DNA of 64,000 bases from an uncultured Actinomycetota bacterium (GTDB taxonomy: Bacteria; Actinomycetota; Actinomycetes; JAFAQI01), in contig CAWFEP010000002.1 in assembly GCA_963814845.1 (NCBI GenBank), positions 302,015-366,014 of the forward strand, written 5' to 3'. The first letter of the stretch is position 1, and each line of letters begins with the position of its first letter. A program made the translations under genes and the position numbers. This document shows, piece by piece, positions 1-64,000 of the stretch. The notes beneath the pieces are model-generated. The model worked only from the letters and a program-made list of their open reading frames with translations. It searched no databases and was not told the DNA's origin.

Positions 1-722
1 TGCGAAGACGGTCGCGACGTTGCAGCGGCTGGCAGTTGCTCGGGGTGCGGAGCTGCGTGCGAACTGTTCAGCGCGGGTGAAATCCGCTGATAGCGGACGG
101 CATCGAGTTGGAGATGGCGAGCAGGTGTGGTGCGGTGCCGTCGCCTCGTGGTGACCGCCGATGCATGGACCAACGACGTGCTCGCTGACCTGGGCGTCGA
201 GCTGCCGCTCACCGTCACACAGGAGCAGGTCACGTACTTCGCGCCAGATCGATCCGGCGGCGTTCGCGCCGGGGGAGTTTCCGGTGTGGATCTGGATGGA
301 CGAGCCGAGCTTCTACGGGTTTCCGACGTACGGCGAGGCGACGGTCAAAGCGGGGCAGGATGTCGGCGGCCAGGTGACGACGGCGTCGGCTCGCAGCTTC
401 GAGCCAAACGCGGACAACCTGATGCAGCTCACGAAATTCATGGCAACGACATTTCCCGGCAGCGCTGCCGAGGTGCTGCACAGCGTCACCTGTCTTTACA
501 CCCTGACGCCCGACCGCGACTTCGTGGTCGCACCACTGCCCGAGCACGCTGACATCGTGGTCGGTCTTGGCGCCGGTCATGGTTTCAAGTTCGCGCCCAC
601 GTTCGGTCGGCTGCTCGCCGATCTCGCGGTCGAGGGAAAGACCGGCAGTGACATTGCGGCGTTCACCCTTGATCGACCGGCGATCACCGATCCCGAGTTT
701 CCCCGTCAGCTGGCTCGTCTAA
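1..722 (+). pseudogene. FAD-dependent oxidoreductase (monomeric sarcosine oxidase / N-methyltryptophan oxidase-like), 3' part; 5' end is off-window; frame changes several times
   Basis: RLVVTADAWTNDVLADLGVELPLTVTQEQVTYF (ORF 127..552) and FPVWIWMDEPSFYGFPTYGEATVKAGQD...GLGAGHGFKFAPTFGRLLADL (ORF 161..1018) are consecutive parts of one MSOX-type protein but lie in different frames (switch near 240-250, more switches in 1-130). The 3' end is uncertain because the ORF reads on to 1018 into the convergent TetR gene. Confidence 0.6.
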
Positions 723-766
723 CGACGGACAAGCGGCAGCGGTCGCGTCGTCGTCGCGTGTGCAGG

Positions 767-1372
767 TCAGCGGCGGGCTCTTCGATGCCCGAGCTCGGTG
801 GCCGCGACGTGGCGGACCCAACGCATCATCGTCGCCTTTGCAATGACGCCGTGGTGCACGGTCGCCTGCACGGCGAGCCCATCCAACAGCGCCGTGATTC
901 GCCACGCAGCGGCGACCGGGTCTGGGCAGGCGAACTCGCCCGCCGCGACACCTTCCGCAATCACCGCGGCAACGATGTCCTTCCAGTGGACGTCGAGCTC
1001 CCGCGACACCACCTGTAACTCGGGGACGCGAAGCGCTGCGGCCCAGGCATCGATCCAGAGTGGCCAAGCCTGCGCGGGTCCGGGACCGGGGCCGTACAAC
1101 GCGAGAATCCGGCTCAGCCGCCGACGGGCGGTTGCCCGTGACGCGCGGATTCGGTCGAGCTGTTGCAGGTCGCGCTCGGCGGCATAGCTGAACGCCTCGG
1201 ACAGCAGCCGGTCCTTTGACTCGAAGTGGTAAAACACCAACGCTGTGCTGACATCGAGCGCCTTCGCGACATCGACGACCCGGGTGTGCGCGAAGCCTCG
1301 TGCGGTGATCTGCTCGACCGCGGTGCGGAGGATCTCCTCGCGCCGAACGCCGACCGCTTGTCGCGCTGCCAC
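767..1372 (-). CDS. TetR family transcriptional regulator
   Basis: 201-aa ORF. The N-terminal HTH is typical of TetR: REEILRTAVEQITARGFAHTRVVDVAKALDVSTALVFYHFESKDRLL. Confidence 0.85.
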   Translation of the reverse strand: MAARQAVGVRREEILRTAVEQITARGFAHTRVVDVAKALDVSTALVFYHFESKDRLLSEAFSYAAERDLQQLDRIRASRATARRRLSRILALYGPGPGPAQAWPLWIDAWAAALRVPELQVVSRELDVHWKDIVAAVIAEGVAAGEFACPDPVAAAWRITALLDGLAVQATVHHGVIAKATMMRWVRHVAATELGHRRARR

Positions 1373-1381
1373 GCCGGCGCC

Positions 1382-3310
1382 CTAGCCGAGGTCTCGGGGG
1401 ATGACGCGATGCCAGTGCCGTTCGGCGAAGACGTCCTCGTTGTCGAGGCAACGCAACGTCACGTCGACTTCGAACGCGGTCTTTGTCGCCTCGACCTGAA
1501 GCTCGGCTTCGGTGCTGACTGTCGCCTCCGGCCATGCCAGCCGGAAGCATGACTTCGCGTGGATCCGCTGCGCGAACGTCCGGGTGTCGACCGTGACGCG
1601 GCCGGTGTAGTGCTCGGTGCATGTGACGCCGGTTTCTTCGTACGTGGAACCGTGATCGATGACGCATGAGGTCTCCCGGCGCAGCACGTCGTGCTCAACC
1701 TGCCAGGTCACGTCGGCCGGTTCGCTGGGCTCATCGGTGCTGGCGACGAGGGAGGGCGGCGCACATGGCGACGGGCCGGCGACCCGCGGCAGGTGCAAGG
1801 CCGACGCGGCGAGATCGACGGTCAGTGTTACGGCCTCGGGTGGCGCGATCGTGTTTGGCCAGTCAGTGCCGCAGATGGCAAGTCGCAGCCGGTGACCGGG
1901 GTCGAACTTCCAGGACGTCGCCTCGACCTCGACGACGACGTCAACGGGTTCACCGATCGGCATCGGCATCGGCTGCTCATGGCCGTCGCGATGGGTGAGG
2001 TTCAGGACGCCACGGGCCACCAGCGTCGAGGCCCCAGCCGGGGAGACATCGCACAGCCGGACCGAAAGTGTCGCGACCGGGACGTCGACGCTGACGCGCG
2101 CGGCCAGGGTCGCGTGCCCGAGGATCTCAAGGCCGTCCGCGGGCCAGTCCCAGGTCAGCGACTGAGCATCGTCCGTGCGCTGGTCGGTCGGTTGCCCCCA
2201 TGGCAGGTGACCGGCGCAAGAGATCCAGGCGGCAGTGCCGATGTCCGGGATGACCGGGTACGTCAGATGCCCCTCGCCGAGTGGTCGAACGTCAGCGGTG
2301 ACGCGGTCGAGCGGCCAACCGGGCTCGTTCCGCCACTCACCGGCGACTGCATCGAGGTCGGGCTCGGGCGGGCTGGAGCGGCGCGCAAAGATCGTGATCG
2401 GCGGGTCGCGATCGATGCCATTGTCAGTGCCGCGAAGCCAGCGGTCCCACCAGCGCACCATCTCCGGCACCAGGTCGATCCGTGGCCCGGGCAGTGCGGT
2501 GTTGGTTGCCGCGTGCCCCCAGGGCCCGAGCAGCAGCCGATGCGGCACGCCGGCAGCCGCGAGCGCCTCGACGGTGCGAAACGTGTTGTTGCGATAACCG
2601 TCAGCCCAGCCGCCGACGAGCATGGTCGGGGTCTGGATTCGGTCGTACGCCGGCCGGACCGAGCCTTGTCGCCAATATGCACCGTCGCGTTGCTGCTCGA
2701 CCCACTGCAGCAGCCAGGGCTCGGTCTGCTCGATGCGATCGCGCCAGGCTTCCCGCCACGAGCCGCCGGCGATTGATGGCACTTGCGGCAACGCGTTCAT
2801 CGCGACCATGTAAATCGGATAGTCGACGAGGTCGAGCGCCTTGAGCAGGCCACCCATGTAATGGACGTCGTCGGTGTAACGATCGTCGCTGGCGTAGATG
2901 CCGATCACCGCCTTGAGCGCCGGTGGCCGGGTCGCGGCGAGATGCAGTGAGTTGAACCCGCTGTAGGACGTGCCGTACATCCCCACCGCGCCAGTGCACC
3001 AGGGCTGCGACGCGATCCAGGCGATCACCTCACTGAGATCCTGCTGCTCTTGCGGCGGGTATTCGTCGGTCGCGACGCCCTCCGATGACCCAGTGCCGCG
3101 CACATCGACGCGAACGACGGCATAGCCGTGGTCGTCACGCAGTCGGACGTACTCCGGCCGATAGCCGGCGGTCAGGTCGTCCTTGCGGTAGGGCAACGCC
3201 TCGAGCACTGCCGGACACTCGGCGTCCGCAGCGGGGAGATAGAGCGTGGCGGCGAGGCGGGTGCCATCGGTCATCGGGATCCAGACGAGCGCGCTGGTTC
3301 CTTCAGCCAC
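1382..3310 (-). CDS. CocE/NonD family hydrolase (X-Pro dipeptidyl-peptidase S15-like)
   Basis: ALPYRKDD, VRVDVRGTGSSEG and nucleophile elbow MYGTSYSGF, with a large C-terminal beta domain. The start is placed at the GTG at 3310, which overlaps the upstream dmpA-like stop; the annotated 707-aa ORF start at 3505 lies inside that gene. Confidence 0.8.
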   Translation of the reverse strand: MAEGTSALVWIPMTDGTRLAATLYLPAADAECPAVLEALPYRKDDLTAGYRPEYVRLRDDHGYAVVRVDVRGTGSSEGVATDEYPPQEQQDLSEVIAWIASQPWCTGAVGMYGTSYSGFNSLHLAATRPPALKAVIGIYASDDRYTDDVHYMGGLLKALDLVDYPIYMVAMNALPQVPSIAGGSWREAWRDRIEQTEPWLLQWVEQQRDGAYWRQGSVRPAYDRIQTPTMLVGGWADGYRNNTFRTVEALAAAGVPHRLLLGPWGHAATNTALPGPRIDLVPEMVRWWDRWLRGTDNGIDRDPPITIFARRSSPPEPDLDAVAGEWRNEPGWPLDRVTADVRPLGEGHLTYPVIPDIGTAAWISCAGHLPWGQPTDQRTDDAQSLTWDWPADGLEILGHATLAARVSVDVPVATLSVRLCDVSPAGASTLVARGVLNLTHRDGHEQPMPMPIGEPVDVVVEVEATSWKFDPGHRLRLAICGTDWPNTIAPPEAVTLTVDLAASALHLPRVAGPSPCAPPSLVASTDEPSEPADVTWQVEHDVLRRETSCVIDHGSTYEETGVTCTEHYTGRVTVDTRTFAQRIHAKSCFRLAWPEATVSTEAELQVEATKTAFEVDVTLRCLDNEDVFAERHWHRVIPRDLG

Positions 3311-4412
3311 GCGGTCGTCCGGTGGCCTGCTGCGCCTTGGCGAGGAGGTCGCGGACATCGTCAAACGGCAACCCGTACGAGGTATTGCCGTCGCGCCCGA
3401 CGACTGTCTTCGCGGCGAGCAGGCTGTTGAGCGCGGCTTCCTCAGTGGCGTCGACCGCAGCCTCGAAGTACAGGTCAAGCTCCGGCCCGGTGAGCGGTAT
3501 GCCAACCGGTGGCTCGCCGCGCGCTGAGCGCAAACCCGTTGCTACCGCAAGGAAAATCTCGCCAGACCCGTTCGACGCCGTGCTGCCGAGCCGGGCCAGC
3601 CCTAGCCCGGCGCGACGAGCCAACCGGCAACAGCCGGCCGGGTCTATCGGGGCGTCCGTGACCACGACGACGATGCATGAGCCAGCGGGTGTAGGCGGCC
3701 CGCTGACGGTCGCGGGATCCGGCAGCAGGCGGCCGACGGCCACACCGCCGACGGTCAGGCGATGACGCTCACCGAAGTTGGTCATCGCGAGGACGCCGAC
3801 CGTTGTGCCGTCCGGCAACACCCGTGACGCGGTGCCAATGCCGCCTTTGTAGCCGAGACAGCTCATGCCGGTGCCTGACCCGACTGCACCTTCTTCGAAG
3901 TGGGTTCCGCCGGCGGACGCCCGCGCGCTGTGGAGCGCGTTGCGTACGTCATCGACCGTGACCCGAACCCTTCTGGGGTCCGAGAGGAAGCTGTCATCGC
4001 ACTCGGCCACGACCGGGATCGTCACGTCGACGACGCCGAGACTCGGCTCCTCGGCGACGAGGATTTCGATCGCGGCGTCATAGACCCGGCCGAGCTGCAT
4101 CGTCGAGGTGAGGAAGATCGGTGTCTCGACCCCGCCGCACTCGGTGATCGCGATCAGGCCGGTGCACTCGCCACAGCCGTTGAGGATCGCGGCGCCGGCC
4201 GGCACCGGTGAGGTGAACGCGTTGCCACCGAGATCGAGCACGGTGACACCGGTTCGCGCGACGCCGTCGCCGGTTGGCGGATCGGGATCGTCACGCCAGA
4301 TGGTCGTGTGGCCGAGGCCAACGCCGGGCACATCGAGCACCGAGTCAGTCGGCCCAGCGGGCAGCAGGCCGATACTGATTCCCAAGTCAGCAGTACGCAC
4401 GTTGCCCAGCAT
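3303..4412 (-). CDS. P1 family peptidase / DmpA-type L-aminopeptidase (S58)
   Basis: GVGLGHTT, NGCGECTGL and GSGTGMSCLGYKGGIGTASR are motifs typical of DmpA/BapA self-processing aminopeptidases. The start is taken at the ATG (MLGNVRTADLG) at 4412, and the Arg-rich upstream extension of the ORF is rejected. Confidence 0.8.
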   Translation of the reverse strand: MLGNVRTADLGISIGLLPAGPTDSVLDVPGVGLGHTTIWRDDPDPPTGDGVARTGVTVLDLGGNAFTSPVPAGAAILNGCGECTGLIAITECGGVETPIFLTSTMQLGRVYDAAIEILVAEEPSLGVVDVTIPVVAECDDSFLSDPRRVRVTVDDVRNALHSARASAGGTHFEEGAVGSGTGMSCLGYKGGIGTASRVLPDGTTVGVLAMTNFGERHRLTVGGVAVGRLLPDPATVSGPPTPAGSCIVVVVTDAPIDPAGCCRLARRAGLGLARLGSTASNGSGEIFLAVATGLRSARGEPPVGIPLTGPELDLYFEAAVDATEEAALNSLLAAKTVVGRDGNTSYGLPFDDVRDLLAKAQQATGRPRG

Positions 4413-4429
4413 GCCGTCAAGAGGAGCAG

Positions 4430-5497
4430 TTGACCATGACCCTGCGCATCCCAGTCGTGAGCAGCGACGAGTGCCGGCGTCATCTGCCCGATGCGGAGAT
4501 CTGGCTCGGGGTCCGCACGTCGGGCACCGAGGTGCCCGATCGGGTCGACGCGATCCGCGCGGCGACTGTCGCTGCTGGTCTCGAGCAAGTCGCCGCTGCG
4601 CCGCACGACGACAGGCTGTTACGCCGGGTCCACAGCCCTGAGCTGCTCGACTACCTCGCGAGTGCATGGGATGGCTGGGTCGCCGCCGGCTTTCTTGCCG
4701 AACCCGGCCAGAACCGCGTCGTGCCATACCTGTTCCCCTCGCCTGAGCTGTTGAGCGGCCTCCCGATTCGTGAGCCGGCCGCGGTGCACGCGAAGGCAGG
4801 CCGCTATTGCTACGACACGATGACCCTGATCGGTCCTGGCACCTGGGACGCCGCCCGCGCGGCCGTGGACGTCGCGGTCACCGCGGCTGCGCTGGTCACT
4901 GCGGGCGCCCAGGCGGCGTACGGGTTGTGCCGGCCGCCCGGGCATCATGCGACCCGCGACGGATTCGGCGGGTCGTGCTACCTCAACAACGCCGCCGTGG
5001 CGGCAGAGGCGCTGCGGGACGGAGGTGCGGCGAGGGTGGCGGTCGTGGACATCGACGCTCACCACGGCAACGGGACGCAGTCGTTGTTCTACGACCGGGC
5101 CGATGTTTTCTATGCCTCCTTGCATGTCGATCCCGGCGCTGGCTGGTTCCCGCACTACCTAGGTTTCAGCGATGAGCGCGGTCGCGGCGACGGCCTCGGG
5201 GCGACTCTCAACCTGCCGTTGCCGCCCGGCACCGGCGACGAGGGTTGGCTGGCCGCGCTCGACCAAATCCGGGCGGCGCTCGACGACTTCGCTCCGGACG
5301 CGATGGTGCTCTCCTTAGGTGTCGACGCCGCCGCGGTTGATCCGGAGAGCCCGCTCACCGTCACAGTCGATGGCTTTCGAGAGGCCGGGCGCCGGCTTGC
5401 CGAAGTCGCGCCATGCGTTGCGGTGCAAGAAGGTGGGTATGACCTGAGTGCGATCGGCGAGCTGGTTTGTGCCTTACTGGAAGGGTTGGCGTCATGA
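4430..5497 (+). CDS. Histone deacetylase family amidohydrolase (acetylpolyamine/acetoin utilisation type)
   Basis: CRPPGHHATRDGFGGSCYLNNAA and VDIDAHHGNGTQ are HDAC catalytic motifs. The start is TTG 4430 or ATG 4436. It is divergent from the dmpA-like gene. Confidence 0.85.
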   Translation: MTMTLRIPVVSSDECRRHLPDAEIWLGVRTSGTEVPDRVDAIRAATVAAGLEQVAAAPHDDRLLRRVHSPELLDYLASAWDGWVAAGFLAEPGQNRVVPYLFPSPELLSGLPIREPAAVHAKAGRYCYDTMTLIGPGTWDAARAAVDVAVTAAALVTAGAQAAYGLCRPPGHHATRDGFGGSCYLNNAAVAAEALRDGGAARVAVVDIDAHHGNGTQSLFYDRADVFYASLHVDPGAGWFPHYLGFSDERGRGDGLGATLNLPLPPGTGDEGWLAALDQIRAALDDFAPDAMVLSLGVDAAAVDPESPLTVTVDGFREAGRRLAEVAPCVAVQEGGYDLSAIGELVCALLEGLAS

Positions 5498-6000
5498 CGA
5501 CTCGGCGAGTGGTCCTGGTCCGGCACGCCAAGGCGGCAGCTGGTGAGGACGACCACGAGCGGCCGTTGACCGATCGAGGTGTCAGAGACGCGACCGAAGT
5601 GGGACGCTGGCTTGCCTTATCAGGGATGCAGGCGGATCGAGTGGTCTCCTCAACTGCCCGCCGAGCTCGGCAAACCTGGGACCATGCCGCCACGGTGCTC
5701 GACTGGGCTCCTGAGGTCCTCGACGAGCATCGGATGTACGACAACACCGTTGATGCCCTGCTCGCGATCATTCACGAGACACCGCCCGAGGTCGGGACAC
5801 TCGTGTTGGTCGGCCACAACCCGTCTATCGGCGAGCTGGCGGCGGCGCTCGACGATGGCACCGGTGACGCGGACTCCCGGGACGCACTTGCGCGCTCGTA
5901 TCCCACAAGCGGGGTGTCGAGTTTTGATGTGCCGACCGAGTGGGCCGGGCTCGAGCCCGGCGGCGCTGCCGTCACCAGTTTTGTCGTGCTCCGCGGCTGA
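5494..6000 (+). CDS. SixA-like histidine phosphatase
   Basis: VVLVRHAKA...RPLTDRG...LVGHNP pattern of the histidine phosphatase superfamily. The ATG at 5494 overlaps the upstream stop (ATGA). Confidence 0.75.
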   Translation: MTTRRVVLVRHAKAAAGEDDHERPLTDRGVRDATEVGRWLALSGMQADRVVSSTARRARQTWDHAATVLDWAPEVLDEHRMYDNTVDALLAIIHETPPEVGTLVLVGHNPSIGELAAALDDGTGDADSRDALARSYPTSGVSSFDVPTEWAGLEPGGAAVTSFVVLRG

Positions 6001-6005
6001 GCCGG

Positions 6006-6986
6006 CTATGCGGTAGAGCCGGCTAGCGCCACTGCTCGGTGGACCGCGGCTTCGCCAGCCTCGCCGGCGAGGCGGAGCCGGGCCACGTCGGTGGTGAGCG
6101 AGCGAATGCCATGGCCGCGCAACGGTCGTAGACCCATGATTCGCGCGCCACCGCGACGTACCAAGCCGCTGATCAGCGCGGTCGAGTCTTGGTGGTGACG
6201 GCCGCGTTGTGCCATTGCGCGTGCCAGGCCGGGGGCCAGCCGGTTCAGGTGTGCACGCATTGGCGGCGTCACCCGGCTCGATGGCGAGAGGCGTTCATGC
6301 GGTGCCCGAGCCAACAAGGCGAGAACGTGCGTGGCGCCGCCGTCGACGGCGCGTGCGACCGGCAGCGGATCGGTGACGAAGCCGTCAACCCACCGTCGGC
6401 CGTGCAGCTCGATCGGCGGGCCGGCCCACAGCGGGATCCGGGACGAGGCGAGCAATGCCTGGCGCCAGTCGTCGGCGTTGCGAAGATCCACCAGCTCGCT
6501 CGCTGCCAACGTGTCGAGTGCGGTTGCGACCGGGCGGAGCGGCAAGTCGCTGCTGAGCAGCGAGGACCACTCGAACCCGTGGCGCCCGATCATGACCGTG
6601 TCCAGCAAGAAGTCGAGCGAGACGAGCGGCCCGCGGCGCGACAGCATGCGACCGAAATCGACGAACGCCCCGACCGCGAGGTCGTCGTAGTACGCCTTGG
6701 CAAGGTGGTCGGTGCGATCGGCGACGAGGCCAGTGCCGGTGTAGGCGCCGGCAGAGACGGCAAGAATTTCGTCGAGGCTGTTTCGAAGGCCGAGGGCGCC
6801 GAGCGCCTTGGCCATGCCACCGACATATACGCCGCGCATGCCGCCGCCTTCGATGACCAGCGCGACCCGGTGGCCGTCGTCGTGGCAGCCGGGCCTGGTT
6901 CCGGCGCGGTGGCGCTCCAGCATGACCGATAGGACATCGATGTCGCCGACAGCGAACCCGCGCCCGCTTGGCGAGTTGATGCTCAT
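6006..6986 (-). CDS. Patatin-like phospholipase
   Basis: Oxyanion GGGMRG and nucleophile motif AVSAGA (G-x-S-x-G type), with a downstream DG dyad region. The start is taken at MSINSPSG. Confidence 0.8.
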   Translation of the reverse strand: MSINSPSGRGFAVGDIDVLSVMLERHRAGTRPGCHDDGHRVALVIEGGGMRGVYVGGMAKALGALGLRNSLDEILAVSAGAYTGTGLVADRTDHLAKAYYDDLAVGAFVDFGRMLSRRGPLVSLDFLLDTVMIGRHGFEWSSLLSSDLPLRPVATALDTLAASELVDLRNADDWRQALLASSRIPLWAGPPIELHGRRWVDGFVTDPLPVARAVDGGATHVLALLARAPHERLSPSSRVTPPMRAHLNRLAPGLARAMAQRGRHHQDSTALISGLVRRGGARIMGLRPLRGHGIRSLTTDVARLRLAGEAGEAAVHRAVALAGSTA

Positions 6987-7122
6987 CCGGCGAGAGCGTA
7001 GCGGTCTCGACCCGTACGTCCGGTTAAGGCTCGGGGGTTCGTACCTTCCAAAACTCAAAAGCAAGTGCGAAACCAACTGCGCTCACGGCGAGGGGTGGAC
7101 GCGGATTGTCGCGTTTGTCTGA

Positions 7123-7674
7123 TCACCGGAAAGACTTCGCGAGGACGTCGAAGGACAGGTCGTCGCGGCGGGGTTGCCCGAAGCGCTCGTCGCCGTGCGG
7201 GAAGGGCTTGCTTTCGCCCGTGACGACATAGCCGCGTCGGACGTACCACGCGATGAGATCCTGGCGCTGGGTGATCACCGTCATCTGCATCGTTGTCGCG
7301 GCGTACTCGGCCCGCGCGATGCGCTCGGCTTCGGCAAGCAGGCCGTGGCCGATCCCGCCGCCTTGCAGCAGCGGCGAGACAGCGAACATGCCGAAATACG
7401 CGACTCCCGCGTCTCGCCGCTCGAGCTGGCAACAGGCGAGCAAGGCGCCGTCGGGAGCCACGCACAGGAGCATCCGCGCGTCGTGTCCCGTGACGATCGC
7501 CCGCACAGACTCGGCATCGGTGCGCTGGCCGCCAAGCAGGTCGGCCTCGGTGGTCCAGCCGGCCCGGCTCAGGTCGCCGCGGTAGGCGGACTCGACGAGC
7601 GCGACAACCGCGTCGATGTCGGCGATCGTCGCGTCGCGATAAGAGGCCGGCTGTGGCGAGGTCAGGGCGGTCAC
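7123..7674 (-). CDS. GNAT family N-acetyltransferase
   Basis: The acetyl-CoA pocket pattern FAVSPLLQGGGIGHGLL (Q/R-x-x-G-x-G/A) sits in a ~180-aa protein. A GTG start at 7674 was verified in sequence. Confidence 0.75.
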   Translation of the reverse strand: MTALTSPQPASYRDATIADIDAVVALVESAYRGDLSRAGWTTEADLLGGQRTDAESVRAIVTGHDARMLLCVAPDGALLACCQLERRDAGVAYFGMFAVSPLLQGGGIGHGLLAEAERIARAEYAATTMQMTVITQRQDLIAWYVRRGYVVTGESKPFPHGDERFGQPRRDDLSFDVLAKSFR

Positions 7675-7778
7675 GATCCACGACGCTACTGCCCGCTGTA
7701 ACGCATTCGCCGGCCGATCCGCTGTCTGTGGTGACGAACGTTTCCGCCCTTCGGGGCCTGTCGCAGAGAGGGCACACA

Positions 7779-8777
7779 ATGACGCCAACCCTTCCTCGCC
7801 GTACGGCGGCGGTGACGGCAATGGCCGTCGTCGCCTTCAGCGGCGTGGCTTTGGCCGGCGCGGCGGTCCCCGCCGGCGCCGCAACCAGAGCCCATACCTC
7901 GCTATCCATCCGCGAGGCGCATCAGGGCATCAACCCGGGTGGCAGCGACTTCATCACCGGCGCGCTCAAGGCGCGTCGCGGCCACGTCGCCGGCCGGCTG
8001 GTCGAGTTGCTCTCCAAGGCCAACGGCACGACCACCTGGACCAAAGCCGCGGAGCACCGCACCGGCCCGCACGGCCGGATCGGGTTCCAGGTCAGCCCCA
8101 CCGTCTCGACTCACTACCGTCTCGCCTTCCTCGGTAATGCGCTTCAGCGGCCCTCCCGCAGCGGAGTCGTTGGAGTCCGCGTCCGTAACACCACGTCGCT
8201 GACGATCGCGCTCGGCTCGAGCTCGATCAACCCGGGCGGCAGCGACACCGTGAACGGCGTGCTGAGCCTCGACGGCAGCGCTCTCGTCGGTGACACCGTC
8301 ATCCTGCGTGGTCGCCACGGCACGCATGGCTGGGCGAAGATTGGTACGGCAGTGACTGCGGCCGACGGCAGTGTCAGTTTCTCCGTGTCGCCGGCTGTGA
8401 CCTCGCACTACGTACTGGTGTTCCGCAAGACGGCGACCAATGCCGCTGCGCGCAGCGCCGTCGCGACCGTGCATGTCGTCCGGACGAGCACGCTGTCAAT
8501 CCGTGCCACGGCCCGCCCCAAGAAGGGCACCGAGGTCATCAGTGGCGACCTTCGCGGCGGCGGTCACGCCCTCGCGCATCGCATGGTGACATTGCAGGAC
8601 AGGCCAGACGGCACGAGCACGTGGACCACTGTGGCCACCCACCGCACCGGTCACAATGGCGGCGTTGGCTTCACTGAGCCCGCGCCGACCTCCTCCGAGG
8701 ACTACCAGTTGGTCTTCTCGGGTGGTTTGCAGTTCTCCGGTTGCCAGAGCGGCGTCGTTACTGTCACCGTTTCCTAA
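7779..8777 (+). CDS. Secreted protein with three ~95-aa Ig-like tandem repeats
   Basis: Signal peptide MTPTLPRRTAAVTAMAVVAFSGVALAGAAVPAGA. It is followed by three repeats sharing INPGGSD..G.L...G..V.L....G...W..V...T...G...F.V.P...(S/T).Y.LVF. Confidence 0.65.
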   Translation: MTPTLPRRTAAVTAMAVVAFSGVALAGAAVPAGAATRAHTSLSIREAHQGINPGGSDFITGALKARRGHVAGRLVELLSKANGTTTWTKAAEHRTGPHGRIGFQVSPTVSTHYRLAFLGNALQRPSRSGVVGVRVRNTTSLTIALGSSSINPGGSDTVNGVLSLDGSALVGDTVILRGRHGTHGWAKIGTAVTAADGSVSFSVSPAVTSHYVLVFRKTATNAAARSAVATVHVVRTSTLSIRATARPKKGTEVISGDLRGGGHALAHRMVTLQDRPDGTSTWTTVATHRTGHNGGVGFTEPAPTSSEDYQLVFSGGLQFSGCQSGVVTVTVS

Positions 8778-8903
8778 GCAGGCAACGGTTCGGCACGCTG
8801 TGGCACCGGACAATCGGGGCATCAGGAGGGGACGGTACGTATCGGATCCGACCTGTCGTCTCGCTCTCGTCGACCTGGCCCCCCTCCGGGCCAGGTCGAC
8901 GAG

Positions 8904-9449
8904 GTGCTCGACGATGCCCTTCGGCGCGCCCGAGCAGGTGATGAGTCGGGCTTCCTGGAGTTATGGCGGATGTTGCAGCCGCGGCTCCTGCGTTACCTAC
9001 GAGTGCAAAGCGGCGAGGGCTGCGAGGACATCGCGGCCGAGACCTGGTTGCAGATCGTCCGGGATCTGCCGAGCTTCATCGGCACGGCAGATGGCTTTCG
9101 GGGCTGGCTGTTCACGGTTGCCAGGCATCGAGCGATCGACGCGGCTCGAGCCAAGGCAGCTCGACCGGTCGTGCCGCTTGCCGACGTCAGCTCGGCGAAG
9201 CCGGCGCTCGCGCCCTCAGCAGAAAGCGAGGCAATGGAACGACTATCGACCGAGCAGGCGCTCGCGATGGTCGCGTCGTTGCCGTCAGATCAGGCAGAGT
9301 TGGTCGCCTTGCGAGTCATCGCAGGGCTTGATGTGGCCGCGGTCGCGCAGATCGTCGGCAAGTCTCCGGGGGCCGTCAGAGTGAGCGTTCATCGCGGGTT
9401 GCGTGCCCTGTCGCGCGATCCGCGCGTCCAGTCGGCGGAGGTGGTCTGA
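8904..9449 (+). CDS. ECF (sigma-70 family) RNA polymerase sigma factor
   Basis: Region 2 (EDIAAETWLQIV...FRGWLFTVARHRAIDAAR) and region 4 (LPSDQAELVALRVIAGLDVAAVAQIVGKSPGAVRVSVHRGL). Confidence 0.85.
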   Translation: MLDDALRRARAGDESGFLELWRMLQPRLLRYLRVQSGEGCEDIAAETWLQIVRDLPSFIGTADGFRGWLFTVARHRAIDAARAKAARPVVPLADVSSAKPALAPSAESEAMERLSTEQALAMVASLPSDQAELVALRVIAGLDVAAVAQIVGKSPGAVRVSVHRGLRALSRDPRVQSAEVV

Positions 9450-9451
9450 AC

Positions 9452-10597
9452 ATGCGTCGTCGCGAAGATGACTTGACCGCCTGGCAGGACGACCCGGTCG
9501 TTCGCGCGCTGACCGGGCCTGGCACGGCCGACGAGCTGGCGGGTGAGGAGTACGCCCTCGCCGCGTTCCGCGCCGCCGCGCCACGTCGGTCGCGCCGGCG
9601 CTATATCGGTCGCCTCGGTGTGGGTGGTTCCGCGTTGGCGATCGCAGTTGCCTTCTCCGGTGGAGCGGCGGCTGCGGCTTATACGTCGTCGCTGCCCGCG
9701 CCGCTTCAACGCGCGGCGAATGATGTCGGCGGCTTCCTCGGAGTGCCGGCAGTGAAGACGACCCACCATCACAAGTTGGTGGCGGGCGGGTCCCACTCGA
9801 GCGCGCCGTCGCCGCCCGCGGCTGGTGGGGCGTCGACCCCACCGGTGGTGACGACGCCCACCCCGGCGCGTTCCGTGTCGCCGTCCTCGCATCACTCGGT
9901 TGGCCCGAAGGCGAAGACGCACCCGAAGGTCGCGCCGTCCGCCGGCGGGTCGTCGTCGGCCACCTCACCCACTCCCACCCCAACGTCGACACCAACCCCG
10001 ACGCCGACTCCGACCTCTACGCCGACCGTGCCGCCGATCGTGTCGGGCTCAATCACGATCACGGTGCAGAGTGCGAAAGTGCCGATCAACAGCACCGTGT
10101 CGGTGGTGGGCCAACTTGCCACTCCGACTGGTGCGCCGGTGTCCAATCGCAGGGTCTGGCTGATCGAGCGACTTATCGGTCAGGGCACGGCGAGCGAGGT
10201 GGCGTCTGGCTTGACCAGCGCGGATGGCTCGGTCGAGCTGACGACACCGCCACTGACACAGTCGGTCCGCCTCCGGCTCGTCGTCGGTGCTGGCGTGCAC
10301 AGCTCCGATGTCACGGTTGTGGTGGTGCCGACCATCTCCGCCGCGACCACGCTGGCGGGTTCGACGTACACGGTCAGTGTCGCGACCGAGGGCGCCGATC
10401 AAGGTGACACGGTGACGCTGCAGCGTCGTACCGCGAGCGGTTGGGCTGCGGTCGCGACGACCCAGCTGAATTCAGCGGCTGGGGCGTACTTCAGCGTTCC
10501 AGTGCCGGCAAAACGCACGGCGCGCTATCGGATCGTGCTGCCGCGAACGCCATCCCACGGGTCTGCGGTCACGCGGTTTGCGGTGGCGCCGGTCTAA
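9452..10597 (+). CDS. Putative membrane-anchored anti-sigma factor with Pro/Thr-rich linker and two Ig-like repeats
   Basis: Begins 2 nt after the sigma stop. It has a short cytoplasmic N-terminus, one TM segment (LGVGGSALAIAVAFSGGAAAAA), a PT-rich spacer (TPTPTSTPTPTPTPTSTP), and two C-terminal modules resembling the repeats of 7779..8777. Confidence 0.55.
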   Translation: MRRREDDLTAWQDDPVVRALTGPGTADELAGEEYALAAFRAAAPRRSRRRYIGRLGVGGSALAIAVAFSGGAAAAAYTSSLPAPLQRAANDVGGFLGVPAVKTTHHHKLVAGGSHSSAPSPPAAGGASTPPVVTTPTPARSVSPSSHHSVGPKAKTHPKVAPSAGGSSSATSPTPTPTSTPTPTPTPTSTPTVPPIVSGSITITVQSAKVPINSTVSVVGQLATPTGAPVSNRRVWLIERLIGQGTASEVASGLTSADGSVELTTPPLTQSVRLRLVVGAGVHSSDVTVVVVPTISAATTLAGSTYTVSVATEGADQGDTVTLQRRTASGWAAVATTQLNSAAGAYFSVPVPAKRTARYRIVLPRTPSHGSAVTRFAVAPV

Positions 10598-10625
10598 GCA
10601 GCTGGCGAGCGTGTAAACAGGTTGT

Positions 10626-11639
10626 GTGACGACTGACGACTGGACTACGCGCGGCGTTTACGAAGTAGTGCCAGGGGTGCATCGCATCCCGCTGCCGCTG
10701 CCCAACGACGGCCTGCGTGCGGTCAACGTTTACGCCTTGACCAGCAGCGACGGATTGGTGCTGATCGACTCGGGCTGGTCGATCCCGGAGGCGAAGGAGA
10801 TCCTGCGTGATGGGCTCCGCGAGTTAGGCGCCGATTTCACTGACATCAGACGGTTTCTCGTCACGCACGTGCACCGCGACCACTACAGCCAAGCCGTGCA
10901 TCTTCGCCGGGAGTTCGGCACTCGCGTCACACTTGGTGCCGACGAGCGGCCGTCGCTGGAGATGACGATGCGGCCTGGCCGCGCGGCCGGCCAGGAGCAG
11001 GTGACGTACCTGCGAGAGCTCGGTGCGGGAGACATCGCCGACACGCTGGAGGCGCACAGCCACGCGGTCGATCACTCCGATTGGGAGCTGCCTGACGACT
11101 GGTTCACGCCGAACGAAGTCCTGATGGCGGGCGAGCGCCCGCTCGACGTGGTCGCGACGCCGGGCCACACGCGTGGGCACGTCGTCTTCTACGACACTCC
11201 GGGTGGCCTGCTGTTCGCTGGTGACCACGTGTTGCCGACGATCACGCCGTCGATCGGATTCGAGCCGGCGCTGGCGTCAGATCCGTTGGGGGCGTTTCTG
11301 GCGTCGCTCGCGATCGTGCGGCGGCGCCCGGACGCGATGCTGCTTCCGGCCCACGGTCCGGTTACGTCGAGCGCGCATCAGCGGGTCGATGAGTTGGTGG
11401 AGTTCCACCGGGTGCGGCTCGACACGATGGCGGCGGCGCTGGGCTGGGGTGCGGACACTGCAGCGGAGGTCGCGGCGAAGGTCACCTGGACTCGTCGCGA
11501 GCGGTCGCTGGCTGATCTCGACACGTTCAACCAGTTCCTCGCAGTCTGTGAGACCGGCGCCCATCTCGACCTGCTGGTCTCCCAGGGTCGCGCGACGATG
11601 ACGATGACCGACGGCGTCCGCCACTACGCGCTGGTCTAG
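10626..11639 (+). CDS. MBL-fold metallo-hydrolase
   Basis: VTHVHRDH (HxHxDH), later TPGHTRGH and PAHG metal ligands. Confidence 0.8.
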   Translation: MTTDDWTTRGVYEVVPGVHRIPLPLPNDGLRAVNVYALTSSDGLVLIDSGWSIPEAKEILRDGLRELGADFTDIRRFLVTHVHRDHYSQAVHLRREFGTRVTLGADERPSLEMTMRPGRAAGQEQVTYLRELGAGDIADTLEAHSHAVDHSDWELPDDWFTPNEVLMAGERPLDVVATPGHTRGHVVFYDTPGGLLFAGDHVLPTITPSIGFEPALASDPLGAFLASLAIVRRRPDAMLLPAHGPVTSSAHQRVDELVEFHRVRLDTMAAALGWGADTAAEVAAKVTWTRRERSLADLDTFNQFLAVCETGAHLDLLVSQGRATMTMTDGVRHYALV

Positions 11640-11677
11640 CCCAACGCCTGGCGACCGACCGGCGGTAGCGTCGATCC

Positions 11678-12199
11678 ATGGGAATTGTGCGACTCAACCA
11701 CGCTGTCCTCTACGTCTCCGACGTCCAACGCAGCGTTGATTTCTACTGCGGCGTGCTGGGCTTTCGGCGGCTGGAGGAGATGACGCCCGCCAACTTCACG
11801 GGTGCGGCGTTCCTGCAGGCGCCCGGCTCGACGAACGACCACGACCTCGGGTTGTTCGAGATTGGCAGCGGCGCCGGGCCATCCCTCGCCGGGCGGTCGA
11901 CCGTTGGGCTCTATCACCTGGCGTGGGAGGTCGACACGCTTGACGAGCTCGAGCGACTCGCGCGCGCACTCGCCGATGCCGGCAGCCTCGTCGGCTCCTC
12001 AGATCACGGCACCACGAAGAGCCTTTACGGCAAGGACCCAGATGGGATCGAGTTCGAGGTGGCGTGGATCATCCCGGCCGAGTTGTTGACCGATGCCGCC
12101 CGCGAGGCGCGTACCTCGATCCGTCCCCTTGATCTGCGTACCGAGAAGGAGAAGTACGGCGCCACCACCCGAGGCGGCGTCGGCATCTCCGTCACGTAG
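11678..12199 (+). CDS. VOC family protein (glyoxalase/dioxygenase fold)
   Basis: RLNHAVLYVSDVQRSVDFYCGVLGF ... HLAWEV ... DPDGIEFEV is the typical paired beta-alpha-beta-beta-beta module pattern. Confidence 0.7.
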   Translation: MGIVRLNHAVLYVSDVQRSVDFYCGVLGFRRLEEMTPANFTGAAFLQAPGSTNDHDLGLFEIGSGAGPSLAGRSTVGLYHLAWEVDTLDELERLARALADAGSLVGSSDHGTTKSLYGKDPDGIEFEVAWIIPAELLTDAAREARTSIRPLDLRTEKEKYGATTRGGVGISVT

Positions 12200-12300
12200 C
12201 CAACCGTTCGTATGTCACATAAGGGCAGCTATAGCGACACCGATGTGACATGAGGGCAGCCCAGGCAACCCTTATGTGACATACGAACGGTTGGCTACGT
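12194..12300. repeat. Composite palindromic intergenic element, copy 1 (perfect 32-bp outer inverted repeat)
   Basis: 12194-12225 ACGTAGCCAACCGTTCGTATGTCACATAAGGG is the exact reverse complement of 12269-12300. An internal third copy of the ATGTGACAT core lies at 12243-12251. The arms contain the stop codons of both convergent genes. Confidence 0.9.
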
Positions 12301-14464
12301 GGGGATGGGGGTGGCGGCGGGGCGGGTGGTTGGCTGGACGCGCAGGACTCGGGCGAACGAGTCCGGCAGCCACCAGTTCCAGCGGCCCATGAGCGCCATC
12401 AGCGCCGGGACGAGAAGCGCGCGCACGATCGTCGCGTCGAGCAGGATGCCGACGCCGAGCCCAGTCGCCAGCACCTTGATGTCGGTCTCCGGTCCAGAGG
12501 CCAGCGACGCGAACGCCAAGAACAGGATCAGTGCGGCGCTGGTGACCAGCCGGCCGGTACGGCCGAGACCCTGGACGACCGCACTTCGCGTGCCGAGCGC
12601 CGGCGCCCCGTCGTACTCCTCCCGGATCCGGCTCAGGATGAACACCTCGTAGTCCATCGAGAGCCCGAACAGGAACGCGAAGATCATCAGCGGGATCCAG
12701 AACGTGATCGCCCCGGTCGCCGGCACGCCGAACAGCGCCGTGCGAGCCGTGACCCTCCTGCCAGAAGAACGTCAGCAGCCCGAACGTCGCGGCCATCGAG
12801 ACCAGGTTGAGGATGACCGCCTTGAGGGCGAGGACGAAGGAGCGGAAGGCCCGCATCAACAGGATCAACGTCGCCAAGGCGATGATCGTGAACATCAGCG
12901 GGAAGTGCCCGTAGACGGCGTGGATGTAGTCCTGCTGCAGAGGCCCGTCGCCGGCAACGCCAATGACGCCCGGGATGTCCGCGACCGCGGCCTGCACGCT
13001 GCGCACCGGCGCGAGCGTCTCGCTGTTGACCGTCACGACGTTGGGGATCGCGATGATGTCGGCGAACCCGTCCCGGGACCCCGCGGGCCCGGTCGGCAAG
13101 GTCGCTGTCACGATGCCCTCGGCCTGTCTGGGTCGCACTGAACGCGGCCGGAGCCGCGTCGGACGTCGCGAGGACCTCCAGCGGGGTGCAGGATGCCCGG
13201 GCTGATCCCCTGACTCGGTCATCTCGACGTACGCCATCATGGGCCGGCCCGGTCTGGGCGAGCGCCGAGACGCTGGTCTGGCCGACCTTGAGTCCGAAGA
13301 CCGGGCTGAGCAGGACGGCAAGGGCGACGATTGCGACACCCGCACCGACCCACCGTTGCTTGACGACCACCCGGGCCCATCTGGTCCAGGGCTTGCTGGC
13401 GTTGGCCTCGTGCCGGATCCGTGGCCAGTCCGCCCGTGGGCCGATGCCGCCGAGCATGGCGGGCAGCAGGGTCAGGACGACCGTCGTTGAGATCGAGCGG
13501 GATCAGCACGCCGCCGATCCCGACGCTGCGCAGGCCCGGCACCGGTAACACGATCAGCGCCAACAGGCCGATCGCGACGGTGAATCCCGGAGACGGCGAC
13601 CGTGCGCCCGGCCGTCTCCGTCGCACGGACGACCGCGTCGTGGTTCGACAGGCCGTGCTCGCGTTCCTCCCGCCATCGGGTCACGAGAAGCAGGCTGTAG
13701 TCGATCGCCAGCCCGAGCCCGACGAGGGCGACGAGGAACTCGACGACGAACGACACTTCGGTGATGTAGGTGAGGCCGAGCACGACGAGGAACGTCGTGA
13801 GGATCGAGACCGCGGCGACATCAGCGGGACGAAAGCCAGCAGCGAGGCGAAGACGAAGGCAGAACGATGAGCGCGCCGATCGCGCCGATCACCGTCTCGG
13901 TGAAGACCCCCGGCCCACTGGTGTCTGCCGCCCGAAGCGAGCTGATCCAGCCCGGTGATGCCCGGTCGCCAGCCAGGCAGTGACGTACTCAGCGCGTGTT
14001 AGGGGCTGGCGTCGGGATCAGAGGAGAACGACGTCGGCGGCGGACTGAAGATCAGCGCGACAGTGGTGCGCGAGTTCGTGCCGATGAACCTCGGCGTCGT
14101 GGGTATTGGCATAGTCGATGACCCGGGATCCCGGCACCGCTTGCTGGACTGTGCGGCGGCAGGTTGAGCGCGGCGGTTTCCGCGCTGCAGAGTGTCCGGC
14201 CGGTGGCGTGAGCACTCCGATGCTCGTGAAGCCGAGCGTGCCGTTGGCGCCGTAGATCTCGGTGAGCTGCTTGGCGGTTTCGTAGCCCGGTTGGCCTGGG
14301 AGGGAGAAGTCGACCGAGAGGCGACTCCACACCTTCGACGCGGCGCGCCGCCGGCGAGGAAGATGACCAGCCAGCCGATCATCACCCAACGCCGGTGCTG
14401 CAGCACGAACTCCGCTACCCGCCCGAAGAACGGACCGGGTCGTCCCGGTCGCTGCGTCGCTCAT
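12295..14464 (-). pseudogene. MMPL family RND-type transporter, fragmented over at least six frame changes
   Basis: Fragments in the correct N->C order lie on different frames: MSDAATGTT...HRRWVMIGWLVIFLAGG (14464 down), GYETAKQLTEIYGANGTLGF, YITEVSFVVEFLVALVGLGLAIDYSLLLVTRWREE, PWTRWARVVVKQRWVGAGVAIVALAVLL, HFPLMFTIIALATLILLMRAFRSFVLALKAVILNLVSMAATFG, FAFLFGLSMDYEVFILSRIREEY...MGRWNWWLP. Confidence 0.8.
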
Positions 14465-14567
14465 ATCGATCCCCTTCGCACGTCGATCCCCGTCGAACCC
14501 CACCTTCCGTTCGAGGAAAAAACCTTTCACAACACAAACGATTATGTAAAGGGTATTGTCATCCCCC

Positions 14568-15087
14568 ATGGCCGACCGACGCCCCCGCGGTCCGCAGGCC
14601 GGCCGCCTGCCGTGATCGGCGTCGGCTTTCTTCTCGCGCAGCTCGGCGCCCATTCGGCGGCGGCCTACGCCAAGCGGATCCAGCCGTTGGGGCTCACTCC
14701 GCCGCACGTCGGCGTGCTGCGGGCGGTCGGCGAGTCACCCGGCCGCAGCCAGCAGGCGATCGCCGCGGAGTTCGGCGTGCCGCCGAGCCGCATGGTCGGT
14801 TTCATCGACGACCTCGAGACCCGCGGGCCTGGTCCAACGTCGTCGAGATGCGCGAGATCGCCGGGTCCATCTGCTCCACCTCAGCGCGGCCGGTGAAGAA
14901 ATGCTGGTCGAGCTTGGGGCGGTCGCTCGCGACGCCGAGCGTGAGTTCTGGCGGCACTGACCGCCGAGGAGCGGAAGGCGCTCGCCGGTTTCTGACCCGG
15001 ATCGCCGACGAGCAGGGCCTAACCCGTGGGGTTCACCCCGGCTACGGCAGGATGAAGACCGACCGCGAGGCCGTGCTCGACCACTGA
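14568..15087 (+). pseudogene. MarR family transcriptional regulator, multiple frameshifts
   Basis: GFLLAQLGAHSAAAYAKRIQPLGLTPPHVGVLRAVGESPGRSQQAIAAEFGVPPSRMVGFIDDLETRG, then LVQRRRDARDRRVHLLHLSAAGEEMLVELG and LTAEERKALAGF / LTRIADEQGL in shifted frames. Two shifts look like C-run length changes (cactgacc at ~14955, ttctgacc at ~14990). Confidence 0.75.
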
Positions 15088-15115
15088 GGCCTGAGCGGCC
15101 AGACCGCACAGCTGG

Positions 15116-15479
15116 CTACACGCCGGTGAGGGCGAGTCCGGCTCCCGCCGCGAGCAAGGCGAGCAGCAGCGAGCCGCCGGCATAGCCCAGGCAGGCGCCC
15201 AGCGGCGTTGCTCAGCCAGGCGTACAGTCTCGACGCTTGCCGCGCTGAAGGTCGTGTAGCCGCCGCAGAAGCCGAGTCCCGCAATGGTTCGCAGATCGGA
15301 CGAGGCGCCGTGGGCGATGACCAAGCCAGTAAGTACGCCAGGAAGAAGCGAGCCACTGATGTTGATCGTCATCGTTCCGACCGGGAACTCACTGGCCAGC
15401 GGGCGCGCAACGCGAGTCGATGACATAGCGGGCGATCGCGCCGACCGCCGCCGGCTAGTGACACCCATATCGTGATCAT
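15116..15479 (-). pseudogene. crcB: CrcB fluoride channel subunit (second of pair), frameshifted
   Basis: MITIWVSLAGGG.., FPVGTMTINISGSLLPGVLTGL, GFCGGYTTFSAASVETV, then LGACLGYAGGSLLLALLAAGAGLALTGV* in a third frame. The ATG overlaps the upstream crcB stop (ATGA). Confidence 0.7.
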
Positions 15480-15955
15480 TCCTCGACCGCCGTCACGTCA
15501 ACCGCGCGGTGGACTCTGGCGGCGAACGCGATGCCGACGCCGGCCACGACGACTCCCGCGACGAATGCTGAGCCGACCGCGTACCCGGCCGCAAGCGCAT
15601 CGCGATGTGCACGGATCAACAGATCAGTTTCGACGGCCAGAGTGCTGTAGGTCGTCAGGCCGCCGCAGAAGCCGGTGCCGACCAGCAGCCGAGCCCGGCG
15701 GCGCAGCCCGGCATCCGGCCCGCCGCGGGCGAGCGCCTCGAGCAGGATGCCGAGGACAGAGTGCCGACCAGGTTGGCGATCAGCGTGCCGCGCGGGAAGC
15801 CAGTGCCGGCCGGCAGCCATCGGCCAATGCGTAGCGTGCGGCGGTGCCGAGGACGCCGCCGACGCCGACCAGAGCGATGACAGCGGCGTGAGCGGGCCCG
15901 GTCGGGATCGCGGGCAGCTCCGGGTGGGAGTCGCGCGGTCCGGTCGGCCCGCCAT
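15476..15955 (-). pseudogene. crcB: CrcB fluoride channel subunit (first of pair), frameshifted
   Basis: AAVIALVGVGGVLGTAARYAL (frame of ORF 15780..16127), then GTGFCGGLTTYSTLAVETDLL (ORF 15476..15955). The ATG at 15955 is preceded by GGGAGGA. Confidence 0.7.
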
Positions 15956-16400
15956 CAGCGTTCGAGTCCTCCCTGTGGCGTTCGCCCGCCGCGGCGACCC
16001 TAGCGCGCACCGAATGCGCGACGCGATCAGCCGCCTGACACGGCTCGGCGTTGCCGCGTTGGGCCCAGCGGACGGTCAGCGGTGTGCCGAACGGGTCGAG
16101 CGATCTCCGCCGCTCGCGCCGATGCATTGATACGTCTTCCTCACGCTGTCCCGGCTCCTAGTAGATGGTGGTTATGCGATCAGCTAGCGGGTCCTTGATC
16201 CGGCGCCTCCGGCGCTCGCATCCGGCTGACCGCGACCCCAGTGCCGCCGCCGCAGGAGCACGAGAAGGAGCGAGTTCGTCTGCTCGGTGTGCCATCGCGA
16301 GATGTCGGTTGACCGAGCGTTCACGCGTCGCGCTCGGGCGCTGCCGCGCGTGCGTCTGAGGTCGTACGTCGAGCGTCCAGCGGCGCTCTAGCCTGACCCC

Positions 16401-16858
16401 ATGGCCGAACTCGCCCGTCGCCGTCGCGAGGCCTACGACCGCCTCGACCGGAAGTCGCAAATCGGGCTGGTCGGCTGGTCGGCCTTCACGACCACCTTCA
16501 CCGGCGTCCGGCTGTTGACGCATGCGATTCGTGCCGGCCGCGGGCCGTTCCGCAATCTGTCGCTCGGCGGCGAGCACCTGCACCATTACATGTGGGGCAT
16601 CCTCATGGTCGGCACGTCTGGCGGGCTCGCGCTCGCCATCCAGCCGACCGAAGACCGTACGACAACTCTCGCGGCGATCTACGGCGCAGGCGCTGCGCTG
16701 ATCGTCGACGAGTTCGCCCTGCTGCTGGACCTGCAGGACGTCTACTGGGCCAAGCAGGGGCGGATCAGCGTCGACATCGGTGTCGGCGCGATCGCCGCCG
16801 ATCGGCAGCTACGTCGTCGCAGATTCCGTTCTGGCGCCACATCGTTGCGGACCGCCAG

Positions 16859-16862
<4 letters not shown>
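16401..16862 (+). CDS. Conserved hypothetical integral membrane protein
   Basis: 153-aa ORF with about three hydrophobic segments ([57 protein letters not shown]). No family assigned. The C-terminus may be affected by a frameshift. Confidence 0.45.
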
Positions 16863-17882
<1,020 letters not shown>

Positions 17883-17899
17883 CCGCTGCCTCCGATGAC

Positions 17900-18974
17900 A
17901 TGTCCGGTGAGACTGTAGTGTCTGCCCGCGTGGAGCCCGCTGCGCTGATCACCGGTGTCGCGGGACAGGACGGTGTATATCTCGCCGCGACTGCTCCAGT
18001 CGCAGGGTTATCGCGTCGACCGGATCGAGTATCCGGGCAGCGCGAGCAGGCCCGGCTTGCTCCATACCTCACGGCGTCGAGGTCGTCGAGGTCGATGTCC
18101 GCGACGGCGAGGCGATGCGGGAGCTGGTCGCGCGGTTCGCCCCGACGAGGTCTACAACCTTGCGGCGATGAGCTCCGTTGGCGGGCCGTGGGCCGACGCT
18201 GAGCGGGTCGGCGAGGTCAACGGCCGACGCGGTCGCGCGCTTGCTGGAAACTCTGGCCGGTATCGCGATGACAGCGGTGCTGCAGCCGCGGTTCTTCCAG
18301 GCGTCCAGTGCCGGAGATCTTCGGCGTCGGCGATTGCAGCAGCCACAGGACGAACGACACGCCTCGCCAGCCGCAGAGTCCCTATGGCATCGGCGAAGAT
18401 GCGCTGCGCAGAACGGGTCGTGTCGACTACCGCGGGACGGATGGGTTGTTCGCGTGCAACGGGATCCTGTTCAACCACGAGAGCCCGTTGCGCGCGATGT
18501 CATTCGTCACCCGAAAGATCACTCGTAGCTGTCGCGGAGATCGCCGAGGGGCGCGCGAGCGAGCTCTCGCTCGGCGAACCTCGACGTGCGCCGCGACTGG
18601 GGCGCGGCCGCTGATCACGTCCGGGCGATGTGGCTGATGCTGCAGCAGCTGATGCGCCTGCCGACTACGTCATCGCGACCGGAACGTGTCATCGTCGTTG
18701 CGGGACGTGGTCGAGATCGCGTTTGGCTGCTGTCGGGATCGACGATCCGTGGCGCTACGTCGGCGATGACCCGGGCATCGTGCGGCCGGCCGATGCGCCG
18801 CAGACCTGGGGTGATCCGTCCCGGGCGCGGCAGGATCTTGGCTGGGAGCCGACGACGTCGCTGGCCGAGCTGATCCAGGCGATGGTGGCAGTCGACGTCG
18901 AGCGGATTGCGAACTGGGGTCGAGGAATCTCCGTCGTACCTCTCGCCGCCTACCTGAGGGATCTTCACACGTAG
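17900..18974 (+). pseudogene. Second Gmd-family NAD-dependent sugar-nucleotide 4,6-dehydratase/reductase paralogue, several frameshifts
   Basis: [102 protein letters not shown] and LGWEPTTSLAELIQAMVAVD are spread over three frames. It is divergent from gmd with a ~17-bp gap. Confidence 0.7.
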
Positions 18975-18992
18975 ACGTCGTAGCGTTGCTGC

Positions 18993-19423
18993 ATGGAAGA
19001 GTCGATTGCCGTCGATGTTGTCGAGCAGCTGCGCGCGCGATCGGTCTTCGCGCACGTCAATCGACGCGTAGGCGTCTACAGCGTCGGGGTGCGCGTCGTG
19101 ATCCCGGACGGGCGCGAGGCGATCTGGGACAACGACGGTGCGCCTCGGGCCTCGAGGCGATGGTGCTCCGCGACGGCATCTTGGTCGGCTTCGTGCCGCA
19201 GATCCCCGACAGCGACGACCTCGACGCCAACGCGATCGTCACGATCATCGCGGGCACCGACTACGACGCGCCGGCCACCGAGTCGCCGCCGGCGCATCCG
19301 ACCGAGCGGACCGCATCGCCGCCACGCTGCCCGCGAGCGTCGCCCCGACCGCGCGGCGCTGGGCGGATCGGATTCGCCGAAAGCCGTGAGTTGTCGGGTC
19401 GAGACGGTCAGTTCTGGGTATGA
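18993..19423 (+). pseudogene. Hypothetical protein (frame change near 19140)
   Basis: MEESIAVDVVEQLRARSVFAHVNRRVGVYSVGVRVVIPDGREAIWDNDG continues plausibly as LEAMVLRDGILVGFVPQIPDSDDLDANAIVTIIAGTDYD in another frame. No family recognised and the end is uncertain. Confidence 0.3.
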
Positions 19424-19459
19424 CTCAGGTCGACGACGAAAAGACCGAGAGGATTCACC

Positions 19460-19894
19460 GTGATTCGACGACTCGCCCGACCGTTGCTCGGCGCCGCGTT
19501 CATCAGCTCAGGTTGGGAGGCGCTGCAGGGCATTGATCGGCGGGCAAGCCGGGTGGAAGCGTACGGTGCCTCGCAGCCGGTGACGGTCTCGCGAACCCTG
19601 GCGGCAACGCAGGTCGGCGGCGGTGTCCTGCTGGCGCTTAACCGAATGCCACGGTTGGCCGCATTCGTTCTCGCGTTGACAGTGGTGCCGGAGGCGGTCA
19701 CTGGGCATGACTTCTGGACCGAGAAAGACGGCGAGGCCAAGCGCGCACAGCGCTCGTTGTTCACCCGCGACCTTGGGCTGCTCGGCGGCCTGCTCATCTC
19801 GGCGGTCGAGACCGGCGGCCGTGAGTCGGTGCCACATCGCGCCAAGCGCAAGTCCCGCCAAGCCGCAGCCGCCGCCGGATCGTATGTGACATAG
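19460..19894 (+). CDS. DoxX family membrane protein
   Basis: LARPLLGAAFISSGWEAL..., LAATQVGGGVLLALNRMPRLAAFVLALTVVPEAVTGHDFW, FTRDLGLLGGLL is the DoxX-like topology and motif pattern. The last codons (SYVT*) lie inside the repeat element. Confidence 0.65.
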   Translation: MIRRLARPLLGAAFISSGWEALQGIDRRASRVEAYGASQPVTVSRTLAATQVGGGVLLALNRMPRLAAFVLALTVVPEAVTGHDFWTEKDGEAKRAQRSLFTRDLGLLGGLLISAVETGGRESVPHRAKRKSRQAAAAAGSYVT

Positions 19895-19962
19895 GGGTCG
19901 CTATAGCGACCCCTATGTCACATGAGTGCAGCCCTAGCAACCCTTATGTGACATACGAACGA
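19883..19962. repeat. Composite palindromic intergenic element, copy 2
   Basis: A perfect 40-nt palindrome at 19884-19923 (ATGTGACATAGGGGTCGCTA|TAGCGACCCCTATGTCACAT) plus a third core copy CCCTTATGTGACATACGAAC at 19941-19960. It aligns over about 75-80 nt with 12211-12290, with only scattered substitutions by eye. Confidence 0.9.
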
Positions 19963-20843
19963 AAGGGTTGGAAGCAGATGTCGGCGTCCCATCGGGTGAA
20001 GCCGAGGCGCTCGTACACCCTGACCGCGGCAGTGTTCGACTCGTCGACGTAGAGCATCACAGTCGCGAGGCCTAGACCCTGGAGATGGATCAAGCCGACC
20101 AGCGTCAGCGCCGAGCCGAGGTGCTTGGCCCTGCATCGACGGGGCGACACCGACGACGTAGACCTCGCCGATCGCGTCCTGCCCTTCCCTGGTGTGCACC
20201 TTCGTCCAGTGGAACCCGACGATCTCGTGGTCGCGCTCGGCGAGGAAGAAGCCCGCCGGATCGAACCACGGCTCGCCCTCGCGGGTCTCGATGTCGCGGA
20301 TTGACCAGCCGGACTGGTCCGGGTGGTCGGCGAACGCCAGGTTATTGACCTCGAGCCAGGCCGGCTTCGTCCTGCCCGACCACGAACGTGCGTACGGTCA
20401 CTCCTGGTGGCCACGCCGGCTCGTCCAATGGCGGCTTTTGCAGCGATCGCCGCAGTTGCAACAGCACTCGGACCTCGCTCAGGCCCGAGATCGCGCAGCA
20501 CACGGGCAGTGGTCGTCTTCTCGCCGTGCGCCCATACCTGAAGTGAGGGTCCGGTTCCCCCGATCAGCTCGTCGACGAGGGCGCGGATGTTGACCGGATC
20601 GACGGCGGCGAGCTCGGCGATGACGCCACCGACGTCGAGGTGGGCGTAGCCGACAAGCTCGTCGCCGAGCCACATCAAAAGGTGACGGACCTCAATATCG
20701 GTGCCGTAGCGGATATGCAGCATGACGGCTTCGGACAGCGGCGGCACGCCCTCGACTGTCGTGACGTCGTCGACCAGGCGAAGAACTGCTTCGACGTGCT
20801 CGGCGGGCAGCTCTGAGCGCTGTTCGATCCGTTGCTCTGACAC
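19944..20843 (-). pseudogene. mshD: Mycothiol synthase (tandem GNAT), frameshifted in the middle
   Basis: The N-terminal GNAT (VEAVLRLVDDVTTVEGVPPLSEAVMLHI...LVGYAHLD) and C-terminal GNAT ([36 protein letters not shown]) flank a scrambled Arg/Ser-rich stretch that reads correctly only in other frames. Confidence 0.7.
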
Positions 20844-20942
20844 AGCGCGACCCTAGCTGCGATGTGGGGTCAGCGAGTGGCGGCGGCCTCGATCGATGCC
20901 GCGCCGGCGATCACCGGGGCGACTGGGCTCGACAGATCGCTG

Positions 20943-21652
20943 TCAGCCGCCTCGGCGGGCAACGCAGTCGAGCGCCTGCGCCACGAACTTGTAGCCGACG
21001 TTGCTGACCGTACCGATCAGTGCCTCGCGGTCTGGACCGAGCTTTGCCCGAAGCCGCCGGACATGGACGTCAACGGTGCGAGTGCCACCGAAGTAGTCGT
21101 AGCCCCAGACCTCCTGCAGCAGCTGCGCCCGCGTGAAAACCCGGCCAGGATGCTGCGCGAGGTATTTCAACAGCTCGAACTCTTTGAAGGTGAGGTCGAG
21201 TGCGTGGGTGCCGAGCTTCGCGCTTGGTACGTCGCCTCGTCGATGCTGAGGTCACCGGATCGGATCTCCTCGGTGTTGCTGATCGTGCTGGCCTGGGCGG
21301 CCGTGGCTCGACCGATTGCGAGCCGGAGCCGCGCTTCGACCTCGGCCGGGCCCGAACTCTCCAGCAGGACGTCGTCGAGACCCCAGTCCGCGGCAATGGC
21401 GGTCAGGCCACCCTCGGTCACAACCGCGAGCAGCGGCGCGGACGTGCCAGTGGTACGCAGCAGCCGGCAGGTCTGGCGGGCAGCCGCAAGCTCGCGGCGG
21501 GCGTCGATGACGACCACGTCGCACGGCGGTGCGTCGAGAAGGGGCGCCGCTTCGAGCGGAACGACGCGGACCACATGGCCGAGCAGCGCAAGGCTTGGCA
21601 GTACGTCAGTCGAGGCGCCGGTCGCGCTGGTCAAGAGCAGCAAGCTCGCCAC
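20943..21652 (-). pseudogene. glnR: GlnR-type orphan OmpR-family response regulator, one frameshift near 21170
   Basis: The N-terminal pseudo-receiver LLLLTS...VLPSLALLGHVVRVVP...DARRELAAARQTCRLLRTTGTSAPLLAVVTEGGLTAIAADWGLDDVLLESSGPAEVEARLRL closely parallels mycobacterial GlnR. The winged-helix end [43 protein letters not shown] is in ORF 20943..21170. Confidence 0.8.
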
Positions 21653-21752
21653 CGGGTGATCCTTTCACTTGCGGCAAAAGGAAAAGGGCCGACACGGCGC
21701 CAATCCCACGGGGGGCGGCGCTGCCCAGGCCCGACTACGTCAGGATAGCCGA

Positions 21753-22544
21753 GTGTCCGCACCTTCGTCCGCGCAGATCGGTGACTCACTCGCGCTGCAG
21801 ACCGTGGACGGCGAGCGACTCACGGCAGTCCACGTGGCCGGCCCGGGCGAGCAGCGGCGGATCGCCGTGATCGTGGCGCACGGGTTCACGCAGTCAATCG
21901 GTCGGCCGGGAGTGCGTGAGGTGGTGTCGGCGCTGTCGGCGTACGCCGGTGTGCTGGCGTTCGACTTCCGTGGTCACGGCCGGTCGAGCGGGCAGTCGAC
22001 TGTCGGCCAGCACGAGGTGCTTGACCTCGATGCTGCAGTTGGCGCGGCTCGTGAGCTCGGCTATGCCGACGTGGTCACGTGTGGCTGGTCGATGGGGGGC
22101 AGCGTGGTGTTGCGCCACGCCGCGTTGCATGGCGGCGTGGACGCGGTCATCAGTGTCTCGGCAGTTTCGCGCTGGTATTTCAAGGACACCGCACCGATGC
22201 GGCGCGTCCACTGGGCGATCGAGACCCGGCTGGGGCGGTTGATCACGCGGCGCGCGTTGCGGACGCGGATCTCGCCGGCCGGCTGGGATCCGGCGAAGCC
22301 GCCGGAGTCGCCGCTTGAAGTCGTCCCACAAATCAGCCCGATCCCCGTACTGTTCGTACACGGTGACCGCGACCATTACTTCCCGGTCGATCACGCCGAG
22401 GCGCTCTATGCAGCGGCCCGTGAGCCGAAGGAGCTGTGGGTGATCGAGGGTTTCGGGCACGCCGAGAGTGGTGCAACCCGCGAGTTGCTCGACCGCATCG
22501 GCGGGCATCTGCCCGCCTTGCTCGCTCGGGGTCCGGGCCGGTAG
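21753..22544 (+). CDS. Alpha/beta hydrolase
   Basis: VIVAHGF oxyanion region, nucleophile elbow CGWSMGG, and late DHYF/GHAE acid-His region. A GTG start at 21753 was chosen. Confidence 0.75.
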   Translation: MSAPSSAQIGDSLALQTVDGERLTAVHVAGPGEQRRIAVIVAHGFTQSIGRPGVREVVSALSAYAGVLAFDFRGHGRSSGQSTVGQHEVLDLDAAVGAARELGYADVVTCGWSMGGSVVLRHAALHGGVDAVISVSAVSRWYFKDTAPMRRVHWAIETRLGRLITRRALRTRISPAGWDPAKPPESPLEVVPQISPIPVLFVHGDRDHYFPVDHAEALYAAAREPKELWVIEGFGHAESGATRELLDRIGGHLPALLARGPGR

Positions 22545-22550
22545 GCCGCC

Positions 22551-22805
22551 GTGCCGACCGGAACGATTCGCTATTGGGCGGCCGCCCGCGATGCCGCGGG
22601 GGTCGCCGAGGAGCCGTACGACTCACCGACGCTCGCCGCCGCCCTTGCGGCAGCTCGGGAGCGTCACGGCCCCATGTTGGGCAAGATCCTCGATCGCAGC
22701 TCGTACGTCGTGGATGAGGCGCCGGTCGGCGTCCGCGATCACACTGCGATCGAGCTGTCCGCGGATGGCACCGTCGAGGTGCTGCCACCGTTCGCGGGAG
22801 GCTGA
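22551..22805 (+). CDS. MoaD/ThiS family sulfur-carrier protein
   Basis: 84 aa with a ubiquitin-like pattern (IRYWAAARDAAG...) and the diagnostic C-terminal ...LPPFAGG*. Confidence 0.75.
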   Translation: MPTGTIRYWAAARDAAGVAEEPYDSPTLAAALAAARERHGPMLGKILDRSSYVVDEAPVGVRDHTAIELSADGTVEVLPPFAGG

Positions 22806-23525
22806 GTGTTCCGTCGATTCTTGATCGCGGTCTTGATCTTCCTGATTGCCGTCCTCGTGGCAGCCGACCGGTTGGGCGCGATCGTCGCGGCACACGTGAT
22901 GGCCGGCAAGATTCAGACCGACGAGCATCTGCAGCACCGGCCAGACGCCTCGATCAACGGCTTCCCGTTCCTGACCCAGGCGCTCGGCGGCGACTACAAG
23001 AACGTGACCGTGACGGCGAGCGGCATCGTCGTCGACGGTGTGACCGTCACGACGGTGACCGCGCGGTTGCACGGGGTGCACGTGCCGTTCAGCCAGGTGT
23101 GGCATCAGACAGTGACCCGGGTGCCGGTTGATCGCATCGATGGGTCCGCGCTCATCGCGTTTGACGCGGTCGATAACTACCTCAGCGCCCACCACCCCGC
23201 CCACCAGGTCGTATCGCTCGAGCCGAAGTCAGGGGCTGGGGTCGGTGCGGACGCCACCGTGATCGACCGGCTCCACGTGCACGGCAAGACGGTCACGCTC
23301 CGCGGTGTCGGCAAGCTGTCTGTCCTCGACAACGTCGTCCGGGTGACCGTCGGCCATCTGCGCGCTGCGACCCCGGGCACTCAGGTGCTCGGCGGGATCA
23401 CGCGACTGAGCTTTTCGGTGCCGCTGAAGGGTTTGCCGTTCCAGATCCAGCTGCAGTCGGTGACGATCTCTGCCACTGGCATCACCGTCACTGGCCACGC
23501 CCAAAACGTGGTGCTCGACTCCTAG
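22806..23525 (+). CDS. LmeA/DUF2993 family lipid-binding envelope protein
   Basis: N-terminal TM (FLIAVLIFLIAVLVAADRLGA), then INGFPFLTQALGGDYKNVTVTASG and repeated beta-rich segments typical of DUF2993. Confidence 0.7.
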   Translation: MFRRFLIAVLIFLIAVLVAADRLGAIVAAHVMAGKIQTDEHLQHRPDASINGFPFLTQALGGDYKNVTVTASGIVVDGVTVTTVTARLHGVHVPFSQVWHQTVTRVPVDRIDGSALIAFDAVDNYLSAHHPAHQVVSLEPKSGAGVGADATVIDRLHVHGKTVTLRGVGKLSVLDNVVRVTVGHLRAATPGTQVLGGITRLSFSVPLKGLPFQIQLQSVTISATGITVTGHAQNVVLDS

Positions 23526-23538
23526 CCGGGGAGTTTGG

Positions 23539-24156
23539 CTAGGACGAGGGCGCGCTGGGCGAGTCCGTCGGGGCCGGCGATGTCGTGCCAGGAGAGGTCG
23601 GCATCGGCGAGACGCACGTCGGTGTCGGAGTCGCGGTGGCGGTCGGGCTCGGCGAGGGGCCACTCGACTGGCCGGCCTTGGGGGAGCCCACGATGTTGCC
23701 GACCGCGCCGCCGCCGGACGGCGACGACGGCGGATCAGAGCTGGGGCCGGTTGTGGGGGTGTCGCTGACGCAGACTGGCTGAGTCGGCGAGCTCGGACCG
23801 TGGCTCGGCGAGTGGTGGCGGTGTGGGGTCGGGAGGCTGCCGCCGCCGTTGGGTGTCGATGCGGTGTGGCGCGAGGACGACGTCGGATGTGGTGACTTGG
23901 CCGACGACGACGTGGTGTGGAGCGGCGTGACTGCCTCGCCTTTGGACCCTCCGTTGCCGGCGTTGGCCAACCCGACGGCCGCGCCGGCGATCGCGATCAC
24001 GACGACCGCAGTGCTGACGGAGTACGCGGTCCGTCGCCGGCGCTTGATCTGCTGGCCACGCTGCACAACGCTGGTGAGCGCATCGCTGCCGTGCAGCGGC
24101 GGCGTCGGGTCGTCGAGGTTGCTGAAGAACGGGTCGCCGGGGTCGTCGAAGGTCAT
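23539..24156 (-). CDS. Putative anti-sigma factor / single-pass membrane protein with Ser/Pro/Thr-rich ectodomain
   Basis: The start overlaps the stop of the upstream ECF sigma gene (ATGA at 24153-24156). It has one TM (AYSVSTAVVVIAIAGAAVGLA) and a low-complexity SPT-rich C-terminal half. Confidence 0.5.
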   Translation of the reverse strand: MTFDDPGDPFFSNLDDPTPPLHGSDALTSVVQRGQQIKRRRRTAYSVSTAVVVIAIAGAAVGLANAGNGGSKGEAVTPLHTTSSSAKSPHPTSSSRHTASTPNGGGSLPTPHRHHSPSHGPSSPTQPVCVSDTPTTGPSSDPPSSPSGGGAVGNIVGSPKAGQSSGPSPSPTATATPTPTCVSPMPTSPGTTSPAPTDSPSAPSS

Positions 24157-24650
24157 CGGGCGAGCACCTCCTTCAGCGAAGCGAGCCCCCGGCTCGCGTG
24201 GGTCTTGACCGATCCGACCGAGCAGCCGATCAGGTCAGCGGTCTGCGCCTCGGACAGGTCGCCGAGGTAACGCAGCACGACGGTTTCGCGCTGCCGGCGC
24301 GGGAGTTGGGCGAGTGCGGCGTAGAGATCCAGTCGCTCATCGATCGCCGGCGCGGGCGTCGAGTCGTTGGTCTTGAGCCGCTCGTTCCGTCGGAGCGCCC
24401 GGGTCCGGGCACGCAGCAGGTCCAGCGCGAGGTTGCTGGCCACGCGCACGCACCACGGCTCGGCGTGATCTCGGACCGTCGCCCACCTGCTGTAGACGCG
24501 GGCGCAGGCCTCTTGGGCAACGTCCTCGGCTTCGCCACGGTCGCCGAGTAGCCGGTACGCGACGCGATAGGCGTCGCGGATGAGCACGGGAAAGACCTCC
24601 TCGAACGTCGGAGACGAAGAGTGTGCGGTCGACGCCTCCTCGAAGGTCAC
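24153..24650 (-). CDS. ECF RNA polymerase sigma factor
   Basis: FPVLIRDAYRVAYRLLGDRGEAEDVAQEACARVYSRW (region 2) and LPRRQRETVVLRYLGDLSEAQTADLIGCSVGSVKTHASRGL (region 4). A GTG start at 24650 was verified. Confidence 0.85.
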   Translation of the reverse strand: MTFEEASTAHSSSPTFEEVFPVLIRDAYRVAYRLLGDRGEAEDVAQEACARVYSRWATVRDHAEPWCVRVASNLALDLLRARTRALRRNERLKTNDSTPAPAIDERLDLYAALAQLPRRQRETVVLRYLGDLSEAQTADLIGCSVGSVKTHASRGLASLKEVLAR

Positions 24651-24768
24651 GACTAACTCCGTCCCCTTATCAACGCTCGCGCACACCGCGGGGTTGACAC
24701 GTCCACCGAACAACTTACGGATGTTCGGTGGCAGGGAGGTGCTGTGCAGTACGGGTGTTGCGACGGAC

Positions 24769-26607
24769 TTAGCCGCCGAGCTGGCTGCTCTCGGAGCCCG
24801 CGCCGGCTTCGGCCATCGCCACCTCACCCGAACCCGCCAGGCCACGTTCGATCCGCTCGGCCGGTGTCTTGCCAAGCGGAGCGGCGCGCTGACCACCGCG
24901 GAGCGCCGAGAAGATCGCGCCGAGGAAGCAAACCGCCGCAGCCATAAAGAACGCGAGGTGCAGACCGTGACCGAACGGCCCGGAGATCAGGTGTGGGAAG
25001 AAGCCTCGGCCGGTGAGGAACTGGTAGTGCGCCGCCGAGACATGCGCCGCCGATGCTGAGGGCAGCAGCTGCTTGATCGGGTTGAAGCCAAGGAACGCCG
25101 CGAACAGCGAGCCGATCGGTGGCAGCGTGGCGATCTGATGGGCCTGCGCCGCGGGAACCCCTTGGGCGATCAGCCCCTTTGAGAGCGCGCTGGGGAGCCT
25201 GGCCGCGAGCCCGAGGGTGATGACGGTGAAGAAGATGCCAATCGAGAGCACCTGTGCGCTGTTTTGGAAGGTGTTGAGCATGCCGGCTCCGGCGCCGCGC
25301 TGGTCCGGCGGCAGGGAGTTCATCACGCTTGCGGTGTTCGGTGCGAAGAACAGGCCGAGGGCAAGACCAACAAGGAGCAGCAGGATCGCGAACCACACGT
25401 AGTGGAAGTTCATCGGGAGCAGGTTGAAGAGCAGGAACACCGTGCCCGACAGCGCTACGCCGGCGGTCGCGAACGGCCGCGCGCCGTACCGGTCGGCGAG
25501 CCGCCCCGAGAGCGGCCCGGAAACCAGGAAGCCGATCGTCAGCGGGATCATGTAGATGCCTGCCCACAGCGGCGTGCGCGCGAACGAGTAGCCGTGTTCA
25601 GGCAGCCAGATGCCCTGCAGCCAGATGATCAACATGAACATCAGGCCGCCGCGTGACAGCGCCGCGCACAGGGCGGTCAGGTTGCCCATCGTGAACGCGC
25701 GGTTCTTGAACAGGTGCAACCGGAACATCGGGTCCTTGACTCGCGTCTCGACGACCACGAACAACGCCAGAATGGCCAGTCCGCCGAACAGGCAGATCAA
25801 GACGAACGGCTTGGTCCAGCCCATCGTGTGGCCGCCGTAAGGCTGCAGGCCGTAGACGATGCCGGTCAGGATCCCGATCAACCCGAGCGCAAACAACGCG
25901 TTGCCCGCCCAGTCGATGTGGCTCGGGGTGCGTACCCCATTGTCCTTGAGCTTGAAGTAGGACCAGGCGGTGCCGAACAGTCCGAGCGGGACGGACAACA
26001 CGAAGACCAGGCGCCACTCGACAGGCGCCAGCACGCCGCCGAGGATGAGACCGAGGAACGAGCCGCCAATCGCGGCGACACCGTTGATGCCGAGCGCCAT
26101 GCCACGCTCGTTCTCTGGGAACGCGTCGGTGAGGATCGCGCTGGAGTTGGCAAACAGAAACGCGCCGCCGACGCCTTGGCCGAGTCGCATGATGACGATC
26201 CAGAGTGCGCCGTGAGTGCCGGTCAGCCAGGTCACAGACAGCAGCAGCGAAAAGGTCGTGAAGACGGCAAAGCCGAGATTGAACATCTTGACCCGGCCGT
26301 AGATGTCGCCGATGCGGCCGAGGCTCACGACCAGCACGCTGGTGACGAGCAGGAATCCGGTGAGGATCCACAGGAAATACGACGTGTTGCCTGGGGCGAG
26401 CGGGTTGAGCTTGATGCCGCGGAAGATGTCAGGTAGCGCGATGAGCAGGATCGAGCTGTTGATCGTCACCATCAGGATGCCGAGCGTGGTGTTCGACAGC
26501 GCAATCCACTTGTACGCGATGCCGCCCCGGCCGGTTGCTGGCTGCGGTGGGGTCGGCGGTGGACATAGTGAGGCCTTTCGATGTGCGGAACTGCTTAGCC
26601 TATGCAA
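24769..26607 (-). CDS. MFS transporter, DHA2 (14-TMS EmrB/QacA-like) drug:H+ antiporter family
   Basis: Long, fully hydrophobic 612-aa ORF. It has GRIGDIYGRVKMF (motif A-like) and 14 predicted hydrophobic spans. The exact N-terminus is uncertain. Confidence 0.8.
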   Translation of the reverse strand: MHRLSSSAHRKASLCPPPTPPQPATGRGGIAYKWIALSNTTLGILMVTINSSILLIALPDIFRGIKLNPLAPGNTSYFLWILTGFLLVTSVLVVSLGRIGDIYGRVKMFNLGFAVFTTFSLLLSVTWLTGTHGALWIVIMRLGQGVGGAFLFANSSAILTDAFPENERGMALGINGVAAIGGSFLGLILGGVLAPVEWRLVFVLSVPLGLFGTAWSYFKLKDNGVRTPSHIDWAGNALFALGLIGILTGIVYGLQPYGGHTMGWTKPFVLICLFGGLAILALFVVVETRVKDPMFRLHLFKNRAFTMGNLTALCAALSRGGLMFMLIIWLQGIWLPEHGYSFARTPLWAGIYMIPLTIGFLVSGPLSGRLADRYGARPFATAGVALSGTVFLLFNLLPMNFHYVWFAILLLLVGLALGLFFAPNTASVMNSLPPDQRGAGAGMLNTFQNSAQVLSIGIFFTVITLGLAARLPSALSKGLIAQGVPAAQAHQIATLPPIGSLFAAFLGFNPIKQLLPSASAAHVSAAHYQFLTGRGFFPHLISGPFGHGLHLAFFMAAAVCFLGAIFSALRGGQRAAPLGKTPAERIERGLAGSGEVAMAEAGAGSESSQLGG

Positions 26608-26940
26608 CTAATTATCGCATGGCCGCATTCCGCCCGCCGAGGTGCGCCACCAACCGAGATGATCATGGTTGCGACCAACGGCGGCGGGTGCGTAGTGTTG
26701 GCGGCGTGACAATCTCCGCAGTCGCGCCGTGGGACACCCCCGCGCTGTGGAGTCGGCGCGCGGTCGACCTGTGCCGCGTGGCGACCTGTCTGTGTCTGTC
26801 CTGACCGATTGAGCCAGGGCCGGGCTGATCCGGCCGCCGTCAATCTGCAGGAGTTCCGCACCGAGTTTTTCGGACTTTTTCCGTTGACCCGCATCGCTTC
26901 GGGCAACGGCAACTCTCATCAAGCGCAAGGAGAATCAACC

Positions 26941-27778
26941 ATGGCTCGAAGCGACGTACTGGTCGACGCGGATTGGGTCGAGGCCCATCTCGACGACCCG
27001 TCAATCGTCCTCGTCGAGGTCGACGAAGACACCGCGGCGTACGACAAGAACCACATCCGGGGCGCCGTGCGCCTCGACTGGAAGGCCGACCTGCAGGACC
27101 AGGTCCGCCGCGACTTCGTGAGCAAGGAGCAGTTCGAAGCGCTGCTGTCCTCGCGCGGCATCGGCAACGACGACACCGTCGTGCTCTACGGCGGCAACAA
27201 CAACTGGTTCGCGGCCTACGCGTACTGGTACTTCAAGCTCTACGGCCACGAGGACGTCAAGCTGCTCGACGGCGGCCGCAAGAAGTGGGAGCTCGACAGC
27301 CGCGAGCTCGTCGAGGAGCAGCCGACGCGGGCGGCGACCACCTACAAGGCCAAGGAGCCCAACAACGACATCCGCGCCTTCCGCGACGAGGTCATCGCCG
27401 CGATCGGCGTGAAGAACCTGGTCGACGTCCGCTCGCCAGATGAGTTCTCGGGCAAGCTGCTCGCTCCGGCGCACCTGCCGCAGGAGCAGTCGCAGCGCGG
27501 CTGGTCACATCCCGACCGCCGCGAACATCCCGTGGAGCAAGGCGGCCAACGAGGACGGCACGTTCCGCGACGACGACGAGCTGACGACGCTCTACTCCGA
27601 GGCGGGCGTCGACCTCAACGGCAAGGACACGATCGCCTACTGCCGGATCGGCGAGCGCAGCGCGCACACCTGGTTCGTGCTGCACGAGCTGCTCGGCCAG
27701 CCGAACGTCAAGAACTACGACGGCTCGTGGACCGAGTACGGCTCGCTCGTCGGCGTCCCGATCGAGAAGGACGTCTGA
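26941..27778 (+). pseudogene. Thiosulfate sulfurtransferase (tandem rhodanese, CysA/SseA-like), one frameshift near 27495
   Basis: MARSDVLVDADWVEAHLDDPSIVLVEVDED..YDKNHIRGAV..., then after the shift [12 protein letters not shown]...[17 protein letters not shown] (active-site CRIGERS). AAGGAG lies upstream of the ATG. Confidence 0.85.
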
Positions 27779-27780
27779 GC

Positions 27781-28080
27781 ATGTGCGGCTCCCCTGACCA
27801 GGCGACGATCGACCGCGAAGGCATCCCCGCCGGCGCGACCGTGATCCAAGGCCTCGTCTACCCGGCGAAGAGCCGGTAGCCGGCGGCTACGTGCGGCTGC
27901 TCGACTCCGGCGGGGAGTTCACCGCCGAGGTCGTGACGTCGGCCACCGGGCCAGTTCCGGTTCTTCGCGCGCCCGGGGTCGTGGACGGTACGGCTCGTCC
28001 CTGGCTCGGGCCACGGCGCCGCGGACGCCGCAGTCACGGTGGCCGAGGGCGAGGTCAACGAGTTGCGATTGAGCGCATAG
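27781..28080 (+). pseudogene. DUF1416 (SseC-like) protein, frameshifted
   Basis: MCGSPDQATIDREGIPAGATVIQG.. then YVRLLDSGGEFTAEVVTSATG and FRFFARPGSWTVRLV read in shifted frames. This is the conserved partner immediately after rhodanese in actinobacteria. Confidence 0.6.
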
Positions 28081-28110
28081 GACCGTCGGTTCGAGGGGCG
28101 CTTGGGCAAA

Positions 28111-28310
28111 GGTCAAGGCAACTGCGCTAACTACCAGGGGCCTTGGCGGTTTGTCCGGTCACGTCTGATTCTTCGGCCTGCCCTCAAGATCATGGCCGTC
28201 TGGGGTTGCTAGAGCACCCTTAAATGGCGATGGGATTTCGTGAGCGAGAGAATCAGACGTGGCGGGACAAACCGCCGGAGCCCCTGAGTAGTTAGCGCCT
28301 TTGCTTGTGA
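28111..28310. repeat. Long imperfect inverted repeat (MITE-like element or structured RNA)
   Basis: Arm 28124-28171 (GCGCTAACTACCAGGGGCCTTGGCGGTTTGTCCGGTCACGTCTGATTC) pairs with the reverse complement of 28250-28298. I counted five mismatches and one indel across roughly 49 positions. Weaker complementarity extends outward. A ~78-nt lower-GC centre lies between the arms. Confidence 0.8.
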
Positions 28311-28330
28311 CGTTGCTTTTGGCCTAGTGC

Positions 28331-29107
28331 CTAACGCGGTTGCATGCGGATGCCAGCGTCGAGGCGAACTGTCTCGGCGTTGAAGTAGTCGTTGCGGAGC
28401 ATCTCGAGGGCGAGGGAGGCGTACTCATCGGCTCGTCCCAGGCGCTTGGGGAAGAGCACGCCGGCGCCGAGCTTGGCCTTGAACTCCTCCGCCGCTGGGC
28501 CTTCGCCGTAAATCGGGGTGTCGATCAGCCCGGGCAAGATCGTGTTGACCCGCACTCCGATGACCGAGAGGTCGCGGGCCACCGGCAGGGTCATGCCGAC
28601 AATGCCGCCCTTCGACGAGGAGTACGCCGCCTGGCCGATCTGACCGTCCTCGGCCGCGACCGAGGCGGTGAGCACGATTGCGCCGCGCTGGCCGTTCTCG
28701 TCGGCGTCGGTGCGGCCCATGGCCGTTGCCGCGATTCGTACGCAGTCGAAGGTGCCGATCAGGTTGATCGCGATGACCTTCTTGTACGCGTCGAGGTTAT
28801 GAGCCGAGGCGTACTCGCCATCCTTGCCGATCGTGCGCTCTGGCCAGCCGATGCCGGCGCAGCAGACGAGAGAGCGCAACGGCGCCATCCCGGCGGCGGT
28901 GTCGACCGCGGCGATGATCGAGTCGGTATCGGTGACGTCGGTATGGGCGAAGACCCCGCCGATTTCCGCAGCCAGCGCCTCACCCTTGTCGGTTTGGACG
29001 TCGGCGACGACGACGCCCGCGCCATTTTGAGCAAGCAGGCGTGCGGTCGCGGCGCCGAGACCGGATGCGGCGCCCGTGACGATGGCCGATGTTCCATTGA
29101 GATCCAT
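28331..29107 (-). CDS. SDR family oxidoreductase (3-hydroxyacyl-CoA dehydrogenase type-2 / FabG-like)
   Basis: TGAASGLG cofactor motif and catalytic Y-x-x-x-K (YSSSK). 258 aa. Confidence 0.85.
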   Translation of the reverse strand: MDLNGTSAIVTGAASGLGAATARLLAQNGAGVVVADVQTDKGEALAAEIGGVFAHTDVTDTDSIIAAVDTAAGMAPLRSLVCCAGIGWPERTIGKDGEYASAHNLDAYKKVIAINLIGTFDCVRIAATAMGRTDADENGQRGAIVLTASVAAEDGQIGQAAYSSSKGGIVGMTLPVARDLSVIGVRVNTILPGLIDTPIYGEGPAAEEFKAKLGAGVLFPKRLGRADEYASLALEMLRNDYFNAETVRLDAGIRMQPR

Positions 29108-29199
29108 GCCGAAAAACCTAGCGTTTGGCTCATGTCCGTCGTTGCGCGGCCATGGTTGGCGGATCGCCGTCCCGCTGGCGCGCCGCTTCGATCTAGGCT

Positions 29200-30120
29200 G
29201 TGTCCTCTATGACGGCGCCCCAGACCTACGAGCTCAGCTCGCTGCAGGCACTCGAGTCCGAGTCGATCCACATCTTTCGTGAGGTCGCTGCGGAGTTCGA
29301 GCGCCCCGTGCTGCTGTTCAGCGGCGGCAAGGACTCCGTGGTCATGCTCCACGTGGCCGCAAAGGCGTTCTGGCCAGCGCCCATCCCGTTCCCCGTCATG
29401 CACGTCGACACCGGCCACAACTTCCCCGAGGTGCTCGCGTTTCGTGACAGCACGGTGGAGCGGCTCGGCCTGCGACTGGTCGTCGCGAGCGTGCAGGACT
29501 CGATCGACGCCGGCCGGGTGCAGGAGCGACCTGATGGCGTCCGCAACCCGCTGCAAACGACGACGTTGCTCGACGCGCTCACCGACGGAAAGTTCGACGC
29601 GGTCTTCGGCGGCGCCCGCCGTGACGAGGAGAAGGCACGGGCCAAGGAGCGGGTCTACAGCTTCCGCGACGAGTTCGGTCAGTGGGACCCGAAGAACCAG
29701 CGTCCGGAGCTGTGGTCGCTGTACAACGGCCGCCATCACAAGGGCGAGCACATTCGCATCTTCCCGCTGTCGAACTGGACCGAGCTCGACATCTGGGGCT
29801 ACCTCGCCGCGGAGAACGTCGAGCTGCCCAGCATCTACTTCGCACACGAGCGCGAGGTGTTCCTGCGCGACGGCATGTGGCTGCCAGTGAGTGAGTTCAC
29901 GACGCCGCGCGAGAACGAGGAAGTCGTCACGCTCTCGGTGCGCTACCGGACTGTCGGCGACGTTCCGATCACTGGCGCGGTCGAGTCGACCGCGGCAACG
30001 TATGCCGATGTCATCGCGGAGGTCGCAGCGACCCGGATCACCGAGCGCGGCGCGACTCGCGCCGATGACCGGTTGAGTGAAGCGGCGATGGAAGACCGGA
30101 AGCGCGAGGGGTACTTCTAG
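29200..30120 (+). CDS. cysD: Sulfate adenylyltransferase subunit 2
   Basis: LESESIHIFREV...LLFSGGKDSVVMLH (PP-loop) ... HKGEHIRIFPLSNWTELDIW ... is colinear with CysD. Confidence 0.9.
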   Translation: MSSMTAPQTYELSSLQALESESIHIFREVAAEFERPVLLFSGGKDSVVMLHVAAKAFWPAPIPFPVMHVDTGHNFPEVLAFRDSTVERLGLRLVVASVQDSIDAGRVQERPDGVRNPLQTTTLLDALTDGKFDAVFGGARRDEEKARAKERVYSFRDEFGQWDPKNQRPELWSLYNGRHHKGEHIRIFPLSNWTELDIWGYLAAENVELPSIYFAHEREVFLRDGMWLPVSEFTTPRENEEVVTLSVRYRTVGDVPITGAVESTAATYADVIAEVAATRITERGATRADDRLSEAAMEDRKREGYF

Positions 30121-30122
30121 GC

Positions 30123-31364
30123 ATGGAGCTACTCAGATTCGCGACCGCCGGAAGTGTCGACGATGGCAAGTCGACCCTGATCGGTCGGCTGCTCTACGAC
30201 ACCAAATCCATCTTCGAGGACCAGCTCGAGGCGGTTGAGCGCACCTCGCGCGACCGGGGCGACGAGCATGTCAACCTCGCGTTGCTCACCGACGGTCTGC
30301 GCGCCGAACGCGAGCAGGGCATCACGATCGATGTGGCCTACCGCTACTTCGCGACACCCAAGCGGTCGTTCATCATCGCCGACACTCCGGGTCACGTGCA
30401 GTACACCCGCAACATGGTCACCGGCGCGTCGACCGCGAGCCTCGCGCTCGTCTTGATCGACGCCCGCAAGGGGATCATCGAGCAGTCACGGCGCCACGCG
30501 TTCCTTGCGTCGCTGCTACGAGTGCCCCACCTCGTGCTTTGCGTTAACAAGATGGACCTCGTCGACTACGACGAGAAGGTCTTCGACGAGATCAAGGACG
30601 AGTTCCGGTCCTTCGCTACCAAGCTCGATGTCAGCGACCTGTCGTTCGTGCCGATCAGTGCACTTCACGGCGACAACGTCGTGCACCGCTCTGAAAACAT
30701 GCCGTGGTACCAAGGCACATCGCTGCTGCACCACCTCGAAGACGTCTACATCGCCAGTGACCGCAACCTGATCGACGTACGGTTCCCGGTGCAGTACGTC
30801 ATCCGCCCGCAGTCCTCCGCCTATCCGGACTACCGCGGCTACGCGGGCCAGGTCGCGGGTGGCGTGCTGAAGCCGGGCGACGAGGTCATCGTGTTGCCGA
30901 GCGGGCTGCGCTCCACGATTGCGAGCATCGACACCGCAGACGGGCCGGTCAGTGAGGCTTACGCGCCGATGTCGGTCACCGTCCGGCTCAGCGATGACAT
31001 CGACATCTCGCGCGGCGACATGATCTGCCGGCCCCACAACCAACCTCGGTCGAGCCAGGACGTCGAAGCGATGGTGTGCTGGCTCACCGACGAGCCGCTT
31101 CGAGTCCGCGGCATGTACGCGGTGAAGCACACAACGCGGTCCGCGAGAGCGCAGGTACGCAGCGTTGACTACCGCATCGACGTCAACACGTTGCACCGCG
31201 ACGAGGGCGCCGAAACCCTGGGGCTCAACGAGATCGGCCGAATCAAGTTGCGGACGACACATCCGCTCTTCGTCGACGAATATCGGCGCAACCGCACGAC
31301 GGGATCGTTCCTGGTGATTGACGAGGCCACGGGCGCGACGGTCGGGGCGGGCATGGTCCTTTGA
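30123..31364 (+). CDS. cysN: Sulfate adenylyltransferase subunit 1 (GTPase), without fused APS-kinase domain
   Basis: G1 GSVDDGKST, G3 DTPGH, G4 NKMD. 413 aa ending after the EF-Tu-like beta-barrel domains. Confidence 0.9.
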   Translation: MELLRFATAGSVDDGKSTLIGRLLYDTKSIFEDQLEAVERTSRDRGDEHVNLALLTDGLRAEREQGITIDVAYRYFATPKRSFIIADTPGHVQYTRNMVTGASTASLALVLIDARKGIIEQSRRHAFLASLLRVPHLVLCVNKMDLVDYDEKVFDEIKDEFRSFATKLDVSDLSFVPISALHGDNVVHRSENMPWYQGTSLLHHLEDVYIASDRNLIDVRFPVQYVIRPQSSAYPDYRGYAGQVAGGVLKPGDEVIVLPSGLRSTIASIDTADGPVSEAYAPMSVTVRLSDDIDISRGDMICRPHNQPRSSQDVEAMVCWLTDEPLRVRGMYAVKHTTRSARAQVRSVDYRIDVNTLHRDEGAETLGLNEIGRIKLRTTHPLFVDEYRRNRTTGSFLVIDEATGATVGAGMVL

Positions 31365-31575
31365 CGGTGGTGTCGGTCAAGTGTGCGGTGATGGCTCGCT
31401 CCGGCGGCTGGTGGCGATCCTTAGCTGCGCATCGGGATCGCCACACGCCGTCTCCGCGACCCATCACCACGCACTTGAGCGGCGTTCCAGAACGTGAAGC
31501 TGCGCCAACCGTCGTGACTCGAGGCGAGCGGCTGTCCCTGGTTTCAGCGCCTTTTGGGGTTGCCTTGAAGGGCAC

Positions 31576-31710
31576 GCGACCCCTGGTGGGTTGTGCAGGC
31601 CGTTGGTCTTCGGGTGGTTCGCGACCCCTGGTGGCTTACTCAGCCCGCTGGTCTTGGGGTGGTTCGCGACCCCTGGTGGGGGCGATGGCGGTTGGTTGCC
31701 TTGGGGGTTT
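31576..31710. repeat. Three tandem ~45-bp direct repeats in the cysN-cysQ spacer
   Basis: GCGACCCCTGGTGG recurs at 31576, 31621 and 31666 (exact 45-nt period). Each copy is followed by a related ..TTGGTCTT(C/G)GGGTGGTTC tail, and the third unit is more diverged. Confidence 0.85.
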
Positions 31711-31713
31711 GGG

Positions 31714-32469
31714 GTGAGCGGGCTTTCTGATGCGGAGTTGGCTCGGGAGCTTGCGACGAGCGCGGGTGAGTTGTTGCTCGCGTTGCGGGATGAGATGGGG
31801 TTTGCCGATCCTTGGGCGTTGCGAGATGCCGGGGACTTTCGCTCTAACGTGCATTTGCTGGGGTTGCTGTCCGAGTCCCGTCCGGATGATGTCGTGCTGT
31901 CGGAGGAGTCGGCCGACGATCCTCGACGGCATGAGGCCGAGCGGTTGTGGATCATCGATCCGCTCGATGGCACCACTGAGTTTGGTGAGCCAGGGCGGAC
32001 TGACTGGGCCGTACATGTCGCGTTGTGGCAGCGCGGCGAAGGCCTTATCGAGGGGGCAGTGGCGTTGCCGGCACGTGGTGTGACGTTGTCGACGGCCGAC
32101 CCGTTGCCGCCGCTGCAGACACCTCCCGCTCAGCCGCGTCTGGCGGTGAGTCGGACCCGTCGACCGGCTTGGGTGGTCGCGGTTGCCGAACAGGTTGACG
32201 GCGTGCTCACGCCAATCGGAAGTGCCGGCATGAAAGCGATGTCTCTGCTTCTTGGTGAGGCCGATGCTTACCTGCACAGCGGGCCGATGAAGGAATGGGA
32301 CTCCGCTGCACCGGTCGTGGTCGCCGCGAAGGCTGGCCTGCACGTCAGTGACTTGAGCGGCGGCCCGCTGATCTTCAACAAGCCCTCTCGGTTGACCGAG
32401 CAGCTGTTGATCTGCCACCCATTGCTGACCGGGCCTTTGGTCGACGCGTACTCAGGACTGGCGCACTAG
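31714..32469 (+). CDS. cysQ: 3'(2'),5'-bisphosphate nucleotidase (inositol monophosphatase family)
   Basis: VLSEES, WIIDPLDGTTEF and later WDSAAP are motifs of the IMPase/CysQ fold. A GTG start at 31714 gives an N-terminus (SDAELARELA..) colinear with mycobacterial CysQ. Confidence 0.8.
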   Translation: MSGLSDAELARELATSAGELLLALRDEMGFADPWALRDAGDFRSNVHLLGLLSESRPDDVVLSEESADDPRRHEAERLWIIDPLDGTTEFGEPGRTDWAVHVALWQRGEGLIEGAVALPARGVTLSTADPLPPLQTPPAQPRLAVSRTRRPAWVVAVAEQVDGVLTPIGSAGMKAMSLLLGEADAYLHSGPMKEWDSAAPVVVAAKAGLHVSDLSGGPLIFNKPSRLTEQLLICHPLLTGPLVDAYSGLAH

Positions 32470-33438
32470 CCGCACGATCTGTGCGACGGCCTCCTCGAGC
32501 GGCACCGTCATGGTGTCGATGACGAGGTCGGCGTCACGTGGTGCTTCGTACGGATCGTCGATCCCGGTGAATCCCGTGATCTCCCCGGCGCGCGCCTTCG
32601 CGTAGAGCCCCTTCACGTCACGGCGTTCGCACTCCGCGAGCGGAGTGGAGATCCAGACGAGGATGAAGGCGCCCGGGCCGCCGGCCGCCTCGACCGTTCT
32701 TCGGACCCACTGCCTGGTCTCGTCGTACGGTGCAATCGGCGCGCAGACGGCTATCCCGCCGTGCTTCGTCACCTCGCCGGCTACCCAACCAATCCGGCGG
32801 ATGTTGAGGTCTCGATCCTCGCGGGAGAAGCCAAGGCCGCGGCTGAGGTGAGTCCGTACGACGTCGCCGTCGAGGAGGGTCACCGTGCGCTCGGCCGCGA
32901 GCTGCTCTACGACGGCCCGGGCGATGGTCGACTTGCCAGATCCCGACAGACCGGTCATGAAGATCGTCCGGCCCGCCCCGGTTGGCTGGGCAATGGTGTC
33001 GACGTCGAGCTGCGGCCCGGCGGAGTACGCCGCGGCGAGCGCAGCCGCGCGCGGTCCTGCGTCAGCGGCCGTGACCGGGATAGGGGCAACGTCAGCAGCG
33101 GTCGCGGTCCAGGCGTTCGACCATGCGATGTGCCGTGCGTCGTCGGCGCGCACGCCGGCGGCGGGGAGCAGCAACAGCACTCCGGCGGGCAGTGAGCCGG
33201 CAGGGATCCGGTCAGCGACGGCGACCACGACCGCGGCCTCGCTGTCGCCAGCCGGCAGCTGCCAGATCGACGGCTGGAGGCTGATGACCTGATCCGCCTC
33301 ACGCCGCGCGATCGGCGTCCCTTCCTCGTCGAGGTAGACGTCGCCGTCTTCGCCCGGCAGGGTGTCGAGCGGGGCAAGGCCGATGATGACCTGCTCGAGC
33401 CGCGCCCGGTCGGCGACGTCGATCGTGATCTGCGACAT
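32452..33438 (-). CDS. cysC: Adenylyl-sulfate kinase with ~160-aa N-terminal extension
   Basis: The C-terminal half has the P-loop GLSGSGKST, LDGDVVR and FSREDRDLNIRRIG typical of APS kinase. The N-terminal half is of unrecognised family. Confidence 0.85.
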   Translation of the reverse strand: MSQITIDVADRARLEQVIIGLAPLDTLPGEDGDVYLDEEGTPIARREADQVISLQPSIWQLPAGDSEAAVVVAVADRIPAGSLPAGVLLLLPAAGVRADDARHIAWSNAWTATAADVAPIPVTAADAGPRAAALAAAYSAGPQLDVDTIAQPTGAGRTIFMTGLSGSGKSTIARAVVEQLAAERTVTLLDGDVVRTHLSRGLGFSREDRDLNIRRIGWVAGEVTKHGGIAVCAPIAPYDETRQWVRRTVEAAGGPGAFILVWISTPLAECERRDVKGLYAKARAGEITGFTGIDDPYEAPRDADLVIDTMTVPLEEAVAQIVRLVRQS

Positions 33439-33482
33439 TGCCCGCACATTAGCCGCGTCGGACGGGCTGAGAGACTGCGGGC

Positions 33483-34625
33483 GTGGACTTCTCCCTGACC
33501 GATGAGCAGAAGGCGTTTCGGAGCAGCGTGTACGACTGGGCTGCCGCCACGATCGCGCCTGGTGCGAGCGATCGCGACAAGGAGGGCCGCTGGGATCCGG
33601 AGATCTGGAAGTCGCTGGCCGCGCAAGGACTTGCCGGTCTGCCGATCCCGGAGGAGTACGGCGGGGCCGGCGCCTCGATCATGGACTGCCTCATCGCTAA
33701 CGAGGCGATCGCCGAGGGCGGCCACGATGGCGGCTTCAATCTCTCCCTTGGCGCACATTGGGTCATCGGGTCGGTGCCGATCTGGCTGCATGGCACCGAG
33801 GAGCAGAAGCGGCGCTGGCTGCCGGGCCTGACCGACGGTTCGATGATCGGGGCGTGGGCGTCGACCGAGCCGGAAGCCGGCTCCGATGCCGGCGGGTTGC
33901 TCACGACTGCGGTTCGCGATGGCGAAGACTGGGTGCTCAACGGCAACAAGATGTTCATTACCAACGGCCCGATCGCGGACGTCTGCACTGTGCTCGCTAA
34001 GACCTCGGATAAGGGCGCGACCGCGTTTATCGTCGACACCGGAAACCCAGGCTTCCAGGTCGGACGGGAGCTCGACAAGATGGGCTGCCGATCCTCACCG
34101 ACGGCCGAGATCGCACTGGTGGACTGCAAGGTGCCAGGCGACGCGTTGCTGGGCACGGAGGGGGCGGCGTTGTGGGAGGTCGCGTTCGAGTGCTTCGACT
34201 GGGAGCGCACGGTCATGATGGGTGGCGCGCTCGGCGGAATGCAAAGCACGTTGAACGTCTCGATCCAGTACGCCAAGGACCGCAAGCAGTTTGGCCGTCC
34301 GATCTCGTCGTTTCAGGCGATCGCGCACAAGCTGGCTGAGATGAAGGTCCGGCTCGAGACCTGTCGCAACGCGGTCTATCGCGCGGCCTATCTCAAGCAG
34401 ACCGATGTGGAGCACCAGATGGAAGCGTCGATCGCGAAGTATCTCGTCGGCGAGCTGAGTGTGCAGAACGCCCTCGACGCGATCCAGATCCACGGTGGTT
34501 ACGGCTACCTGCGGGACTTCGGCGTCGAGCGCGCGCTGCGTGATGCCAAGCTTGGCTCGATCGGCGGCGGCACGTCGGAGATCCAGAAGCTGATCATCAG
34601 CCGCCTCTTGCTCGGAGAAGGCTGA
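33483..34625 (+). CDS. Acyl-CoA dehydrogenase
   Basis: 380 aa with ...GAWASTEPEAGSD..., ...KMFITNG..., and C-terminal QIHGGYGY...E(R/L)..RDAK...I..GTSEIQ. Confidence 0.85.
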   Translation: MDFSLTDEQKAFRSSVYDWAAATIAPGASDRDKEGRWDPEIWKSLAAQGLAGLPIPEEYGGAGASIMDCLIANEAIAEGGHDGGFNLSLGAHWVIGSVPIWLHGTEEQKRRWLPGLTDGSMIGAWASTEPEAGSDAGGLLTTAVRDGEDWVLNGNKMFITNGPIADVCTVLAKTSDKGATAFIVDTGNPGFQVGRELDKMGCRSSPTAEIALVDCKVPGDALLGTEGAALWEVAFECFDWERTVMMGGALGGMQSTLNVSIQYAKDRKQFGRPISSFQAIAHKLAEMKVRLETCRNAVYRAAYLKQTDVEHQMEASIAKYLVGELSVQNALDAIQIHGGYGYLRDFGVERALRDAKLGSIGGGTSEIQKLIISRLLLGEG

Positions 34626-34636
34626 GGGGCGCAGCG

Positions 34637-35158
34637 ATGACCGACCTATCGGAGATCGAGCGCGCGGAGTTGTTGCGGCCGCTGGAGTTCCTCATCGGTA
34701 CCTGGCGGGGCGAGGGGGTAGGCGCAGTCCCTGGTGGCGGTGGGCCGGATTACCCGTACGCCGAGGAGTTGCGCATCTACGACGACGGCTCGCCGTGGTT
34801 GGCGTACAGCACCCATGTCGTGGCCACCGACGATGGCCGCTGGTTGCACTCAGAGTCTGGCTGGTGGCGGCCGCAGCCAGTCGCCGAGGACGGAACGGTG
34901 GCGGTCGAGCTGGTGCTGACGCGACCTACGGGCGTGACCGAGGTGCTGATCGGGCACGTCATCGTCGGCCCGGTCGGGGAGCAGGTCGAGCTCGCGAGCG
35001 ACGTCGTGGCGCGCACGCCGACGGCTCCGGCTATCACCGCTGACAAACGGCTGTATGCGGTCCGCGCGGGCAAGTTGATGTACGCCATCGATCTTGCGGC
35101 CGGTGAGACCGGTCTCGCGCCGCACCTCGCCGCTGCCCTCGACCGTCACATCGAGTGA
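34637..35158 (+). CDS. Nitrobindin/FABP-like beta-barrel (DUF1794) protein
   Basis: LEFLIGTWRGEGVG...YPYAEELRI... ...ESGWWRP pattern of the THAP4-like heme-binding barrel family. Confidence 0.6.
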   Translation: MTDLSEIERAELLRPLEFLIGTWRGEGVGAVPGGGGPDYPYAEELRIYDDGSPWLAYSTHVVATDDGRWLHSESGWWRPQPVAEDGTVAVELVLTRPTGVTEVLIGHVIVGPVGEQVELASDVVARTPTAPAITADKRLYAVRAGKLMYAIDLAAGETGLAPHLAAALDRHIE

Positions 35159-35315
35159 GGAGTTCGGGTCAGGGGGTTTGGCGGTCTGGCCTCGTTAGAG
35201 GGTGGTTATCTGGCCATAGCTCGGCGGCGGGGTCGGATTCGGACGGTTCAGTGTGGTTTGCCGACATTCCCCGCGCTTGAGGGGTCAAGCGTGATGTGGC
35301 GATGCCGAAACCTCT

Positions 35316-36629
35316 ATGAGGGGTGATCTACGCCCGGGACCATGGCGGAGGTGTGACGTGCGGTCGTGCGCTGGGTGGCTGCGGCGCGGCAGCGTGGCGA
35401 CGGTAACCGTCGTGTCGCTGTGCGCGGTGCTGAGCCAGCCCGTGATTGCCCACGCCAACTCCACCGGCTCTGCGCCGGTAACGACCTGCGCGGTGCTGAG
35501 TCAGGGATCGACCGGCGCTGCCGTAAAGACGATCCAAAAGGCTGTCGGTGCGAGCGTCGACGGCGATTTCGGCCCGCTGACCGCCAAGGCGCTCAATGCC
35601 TGGCAGAAGGCCCACAACGTCCCGGTCAGCGGTGTGGTGGACGCAGCGACGTGGGCCGCTCTGCCGACCGCGGCCGGCCGCAAGGCTTGCGCCCAACCGG
35701 TGAGCGGCAGCGGCGTGGCCTTGACCTGCGCCTCGCTGTCCTCCAATGCGACCGGCCTTGCCGTGGCGGTGCTCCAGAAGACCATCGGAACGACGGTCGA
35801 TGGCGACTTCGGTGCCGCGACGCTCGATGCGGTCAAGAAGATCCAGCAGGCCGCCAAGCTGAACGTCACCGGCGTCACGACCGCGGCGACCTGGAAGGCA
35901 ATCAAGCTGCTCGGCACGCCCGAGTGCTCGACTGCAGAGACCGTCGCACCGCACCAGTCGGCCGACGCCAAGGCGCAGGCCAAGATGCGGCAGCCGGGTC
36001 GACACACTGGCCGCCGAGCTGGTGAAGCGACCAGGCACGACGAAGAACCAGGTCGCGCTGCAGGCCATGGCGTTTGCCAAGAAGCAGATCGGCAAGCCCT
36101 ACATCTGGGGTGGCGACCGGGCCCGAAGGGCTACGACTGCTCCGGCCTGCAGATGACGGCGTTCCTCCACGCCGGGCTTGAGCATTCCGCGTACCGCGGC
36201 CGAGCAGTACGCCGGTGCCAGGCGAGTACGTGCCGCTCAACAAGGCCAAGCAGGGCGACCTGTTGTTCTACGCCAGCGACGTCACGAAGCCGTCGACGGT
36301 CTACCACGTCGCGATGTACATCGGCGGAGGCAAGCTGCTCGATTCGCCACAGACCGGCGAGAACGTCCGGGTCGACCCGCTGTGGACGACCGACCTGATG
36401 CCGGTCGTGGTGCGCCCGGTCGCCGGCCTGAAGCTGCCGGTGAAGCTCGGCGCGACCGGGATGGACGGTGACCCAGCTGCAGCAGGACCTGAATCGCCAC
36501 GGCGCGGCGCTGACCGTCGATGGCGGATTCGGGCCGGCCACCGAGACGGCCGTCCTGGCCTGGCAGCAGGCGCACCAGCTCACGGCGACCGGCGTCGTGC
36601 GCGTCTCTACCTGGCTGACCCTGAAGTAG
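35316..36629 (+). pseudogene. Secreted NlpC/P60 (C40) peptidoglycan endopeptidase with three PG_binding_1 domains, several frameshifts
   Basis: Signal peptide, two PG-binding repeats (GAAVKTIQKAVGASVDGDFGPLTAKALNAWQ; VAVLQKTIGTTVDGDFGAATLDAVKKIQ), catalytic region GKPYIWGG / GYDCSGLQMTAF / VYHVAMYIGGGKLLDSP on different frames, and a third PG-binding repeat (LQQDLNRHGAALTVDGGFGPATETAVLAWQ) at the C-terminus. Confidence 0.8.
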
Positions 36630-36643
36630 ACGACGGCGTCAGT

Positions 36644-36675
36644 GCGCCCGGGACGTGAAAACCCCCGGGCATTTA
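36644..36675 (+). terminator. Candidate hairpin terminator after the P60 gene
   Basis: GCCCGGG (36646-36652) pairs with CCCGGGC (36664-36670), followed by ATTT. A second long-range pairing CCCCCGGGCA...TGCCCGGGGG reaches ~36730. Confidence 0.35.
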
Positions 36676-37124
36676 CCGCTCGCCGCCATGGCGGCGCGGT
36701 TGCCGGCTGGACGGGCCGGCTGCCCGGGGGCGCGGTGACTGTCGAGGGATTCGCCGGACGCCGTGCGCCCGGTCTCGTCTCACACCGAGTCCGCTGACGG
36801 CGCCTAGCTGACCGTCACCTCACGAGTCCTGCGTGTATTCAAAGCGTGGACCACCTCCCTTCTCGTGTGCTGGCAGCCTAAGCCTTCGGGCCGGAATGCC
36901 GAAGGAATTAATCGACCGACGCACCTGCCCACAGCTGTCGTTGCGCGGTCCTTGCGAGGAGGCGCGAGCCACGTCTTCGGGAATGGCGCTGACAGGCGAG
37001 CAGACGCGCCTTAGCCTGGAGCGGCTTTCCTTTGAGAATGTGGGGACCAACGCGTGACACTCGCGGCGGACGAACCGGTCGGCAGCGCCCGATTTGACGC
37101 CCGCTGTCCGGAAGGTGCTGCACC

Positions 37125-38561
37125 GTGCCGCTCGGGAGACAGCGGCGGCCGGTTGATGTCTGGGAGCGCCGTTATCTTCGGCGTCTGGTCCTCGTCGATT
37201 TCGCGATCATCCTGGGCAGCACGCTGCTGGCCTTGCATGTTCGATTCGGCAACGCCGATGACTCGGTCAGCGGCGTGTCCTATGCGATGCTGAGCGTCCT
37301 GCTGGTGCCGGTCTGGCTCGGCGCGCTGGTCATCGCCCGCGCCTATGAGATGCGCTTCCTGGGCACCGGTGCGGACGAGTTCAAGCGGGTCAGCAGCGCC
37401 TCGCTGCGACTGATGGCGGTGGTCGCGGTCGTCGCCTACACGTTCAAGATCGAGTTGGCCCGCGGCTATGTCGCGGTCGCGCTGCCGGTCGGCACCGTGC
37501 TGCTGCTGCTCGGTCGCTACGGCCAGCGGCGGCTGCTTGCACGCCCGGCGCCGACCGTGGGGCAGTTCATGCGCCGCGTCATCGTCGTCGGCGGCGTCGA
37601 AGGCGTCCGTGATCTGGCCGAGCCAGTTCATCCGCGAGCCCTACGTCGGCTACGCCCTTGTCGGGGCTTGCCTGCCGACGTCGAGTGAGGCGTTCGCGAT
37701 GCCCGACGTACCCGTCCTTGGCTCGCTGACCCAGGTCCTGAGCCGCGGTCGCCGAGGTGGGCGCCGACACGGTCGCGGTGGCGTCCGGACCAGGCATGTC
37801 GCCGGCGGTGCTGCGCCGGCTGTCCTGGGAGCTCGAGGGCACCGGTGATCGGCTCGTCGTGGCGCCGGCGCTGCTCGACGTCGCCGGCCCGCGGATCAGC
37901 GTGCGGCCGGTCGCCGGCCTTCCGCTGCTCCACGTCGAGGAGCCGGAGCTCTCCGGCGTCCGCCAGGTCATGAAGGCCACGGTCGAGTGGGTCGTGTCGC
38001 CACGGCCGCGTTCCTGCTCGTGCTGCCGCTGCTGTCGTGCTCGCCGTCATCGTGCGGCTCGACAGCGAGGGCGCGCCGCTGTTCCGGCAGACCAGGGTCG
38101 GCAAGAACGGCCAGCGAGTTCACCGTCTACAAGATCCGCACCATGCGGGCGGACGCCGAGTCGCTGCTCGACTCGCTGCGTGAGCAGAACGAGTCCGCGG
38201 ACGGGCTGCTGTTCAAGATTCGCAAGGACCCGCGGGTCACCCGGGTCGGTGCGTTCCTGCGCAAGTGGTCGCTCGACGAGCTGCCGCAGCTGTGGAACGT
38301 CGTGCGCGGCGACATGGCGCTCGTCGGTCCCCGCCCGCCGTTGCCGGTGAGGTCGCGCAGTACGGCGCCGAGGTGGCCCGCCGGCTGCTGGTGCGGCCCG
38401 GCATCACCGGTCTGTGGCAGGTGTCGGGCCGCTCCAACCTCAGCTGGGACGACAGCGTGCGGCTGGACCTCTACTACGTCGAGAACTGGTCGTTGGCACT
38501 CGACGCGATGATCGTCTGGAAGACCTTGTTCGCGATCTTCCGCAACGACGGCGCGTACTAA
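37125..38561 (+). pseudogene. Polyprenyl-phosphate sugar-1-phosphate transferase (WbaP/ExoY 'bacterial sugar transferase' family), several frameshifts
   Basis: N-terminal TM bundle, then [91 protein letters not shown], with frame switches near 37615, 37745, 37985, 38040, 38110 and 38340. Confidence 0.85.
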
Positions 38562-38575
38562 GAACTCGAGTCGGT

Positions 38576-39448
38576 CTACACCGAGTCGGTGAGGTCGGGG
38601 CCGAGGGTCTTGACGGCTTCATACAGCGCATCACGCCAATGCGGCAGCTCAGGCAGGCCCGCGCGTTGCCACTTCGTCGTGGACAGCACCGAGTAGGCCG
38701 GGCGCGGGGCTGGACGTGGGAATGCTGCTGTCGTCGTCGGCGTCACTCGTGCCGGGTCGAGGCCGAGCTTGGCGAAGATCGCGGTCGCAAAGCCGAACCA
38801 CGTCGTCTCACCACCGCCAGTGCAGTGCCAGACGCCGGGCTCGACATCAGCGACGCCGAGGGCAGTGAGGCCTCGTGCCAGGTGGAGCGACCAGGTCGGT
38901 GAGCCGCGCTGATCATCAACCACGTCAAGCGTCTCGCGCTCCCGCGACAGCCGGACGATGGACTTGACGAAGTTGGGCCCGCCGACGCCGTAGACCCACG
39001 CGGTCCGCACGATGTGCGCGTCACCGCCGGCTGCCAGGACGGCTTGCTCGCCGGCCGCCTTGGACCGGCCGTACGCCGATCGCGGGTCGATCGGGTGGTC
39101 AACGTCGTACGGCGTCGTGGCATCGCCGTTGAAGACGTAGTCGGTCGAGACGTGGATCAGCCTGGCGCCGTTGGCCGCACACCACGCGGCGAGATGGCCG
39201 GGCGCGACCCCGTTGATCAGCGTGGCAGTTGCCTCGTCGGCTTCGGCAGCGTCGACGGCGGTGTAGGCGGCGCAGTTGACAACGACTGTCGGCGCGGCGT
39301 CAGACAACGCCCGATCGACCGCACCGCGGTCGGCGACGTCGAGATCGTGATGGTCGAGCGCAGTCACCTCAGCGCGATAAGCCCGCAACAGCTGCTCGAC
39401 GTCGGTGCCAAGCTGGCCGCCGGCACCGGTGACCAGCCACCGGGTCAC
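38576..39448 (-). CDS. rmlD: dTDP-4-dehydrorhamnose reductase
   Basis: [14 protein letters not shown]...[12 protein letters not shown]...STDYVF...YGRSK.GE; the GTG start overlaps the rmlB stop (GTGA at 39445-39448). Confidence 0.88.
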
Positions 39449-40426
39449 GAGGTCAGCGCTTTGAGTGGCCGCCACCAGGATTCGTTGTCGCGATACCACT
39501 GCACGGTCGCGGCAAGCCCGGCATCGAATGCCGACCTGCGGCGAGTAGCCGAGCTCGGCGCGCAGCTTTGAGTCGTCGAGGGAGTAGCGCCGATCGTGAC
39601 CCTTGCGGTCCTCGACCGCCTCGACCGAGGACCAGTCGCGGTCGCACGCCTCGACGAGCCGTTGGGTCAGGTCGCGGTTGGTCATCTCGACGCCGCCGCC
39701 GATGTTGTAAATCTCGCCAGCTCGGCCACGTTCGAGCACGAGCGCGATCGCCTGGCAATGGTCGTCTACGTGCAGCCAGTCGCGAATGTTGAGCCCGTCG
39801 CCATACAACGGCACTGAAAGCCCGTCGAGCAAGTTGGTGACGAACAGCGGGATGACCTTCTCCGGGAACTGGTAGGGCCCGTAGTTATTGGTGCAGCGGG
39901 TGATCACCACGTCGAGCCCATGCGTCACGACGTACGAACGCGCGATCAGGTCGCCGCCGGCCTTCGCCGCGGAGTAGGGCGAGTTGGGCTCGAGCCGGTC
40001 GGTTTCGTGGAACGAACCCTCGGCGATCGATCCGTAGACCTCGTCGGTCGAGACCTGCAGCACGCGCGAGACGCCGGCGCCTAGGCAAGCGTCGAGCAGC
40101 GTCTGAACGCCCACGACATTGGTCGTCACGAAGTCGGCCGCGCCGTTGATCGACCGGTCGACGTGCGACTCGGCGGCGAAGTTGAGGACCGCGTCGTGGC
40201 CAGGAAGCACCTGGTCGAGCAACGCGGTGTCGAGGATGTCGCCATGCACGAAGGTGTAGCGGTCGCTGTCCGAAACCGGGGCGAGGTTCTCGAGGTTGCC
40301 GGCGTAGGTGAGCTTGTCGTAGACCGTCACGTCGGCACCTGCGTACGCCGGGTAGCCGTCATTGAGCAGCGTGCGGACGAAGTGCGACCCGATGAAGCCT
40401 GCACCACCGGTCACCAGAAGCCGCAC
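39445..40426 (-). pseudogene. rmlB: dTDP-glucose 4,6-dehydratase; a single frame disruption near 39525 merges it artificially with rmlD
   Basis: [15 protein letters not shown]...AAESHVDRS...YSAAKAGGD...; after GYSPQV the conserved tail [27 protein letters not shown] is only read after a 1-nt shift. Confidence 0.88.
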
Positions 40427-40451
40427 GCCGAAAGGATACGGTCGACCCGCA

Positions 40452-41339
40452 ATGAAGGGCATCATTCTCGCCGGCGGCACCGGATCTCGGCTGTGGCCGA
40501 TCACCCGGGCCATCTCCAAGCAGTTGATGCCGGTCTACGACAAGCCGATGGTCTACTACCCGCTCTCGACGCTGATGATGGCCGGCATCCGCGACATCCT
40601 CGTCATCACGACCCCGCAGGACGCTGAGCAGTTCGGGCGGCTGCTCGGTGATGGCTCGGAGCTCGGCATCACGGTCAGTTATGCGGTCCAGCCGGAGCCT
40701 AAGGGGCTCGCCCAGGCCTTCACGATCGGCGCGGAGTTCATCGCCGACAACTCGGTCGCGCTCGTCCTTGGCGACAACATCTTCTACGGTTCCGGGCTCG
40801 GGTCGCGCCTGTCGACCCTCGCCGAAGTTGATGGCGGCCACATCTTCGCCTACCAGGTGGCAACCCCGTCTGAGTACGGCGTGGTGGAGTTCGACACAGC
40901 CGGACTCGTGATCTCGATCGAGGAGAAGCCAACTGTGCCGCGCAGCTCCTACGCCGTGCCGGGGTTGTACTTCTACTCCCATGACGTCGTCGAGATTGCG
41001 CGGTCGCTGACGCCGAGCGCGCGTGGGGAGCTCGAGATAACTGCAATCAACGACGCGTACCGGCAGCAGGGGCGGCTGCAGGTCAGTGTCCTGCCGCGAG
41101 GAACCGCCTGGCTCGACACCGGGACCTTCGCGAGCCTGGTGCATGCGTCGGAATTCGTTCGGGTGGTCGAGGAACGCCAGGGCATGAAAATCGGCTGCCC
41201 GGAAGAGATTGCGTGGCGTAACGGCTGGTTGAGTGACGATGAGCTGCGGGCGCAGGCCTCGATCTTGAGCAAGAGCGGATACGGCGACTATTTGCTGTCG
41301 TTGCTCAATGTCCGGACGCCCCGAGACCAATCACGATGA
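40452..41339 (+). CDS. rmlA: Glucose-1-phosphate thymidylyltransferase
   Basis: [57 protein letters not shown] is colinear with RmlA. It is divergent from rmlB with only ~25 bp between the start codons. Confidence 0.92.
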
Positions 41340-41935
41340 AGATCGAGGCGCTCGACATCCCGGACGCCTGGGTTTGCACGCCAGCGGTGCATGGTGATGA
41401 GCGCGGTGCTTTCGTGGAGTGGTTTCGCGGCGACTTGCTCACTGCCGCAACCGGCCGACGGTTTGAGGTCGTCCAGGCGAACCACTCCGTGTCGCGACGC
41501 GGGGTCGTGCGGGGCGTGCACTTCGCCGACGTGCCGCCCGGTCAGGCGAAGTTTGTCTATTGCCCGGTCGGCGCTTTTCTCGACATCATCGTTGATTTGA
41601 GGGTCGGCTCGCCGAGCTTCGGCGCGGTCGACTCGGTCGTGCTCGACGACGTCGATCGTCGCGCAGTCTTCCTCAGTGAAGGCCTCGGTCACGTGCTGTG
41701 CGCACTCCGAGAGGACAGCGCGGCGAACTATCTGGTCTCGACCGGCTACGACCCGTCGGCAGAGCACACCGTCTCGCCGCTCGACCCGGCGTTGCGGCTC
41801 CCGTTGCCCACTGACATTGGTGAATTGGTGCTCTCGGATAAGGACAGCGCCGCACCGACGCTTGCTCAGGCGCTCGAGCGCGGACTCCTGCCCAGCTATG
41901 AGAATTGTCAGGCGAGGTACGCCGCACTGGGCTAA
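41336..41935 (+). CDS. rmlC: dTDP-4-dehydrorhamnose 3,5-epimerase
   Basis: [10 protein letters not shown]...[15 protein letters not shown]...[20 protein letters not shown] is the cupin signature of RmlC. ATGA overlap with rmlA. Confidence 0.9.
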
Positions 41936-42382
41936 TGCGACCGCTGCAAACTTGCTAGGCCGAACGTGGGACTGCAGTGAGACAACGTCACTCTCCCGCC
42001 GCAATTCGCTGCGCCGTACGGCTGTTTCGTTGGGCCGATTGCGACTCGATATCTCTGGAGTGAGTGAGTCAGGTGGGCCTCGGTTTGCACCGAGCATCGC
42101 CATGCAATTGCTAGTGGCCGGAGTGCCGCTGTCCTTGCTGATCGACCTGACCTCGCCTGACGGTCCGGACAGCGCCGTCATCAGCGCACGTGAGCGGCCT
42201 GACTCGACTGGCTAGTCGCCAGCGTGTTCGGCGTCGACCGCTGCGGTCCCACTGACTAGTGGGCGACTGCACATTTCTGCTGCTGTCCCATCGACGGGTT
42301 CAGTGGCGCACGAATTTTGCTGCGGCGCACTCTGCGTCCGTTAACAAGACAGATCGAAAGTGTGTCTCCATTGAGTACATCG

Positions 42383-43267
42383 ATGTCTACGCGTAACCAA
42401 AAGCTCGGCGCGATCGGCGTCGCAGCTTTCGCTGTGACCGGAGTAGCGGGCGCATGGGTCGGCACCGCGAGTGCGGCCGTGCCGGCAGCGACCGGACGGG
42501 TGCACGCTTGCTACAGCCCGCGGGGTGGCGACCTGCACTTCTACAAGTTGGGCCACCGCGCGGCTTCCTGCCCGAAAGGCTGGAAGACCGTCGTGTGGAA
42601 CTTCGCCGGTGCGACTGGCCACCGCGGGACTCGCGGCACGGCTGGAGTGAACGGTGCTCGCGGAACTGCTGGCGTGCACGGCACGCACGGCACGGCTGGT
42701 GCCAACGGCTCGCAAGGCATGACCGGCGCGCAGGGTGCTAGTGGCGCACAGGGTGCTAGTGGCGCGCAGGGTGTGCAGGGCGCAGTGGGCGCACAGGGCG
42801 CGGCCGGCACGAATGGCAACCAAGGCAGCACCGGTTCGCAGGGCGGTACGGGCTCACAAGGCGGTGCCGGGTCACAAGGCGGTGCCGGCTCACAAGGCGG
42901 TGCCGGGTCACAGGGTGCCGGTGGCACCGGCGGTGCACAGGGCGCTCAAGGTGCACAGGGCGCACAGGGAGCGGCGGGTGCTCAGGGCGCGCAAGGCGCA
43001 CAAGGCGCTCGGGGTGCGCAGGGCGCGTCCGGCGCCGCTGGCACGGTGCTGGCGACTGGAGCAACTGCTGACACCTCGACCGCGACCTGCCCCAACGGCG
43101 ACGTGGCAACCGGTGGCGGCTGGACCGGCGCGGGGGCCCTGTCATCGGCGCCTGTCGGCGGAAGCCTCGTGGCTTCGCCAACTGGATGGCAGGCTGTGGC
43201 CGCGGTGACCGGTAATGGTGGCGTGATTGCGTACGCGATTTGCGCGCCTGGCGCGCCACTCAACTAG
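42383..43267 (+). CDS. Secreted collagen-like (Gly-X-Y) protein, paralogue 1
   Basis: Signal peptide MSTRNQKLGAIGVAAFAVTGVAGAWVGTASA and a 2-Cys head ([37 protein letters not shown]). About 48 uninterrupted G-X-Y triplets follow, then a 2-Cys tail (TATCPNGDVATGGGW...VIAYAICAP). Confidence 0.85.
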   Translation: MSTRNQKLGAIGVAAFAVTGVAGAWVGTASAAVPAATGRVHACYSPRGGDLHFYKLGHRAASCPKGWKTVVWNFAGATGHRGTRGTAGVNGARGTAGVHGTHGTAGANGSQGMTGAQGASGAQGASGAQGVQGAVGAQGAAGTNGNQGSTGSQGGTGSQGGAGSQGGAGSQGGAGSQGAGGTGGAQGAQGAQGAQGAAGAQGAQGAQGARGAQGASGAAGTVLATGATADTSTATCPNGDVATGGGWTGAGALSSAPVGGSLVASPTGWQAVAAVTGNGGVIAYAICAPGAPLN

Positions 43268-43292
43268 TCAGAGTGGTCGCTGAGTCGATGGC

Positions 43293-43333
43293 GGCGGGCC
43301 GAAGCCGTGGTGCTTCTGGCCCGCCGTTTCGTT
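43293..43333. terminator. Bidirectional hairpin terminator between collagen-like gene 1 and the GT2-MT gene
   Basis: GGCGGGCC (43293-43300) / GGCCCGCC (43318-43325) with a 17-nt loop, followed by GTTTCGTT. Confidence 0.6.
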
Positions 43334-43357
43334 GCAGCGAGCAGATTGCGGTCGCCT

Positions 43358-44608
43358 TCAGCACAGCAATGGGCCGCCTTGGCGCGGTCCTTCCTTGATC
43401 GCGAGCAGGTTGGCCTTGACGTAGGGGATGTCGATGTCTTCGTGCACCGGCGACGGGTAGTAGGTGGTGAGGTGGCTGACCTGCCAGCGCGCCTTCAGGC
43501 TGGGGATGGTCGGGCGCATCGCGGCTTGAGTGAGATACATGAAGCTGTTCTCGTTGTAGAAGGCAACGTGGCTCGGGTCCTGGAAGGCGCCGCGCCCGTC
43601 AGTGCTCGCGGTGTCGGAGAGCATCAACCCGGCGTGACTCATCGCGCGGTATGCCTCGTTGAGGAACTGCGCTCGGTCCGGGACGCGTTGCAGGATGTCG
43701 ACGGCCTTGATCACCGCGACCTCGCCGTCCATGAAGTCCAAGCGAGTCTGGTTGGGGTCGATCATGACCGGCGTGTAGCGCTCGTCGAGCTCGATGTCGC
43801 CGACGTTGGTCGGTGTCCGCAAGGCGATGGACGCCAGCCCCGCTCGCGTGGCCGAGGCGAGCGCCATGTGTTCGATGTGCTCGAGATAAAGCTCGACCGT
43901 GCCGGCTTGGATCTCAGCATTGAGGGTCGGGTCGGACTGGGTGTTTCGCCGATGCACACGTTGCAGGTAAAGGCACTTGGGGATATGGACGAAATCGCCG
44001 ACCTCGTAGAGCCTGATCATCAGGTCGTGGTCGTCAAGTACGCCCAGCGTGGCGTCATAACCGCCAACCGACTCGTACGCCGTACGACGAAACGCTCGGA
44101 TGTGGTTCGGCGCATACCAGATGTAGCCAACGTTGTGCGGTGAGGCCGCCATGGTGTGGCAGCGCAAAAAGGTCGTGCCGTTCAGCGGCTCGGAGGTGTA
44201 CTCCCAGCCGTTGTCGAGGTTGAACTTGTCGTGATTCGGCGAACCGTCGTCGTTGATCTGAGCGAAGTCCGAAAACGCCAGCGTCGCCTTCGGATTCGAG
44301 ACCAGAGCATCGACGACTTCGGCGAGCGCAGTTGGAGTGAGGAGGTCGTCGTGGTCGAGCTCGACGAGGATTTCACCGGTGGCAAGCTCACACGCGGCGC
44401 TCTTGGCAGCGCCCACCCCGCGGATCCGGCCGACCGCGCGTTCGACCCGTACTCGTGGGTCGGCCGTTGGTGGTGACCAGCTGGTCACCTTGCCGTTCAA
44501 CAGCACGATCCACTCCCAGTCCGGGAAGGACTGCGCGGTCAGGCTGCGAAAGCAGTCGTCGAGAAATCGCGGGTTATGGGTTGGCGTGAAGACGGATACG
44601 CGTGGCAT
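43358..44608 (-). CDS. Glycosyltransferase family 2 fused to a class-I methyltransferase-fold domain (copy 1; SAM motif I degenerate)
   Basis: N-terminal half: VSVFTPTHNPRFLDDCFRSLTAQSFPDWEWIVLLNG...ELDHDDLL (GT-A DxD-type). C-terminal half: VIKAVDILQRVPDRAQFLNEAYRAMSHAGLMLSDT...DPSHVAFYNENSF. It aligns end to end with 46954..48222, with many identical positions by eye. Confidence 0.7.
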   Translation of the reverse strand: MPRVSVFTPTHNPRFLDDCFRSLTAQSFPDWEWIVLLNGKVTSWSPPTADPRVRVERAVGRIRGVGAAKSAACELATGEILVELDHDDLLTPTALAEVVDALVSNPKATLAFSDFAQINDDGSPNHDKFNLDNGWEYTSEPLNGTTFLRCHTMAASPHNVGYIWYAPNHIRAFRRTAYESVGGYDATLGVLDDHDLMIRLYEVGDFVHIPKCLYLQRVHRRNTQSDPTLNAEIQAGTVELYLEHIEHMALASATRAGLASIALRTPTNVGDIELDERYTPVMIDPNQTRLDFMDGEVAVIKAVDILQRVPDRAQFLNEAYRAMSHAGLMLSDTASTDGRGAFQDPSHVAFYNENSFMYLTQAAMRPTIPSLKARWQVSHLTTYYPSPVHEDIDIPYVKANLLAIKEGPRQGGPLLC

Positions 44609-44620
44609 CTCTATCGGGCC

Positions 44621-45277
44621 TCAGGACGGAGAGTCAGACGGCGTGGTGGTGGTCCCCCCCGGGTTCGGTGTCGAAGACTTCGTCGGGGTCGAGGCCGGGT
44701 TCTCGACTGCCTTCACCAGGGTCCGCAGGTGCTTCGGGATTTGGGTCAGCAAGGTGGGGTCCTCCCGGACGGCCAGCGCCATGTCTTTGACCCCGCGCTT
44801 CGGTGCACCGTGCTTCACCTCGAGCAGGCCGAGGTTGAGTGAGGCGGTTGGCGCGTTCGGCTGAAGCACGATGACCTGCCGGTACGTCGAGATCGCGAGC
44901 GTGGGGTCGCTTGTCGCGTAAATCGTGGCCTCGTTGTAGAGCGCCGGCACGTACTTCGGGTTGGCGGTCAACGCCGCGCCGTAGTAGGCCAACGCACCCG
45001 GGTTGTCGCCGGCGTTCTGGGCGATCACGCCAAGGTCATATTGGGCGTAGAAGTTGTTTGGTTGGGCTTTGATCACCTGAAGAAAAAGCTGCTTTGCCTG
45101 CGAGGTGTCGCCCTTCTTTTCGAGCGCGATCGCGGCATTGAGGGTCGTGCCAGGACTTGCCTTGTGCCCCCCGCTGCTGCCACTGCCGCAGGCGGTTGCC
45201 ACCGCGAGAATTGCGACCACGGCGAGCGACCAGCCTGCAGAACGTAGAGCGGATCTTCGGGTGGGGTGATGAGGCAC
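44621..45277 (-). CDS. TPR-repeat lipoprotein with Thr/Ser/Pro-rich tail
   Basis: Lipobox LAVATAC after a basic n-region. TPR-like repeats (AQYDLGVIAQNAGDNPGALAYYGAALTANPKYVPALYNEATIY). C-terminal ASTPTKSSTPNPGGTTTTPSDSPS. Its stop lies 12 nt upstream of the GT2-MT start (operon). Confidence 0.7.
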   Translation of the reverse strand: MPHHPTRRSALRSAGWSLAVVAILAVATACGSGSSGGHKASPGTTLNAAIALEKKGDTSQAKQLFLQVIKAQPNNFYAQYDLGVIAQNAGDNPGALAYYGAALTANPKYVPALYNEATIYATSDPTLAISTYRQVIVLQPNAPTASLNLGLLEVKHGAPKRGVKDMALAVREDPTLLTQIPKHLRTLVKAVENPASTPTKSSTPNPGGTTTTPSDSPS

Positions 45278-45462
45278 GGCGACTCTCCTGTCCGTTCCCG
45301 TGACGTTACCTTGGGCGCGCTCCGACGGCTGACTGACGCTCGAGCCACGGACGAAATCGGTCTAAAGCGATATGCGTGTTGCTACCAAATCGAACAGTAC
45401 AACTGTGTTGGAATGGCGAACGCGACACACGGGGTGTCGCCCTTCCAGACCTTGGGGCGTCA

Positions 45463-46824
45463 GTGGCATCAACGCGGGCAAGTCGTCGGCAGAAGATAGG
45501 CGCAGTTGGGGCGGCGGCAGTCGCAGTCACCGGCGCAGCAGGAGCCTGGATTGGCACCGCAGGTGCGGCGGTGCCGGCGGCGAGCGGCAAGATTTACGGG
45601 TGCTACAGCCCCAAACACGGCGACCTGCACTTCTTCACCAAGTCCACCCACAAGAAGAACTGTGCGGCGGGCTGGAAGACGGTTGTCTGGAACGTCAAGG
45701 GTGCTAAGGGCGCCAAGGGCGCGACGGGTGCCAAGGGCGCGACCGGCGCAAAGGGTGCGCAGGGCGCTGCTGGCGCGCAGGGCGCTGCGGGCACGCCTGG
45801 TGGGCCGCAGGGCGCTCAGGGCGCGACCGGCGCCCAGGGTGCAACTGGCGCGGCCGGCGCCCAGGGTGCAACTGGCGCTGCTGGCGCGCAAGGTGCGACC
45901 GGCGCTGCTGGCGCGCAGGGCGCTGACGGCGCGACGGGTGCTCAGGGTGCCGATGGTGCGCAGGGCGCTGACGGCGCGACCGGTGCGCAGGGTGCCGATG
46001 GTGCGCAGGGCGCTGACGGCGCGACCGGCGCGCAGGGTGCCGATGGTGCGCAGGGCGCTGACGGCGCGACCGGCGCGCAGGGTGCCGATGGTGCGCAGGG
46101 CGCTGACGGCGCGACCGGCGCTCAGGGTGCCGATGGTGCGCAGGGCGCTGACGGCGCGCAAGGCGCCCAGGGACCGCAGGGTAACGATGGCGTGACGGGC
46201 GCGCAGGGTGCCGATGGTGCGCAGGGCGCTGACGGCGCGACCGGCGCTCAGGGTGCTGACGGCGCGCAGGGTGCTGACGGCGCTCAAGGCGCAGCTGGTG
46301 CGCAGGGCTCGACCGGTGCTCAGGGCGCACAGGGCGCGACCGGTGCGGTAGGTGCGCAGGGCTTCCAGGGTCCGGTAGGCCCGCAAGGCGCCAACGGCGC
46401 CCAGGGTGGCAGCGGCTCGAACGGCTCTCAGGGTGCCAATGGCTCCCAGGGCGCGACGGGTTCTCAAGGTGCGACCGGCGGGGCCGGAGCACAGGGCGCT
46501 CAGGGTGCACAGGGCGCAGCCGGCTCCCAGGGTGCGCAAGGCGCCCAAGGTTCCCAGGGGCTGTTGCAAACCGTGACCGTTGTGACGTCGGCCGCCAGGT
46601 CCATCGGCGGATCCGGATCCCAGACGCAGACCGCGACCTGCCCGACGACCGCGCCGATCGCGACCGGTGGTGGCATCCAGGCGAGCAGCACGAACGTGCA
46701 CGACAGTTCCTCGTTCCCGACTGGCAGCAACACGTCCGTGAGCCCTGGTGGCTGGCAGGCCAGCGTCGAGAACACTGCCGGCGGAACGCAGACGCTGACG
46801 GTGTATGTGATCTGCGCGCCGTAG
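45463..46824 (+). CDS. Secreted collagen-like (Gly-X-Y) protein, paralogue 2 (longest intact)
   Basis: GTG start giving [35 protein letters not shown], and head [40 protein letters not shown]. About 287 residues of G-X-Y follow with one register break (GTPGGPQG), then tail [16 protein letters not shown]...TVYVICAP. Confidence 0.85.
45919..46143. repeat. Five tandem 45-bp units inside collagen-like gene 2
   Basis: The unit GGCGCTGACGGCGCGAC(C/G)GGTGC(G/T)CAGGGTGCCGATGGTGCGCAG (encoding [15 protein letters not shown]) is repeated head to tail five times with almost no variation. Confidence 0.9.
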
Positions 46825-46856
46825 CAAAACCGGCGGGCTTCGCGTGGTGCGAGGAC

Positions 46857-46899
46857 GGCGGGCTGGGAGTGATCGTGCTCCCGGCCCGCCGTTTTCGTG
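46857..46899 (+). terminator. Rho-independent terminator after collagen-like gene 2
   Basis: GGCGGGCTGGGAG (46857-46869) / CTCCCGGCCCGCC (46878-46890) with an 8-nt loop, followed by GTTTTCGTG. Confidence 0.7.
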
Positions 46900-46953
46900 G
46901 GGTGTTGTCGTATCTTCCTAGGTCGTGCGTGAAGCCAATTCCAGAGGTGGGCG

Positions 46954-48222
46954 TTGAGCATCGATCAGCCGAGGGTCAGCGTGTTCACGCCGAGCCACCG
47001 CAACACCTATCTCGACGAGTGTCTCGAGACGCTTCTCACCCAGACCTACGAGGACTGGGAATGGGTCGTGCTGCTCAACGGTGGTGCGAGGTGGCGTCCG
47101 CCGCACGATGATCCACGAGTGCGCGTGGTCGTTGCCGACGACCTCGGCGGTATCGGCGCAGTGAAACGGCACGCGTGTCTGATCTCCCGCGGCGAGTTCT
47201 TGGTTGAGCTTGATCACGACGACCTGCTCGCTCACCGCGCGCTCGCGAGGATCGTCGAGGCCTTCGATGCTCATCCCGAAGCTGGCCTGGTCTACAGCAA
47301 CTGCGCGCAGATCCTCGCCGATGGCAGCCGGGATGACTCGCGTTTCAATGAGGCCCACGGCTGGCTCTACCGGGAGGCCGATGTCGACGGCAGGCTGGTG
47401 TTGCAGACCGATGCGCTCGAACCGTCGCCGCACAACTGCAGCTACATCTGGTACGCCCCGAACCATGTCCGGGCGTTTCGTCGCACCGTGTATGACGCTG
47501 CGGGTGGTTACGACATCGAGCGCGCAGTCCTCGATGACCAGGATCTGATGTGCCGGATGTATCAGCAGGCTGACTTCCACCTGATCGACGAGTGCCTCTA
47601 CCTGCAGCGGATGCACCATCGCAATACCCAGCGCGATGCGGAGACGAACGCGACCATCCAGCTCGAGACCGTCGGGTTGTATGACCGCTACAACCAGCCG
47701 AACGCGCTGGCGTGGGCAAAGCGGTCCGGGCTCATGGCGCTCGACCTCGGCGCGGCCCATAACAAACCGCCCGGCTACCTCGGCGTCGACCAGTACGCCG
47801 GACCGGACGTGGACATCGTCGGAGATGTCACCCAGGGGATCGACCTACCGGACTCCAGCGTCGGGGTGATTCGTGCGGTCGACTTCCTGGAGCACGTCCC
47901 TGACAAGATCGCGATCTTCAATGAGTTGTATCGGCTGCTCGCGCACGGCGGCATGCTGCTATCGCTCACGCCAAGCACCGATGGCCGTGGCGCGTTTCAG
48001 GATCCGACGCACGTCGCCTTCTACAACGAGAACAGCTTTTGGTACTTCACCGATCGCACGTATTCAGAGTTCGTCCCGCCGATCAAGTGCCGGTTCCAGA
48101 CGAGTCGGATCGTGACGATCTTCCCGTCACCCTGGCACGAGGAGCACAACATCAGCTACGTCAACGCCAACCTCATCGCCATCAAGGAAGGCCCGAGGCA
48201 GGGTGGCCTCCTGCTGATCTAA
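46954..48222 (+). CDS. Glycosyltransferase family 2 fused to a class-I SAM-methyltransferase domain (copy 2; motif I present)
   Basis: PRVSVFTPSHRNTYLDECLETLLTQTYEDWEWVVLLNG...ELDHDDLL (GT-A). The MT half has ALDLGAAHNKPPGYLGVD, IRAVDFLEHVPDKIAIFNELYRLLAHGGMLLSLTP and DPTHVAFYNENSF. The TTG start is preceded by GAGGTGG. Confidence 0.7.
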   Translation: MSIDQPRVSVFTPSHRNTYLDECLETLLTQTYEDWEWVVLLNGGARWRPPHDDPRVRVVVADDLGGIGAVKRHACLISRGEFLVELDHDDLLAHRALARIVEAFDAHPEAGLVYSNCAQILADGSRDDSRFNEAHGWLYREADVDGRLVLQTDALEPSPHNCSYIWYAPNHVRAFRRTVYDAAGGYDIERAVLDDQDLMCRMYQQADFHLIDECLYLQRMHHRNTQRDAETNATIQLETVGLYDRYNQPNALAWAKRSGLMALDLGAAHNKPPGYLGVDQYAGPDVDIVGDVTQGIDLPDSSVGVIRAVDFLEHVPDKIAIFNELYRLLAHGGMLLSLTPSTDGRGAFQDPTHVAFYNENSFWYFTDRTYSEFVPPIKCRFQTSRIVTIFPSPWHEEHNISYVNANLIAIKEGPRQGGLLLI

Positions 48223-48242
48223 ACGGGTGAATTTCCCGTTCG
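48215..48242 (+). promoter_or_regulatory. Conserved 28-nt hairpin-containing leader motif, copy upstream of collagen-like gene 3
   Basis: TGATCTAAACGGGTGAATTTCCCGTTCG. AACGGG/CCCGTT can form a 6-bp stem. It is near-identical to 49963-49990. Function unknown. Confidence 0.5.
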
Positions 48243-48369
48243 ACACGTTTTGGCGATTTGCCGGGAGTCTTGCTCGTCGTGGCGATGTGTGCTACTCCTT
48301 ATCGCAAGACGCGCCTGGATCCCTGCTCGTCACTCCCAGAGTTTCGGAGTCGAGTGAGGGGTCTTTCCC

Positions 48370-49822
48370 ATGGCTAAGCACACCCAAACCAGTCGTCGCC
48401 GCAAGGTCGGCGCTGTCGGCGCTGCTGCGATCGCGGTGACGGGCGCGGCAGGCGCGTGGATAGGCACCGCGAATGCGTCTATCCCGTCGGCCAGCGGCAA
48501 GATTTATGGTTGCTACAACCCCAAGGGTGGCGACCTCCACGTCTACAGCAAGGGCAGCCGAGCACACGGCTGTCCGGCCGGCTTTAAGACCCTTGTCTGG
48601 AACGTCAAGGGCGCTAAGGGTGTGACCGGAGCCAAGGGCTCAACTGGCGCGCGAGGTGCAGCTGGCACGCAGGGCGCAGCGGGCACACAGGGTGCAGCCG
48701 GTGCACAGGGCGCTGCGGGCACACCGGGTGGTCCGCAGGGCCCGCAAGGCGCTCAGGGTGCACAGGGTTCGGTTGGCGGTGCCGGTGGGCAGGGCGCGCA
48801 GGGCGCGCAGGAGGTCCGCAGGGTGGTGCTGGCTCGCAGGGCAGCAACGGCGGTGTGGGTGCGCAGGGTGCACAGGGCTCGCAGGGCTCGCAGGGTAACG
48901 ACGGTGGCGCTGGCGGCCAGGGCGCGCAAGGCTCGCAGGGCAGCAACGGCGGTGCCGGTGGCCAGGGTGCGCAGGGTGCGCAGGGCTCGCAGGGTAACGA
49001 CGGCGGTGCGGGTGGGCAGGGCTCGCAGGGTGCGCAGGGCTCGCAGGGTAACGACGGCGGTGCGGGTGGGCAGGGCTCGCAGGGTGCCAGGGCTCGCAGG
49101 GTTCGCAGGGTAACGACGGCGGTGCCGGCGGCCAAGGTTCGCAGGGCGCGCAGGGCTCGCAGGGTAACGACGGTGGTGCCGGCGGCCAAGGTTCGCAGGG
49201 CGCGCAGGGTTCCCAGGGCTCGCAGGGTAACGACGGCGGTGCCGGCGGGCAGGGTTCTCAGGGCTCGCAAGGGTCGCAGGGTTCGCAGGGACTCGACGGT
49301 GCGCAGGGATTCCAGGGATTCCAGGGCTTCCAGGGCGCCACGGGCCCACAGGGCTTCCAAGGCTTCCAAGGCAGCCAGGGTGGCACCGGCTCGCAGGGCG
49401 GCACCGGCTCGCAGGGCGGCACCGGCTCGCAGGGCGGCACCGGCTCGCAGGGCGGCACCGGCTCGCAGGGCGGTGCTGGTTCGCAGGGCGGCACCGGATC
49501 GCAAGGCGCCCAAGGCGCCCAAGGCGCCCAAGGTGCCCGGGGTGCGCAAGGCTTCCAAGGCTTCCAAGGAGCAACCGGCGCACAAGGCCCAGTGGCGGGC
49601 ACCGGTCTTGTCGAAGAGACCAACGACGGCTCGGGCGACGTGACAGTGAACTGCCCAGTCGGAGACGTCGCAACTGGCGGCGGCTTCCTCAACTCGATGC
49701 AGGACGTCGTGGGGTCGTTCCCGAGTGGTGGAACCCCACCGACGAGCTGGACTGTCGATGCCAACGGCGACGAGTCAGTCACGGCGTACGTTCTCTGCCT
49801 GCCGGGCGGAGATCTCGGCTGA
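48370..49822 (+). pseudogene. Secreted collagen-like (Gly-X-Y) protein, paralogue 3; two 1-nt frame disruptions
   Basis: [36 protein letters not shown], with a head identical in pattern to paralogue 4. The G-X-Y tract continues across frame shifts at ~48810 (caggaggtcc) and ~49087 (ggtgccagggc). Tail GDVTVNCPVGDVATGGGFLNSMQDVVGSFPSGGTPPTSWTVDANGDESVTAYVLCLP. Confidence 0.8.
49379..49504. repeat. Seven tandem 18-bp units (GGTGSQ) inside collagen-like gene 3
   Basis: GG(T/C)GGCACCGGCTCGCAG is repeated head to tail. A longer 54-bp GNDGGAGGQGSQGAQGSQ periodicity is also visible across ~48895-49250. Confidence 0.85.
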
Positions 49823-49839
49823 GTCCGGATCGCGAGCAA

Positions 49840-49885
49840 GTGACGGCGGGCGGGGTCAGACCCTGTCCGCCGTCACTGCGTGTTG
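49840..49885 (+). terminator. Rho-independent terminator after collagen-like gene 3
   Basis: GTGACGGCGG (49840-49849) / CCGCCGTCAC (49867-49876), with an inner GGGTC/GACCC extension, followed by a T-containing tail TGCGTGTTGG. Confidence 0.65.
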
Positions 49886-49962
49886 GTCGATTGCGATGAC
49901 CGCCGTGCCTGCACCCGCTCTGAATCACTGCTGAGATCGCCGCTCAATAGGCGACTACCCGT

Positions 49963-49990
49963 TGATCTGAACGGGTGAATTTCGCGTTCG
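49963..49990 (+). promoter_or_regulatory. Conserved 28-nt leader motif, copy upstream of collagen-like gene 4
   Basis: TGATCTGAACGGGTGAATTTCGCGTTCG. It lies roughly 125-130 nt upstream of the start codon, as does the copy at 48215. Further shared islands (CTCCTTAT, GCCTGGA) follow. Confidence 0.5.
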
Positions 49991-50115
49991 CGGTCATTTC
50001 GGGCTTGCCCGATAAGTCTCACCGGGCGTAAATCTGTCTCCTTATTCTCATCGCGGACGTGCCTGGACACTCGGTCACGCCTCGATTTGGCTTCGAGCGG
50101 GCAGAGGTGGTCCAA

Positions 50116-51172
50116 ATGGCAACGCACAAGCGACACAGTCGTCGACGCAAGTTCGGCGCGGTCGGAGCAGCCGCTGTTGCGGTGACCGGCGCGGCGGGCG
50201 CATGGATAGGGACCGCCAACGCCGCTATCCCCTCGGCCAGCGGAAAGATCTATGGCTGCTATAGCCCGAAGAGCGGCGACCTTCACGTCTACAGCAAGGG
50301 CAGTAGGGCACATGGTTGCCCGGCTGGCTTCAAGACGCTCGTGTGGAACGTCGCGGGAGCCAAGGGAGCAACTGGTGCGAAGGGCGCGACCGGAGCCAAG
50401 GGCGCGACGGGCTCGCAAGGCGCGACGGGCTCGCAAGGCGCGACCGGTGCGCAGGGCGCTACTGGCTCGCAGGGTGCCGATGGCGCTCAGGGCGCGACCG
50501 GTGCTCAGGGCGATAACGGGTGCACAGGGTGCAGCCGGCCCGCAAGGTGCCGATGGTGCGCAAGGCGCGACCGGAGCACAGGGCACCGTAGGCGCGCAGG
50601 GTGCGGTTGGCGCCCAAGGCGATGTCGGCGCGCAGGGCAGCACGGGTGCCCAAGGCGATGTCGGCGCGCAGGGATTTCAAGGATTCCAAGGCGCGACTGG
50701 CCCACAGGGTTTCCAAGGATTCCAGGGTGGCACCGGCGCGCAGGGCAGCCAAGGAGGCGCCGGCTCGCAGGGTGGTAACGGCGCGCAGGGCAGCCAGGGA
50801 GGCGCCGGCTCGCAAGGCGCTAACGGCTCGCAAGGCGCGCAAGGCAGCCAGGGCCCGCAGGGCGCAGCAGGCGCTCAGGGCGCTCAGGGTGCGCAGGGTC
50901 ATCAAGGTTTCCAGGGCGCTACTGGAGCCCAGGGACCGGCAACCGGCGTCGGCCTCGTCGAGGAGACCAACAGCGGCGCGGGCGATGTGTCAGTGAACTG
51001 CCCAGCGAACGACGTCGCGACTGGAGGCGGCTTCCTCAACGCGATGCAGGATGTCGTGGGCTCGTTCCCGATCGGTGGCACGCCACCGACTGGATGGCAG
51101 ATCGATGCCAACGGCGACACCAGCGTCACGGCGTACGTCATTTGCGTGCCGTCTGGCGCGCCCCCCTCCTGA
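50116..51172 (+). pseudogene. Secreted collagen-like (Gly-X-Y) protein, paralogue 4; one 1-nt frame disruption
   Basis: [36 protein letters not shown] and head [41 protein letters not shown] register is restored if one G is removed at ~50520 (aacgggtgca). Tail GDVSVNCPANDVATGGGFLNAMQDVVGSFPIGGTPPTGWQIDANGDTSVTAYVICVP. Confidence 0.8.
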
Positions 51173-51236
51173 GCCCGCGACGGCGCCAAAAGGCTGTTCG
51201 AACGAACCAGGTTGGTCGGGGTTCGTACCATGGGGA

Positions 51237-52092
51237 ATGACCAGTCCGCTGCTTGACCGCCCCGGTGCGGTCCAGGGTGTCGGAGTCGATGCCGGTGTCG
51301 CCGCGCATTACGGCGATCCGTTCGGCGAGCAGCGGCAACTGATCGAGACCGGTGGCGTCGTGGATCGCTCGCACCGCGGAGTGTTGCGGGTGAGCGGCGC
51401 GGACCGACTGTCGTGGCTGCATTCGTTGACCTCGCAGCACCTTGAGTCCTTGCCGAGCGATGAGGTACGTGAGGCGTTGGTGCTCTCGCCGCACGGCCAT
51501 GTCGAGCATCACCTCGTGCTTCGCGACGATGGTGACGGCGACATGGATCACGGTCGAGCCGGAAACGGTTGAGGCGCTCGCGACGTATCTCAACTCCATG
51601 CGGTTCATGCTCCGGGTCGAGGTGAGTGACGAGACACCGCTATATGCGGTGCTGTCAGTCCGCAGCAACGGCGGCTGGGAAGACATGACCGTGCCACGCG
51701 CAGAGCCTCCGAACGGGTCGACGCCGTCGGCCTGCCGCTGGTTGGACATGGTGCCTACGAGGCCTGCGGGTGGAGGCGCACGTGCCGCGGCTGGCGTTCG
51801 AGACCGACCACCGGACAATCCCGCACGAACTCGGCTGGATCGGCTCGGCTGTGCACCTCGACAAGGGGTGCTATCGAGGGCAAGAAACCGTTGCGCAGGG
51901 TTCATAACCTGGGGCCGTCCGCCGCGTCGGCTGATCTTCGGACACCTCGATGGAACTGCTGACGAGTTGCCGCCGGCTCACACCCCGGTCGAGCTTGACG
52001 GGCGTGCGGTCGGCTTCCTTGGCACTGCGGTGCAACACGCCGAGCTTGGGCCGATCGCACTCGCCGTCGTCAAGCGGGCGAGCCGAAGATGA
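51237..52092 (+). pseudogene. ygfZ: YgfZ/GcvT-like folate-binding protein, frameshifted
   Basis: HYGDPFGEQRQL...VDRSHRGVLRVSGADRLSWLHSLTSQHL...LSPHGHVEHHL, then ITVEPETVEALATYLNSMRFMLRVEV and the C-terminal ..GFLGTAVQHAELGPIALAVVKR in other frames. Confidence 0.65.
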
Positions 52093-52157
52093 CGCCATGC
52101 TCGACCGTCGAGGGCATGGCGATGAAGCCGGAACGGGTTGTCGACGCTTAGTAACTG

Positions 52158-54014
52158 TTAGCCGGGGTTAGAGCCCGAACAGGCCGATCTTCTTCTTGGT
52201 CTTCTTGTCAACGACGTTGGGCCGGGGCCTTGTGTGCCGTGGCGGCGCGCAGTCGGTGCGCTTGGCTCGTCGTCATCGATGCCGAGCGAGGACAGCTCGC
52301 GCAGGAGTGCGGCAGTGTCCGCCTGACCCGCGTCGCTCCAGGCTTCCTCGGCTCGGCTCGTCGGCATCGGCCTCTTCGACCTCGGCAGCGGGGTCCGCTG
52401 AATCGTCCACTGCGGTGGCCGTCTCATCGGCGGCTACAGGCTCGGGCTCGTTCGTTGTTGCCAGCTCGACGAGCAGGGCGGTCGCTGCCGCGGCTTCATC
52501 TGCGGCCCGCGCCGCATCGTCGGCGGCTTGGCGTTCCGCCTTGCGTCGGCTGACGCGGTCGCCCTTGGCCTCGTCATCGGTCACGTTCGCCGAGTCCTGC
52601 TCGACTGGTTCCGTGTCGATGGACAGGCTGTGGAGCTCCGCGGCCGAGACCCGCTCGGACTCTTCGGCTTCGATCCGCTCCGCTTCTGGCCGCTCGGCTT
52701 CGATCCGCTCGCTTCGGCCTGCTCCGCGGCGATCCGCTCGGCCTCTTCCTCAGCGGCGGCCAGTTGAGCAGCTTCTTCGGCGGCAATCCGCTCGGCCTCT
52801 TCAGCAGCGATTCGCTCCGCTTCTAGCCGCTCGGCTTCGACTCGCTCCGCTTCGGCCTGCTCTGCGGCGACTCGCTCGGCCTCTTCGGCGGCGATCCGCT
52901 CAGCCTCGGCTTGCTCTGCCTCGGCTTGCTCAGTGGCGATCCGTTCGGCTTCGATTCGTTCAGCGTCGAGTCGATCGGCCTCCGCCTGTTCGGCTGCGGC
53001 TCGTTCGGCTTGCTTCGGCTTCGATCCGCTCGCTTCGATGCGCTCGGCCTCGACCTGCTCTGCGACTGCCTGCTCTGCGGCTGCTTGCTTGCTGCTCGTG
53101 CGTCACCTTCGAGCTGCCAGTATTCGGCCCACGCGAGCTCTTCTGCGCCAGGCGCTCGGCGTGCTCGGCGGCAATCCGTTCGGCTTCCACTCGCTCGAGC
53201 TCTAGCCGCTCCAGCTCAGCCGCGTCAGTGTGCTCAGTCTGCTCATCCTGCTCGGCGATGAGGTCGGCTGGCTCGTCCTCAGTCGACGGGTGTGCCTCGA
53301 CCGAGCCCTCAGGGCCAAACTCGATGTCGACGGTGGCGTCGCTGGCCGAGTCGATCGCTGCGTCGACCTCAGTGTCGAACTCAGTGTCGAACTCAGTGTC
53401 GAACTCAGTGTCGAACTCAGTGTCGACTTCGATGTCACTGGCAGCGTCGACGTCGACGTCGGTCGCACCTCGATCGCAGTGTCGACGTCGGTCGCACCGC
53501 CGATCTCAGTGTCGACATCGTATCGGTCGCAGTATCGGTCGCAGTATCGGTGGCAGCCTCGAACTCGGCCGCTTCCAGCTGCTCAGCCGGCTCCTGCTCA
53601 GCGCCGGTGTCCCAGCTCTGTTGATCGGTCGTGAAGTCTTCGGTGCGCTCGTCGCCCTCGATGTCGGCGACGAGGGTGTCGGAGGACTGCTCGCCGTGCT
53701 CATTCGATGCGGTGGTGTCGTGATCGGCCCGCAGCGTTTCGACCATCGCCTGGGCGCTCGCGAGCTCGGCTGCCGCGGCTGAACGCAGCCGCTTGCGACG
53801 CTGCCATTCGGGATCGCTGGTCGATCCTCGCGATCGTTTGAGCGCGACCGTCGCCCGCGCTGCCGTTGTCACCCTCGAGCGCGTCCGGCGTCTCGCCGAG
53901 GACATCCGACAGTGCGTTGGACACGCGCGCGATTGAGGCTGCGAACGACTCGTTCGAGTGGCGATGCAGCGGCACGATCATCGGGTTGTCGAAGGAGGTA
54001 ACGCCTGAGCTCAA
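52158..54014 (-). pseudogene. Acidic Glu/Ala-rich repeat (coiled-coil-like) protein, multiple frame changes; forms an operon with the DUF4388 gene
   Basis: The TTG start overlaps the DUF4388 stop. Segments MSSGVTSFDNPMIVPLHRHSNESFAASIARV, ELASAQAMVETLRADHD, (TEFD)x5, long [10 protein letters not shown]-type repeats, and ALLRELSSLGIDDDEP with a possible ..KKTKKKIGLFGL* tail are distributed over all three minus frames. Confidence 0.5.
53368..53427. repeat. Five tandem 12-bp units (minus-strand codons for TEFD)
   Basis: CTCAGTGTCGAA is repeated five times, exact except for the last base. Confidence 0.9.
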
Positions 54015-54988
54015 CGGGGCGCGAGCGCCACTCGGTCGGCTGCCTCGTCTGGCTCGAATTCCTCGCCGGAATCGTCCCGGGGATCCTCGTCTTGCGGATG
54101 TTCACCCGCAACCTCGTTCACCAGGCGGGCCAGGCGGCTCAGGACGTCTTCGTCGTCGCCGCCGGCTTGCTCGCCGGTGTCGTCTGCCTTCCCCTCGTCC
54201 GAGGTCGGCTCGTCGAGCTCACCGGCCAGCGCCGAGGTCAGCGTCGACGCGCCGTATAGCTCGCTGCCAGCGATGTCGACGTCCTCTTCAATGTCAACCA
54301 GGCCAGCCTGGACGAGCAGCACGATGATCTGGCCGGCCTCGAACAACGTGTAGCCGCAGTCGCGGGCGAGGTCGGCAACCGAGCGTTCGCCGTCGATTTT
54401 GCACAGCATCGACCAGGCGTCGTTGTCCAACGTCGTCTCTGCGGGTGCAGCATCGCGCGCCGACAGCATCGGGATCGCGGCTGGCCCGTGGACGATGGCG
54501 GAGATGTTCTCCCACTCATAGCCGCGGTCGCGCAACGTGGCGAGCAGTTCAACCACGGGCATCGGCGGACCGACGTCTTCGCGGGCTCGGATGTTCTTAC
54601 GGAACTTCCAGCGCCCGTCGGTCCAGCGCAACAGGTCCCAGAGAGCTTCGGTGACCTGCTCCATGACAAAGGCCTCGACCACCGGCTGATCGACGTAGCC
54701 GAGGTGGACGAGGAGCTCACCGAGGCGCCAGCCCTGCAGCTCGCTGCGCTGGGCCTCGAGGGCCTCGGCGAGCGCTTCTGGAGCGAGCGCGCCGGAGGAG
54801 ACAAGCTTCGCGCCGAGCTGAGGTCGCGTGCCCGGCACCGAGACCGAGTAGATCAGGCCGTTCTTGACGAAGATGAGCGCCTCATCGCCGACCGGATTTG
54901 TCACGTGGAGGCAGCCGGTGGCGGCGTCCGAGGCGAGATCGCGGAGCAGGGGGGCGAGCGGAGTAGACGTCAGGTCGCCTTTGAGCAT
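54011..54988 (-). CDS. DUF4388 (PatA-N-like) domain protein with acidic C-terminus
   Basis: MLKGDLTSTPLAPLLRDLASDAATGCLHVTNPVGDEALIFVKNGLIYSV is the canonical DUF4388 opening. The ATG at 54988 is preceded by AGGAGG. Confidence 0.6.
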   Translation of the reverse strand: MLKGDLTSTPLAPLLRDLASDAATGCLHVTNPVGDEALIFVKNGLIYSVSVPGTRPQLGAKLVSSGALAPEALAEALEAQRSELQGWRLGELLVHLGYVDQPVVEAFVMEQVTEALWDLLRWTDGRWKFRKNIRAREDVGPPMPVVELLATLRDRGYEWENISAIVHGPAAIPMLSARDAAPAETTLDNDAWSMLCKIDGERSVADLARDCGYTLFEAGQIIVLLVQAGLVDIEEDVDIAGSELYGASTLTSALAGELDEPTSDEGKADDTGEQAGGDDEDVLSRLARLVNEVAGEHPQDEDPRDDSGEEFEPDEAADRVALAPR

Positions 54989-55313
54989 GGACGACCTCCT
55001 CATACGTGCGTGTAGTGACGCTGTGGGCTACCTCCTTCCCTTCGGCACTTCAAGCGTCAGTGTTGAGCCAATTGGCGCAATCGGACCGTCACGGCGGTGT
55101 CTCGTCGTGGCACGATGTCGCCATGGCCTCGCCGAGTGGGATCTTCACGGCCCAATTGAGCGTGAAAATCGCCCGGTTGGACCACCGTTCGGTAGCGTCG
55201 GGGGGCCGGATCCCCGCGGTCGCCCAGTGCCTGCCGGTGGGGCCCGACCGGCCTCGCGTCATGCTGGGGATCTCAGGCGCCCGATCGAATCCGACGTAGA
55301 CGAAGGCGAACGC

Positions 55314-55868
55314 ATGACACAGCCCGGTGGAAATCGCCGCATTGACCGAGTCCTCGCCGAGGGGTTCCTCGACAGAGTGACCGAAGTCTCTCTTGACGAA
55401 CTGCGCACGATGCGGGCCGATGCCGAGCAGGAGGAGACCGATCTGTCCTACCTGCGTCGGTTGTTGCAGGGTCGGCTCGACATACTTCGGGCCGAGGCCG
55501 GGCGGCGCGCCGGCGGCGAGGGAGCAGCGTCCCTGTTGGACCTGTTGCCGGGCATTCTCGCCGATGAGGGCGGTCAGAGCGCCGCGCACGGCTTGGGTCG
55601 CCACACCTCATCTGAGCCATCCCGCGCCGACCTTCACCGTCGTTATGTCGAGGCTCTCGTGGCCGACGTCGCGATGTCGGATCCGTCTGGTCACAGTGAC
55701 GAGTCGCTCGCGCGTGCCATCGATGTGCTGGAGCGCGAGGAGGCGACGGTGTCGGCTAACCGGCACGCCGTGCAAGAGGTGATGGATCGATGCACCGCGG
55801 AGATCACCCGGCGGTATCGCGAAGGCGACGCCGACGTCGCTGACCTGTTGCCCAGCGAGTCAAACTGA
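55314..55868 (+). CDS. rsiG: RsiG-like anti-sigma factor with two c-di-GMP-binding E(x)3S(x)2R(x)3Q(x)3D motifs
   Basis: Residues 41-56 ETDLSYLRRLLQGRLD and residues 143-158 EATVSANRHAVQEVMD both fit E-x3-S-x2-R-x3-Q-x3-D exactly, within a 184-aa predicted helical protein. Confidence 0.65.
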   Translation: MTQPGGNRRIDRVLAEGFLDRVTEVSLDELRTMRADAEQEETDLSYLRRLLQGRLDILRAEAGRRAGGEGAASLLDLLPGILADEGGQSAAHGLGRHTSSEPSRADLHRRYVEALVADVAMSDPSGHSDESLARAIDVLEREEATVSANRHAVQEVMDRCTAEITRRYREGDADVADLLPSESN

Positions 55869-55888
55869 GCTCACCCGCCGCCCTCCCG

Positions 55889-56821
55889 GTGGTCGCGGAG
55901 GTTGTCCGCGGCGGTTTCGTCGAAGGCCATCACGCGGGCAGTGTGATCGCGGTTCGTGCTGACGGCACGACCGCGCTTGCAGCTGGCTCGCCGGAGGCGC
56001 CGATGTTGCCTCGTAGTGCGGCGAAGCCACTGCAGGCAGTCGGAATGCTGCGCGCTGGCCTCGTTGTCGATGACGAACAACTCGCCGTGGTATGCGCCAG
56101 TCATTCCGGTGAGCCGCGCCACCTCGACATCGTCCGGTCGATCTTGTTTCAGGTTGGTCTGGACGAGTCGGCGCTGGACAACACGCCCGGAATGCCCCTC
56201 GACGGCGAAGCGCGGCGAGCAATGATCCGCGCGGGCGAGGGTCCGAGTCGGCTGGCGCAAAACTGTTCGGGCAAGCACGCCGGGATGATCGCCACGTGCG
56301 TCGCGGCTGGCTGGCCCACTGCTGGCTACCGCGAGCCGGAGCACCCGTTGCAGCAGGCGCTGCGGTCAACGATCGAGGAGCTCAGCGCTGAGACTGTCAC
56401 CGCGACGGTCGTCGACGGCTGTGGGGCGGCGCTGTTCGCGGTGACCCTCGTCGGACTGGCTCGGTCGTTCGCGCGGCTGGGGACCGCGGCCGAAGACACT
56501 GCCGAGCATCGCTGTGTCGTGGCGATGCGGGCATATCCCGAGCTCGTCGGTGGCCGCGGCCGCGATGTGACCCGCCTCATTGCGGGTGTGCCAGACCTCA
56601 TTGCGAAGGATGGCGCCGAAGGTGTCTACGCCGTTGCCTTGTCAGACGGCCGCGCCGCAGCGATCAAGATTGACGACGGCGCGGAGCGAGCTCGACTGCC
56701 GGTGATGGTGGCGGCGTTGCGGGCGCTAGGAGTCGATGCGCATGTGCTTTCCGAGCTGGCAACGGTTGCGGTCCTCGGCCACGGCGAGCGGGTTGGCGAG
56801 GTTCACGCCACTTTGATCTGA
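55889..56821 (+). CDS. Asparaginase (Asparaginase_II / PF06089-type)
   Basis: VVRGGFVEGHHAGSVIAVRADGT...PRSAAKPLQAVGML...CASHSGE...NCSGKHAGM... follows the pattern of this family. Confidence 0.7.
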   Translation: MVAEVVRGGFVEGHHAGSVIAVRADGTTALAAGSPEAPMLPRSAAKPLQAVGMLRAGLVVDDEQLAVVCASHSGEPRHLDIVRSILFQVGLDESALDNTPGMPLDGEARRAMIRAGEGPSRLAQNCSGKHAGMIATCVAAGWPTAGYREPEHPLQQALRSTIEELSAETVTATVVDGCGAALFAVTLVGLARSFARLGTAAEDTAEHRCVVAMRAYPELVGGRGRDVTRLIAGVPDLIAKDGAEGVYAVALSDGRAAAIKIDDGAERARLPVMVAALRALGVDAHVLSELATVAVLGHGERVGEVHATLI

Positions 56822-56876
56822 CACGCCGAACGCGGTGCTTGCTGGGTGCTTGCAATAGTTAGCGCAAGTCCGTAGG

Positions 56877-57383
56877 GTGGGATTCGTGGCCAAGATCGAC
56901 GTACGCAACCTCGGGGATTACATCCGCGAGCAGCGTTCGACGGCGCAGATCTCCTTGCGTCAGTTGGCGACGCTGGCTGGGGTGTCCAACCCCTACCTCA
57001 GCCAGATCGAGAGAGGTCTTCGCAAGCCCAGTGCGGAGATCCTCCAGCAGATCGCCAAGGCCCTGCGGATCTCAGCTGAAGCACTGTACGTACAAGCCGG
57101 GATCCTTGAAGAACGCTATGGCGACAGCGATGTGCCCGCGGCGATCCTGTCCGACGCGCATCTCGCCGAACGTCAAAAGCAAGTCCTGCTAGAGCTTTAC
57201 GAGGCCTACCGGCGCGAAACCGACGCGGCGAGCAGTCAGCAAGCGGCGACACCGCCGGTCGTGACTGAGGCCTCGACATCTGCAACGTCCCGCACGCGGA
57301 CGGCGCGGCGCGCGAAGCCGCGCACGACCGCACCGCCCGCAAGCAAGACCCGCGCGACTAAGCCAAACACTCGCGCTCACTAG
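56877..57383 (+). CDS. XRE family HTH transcriptional regulator
   Basis: LGDYIREQRSTAQISLRQLATLAGVSNPYLSQIERGLRKPSAEILQQIAKAL is a Cro/C1-type HTH. The C-terminal tail is basic. Confidence 0.8.
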   Translation: MGFVAKIDVRNLGDYIREQRSTAQISLRQLATLAGVSNPYLSQIERGLRKPSAEILQQIAKALRISAEALYVQAGILEERYGDSDVPAAILSDAHLAERQKQVLLELYEAYRRETDAASSQQAATPPVVTEASTSATSRTRTARRAKPRTTAPPASKTRATKPNTRAH

Positions 57384-57496
57384 CGGGCGGGGGAGGGAGT
57401 GCGCCACATGGCGACACCCCGCTCTCTTTCCCGCCTCTCCATCGTTTCGTCATCGTGTCGCCGTCCGTGGCACGTCACACCGGTCCAGGAGGTCCG

Positions 57497-58126
57497 ATGC
57501 CTACCGTCCCCACACTCGACGCCAAGCCGCTGTATGCCATTGCCGGCGCTGGCGACCTCGCAGTCGAGCGGCTGCGCACCCGCGCTGCTGCACTTCCGTT
57601 GCAGGTCAAGGAGATTCCCGCCCTCGCGTCTTCGCGACGGGTTGAGTTGCGCAAGCAGGCACACAGTCAGGCAGCCGAGCTTCGTAAGCAAGCGACCGCG
57701 TTTCCGGTCGACTTCGTCAAGCAGGCCAACGCACTTCAGGTCGAGCTGCGTGGCATCGATGTGCGCAAGCAGGTCGAGGACTTGCCGACCGAGTGGCGCA
57801 AGCAGATCGAGGAGCTCAGCACTGTCATCCGCAAGCAGGCTGAGGACCTGACCTCGAAGGCCACCAAGGCATACGGCGAGTTCGCGGTGCGTGGCGAGAA
57901 GGTTGTCGCCGGGCTCCGAGGCGACGCGCCGAAGGCTGCGACGGTCACTGCGAGCAAGCCGGCCGCCAAGCGCACCACTGCCAAGAAGGCGCCGGCCAAG
58001 CGCGCCGCAGCGAAGAAGGCTCCGGCCAAGCGCGCAACTGCCAAGAAGGCTCCCGCCAAGCGAGCAACTGCGAGCAAGGTCGCCACGTCGACCACAACGC
58101 TGAACGGCAGCACCCAGTCCAACTGA
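57497..58126 (+). CDS. HbhA-like heparin-binding adhesin/coiled-coil protein with Lys/Ala/Pro repeat tail
   Basis: AKPLYAIAGAGDLAVERLR opening, a long helical middle, and C-terminal KPAAKRTTAKKAPAKRAAAKKAPAKRATAKKAPAKRA repeats. AGGAGG lies upstream of the ATG. It sits directly after the XRE regulator, as in mycobacteria. Confidence 0.65.
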   Translation: MPTVPTLDAKPLYAIAGAGDLAVERLRTRAAALPLQVKEIPALASSRRVELRKQAHSQAAELRKQATAFPVDFVKQANALQVELRGIDVRKQVEDLPTEWRKQIEELSTVIRKQAEDLTSKATKAYGEFAVRGEKVVAGLRGDAPKAATVTASKPAAKRTTAKKAPAKRAAAKKAPAKRATAKKAPAKRATASKVATSTTTLNGSTQSN

Positions 58127-58292
58127 TCTGACCGCACAACCTGAGCTGACCGCACAACGAGAAGTGCCCCGACGAGCCTCCGCTTGCCGGGGCACTTCTG
58201 CGTGCTGAGGTATTTGCTCAGGTAGCCGATGCACCATGGAGTGGTGACCGACGAGGCGTGGCCGCCGCCGACGCCCTGAGCAGTGGCTCCCC

Positions 58293-59094
58293 GTGCCCGC
58301 GCCGCTGCCGGCATCGGGGCCGTCGAGCGCGCCGCATGGGCTGCGGGCCAGGGTGAAGCGAGCGCTCGCGCCGCTTGCCGGCATCGGTGCTTTCCTGGCG
58401 AAGTTCGGCCTGGTGCTGATCAAGCTCAAGTCGCTCGTGCTCGTCGGCTCGATGGCGGTGTCGGTCGCGGCGTACGCCTCGATCTGGGGGTGGAAGTTCG
58501 CGCTCGGGTTTGTGCTGCTGATCTTCATCCACGAGATGGGCCATGTCGTCGTTCTGCGCGCCCGCGGGATTCGGGCCGGGTGGCCGGTGTTCCTGCCGTT
58601 TCTCGGTGCGTTCGTGTCGATGAAGTCGATGCCGCAGTCGGTCTACCAGGAGGCGGAGTCCGCCCTCGCCGGCCCGATCGCCGGCACGGCAGGCGCGCTG
58701 GTCGTCGGCTACATCGCCCACCTGGACGGCTCGAGCTTGCTGCGCAGCCTGGCATTCACCGGCCTGCTGCTCAACTTGTTCAACCTGCTGCCGGCGCTTC
58801 CGCTCGACGGTGGCCGGGTCGCCGGTGCGCTGCATCCGGTGATCTGGCTGGCGGGCCTGCTGGCGTTGCTCGGATTCGAGATCTACCGGCCAAGCCCGGT
58901 GATCCCGATCCTGCTGGTGCTCGGGGGCTACGAGCTTTACCGGCGCTGGCGCGGTCGAGACAGCGAGGCGTCGCGGGTCTACTTCGCGTTGCAGCCGGGG
59001 CAGCGGGCACGAGATCGGCACGGCGTACCTCGCGCTGGTTGGCGTCATCCTGATCGGCATGCACTGGACGTACGCGCAGCGCCACTTCTCCTGA
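58293..59094 (+). pseudogene. Site-2 protease-like M50 family metalloprotease, frameshift near 59010
   Basis: HExxH as FIHEMGHVV, second motif NLLPALPLDGGRV. The hydrophobic tail IGTAYLALVGVILIGMHWTYAQRHFS* is read only after a shift. Confidence 0.7.
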
Positions 59095-59116
59095 GCGGTT
59101 GGCGGGGTTTCGCGAG

Positions 59117-59643
59117 TTAGGCGCGGCCGTCCAGCCACTGGCCGCCGAACCACATCAGCTCGTCGGAGAGCAGCTCGATGCCGATGCCGTCCGGGTCGCG
59201 GAGGTAGAGCGACTCCGGGATGCCGCGCTGCGGCCCGTCGTAGGGGATGCCGCGCTCGTCGAGGCGGGCCGCGCAGCGTCGCGTGCACGTCCGGTGGCAC
59301 CGAGATCGCGATGTGCTGCACGCCGCCGAAGCCTTCCGGCGCCTGCTCGAGCCCGAGGCCGGGGAAGTCGAAGAAGCCGAGCAGGGTGTCGTTGCCGAGG
59401 TCGAAGAAGAAGTGCGTCGAGCCCGGGTAGTCGCGGTTCTCGACCAGCTCGACGAGCGGGAAGCCGAGCAGGCCCTTGGTAGAAGGCGATCGTCTGCTCG
59501 ACGTCGCTGCAGATCAGCGCGGCGTGGTGGATGCCGCGACCGTTGGTCGTGCGGCCGCTCGCCGGGTGGCTGGACGTGGGCGTCGCGGAGGTCGTCGACG
59601 CCGTTGCTCGAGTTGCGCCTGTTCGGCGGCGTCTGGTGGGGCC
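59117..59643 (-). pseudogene. VOC family (glyoxalase/dioxygenase) protein, at least two frameshifts
   Basis: GIHHAALICSDVEQTIAFYQ, LLGFPLVELVENRDYPGSTHFFFDLGNDTLLGFFDF, VQHIAISVPPDVHATL, and LDERGIPYDGPQRGIPESLYLRDPDGIGIELL lie on different minus frames. Confidence 0.65.
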
Positions 59644-60440
59644 ATGCCACTAGCGTGCCACTGTGTGAGCGTTCTTGACATCTCGGGCGTCGATCTGTGG
59701 TTCGCCGGCGGCCCGCACGTGCTTCGCGACGTGTCGCTGACGGTCGAGCCGGGCGAGCACTGGGCGCTGCTCGGGCCCGAACGGCGCCGGCAAGTCGACG
59801 CTGCTCTCGCTGGCCGGCGCGCAGCGGTTTCCCTCCCGCGGCACGGTGGAGGTCCTCGGCCACACCCTGGGCCGGGTCGACCTGCGCGAGCTGCGCCGGT
59901 TGATCGGCACCGTCGACGTGCGGCTGCGCATGCCGGCGGGAGCTGTCGGTCGGCCGCATACATCGAGACCGGAGTCACGCAGACCGTCCAGCAGCTCGGT
60001 CCGGTCGGTGACCGTCGTCCGCGACCGGGTACATCGAGCTGGTCGATCAGCTCGGCCTGGCCGACGATCGCCGATCGGTCGGTCGCGGTGTGTTCGCAGG
60101 GCGAGCGCGCGCGGGCGCGGCTGGCGCGGGCGCTGGTCGCGCGGCCGGCGCTGCTGCTGCTGGACGAGCCGGCTGCCGGCCTCGACCTGCCCGGCCGGGC
60201 CGACCTGCTGGCGGCGATGGAGGCGGCGGCCGCCGACCCGTGCGCTGACCACTGTGACAGTCGCGCATCACCTCGAGGAGTTGCCGGCGACGACGACCCA
60301 CGTCGCGCTGCTGCGCGCCGGCCGCTTGGTGGCGCTGCGGCGATGTTTCGCTGCTGAGCGACTCGGCTGCGCTGAGCGAGTGCTTCGGCCGGCCGGTTCG
60401 CGCGTTCAACGTCGACGGGCGATGGTTCGCTACTGGCGTC
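59644..60440 (+). pseudogene. ABC transporter ATP-binding protein, several frameshifts
   Basis: VLDISGVDLWFAGGPHVLRDVSLTVEPGEHWALLGP + (N)GAGKSTLLSLAG (shifted), CSQGERARARLARAL, LLLLDEPAAGLD and TVTVAHHLEEL read in order across three frames. The 3' end is uncertain. Confidence 0.7.
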
Positions 60441-61670
60441 GTAGCGCGTCAGGCTGCGCGAGGTCGTGCTGGATCGCCTTGTCCCACGGCGGCGTTGGCG
60501 ATCAGGGTCGGCAGTCGCTTGCCGTCGCGGGTCACGACGATGTTCGTGCACGCCGATTCCTTGACCACCCAGGTGTGCTTCAGCGGTACGGAAGGTCACG
60601 ACGTCTGTGGGCCGCCGGCGATGTTGCAGCGGACGTAGTTCGTCGGCTGCGTCTTCATCGCGTCGAAGGCGCGCACCAGCCTGGTCGCCTGCTTGCCGGT
60701 GACCGTCAGCCGTCTTCTGCCTTGCCGAATGGGCTTGCTCGTTCCGCGCGCACGATGTGCACCCGGTGGAGCGACCAGCGGCACGTGCTCCGAGCCGCGG
60801 TCGCTTCGGTCGGTTGTTGCCGGGCAGCGCGGCGCGAGGTCCGCGCGATGTCCTTGCCGAACTTCGTGCTCATCGTCGAGCGTCGGCAAGCCGATGCCCG
60901 TCGCGGGTGACGCTCGACGAAGTCGCAGAACCCTGCAGTGGCAACGATTGTGTGGCCGTCGGCGCGGAAGGTCACGATCTCGCGCCGGCCGGAGTCCGCC
61001 GGGCAGCTCGTGCTCGCCGGGCGGGTCGACGGAAGGGCGTCGAAGTCACGAACCAATCTGGTTGCCGCGGCCGCCGGTGACGGTGTTTGCCGCGGACGAG
61101 GTGCCCCGGACCGGGTGCGGCACCCGACGTGCGCGCGCTTCAGCGACGAGGGCACGATCTCGGTCTTCGGTCGGGCCGGCTGCGGCACGGCCTGGGCGTA
61201 GACGCCGATCGCGCCTTGCCATGACCATCCGGCGCGACGGCGACGAGCAGTGCGGCGTACGCAATGCCGGCCGGCAGCGTCTTCGGGCGTAGACCGCGTA
61301 CATCTCGTCGTCGCTGAGCTTCGGTCCGCCGACCGGCCCGTTGCCCTCTGCGGTCAGCCCGGTCGGTGTCGTCGCGGTCAGATCGGCGTATGCCTGCGCC
61401 AGGATTCGTCGATCGTCCAGAACGTCGCCCGCTGCGACCAGCTGGTCGTATGCCGCTCGTTGCGGTGCCTGGTCGAGCAGATTGACCGGCGCGTGCGCTG
61501 GCACGGCACCGCGGTGTCGAGTGTTGGTGCCGTCGCCAAGCAGCGCCTTCGGCCTCCGCGACTGCGTCGGCATTGTCCGCTGGCCGCCGCCGCGTGCCGC
61601 CTGCGATGCGATTCCGATGCCGCCGACTGGCCAACATGGCGGCGGCGCTGATTGCGATGGATCGCTTCAC
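60440..61670 (-). pseudogene. Hypothetical secreted/lipoprotein-like protein, many frame changes; paralogous motif with the next gene
   Basis: N-terminal KRSIAISAAAMLAS signal-like segment, then fragments such as LLDQAPQRAAYDQLVAAGDVLDDRRILAQAYADL and CPADSGRREIVTFRADGHTIVATAGFCDFV on different frames. Boundaries are approximate. Confidence 0.35.
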
Positions 61671-61721
61671 GGATCGAATGCTCCTATGAGTTGACGGTGG
61701 AGGTGGGTGCGGTTGCGCCGG

Positions 61722-62660
61722 TCATCGGCTGCGGTCCGGTGGGCGCGAGGGAACCGGTGCCCGAACGCAGCGCGCAGGTCGCGGCTGAAGTGTTGCTCGA
61801 TATCCAAGCGTCGGCAGCGGGTGTCCGTTGAGGGTGACGTGGATCCCGACGCAGACACCCGCGGTGGCGGTCCACAGTTGGTTGCCGGCCCGGAAGATCG
61901 CGGTCTGCGTGACGCAGCGACATCGGGCAAGCTGAACGACCTCGCCAGGCGGCTGCACCTGAGTGCGTCGAAGTCGTGCACCAGGCGCGCGCGCCGCCAC
62001 CCCGGTCAGCGTCGGTGCGGCCGAGGATCGAGCCGCCGTCAGGCTGGCCGGTGGTCCGACGGGTGACGACCATGACGCTGTCGACAGTGGACGGGCACAT
62101 CTTCTGTCTGGCGGCCGGGGTGGCTGTCGGACAACCACGGCGAATGCCGCGATCGCGCTGATCCTTGCCGTCAGCGGCACGACCGCGATCGACAGTTGCG
62201 CGGAGTTGACCGTCGCCGGCAGATGTGGCGGCGCGAAGTCGGCGTCGTGCTCGACGTCGGCGAGTGACGGGCCGGACGACGAGTGCTGCCGATGCTCGAC
62301 AACTGCCGCCGACTGATGCTGGGAAACCCAGGCGTAGGCAGCTGCGGCTGGCTCGTCGATGCGCCACCACCGAGCCCGCACGGTCACGTCGGTGACTCCC
62401 GGCGCGGTTGGTGGGTGACGCAGCAACTTCGTCGGTGACTTCGCGGTTCGCACCGCTGCGGTTGGCACGCGTGCCTCGTCGATCAGTTGCTGCGCGACCG
62501 TCGCCGGGGTCGGTGGCTTCGCATTTGAGGGCGCCTGGCTGGCCGCCCCACTCCCGCCGCGCTGCGCACCACTCGAGATGCGGTCGGAGCTCGCGCTGGC
62601 GCACCCCGCAAGGAGCATGACTGCTGCGAGCCCGACGGCACGAGTACGAAAGTCCTTCAT
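61722..62660 (-). pseudogene. Hypothetical lipoprotein, frame changes in the C-terminal half
   Basis: MKDFRTRAVGLAAVMLLAGCASASSD (lipobox LAGC). Later CRCVTQTAIFRAGNQLWTATAGVCVGIHV resembles the motif in the neighbouring gene. The 3' end is uncertain. Confidence 0.45.
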
Positions 62661-62711
62661 GTCTGGTTTGACGCGCGATGGCGGCCAGCGGTTCCGACAT
62701 ACGCTTGGACG

Positions 62712-63021
62712 ATGTCGGCGCTGTTGTTTCCGCTTCACGGTGCGTTGTTTCTCATCAATCTCGTGGCGACGGTCGTTGTGGTGGTCGCGCTGATCGATGC
62801 GGCGCTGCGGCGCAACGAGGCGTTCGTCGCTGCCGGCAAGCAGACCAAGATCTTCTGGATTCTCGTTCTCGTGCTTGGCCTGTTCATCACCCTCGTCGGG
62901 GTGATTGCCGCCATCGTCTACCTCGTCGATGTTCGGCCGGCGGTCAAGGGCATCGGGCGGCGGCCGTGGCGGCGGCCGCACCTCGTCATCCGACGGCCCG
63001 TACGGCCCGTACCGCGGTTAG
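62712..63021 (+). pseudogene. DUF2516 family small membrane protein (probable frameshift in the Gly/Arg-rich tail)
   Basis: LINLVATVVVVVALIDAALRRNEAFVAAGKQTKIFWILVLVLGLFITLVGVIAAIVYLVDVRPAV. The alternative frame gives ..GGGRGGGRTSSSDGPYGPYRG* ending at ~63021. Confidence 0.5.
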
Positions 63022-63133
63022 AACAACTGATTTGTGAGCTGTTGCGTACCGCCCGCGGTACGTAGCGGTTCACGAACCGAAGGTTGAGAGTGCGGCCGAT
63101 AGCCTTTGGGCATGGGCAACCCACCGGCTCGAG

Positions 63134-63833
63134 TTGACCGACTCGACGCTGCGTGAGTGGGACGCGGTCGTGCTGCAGGCCGGCGACGAAGGCATCGTGC
63201 TTGATCGCTCGGCCTTCTATCCGGGCGGCGGCGGTCAGCCGCCTGACACCGGCGTATTGCTCTGGGGTGGCGTGCAGACTCGCATCGTCGGCGCCCGCAA
63301 GAGCGTCGACGACATCTACCTGATCGCCGCCGAGGGCGACCCGCTGCCGCCAGCCGGCACTGCCGTGCAGGGCGCGCTGGATGACGAGCGCCGAACCGCC
63401 TTGATGCGCACCCACTCGGGCTTGCACCTGCTGGCCGGCGTGGTCTTCCGCGACTTCGGTGCGCTGGTCACCGGCGGCAACATGGAGCCGCTAGAAGCGC
63501 GGATGGACTTCAATCTGCCGGACGTGCCCGAGGGCTTCAAGGACGCCATCGCCGCGGCCTGTGCGGTGGAGGTGGCGGCCGATCGGCGGATCGATGTCAG
63601 GGTGCTGCCCCGCGATGAGGCATTCGCGATCCCGGACATCATCCGTACCGCGACCAACCTGCTTGCCGCCCGGCCTCACCGAGATCCGCATCGTTGACAT
63701 CGTCGGACTGGACACCCAGGCCGACGGTGGCACTCACGTTGCGTCCACCAAAGCGATCGGTGCGATCGACATCGTCAAGATGGAAAACAAGGGCAAGGGG
63801 TTTCGGCGGTTGCGGGTGCGGCTGCCGCAATGA
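63134..63833 (+). pseudogene. Alanyl-tRNA editing protein (AlaX-type, tRNA_SAD domain), frameshift near 63665
   Basis: AFYPGGGGQPPDTG, zinc motif HSGLHLL, then after the shift IVDIVGLDTQADGGTHVASTKAIG..KGKGFRRLRV. Confidence 0.7.
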
Positions 63834-64000
63834 GCGCTGCGACGGGGGACCCGAAGACCTTCACTGTGCCCAGGTACGGCGAGGCGTCGTTGGCCGACGT
63901 CATGCCCTCGGTGCTCTCGGCGCTCGATGCCGGTGGTGACAACCGGCTCGGGCTGGCGCCGACCCAACGTGCCGTGGTGATGTTGGTCGACGGCATGGGG
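63830..64000 (+). CDS. Alkaline phosphatase/nucleotide pyrophosphatase family protein, N-terminal fragment (runs off window)
   Basis: SLADVMPSVLSALDAGG...LAPTQRAVVMLVDGMG is a typical N-terminus of this metalloenzyme family. ATGA overlap with the AlaX stop. Confidence 0.5.
   Translation, partial: MSAATGDPKTFTVPRYGEASLADVMPSVLSALDAGGDNRLGLAPTQRAVVMLVDGMG

What the first reader, a model, noticed from the sequence alone, without database searches (positions are those of the whole stretch)
55314..55868. RsiG-like protein carrying both c-di-GMP-binding E(x)3S(x)2R(x)3Q(x)3D motifs, divergent from a DUF4388 operon
Seen in sequence: the 184-aa protein contains ETDLSYLRRLLQGRLD (nt 55434-55481) and EATVSANRHAVQEVMD (nt 55740-55787). 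Each matches E-x3-S-x2-R-x3-Q-x3-D exactly and they are separated by ~100 residues. Established knowledge: this signature on two antiparallel helices is how Streptomyces RsiG binds a c-di-GMP dimer to sequester sigma WhiG, and homologues exist across Actinobacteria. Inference: this organism probably has a c-di-GMP-gated sigma/anti-sigma switch. The cognate sigma is not in the window. The divergent neighbour (DUF4388 plus an acidic coiled-coil protein) could be part of the same developmental or motility circuitry.
Basis: partly seen in the sequence, partly recalled or inferred. Interest (0 to 1): 0.6.

Follow-up and report, generated by a model that had tools for sequence, protein, structure and literature searches.

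The report
Genuine RsiG c-di-GMP anti-sigma factor
This gene encodes an ordinary but genuine member of the known RsiG family, which uses the messenger c-di-GMP to hold the sigma factor WhiG inactive; in this uncultured soil actinobacterium the switch appears to control type IV pilus genes and the large neighbouring gene.

Summary
Window 55314-55868 (+) encodes a 184-aa protein with two exact E-x3-S-x2-R-x3-Q-x3-D motifs. It scores 106.5 bits against Pfam RsiG (cut-off 27). It aligns end to end with Streptomyces venezuelae RsiG (PDB 6PFJ, E 2.7e-30), and its AlphaFold model finds only RsiG chains in the PDB.

No WhiG gene is in this assembly. However, the assembly is incomplete: more than 130 kb around whiG in a congener has no counterpart here. 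All four congeners carry a WhiG2-type sigma with every c-di-GMP and RsiG contact residue conserved. Among 22 near-complete relatives, 19 have both proteins and 3 have neither.

The "DUF4388 operon plus acidic protein" is one ~937-aa gene. It encodes a PATAN/DUF4388 domain with an MshEN-like insert and an acidic helical rod. In the window it is broken by indels that are most likely assembly errors.

A WhiG-type promoter lies in front of this gene in 34 of 38 loci. The same promoter type precedes pilT (27 of 30) and a second RsiG-like paralogue (17 of 21). The genus has no flagellar export gene.

Verdict: a new member of a known family. The predicted lineage-specific regulon (type IV pili and a possible second c-di-GMP receptor) is the interesting part.

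The parts
55314..55868 (+). rsiG: 184-aa twin-motif RsiG anti-sigma factor (P0001)
   Evidence: Pfam PF22802 RsiG, 106.5 bits, E 5.5e-31. Full-length match to S. venezuelae RsiG, 6pfj_T, E 2.7e-30. AF2 model hits only RsiG chains, probability 1.0, TM 0.63-0.76. The identical protein is found on 14 contigs.
55434..55481 (+). c-di-GMP motif 1 (ETDLSYLRRLLQGRLD, residues 41-56), on predicted helix 27-70
55740..55787 (+). c-di-GMP motif 2 (EATVSANRHAVQEVMD, residues 143-158), on predicted helix 129-169
55039..55066 (-). WhiG2-type promoter TCAA-N16-GCCGAAGG directed at the PATAN gene (-35 at 55063-55066, -10 at 55039-55046)
   Evidence: Matches the published consensus T(A/C)AA-N16-GCCGATAA (preprint 10.64898/2026.01.14.699351). 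Present in sense orientation in 34 of 38 orthologous loci, with 0 antisense hits, 0 hits in coding sequence and 0.45 expected from shuffles. No such site points towards rsiG.
52168..54988 (-). One gene of ~937 aa: PATAN/DUF4388 head, acidic linker, conserved middle segment, Glu/Ala-repeat helical rod and basic C-terminal tail. In the window it is split into fragments by small indels.
   Evidence: The G004 orthologue is one 978-codon open frame. Four metagenome contigs that encode the identical RsiG call one 932-937-aa gene. The window differs from L033 by 22 indels between 50515 and 54016 (21 of 1-2 bases plus one 12-base repeat unit) and by none between 54016 and 57184. The C-terminal peptide and stop codon lie at 52168-52170.
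54656..54826 (-). MshEN-like tandem motif inside the PATAN domain (residues 55-111 of P0122): RPQLGAKLVSSGALAPEALAEALEAQ, 7 residues, then RLGELLVHLGYVDQPVVEAFVMEQ
   Evidence: NCBIfam NF053729 (c-di-GMP motif, MshE-related) scores 36.3 bits against a cut-off of 38. The family profile matches MshE 5htl at E 0.007, and also PilB 5zfr and PilF 6f8l. Leu, Gly and Gln positions are invariant in 21 homologues. The AF2 model shows a four-helix insert at 58-119.
55889..56821 (+). Asparaginase II family gene 21 nt downstream of rsiG, possibly co-transcribed
   Evidence: Pfam PF06089, 359 bits. The same gene order is seen in all contigs that extend past rsiG.

Best explanation
[quoted passage not shown] Two long helices, each carrying one E-x3-S-x2-R-x3-Q-x3-D motif, pack antiparallel and clamp a c-di-GMP dimer. 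The nucleotide-loaded protein binds and sequesters the sigma-28-family factor WhiG (WhiG2 clade). When c-di-GMP falls, WhiG is released and transcribes its regulon. In this non-flagellated, uncultured Frankiaceae-like lineage the predicted regulon has three parts. The first is the divergently transcribed PATAN/MshEN-like rod protein next to rsiG. The second is type IV pilus genes: pilT, and in this genome also a pilin-like gene. The third is a second, nth-linked RsiG paralogue. Shown here: family membership, motif conservation, fold match, co-occurrence with WhiG2 in relatives, and conserved promoter motifs. Inferred: c-di-GMP binding, WhiG binding, presence of whiG in the unassembled part of this genome, and promoter use by WhiG.
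For: Family: Pfam RsiG 106.5 bits against a cut-off of 27, with both halves matched. Full-length alignment to S. venezuelae RsiG 6pfj_T, E 2.7e-30, and to single-motif Rubrobacter RsiG 7lq2-4, E about 1e-8. About 43% identity to RsiG-Sv.

Fold: AF2 model with pLDDT 74.5 and long helices at 27-70 and 129-169. The four top Foldseek hits are the RsiG chains of 6pfv/6pfj, and nothing else scores below E = 1.

Motifs: invariant across homologues and almost unique in the genome.

Partner: WhiG above the TIGR02479 cut-off is present in all 4 congeners and in 34 of 40 relatives. Among 22 near-complete genomes, 19 have WhiG and RsiG and 3 have neither. The congener WhiG scores 402 bits to WhiG-Sv 6pfj_A. 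It keeps K57, G61 and R62 (c-di-GMP contacts) and T235, L236, Y239, E240 and L242 (RsiG contacts).

Signal: about 21 GGDEF genes in the partial genome.

Output: WhiG-type promoters are conserved in sense orientation upstream of the PATAN gene (34/38), pilT (27/30) and the RsiG paralogue (17/21). There are no antisense or coding-region hits, and fewer than 0.5 are expected from shuffles. FlhA is absent from the whole genus. A type IV pilus cluster is present on contig C5.
Against: No WhiG/FliA-type sigma is found in this assembly. The best TIGR02479 hit is 120 bits and is a SigB/SigF-like gene. The partner in this organism is therefore inferred from congeners and from retained promoters. No binding was measured, and no complex model could be built with the tools at hand. 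The promoter assignments are sequence matches only. A second RsiG-family protein in the same genome could share or take over WhiG control. The model's linker (residues 84-105) is of low confidence, and I could not inspect model coordinates directly to measure helix packing.
Confidence: 0.85

Rival explanations
1. The canonical-looking RsiG here is no longer the main WhiG anti-sigma. The nth-linked paralogue (G000 C6:144355-144900, WhiG-promoted) does that job, and P0001 has a different partner or acts as a free c-di-GMP receptor.
For: A second PF22802 protein is present in this genome and in nearly all relatives. It has an intact first motif and a conserved WhiG-type promoter, the wiring expected for a FlgM-like feedback anti-sigma.
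Against: P0001 is far closer to the experimentally validated RsiGs: 109 bits full length to 6pfj_T against 19.6 bits for the paralogue. P0001 keeps all ten motif residues, whereas the paralogue has lost the second-motif Asp and has His for Gln. The distribution of P0001-type RsiG tracks WhiG2 exactly in near-complete genomes.
Confidence: 0.07
2. This strain has really lost whiG, and RsiG is an orphan left without a sigma partner.
For: No WhiG is found in 3.6 Mb of assembly. Neither whiG nor any flanking gene from G004 or G001 has a counterpart.
Against: The missing block is more than 130 kb of the congener chromosome, not a gene-sized deletion. The assembly is rated 55% complete. All four congeners have whiG. 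WhiG-type promoters are intact in this genome in front of the PATAN gene, pilT, a pilin-like gene and the RsiG paralogue. The RsiG protein is identical in 14 independent contigs, which points to purifying selection.
Confidence: 0.05
3. The motif pair is a chance or compositional feature of a helical protein with no c-di-GMP function.
For: None beyond the absence of biochemical data.
Against:: profile, structure and conservation all identify RsiG, and the motif is almost unique in the genome.
Confidence: 0.01

Closest known systems
RsiG (AmfC) of Streptomyces venezuelae/coelicolor, PDB 6PFJ and 6PFV (Gallagher et al. 2020, PMC7005675)
   Same: Same Pfam family, same length, and both E-x3-S-x2-R-x3-Q-x3-D motifs on two long helices. 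Full-length alignment at about 43-45% identity, and it is the best structural match. The partner sigma in congeners is about 80% identical to WhiG-Sv with all contact residues kept.
   Different: The organism is an uncultured, small-genome (about 3.5-4.4 Mb), Frankiaceae-like actinobacterium with no evidence of aerial hyphae. The predicted regulon is type IV pili and a PATAN protein, not whiH/whiI. The PATAN neighbour was found at none of the ~45 Pseudonocardiaceae loci, the single Streptomyces-labelled locus or the Kineococcus locus examined.
Twin-motif RsiG with WhiG2 of Geodermatophilus obscurus (Denis et al. 2026 preprint, 10.64898/2026.01.14.699351)
   Same: A twin-motif RsiG paired with a WhiG2-clade sigma outside Streptomyces, with regulon diversification towards motility, pili and c-di-GMP genes.
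   Different: Geodermatophilus also has WhiG1 and flagella. This genus has neither: there is no FlhA and only one WhiG-class hit.
Single-motif homodimeric RsiG of Rubrobacter radiotolerans, PDB 7LQ2-7LQ4 (Schumacher et al. 2021, PMC8325347)
   Same: The same motif and helix (E about 1e-8). The switch there controls type IV pilus genes, as predicted here.
   Different: The Rubrobacter protein is about 85 aa with one motif and works as a dimer. The protein here is the derived monomeric twin-motif form.
FlgM/FliA of flagellated bacteria
   Same: An anti-sigma factor for a sigma-28-family factor. The WhiG-promoted RsiG paralogue would resemble the FliA-dependent expression of flgM.
   Different: The fold is unrelated. 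FlgM is controlled by secretion, not by a nucleotide.
MshEN c-di-GMP receptor domain (V. cholerae MshE, PDB 5HTL; Wang et al. 2016, PMC5013675) and PATAN/DUF4388 domains of cyanobacterial PatA-type regulators: comparators for the neighbouring gene
   Same: The neighbour has a Pfam DUF4388 head (70 bits). Embedded in it is a tandem 24-residue motif with the conserved Leu-Gly, Gly, Leu and Gln positions.
   Different: The first motif has Gln in place of the stacking Arg. The spacer is 7 residues, not 5. The NCBIfam score lies just under its cut-off. There is no ATPase or receiver domain; instead there is an acidic repeat rod of roughly 400 residues and a basic tail. Binding is untested.

Membership tests
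RsiG (Pfam PF22802), twin-motif class | Profile match above the curated threshold | tested here: met
   106.5 bits against a cut-off of 27, with two matched stretches. 82.5 and 34.8 bits in the six-frame genome search.
RsiG (Pfam PF22802), twin-motif class | Two E(X)3S(X)2R(X)3[Q/H](X)3D motifs, one on each of two long helices | tested here: met
   Residues 41-56 and 143-158, on predicted helices 27-70 and 129-169. Invariant in homologues.
RsiG (Pfam PF22802), twin-motif class | Antiparallel coiled-coil fold like 6PFJ | tested here: met
   Foldseek finds only RsiG chains (6pfv_T/E/B, 6pfj_T) at probability 1.0 and TM 0.63-0.76, and nothing else scores below E = 1. Model coordinates could not be inspected directly.
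RsiG (Pfam PF22802), twin-motif class | Co-occurrence with a WhiG2-clade sigma that keeps K57/G61/R62 and the sigma-4 contact residues | tested here: inconclusive
   Not found in this incomplete assembly. Met in all four congeners, and 19 of 19 near-complete RsiG-positive relatives have WhiG.
RsiG (Pfam PF22802), twin-motif class | Binds a c-di-GMP dimer, and binds WhiG only when loaded | not testable with these tools
   Needs DRaCALA or ITC, pull-down or two-hybrid assays, or a complex prediction with ligand.
MshEN c-di-GMP receptor domain (asked of the neighbouring PATAN gene) | Tandem 24-residue motifs RLGxx(L/V/I)(L/V/I)xxG(L/V/I)(L/V/I)xxxxLxxxLxxQ joined by a 5-residue spacer | tested here: inconclusive
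   The second motif fits: RLGELLVHLGYVDQPVVEAFVMEQ. The first has Gln (or Asp) in place of Arg, and the spacer is 7 residues. NF053729 scores 36.3 bits against a cut-off of 38. The profile matches 5htl at E 0.007. The whole-domain Foldseek search found nothing significant.
PATAN / DUF4388 (PF14332) (asked of the neighbouring gene) | Profile match above the curated threshold | tested here: met
   70 bits against a cut-off of 25, over profile positions 1-121 of 122. The precomputed hit is PatA_N on the intact gene.

The most novel reading that the evidence does not exclude
In Frankiaceae-like, Acidothermaceae, Sporichthyaceae and Motilibacteraceae lineages the RsiG-WhiG2 switch may be hard-wired into a compact, undescribed module. 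WhiG, once released at low c-di-GMP, would switch on three things: type IV pilus genes (pilT and, in this genome, a pilin-like gene); the divergently encoded ~940-aa PATAN rod protein, whose embedded MshEN-like pocket would make it a second, post-translational c-di-GMP receptor acting on the pilus machinery; and an Asp-less RsiG paralogue giving FlgM-like negative feedback. The same messenger would then gate both the synthesis and the activity of the output.
Probability: 0.3. Interest if true: 0.6.

Novelty: new member of a known kind. Interest (0 to 1): 0.35.

Why it matters
RsiG itself is well understood, so this gene adds a member, not a mechanism. What it offers is context. [quoted passage not shown] It also points to what the switch controls there: type IV pili and a large PATAN protein that may itself read c-di-GMP. 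This extends the published picture of WhiG regulon diversification (Rubrobacter pili, Streptomyces sporulation, Actinoplanes flagella). It also names concrete promoters and proteins that can be tested, for example in the cultured relative Acidothermus cellulolyticus.

Tried and rejected
1. I looked for WhiG in the window's own genome with TIGR02479. The two best hits are SigB/SigF-like genes next to anti-sigma kinase genes, and one of them is frameshifted. Neither is WhiG.

2. I tested whether whiG was specifically deleted. No gene from 18 kb (G004) or 12 kb (G001) around whiG, nor from about 130 kb of the G004 chromosome, has a collinear counterpart here. The loss is therefore an assembly gap, not a gene-sized deletion.

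I used independent metagenome contigs that carry the identical RsiG instead.

4. The reading [quoted passage not shown] is rejected. The fragments are one gene in congeners and in four other assemblies.

5. Foldseek of the whole 260-residue PATAN head against the PDB gave no significant hit. The best matches were weak longin/roadblock plus winged-helix proteins. The MshEN link therefore rests on sequence profiles only.

6. I searched for a WhiG-type promoter pointing at rsiG and found none in 12 loci.

7. The genome-wide promoter scan is noisy: 110 hits against about 34 expected from base composition. I rely only on sites that are conserved in orthologous loci.

8. Full-text searches for DUF4388 or PATAN together with c-di-GMP or MshEN found no description of this actinobacterial protein.

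Full report
OBSERVATION. Window 55314-55868 (+) translates without a stop to a 184-aa protein, P0001. ETDLSYLRRLLQGRLD is residues 41-56 (nt 55434-55481). EATVSANRHAVQEVMD is residues 143-158 (nt 55740-55787). Both match E-x3-S-x2-R-x3-Q-x3-D exactly. I counted the motif, allowing Q or H, in every open frame of at least 100 aa in all six frames of the genome. It occurs 8 times in 3.79 million residues: twice in this protein and once in its paralogue. The coordinates and the claim are correct, and the pattern is not chance.

WHAT IT IS. Pfam RsiG (PF22802) matches at 106.5 bits against a cut-off of 27, with both halves of the protein matched. Against the PDB, the protein aligns over residues 4-179 with S. 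venezuelae RsiG ("AmfC", 6pfj_T, E 2.7e-30). Its first helix also aligns with the single-motif Rubrobacter RsiGs (7lq2-4, E about 1e-8).

The ten motif residues are invariant in 24 homologues of 64-85% identity. Nine of the ten remain invariant when S. venezuelae RsiG and class-level relatives are added. The first-motif Gln is His in two sequences, a replacement already known and tolerated in the family (PMC8325347).

An AlphaFold2 model (pLDDT 74.5) has long helices at 27-70 and 129-169 that carry the motifs. Foldseek against the PDB returns the four RsiG chains of 6pfv/6pfj at probability 1.0 and TM 0.63-0.76, and nothing else below E = 1. The family holds at least 3061 proteins in the large database. 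The few named ones are "aerial mycelium formation protein" from Frankiaceae or Mycobacteriales MAGs.

THE PARTNER SIGMA. The window's genome (G000, 3.6 Mb, 18 contigs) has no TIGR02479 hit above the cut-off. The best hits are SigB/SigF-like genes beside anti-sigma kinase genes.

G000 is rated only 55% complete. No gene from 18 kb around whiG in congener G004, or from 12 kb in G001, has a counterpart in G000, whereas the rsiG region is collinear at 63-86% protein identity. About 130 kb of the G004 chromosome around whiG has no collinear match, and synteny resumes on contig C18. The absence is therefore an assembly gap.

All four congeners and 34 of 40 relatives have a WhiG above the cut-off. 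Among the 22 genomes that are at least 90% complete, 19 have WhiG and RsiG and 3 have neither. The G004 WhiG scores 402 bits to WhiG-Sv (6pfj_A). It keeps K57, G61 and R62, and also T235, L236, Y239, E240 and L242. These are the c-di-GMP and RsiG contact residues that define the RsiG-regulated WhiG2 clade (preprint 10.64898/2026.01.14.699351).

The partial genome holds about 21 GGDEF genes, so the signal is available. FlhA is absent from the whole genus and from nearly all of the family. It occurs in six relatives, five of which also have a second, sub-threshold FliA-like hit. This matches the published split between WhiG1 with flagella and WhiG2 with RsiG.

THE NEIGHBOUR. The ORFs at 54011-55003, 53700-54014, 53435-53905, 52273-52584 and 52158-52427 on the minus strand are pieces of one gene. 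In G004 the orthologue is a single 978-codon open frame. Four JGI metagenome contigs that encode the identical RsiG, and are 98.3-98.8% identical to the window, each carry one gene of 932-937 aa.

Relative to contig L033, the window has 22 indels between 50515 and 54016: 21 of one or two bases and one 12-base repeat unit. It has none between 54016 and 57184. The out-of-frame stretch still encodes the conserved peptide SGVTSFDNPMIVPLHRHSNESFAASIARVSNALSDVLGETPD. The nearest named genome is a "Microflora Danica" MAG. Patchy consensus errors are the likeliest cause of the indels.

The intact protein, P0122, has these parts in order:
- a PATAN/DUF4388 head (70 bits);
- an acidic linker;
- a conserved middle segment;
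- a Glu/Ala-repeat rod of roughly 400 residues;
- the conserved tail DTAALLRELSSLGIDD...KKTKKKIGLFGL.

Inside the PATAN head lies a four-helix insert (residues 58-119 in a model of pLDDT 82). It reads QLGAKLVSSGALAPEALAEALEAQ, then 7 residues, then RLGELLVHLGYVDQPVVEAFVMEQ. This resembles the tandem MshEN c-di-GMP motif (PMC5013675). NCBIfam NF053729 scores 36.3 bits against a cut-off of 38. The family profile matches MshE 5htl at E 0.007, and also PilB and PilF. The Leu-Gly, Gly, Leu and Gln positions are invariant in 21 homologues. However, the first stacking Arg is Gln or Asp, and the second is Arg, Lys or Asn. Whole-domain Foldseek was uninformative. c-di-GMP binding by this protein is therefore a reasonable but unproven hypothesis.

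LINKAGE. The PATAN gene lies next to rsiG and is divergently transcribed in 26 of 40 relatives spanning 8 GTDB families. The same holds in 27 of 80 named rsiG loci: Frankiaceae/Frankiales, Mycobacteriales MAGs, Acidothermaceae, Sporichthyaceae and Motilibacteraceae. It is not seen in about 45 Pseudonocardiaceae loci, one Streptomyces-labelled locus or Kineococcus.

The window carries TCAACACTGACGCTTGAAGTGCCGAAGG on the minus strand at 55039-55066. This matches the published WhiG2 consensus T(A/C)AA-N16-GCCGATAA. The same element, with variable spacer sequence, sits in sense orientation upstream of the PATAN gene in 34 of 38 loci. There are no antisense hits, no hits in the first 200 nt of coding sequence, and 0.45 are expected from shuffles. 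None points at rsiG.

OTHER PREDICTED TARGETS. A genome-wide scan is noisy: 110 hits against about 34 expected from composition. Three sites stood out, and I tested two of them in relatives.
- pilT (G000 C7:370231-371313): GTCAAG-N14-15-GCCGAA ends about 7 nt before the GTG start in 27 of 30 loci, reaching class-level relatives.
- The second RsiG-family gene (C6, next to nth): TCAAGCA-N13-GCCGAT lies about 54 nt upstream in 17 of 21 loci.
- A 672-aa pilin-like gene: its site lies inside a pilB-pilT-pilC-pilins-pilD-pilMNO cluster on C5.

PilT is missing from the three complete relatives that lack both RsiG and WhiG. Type IV pilus control by RsiG-WhiG was shown experimentally in Rubrobacter (PMC8325347). 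The prediction here therefore fits known biology.

MECHANISM. At high c-di-GMP, RsiG loaded with a c-di-GMP dimer holds WhiG2. At low c-di-GMP, WhiG is free and transcribes pilT, pilin genes, the PATAN gene and the RsiG paralogue. The first half is established for the family and inferred here by orthology. The second half rests on conserved promoter motifs. The PATAN protein may add a second, post-translational c-di-GMP input, and the paralogue may add FlgM-like feedback. Both ideas are speculative.

COMPARISON AND NOVELTY. This is a new member of a known family in a lineage not covered by the published surveys. The gene itself is ordinary. The lineage-specific wiring is not described in the papers I could search. 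That wiring comprises the divergent WhiG-promoted PATAN/MshEN-like gene, pilT and the paralogue. Earlier notes of this scan reached similar readings for the PATAN gene and the paralogue in other genomes. I treated them as leads and re-derived the synteny, single-gene structure and promoter statistics independently.

Noticed in passing
G000 C6:144355-144900 (+) (= L008 1444-1989); promoter at C6:144317-144344: A second RsiG-family gene (181 aa) lies next to nth. Its first motif is intact (ESRVSYWRRIIQARLD). Its second is ETQLSAYRAALHRRLS, with His for Gln and the Asp lost. It is present in nearly all relatives and has a conserved WhiG-type promoter in 17 of 21 loci, suggesting FlgM-like feedback.
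   Followed up: partly
window 50515-54016: There are 22 indels relative to an independent metagenome contig of the same population (21 of 1-2 bases plus one 12-base repeat unit), and none in the next 3.2 kb. They break the PATAN gene and the GCV_T-like gene at about 51.2-52.1 kb. This looks like patchy assembly error in a long-read MAG, and may partly explain the 55% completeness estimate.
   Followed up: partly
window 53368-53379: The window has one extra 12-nt unit (CTCAGTGTCGAA, one TEFD repeat on the coding strand) compared with contig L033. This is repeat-number variation in the acidic region of the PATAN protein.
   Followed up: no
G000 C7:361674-362325 (+) (L002/L003): A SigB/SigF-like sigma factor gene is split into two frames by a frameshift, downstream of an apparent anti-sigma kinase gene. 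It lies about 9 kb from pilT, and the same spacing recurs in several relatives.
   Followed up: no
G000 C5: about 26,200-40,700 (-): A type IV pilus cluster (pilB, pilT-like, pilC, pilins, pilD, pilM, pilN, pilO) lies upstream of aroC, with several frameshifts. PilB starts with an MshEN-type motif that also has Gln before Leu-Gly (MKQLGDILVEDG...), like the PATAN insert. A WhiG-type site at C5:34729-34756 precedes a 672-aa pilin-like gene with Ig-like repeats.
   Followed up: partly
relatives G010, G030, G031, G032, G033, G038: FlhA occurs in six relatives. Five of them also have a second, sub-threshold FliA/WhiG-like hit (162-181 bits); G038 has FlhA without such a hit, and G019 has such a hit without FlhA. 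This largely agrees with the published co-distribution of WhiG1 and flagella.
   Followed up: no
G010 C15:74977-76866: One relative carries a second rsiG-like/PATAN-like divergent pair. The PATAN copy has an in-frame TGA.
   Followed up: no
loci L016, L017, L022, L023, L025, L026: In several genera of the family the rsiG-PATAN spacer is about 1 kb rather than 0.2-0.3 kb, so another small gene or element may lie between them.
   Followed up: no
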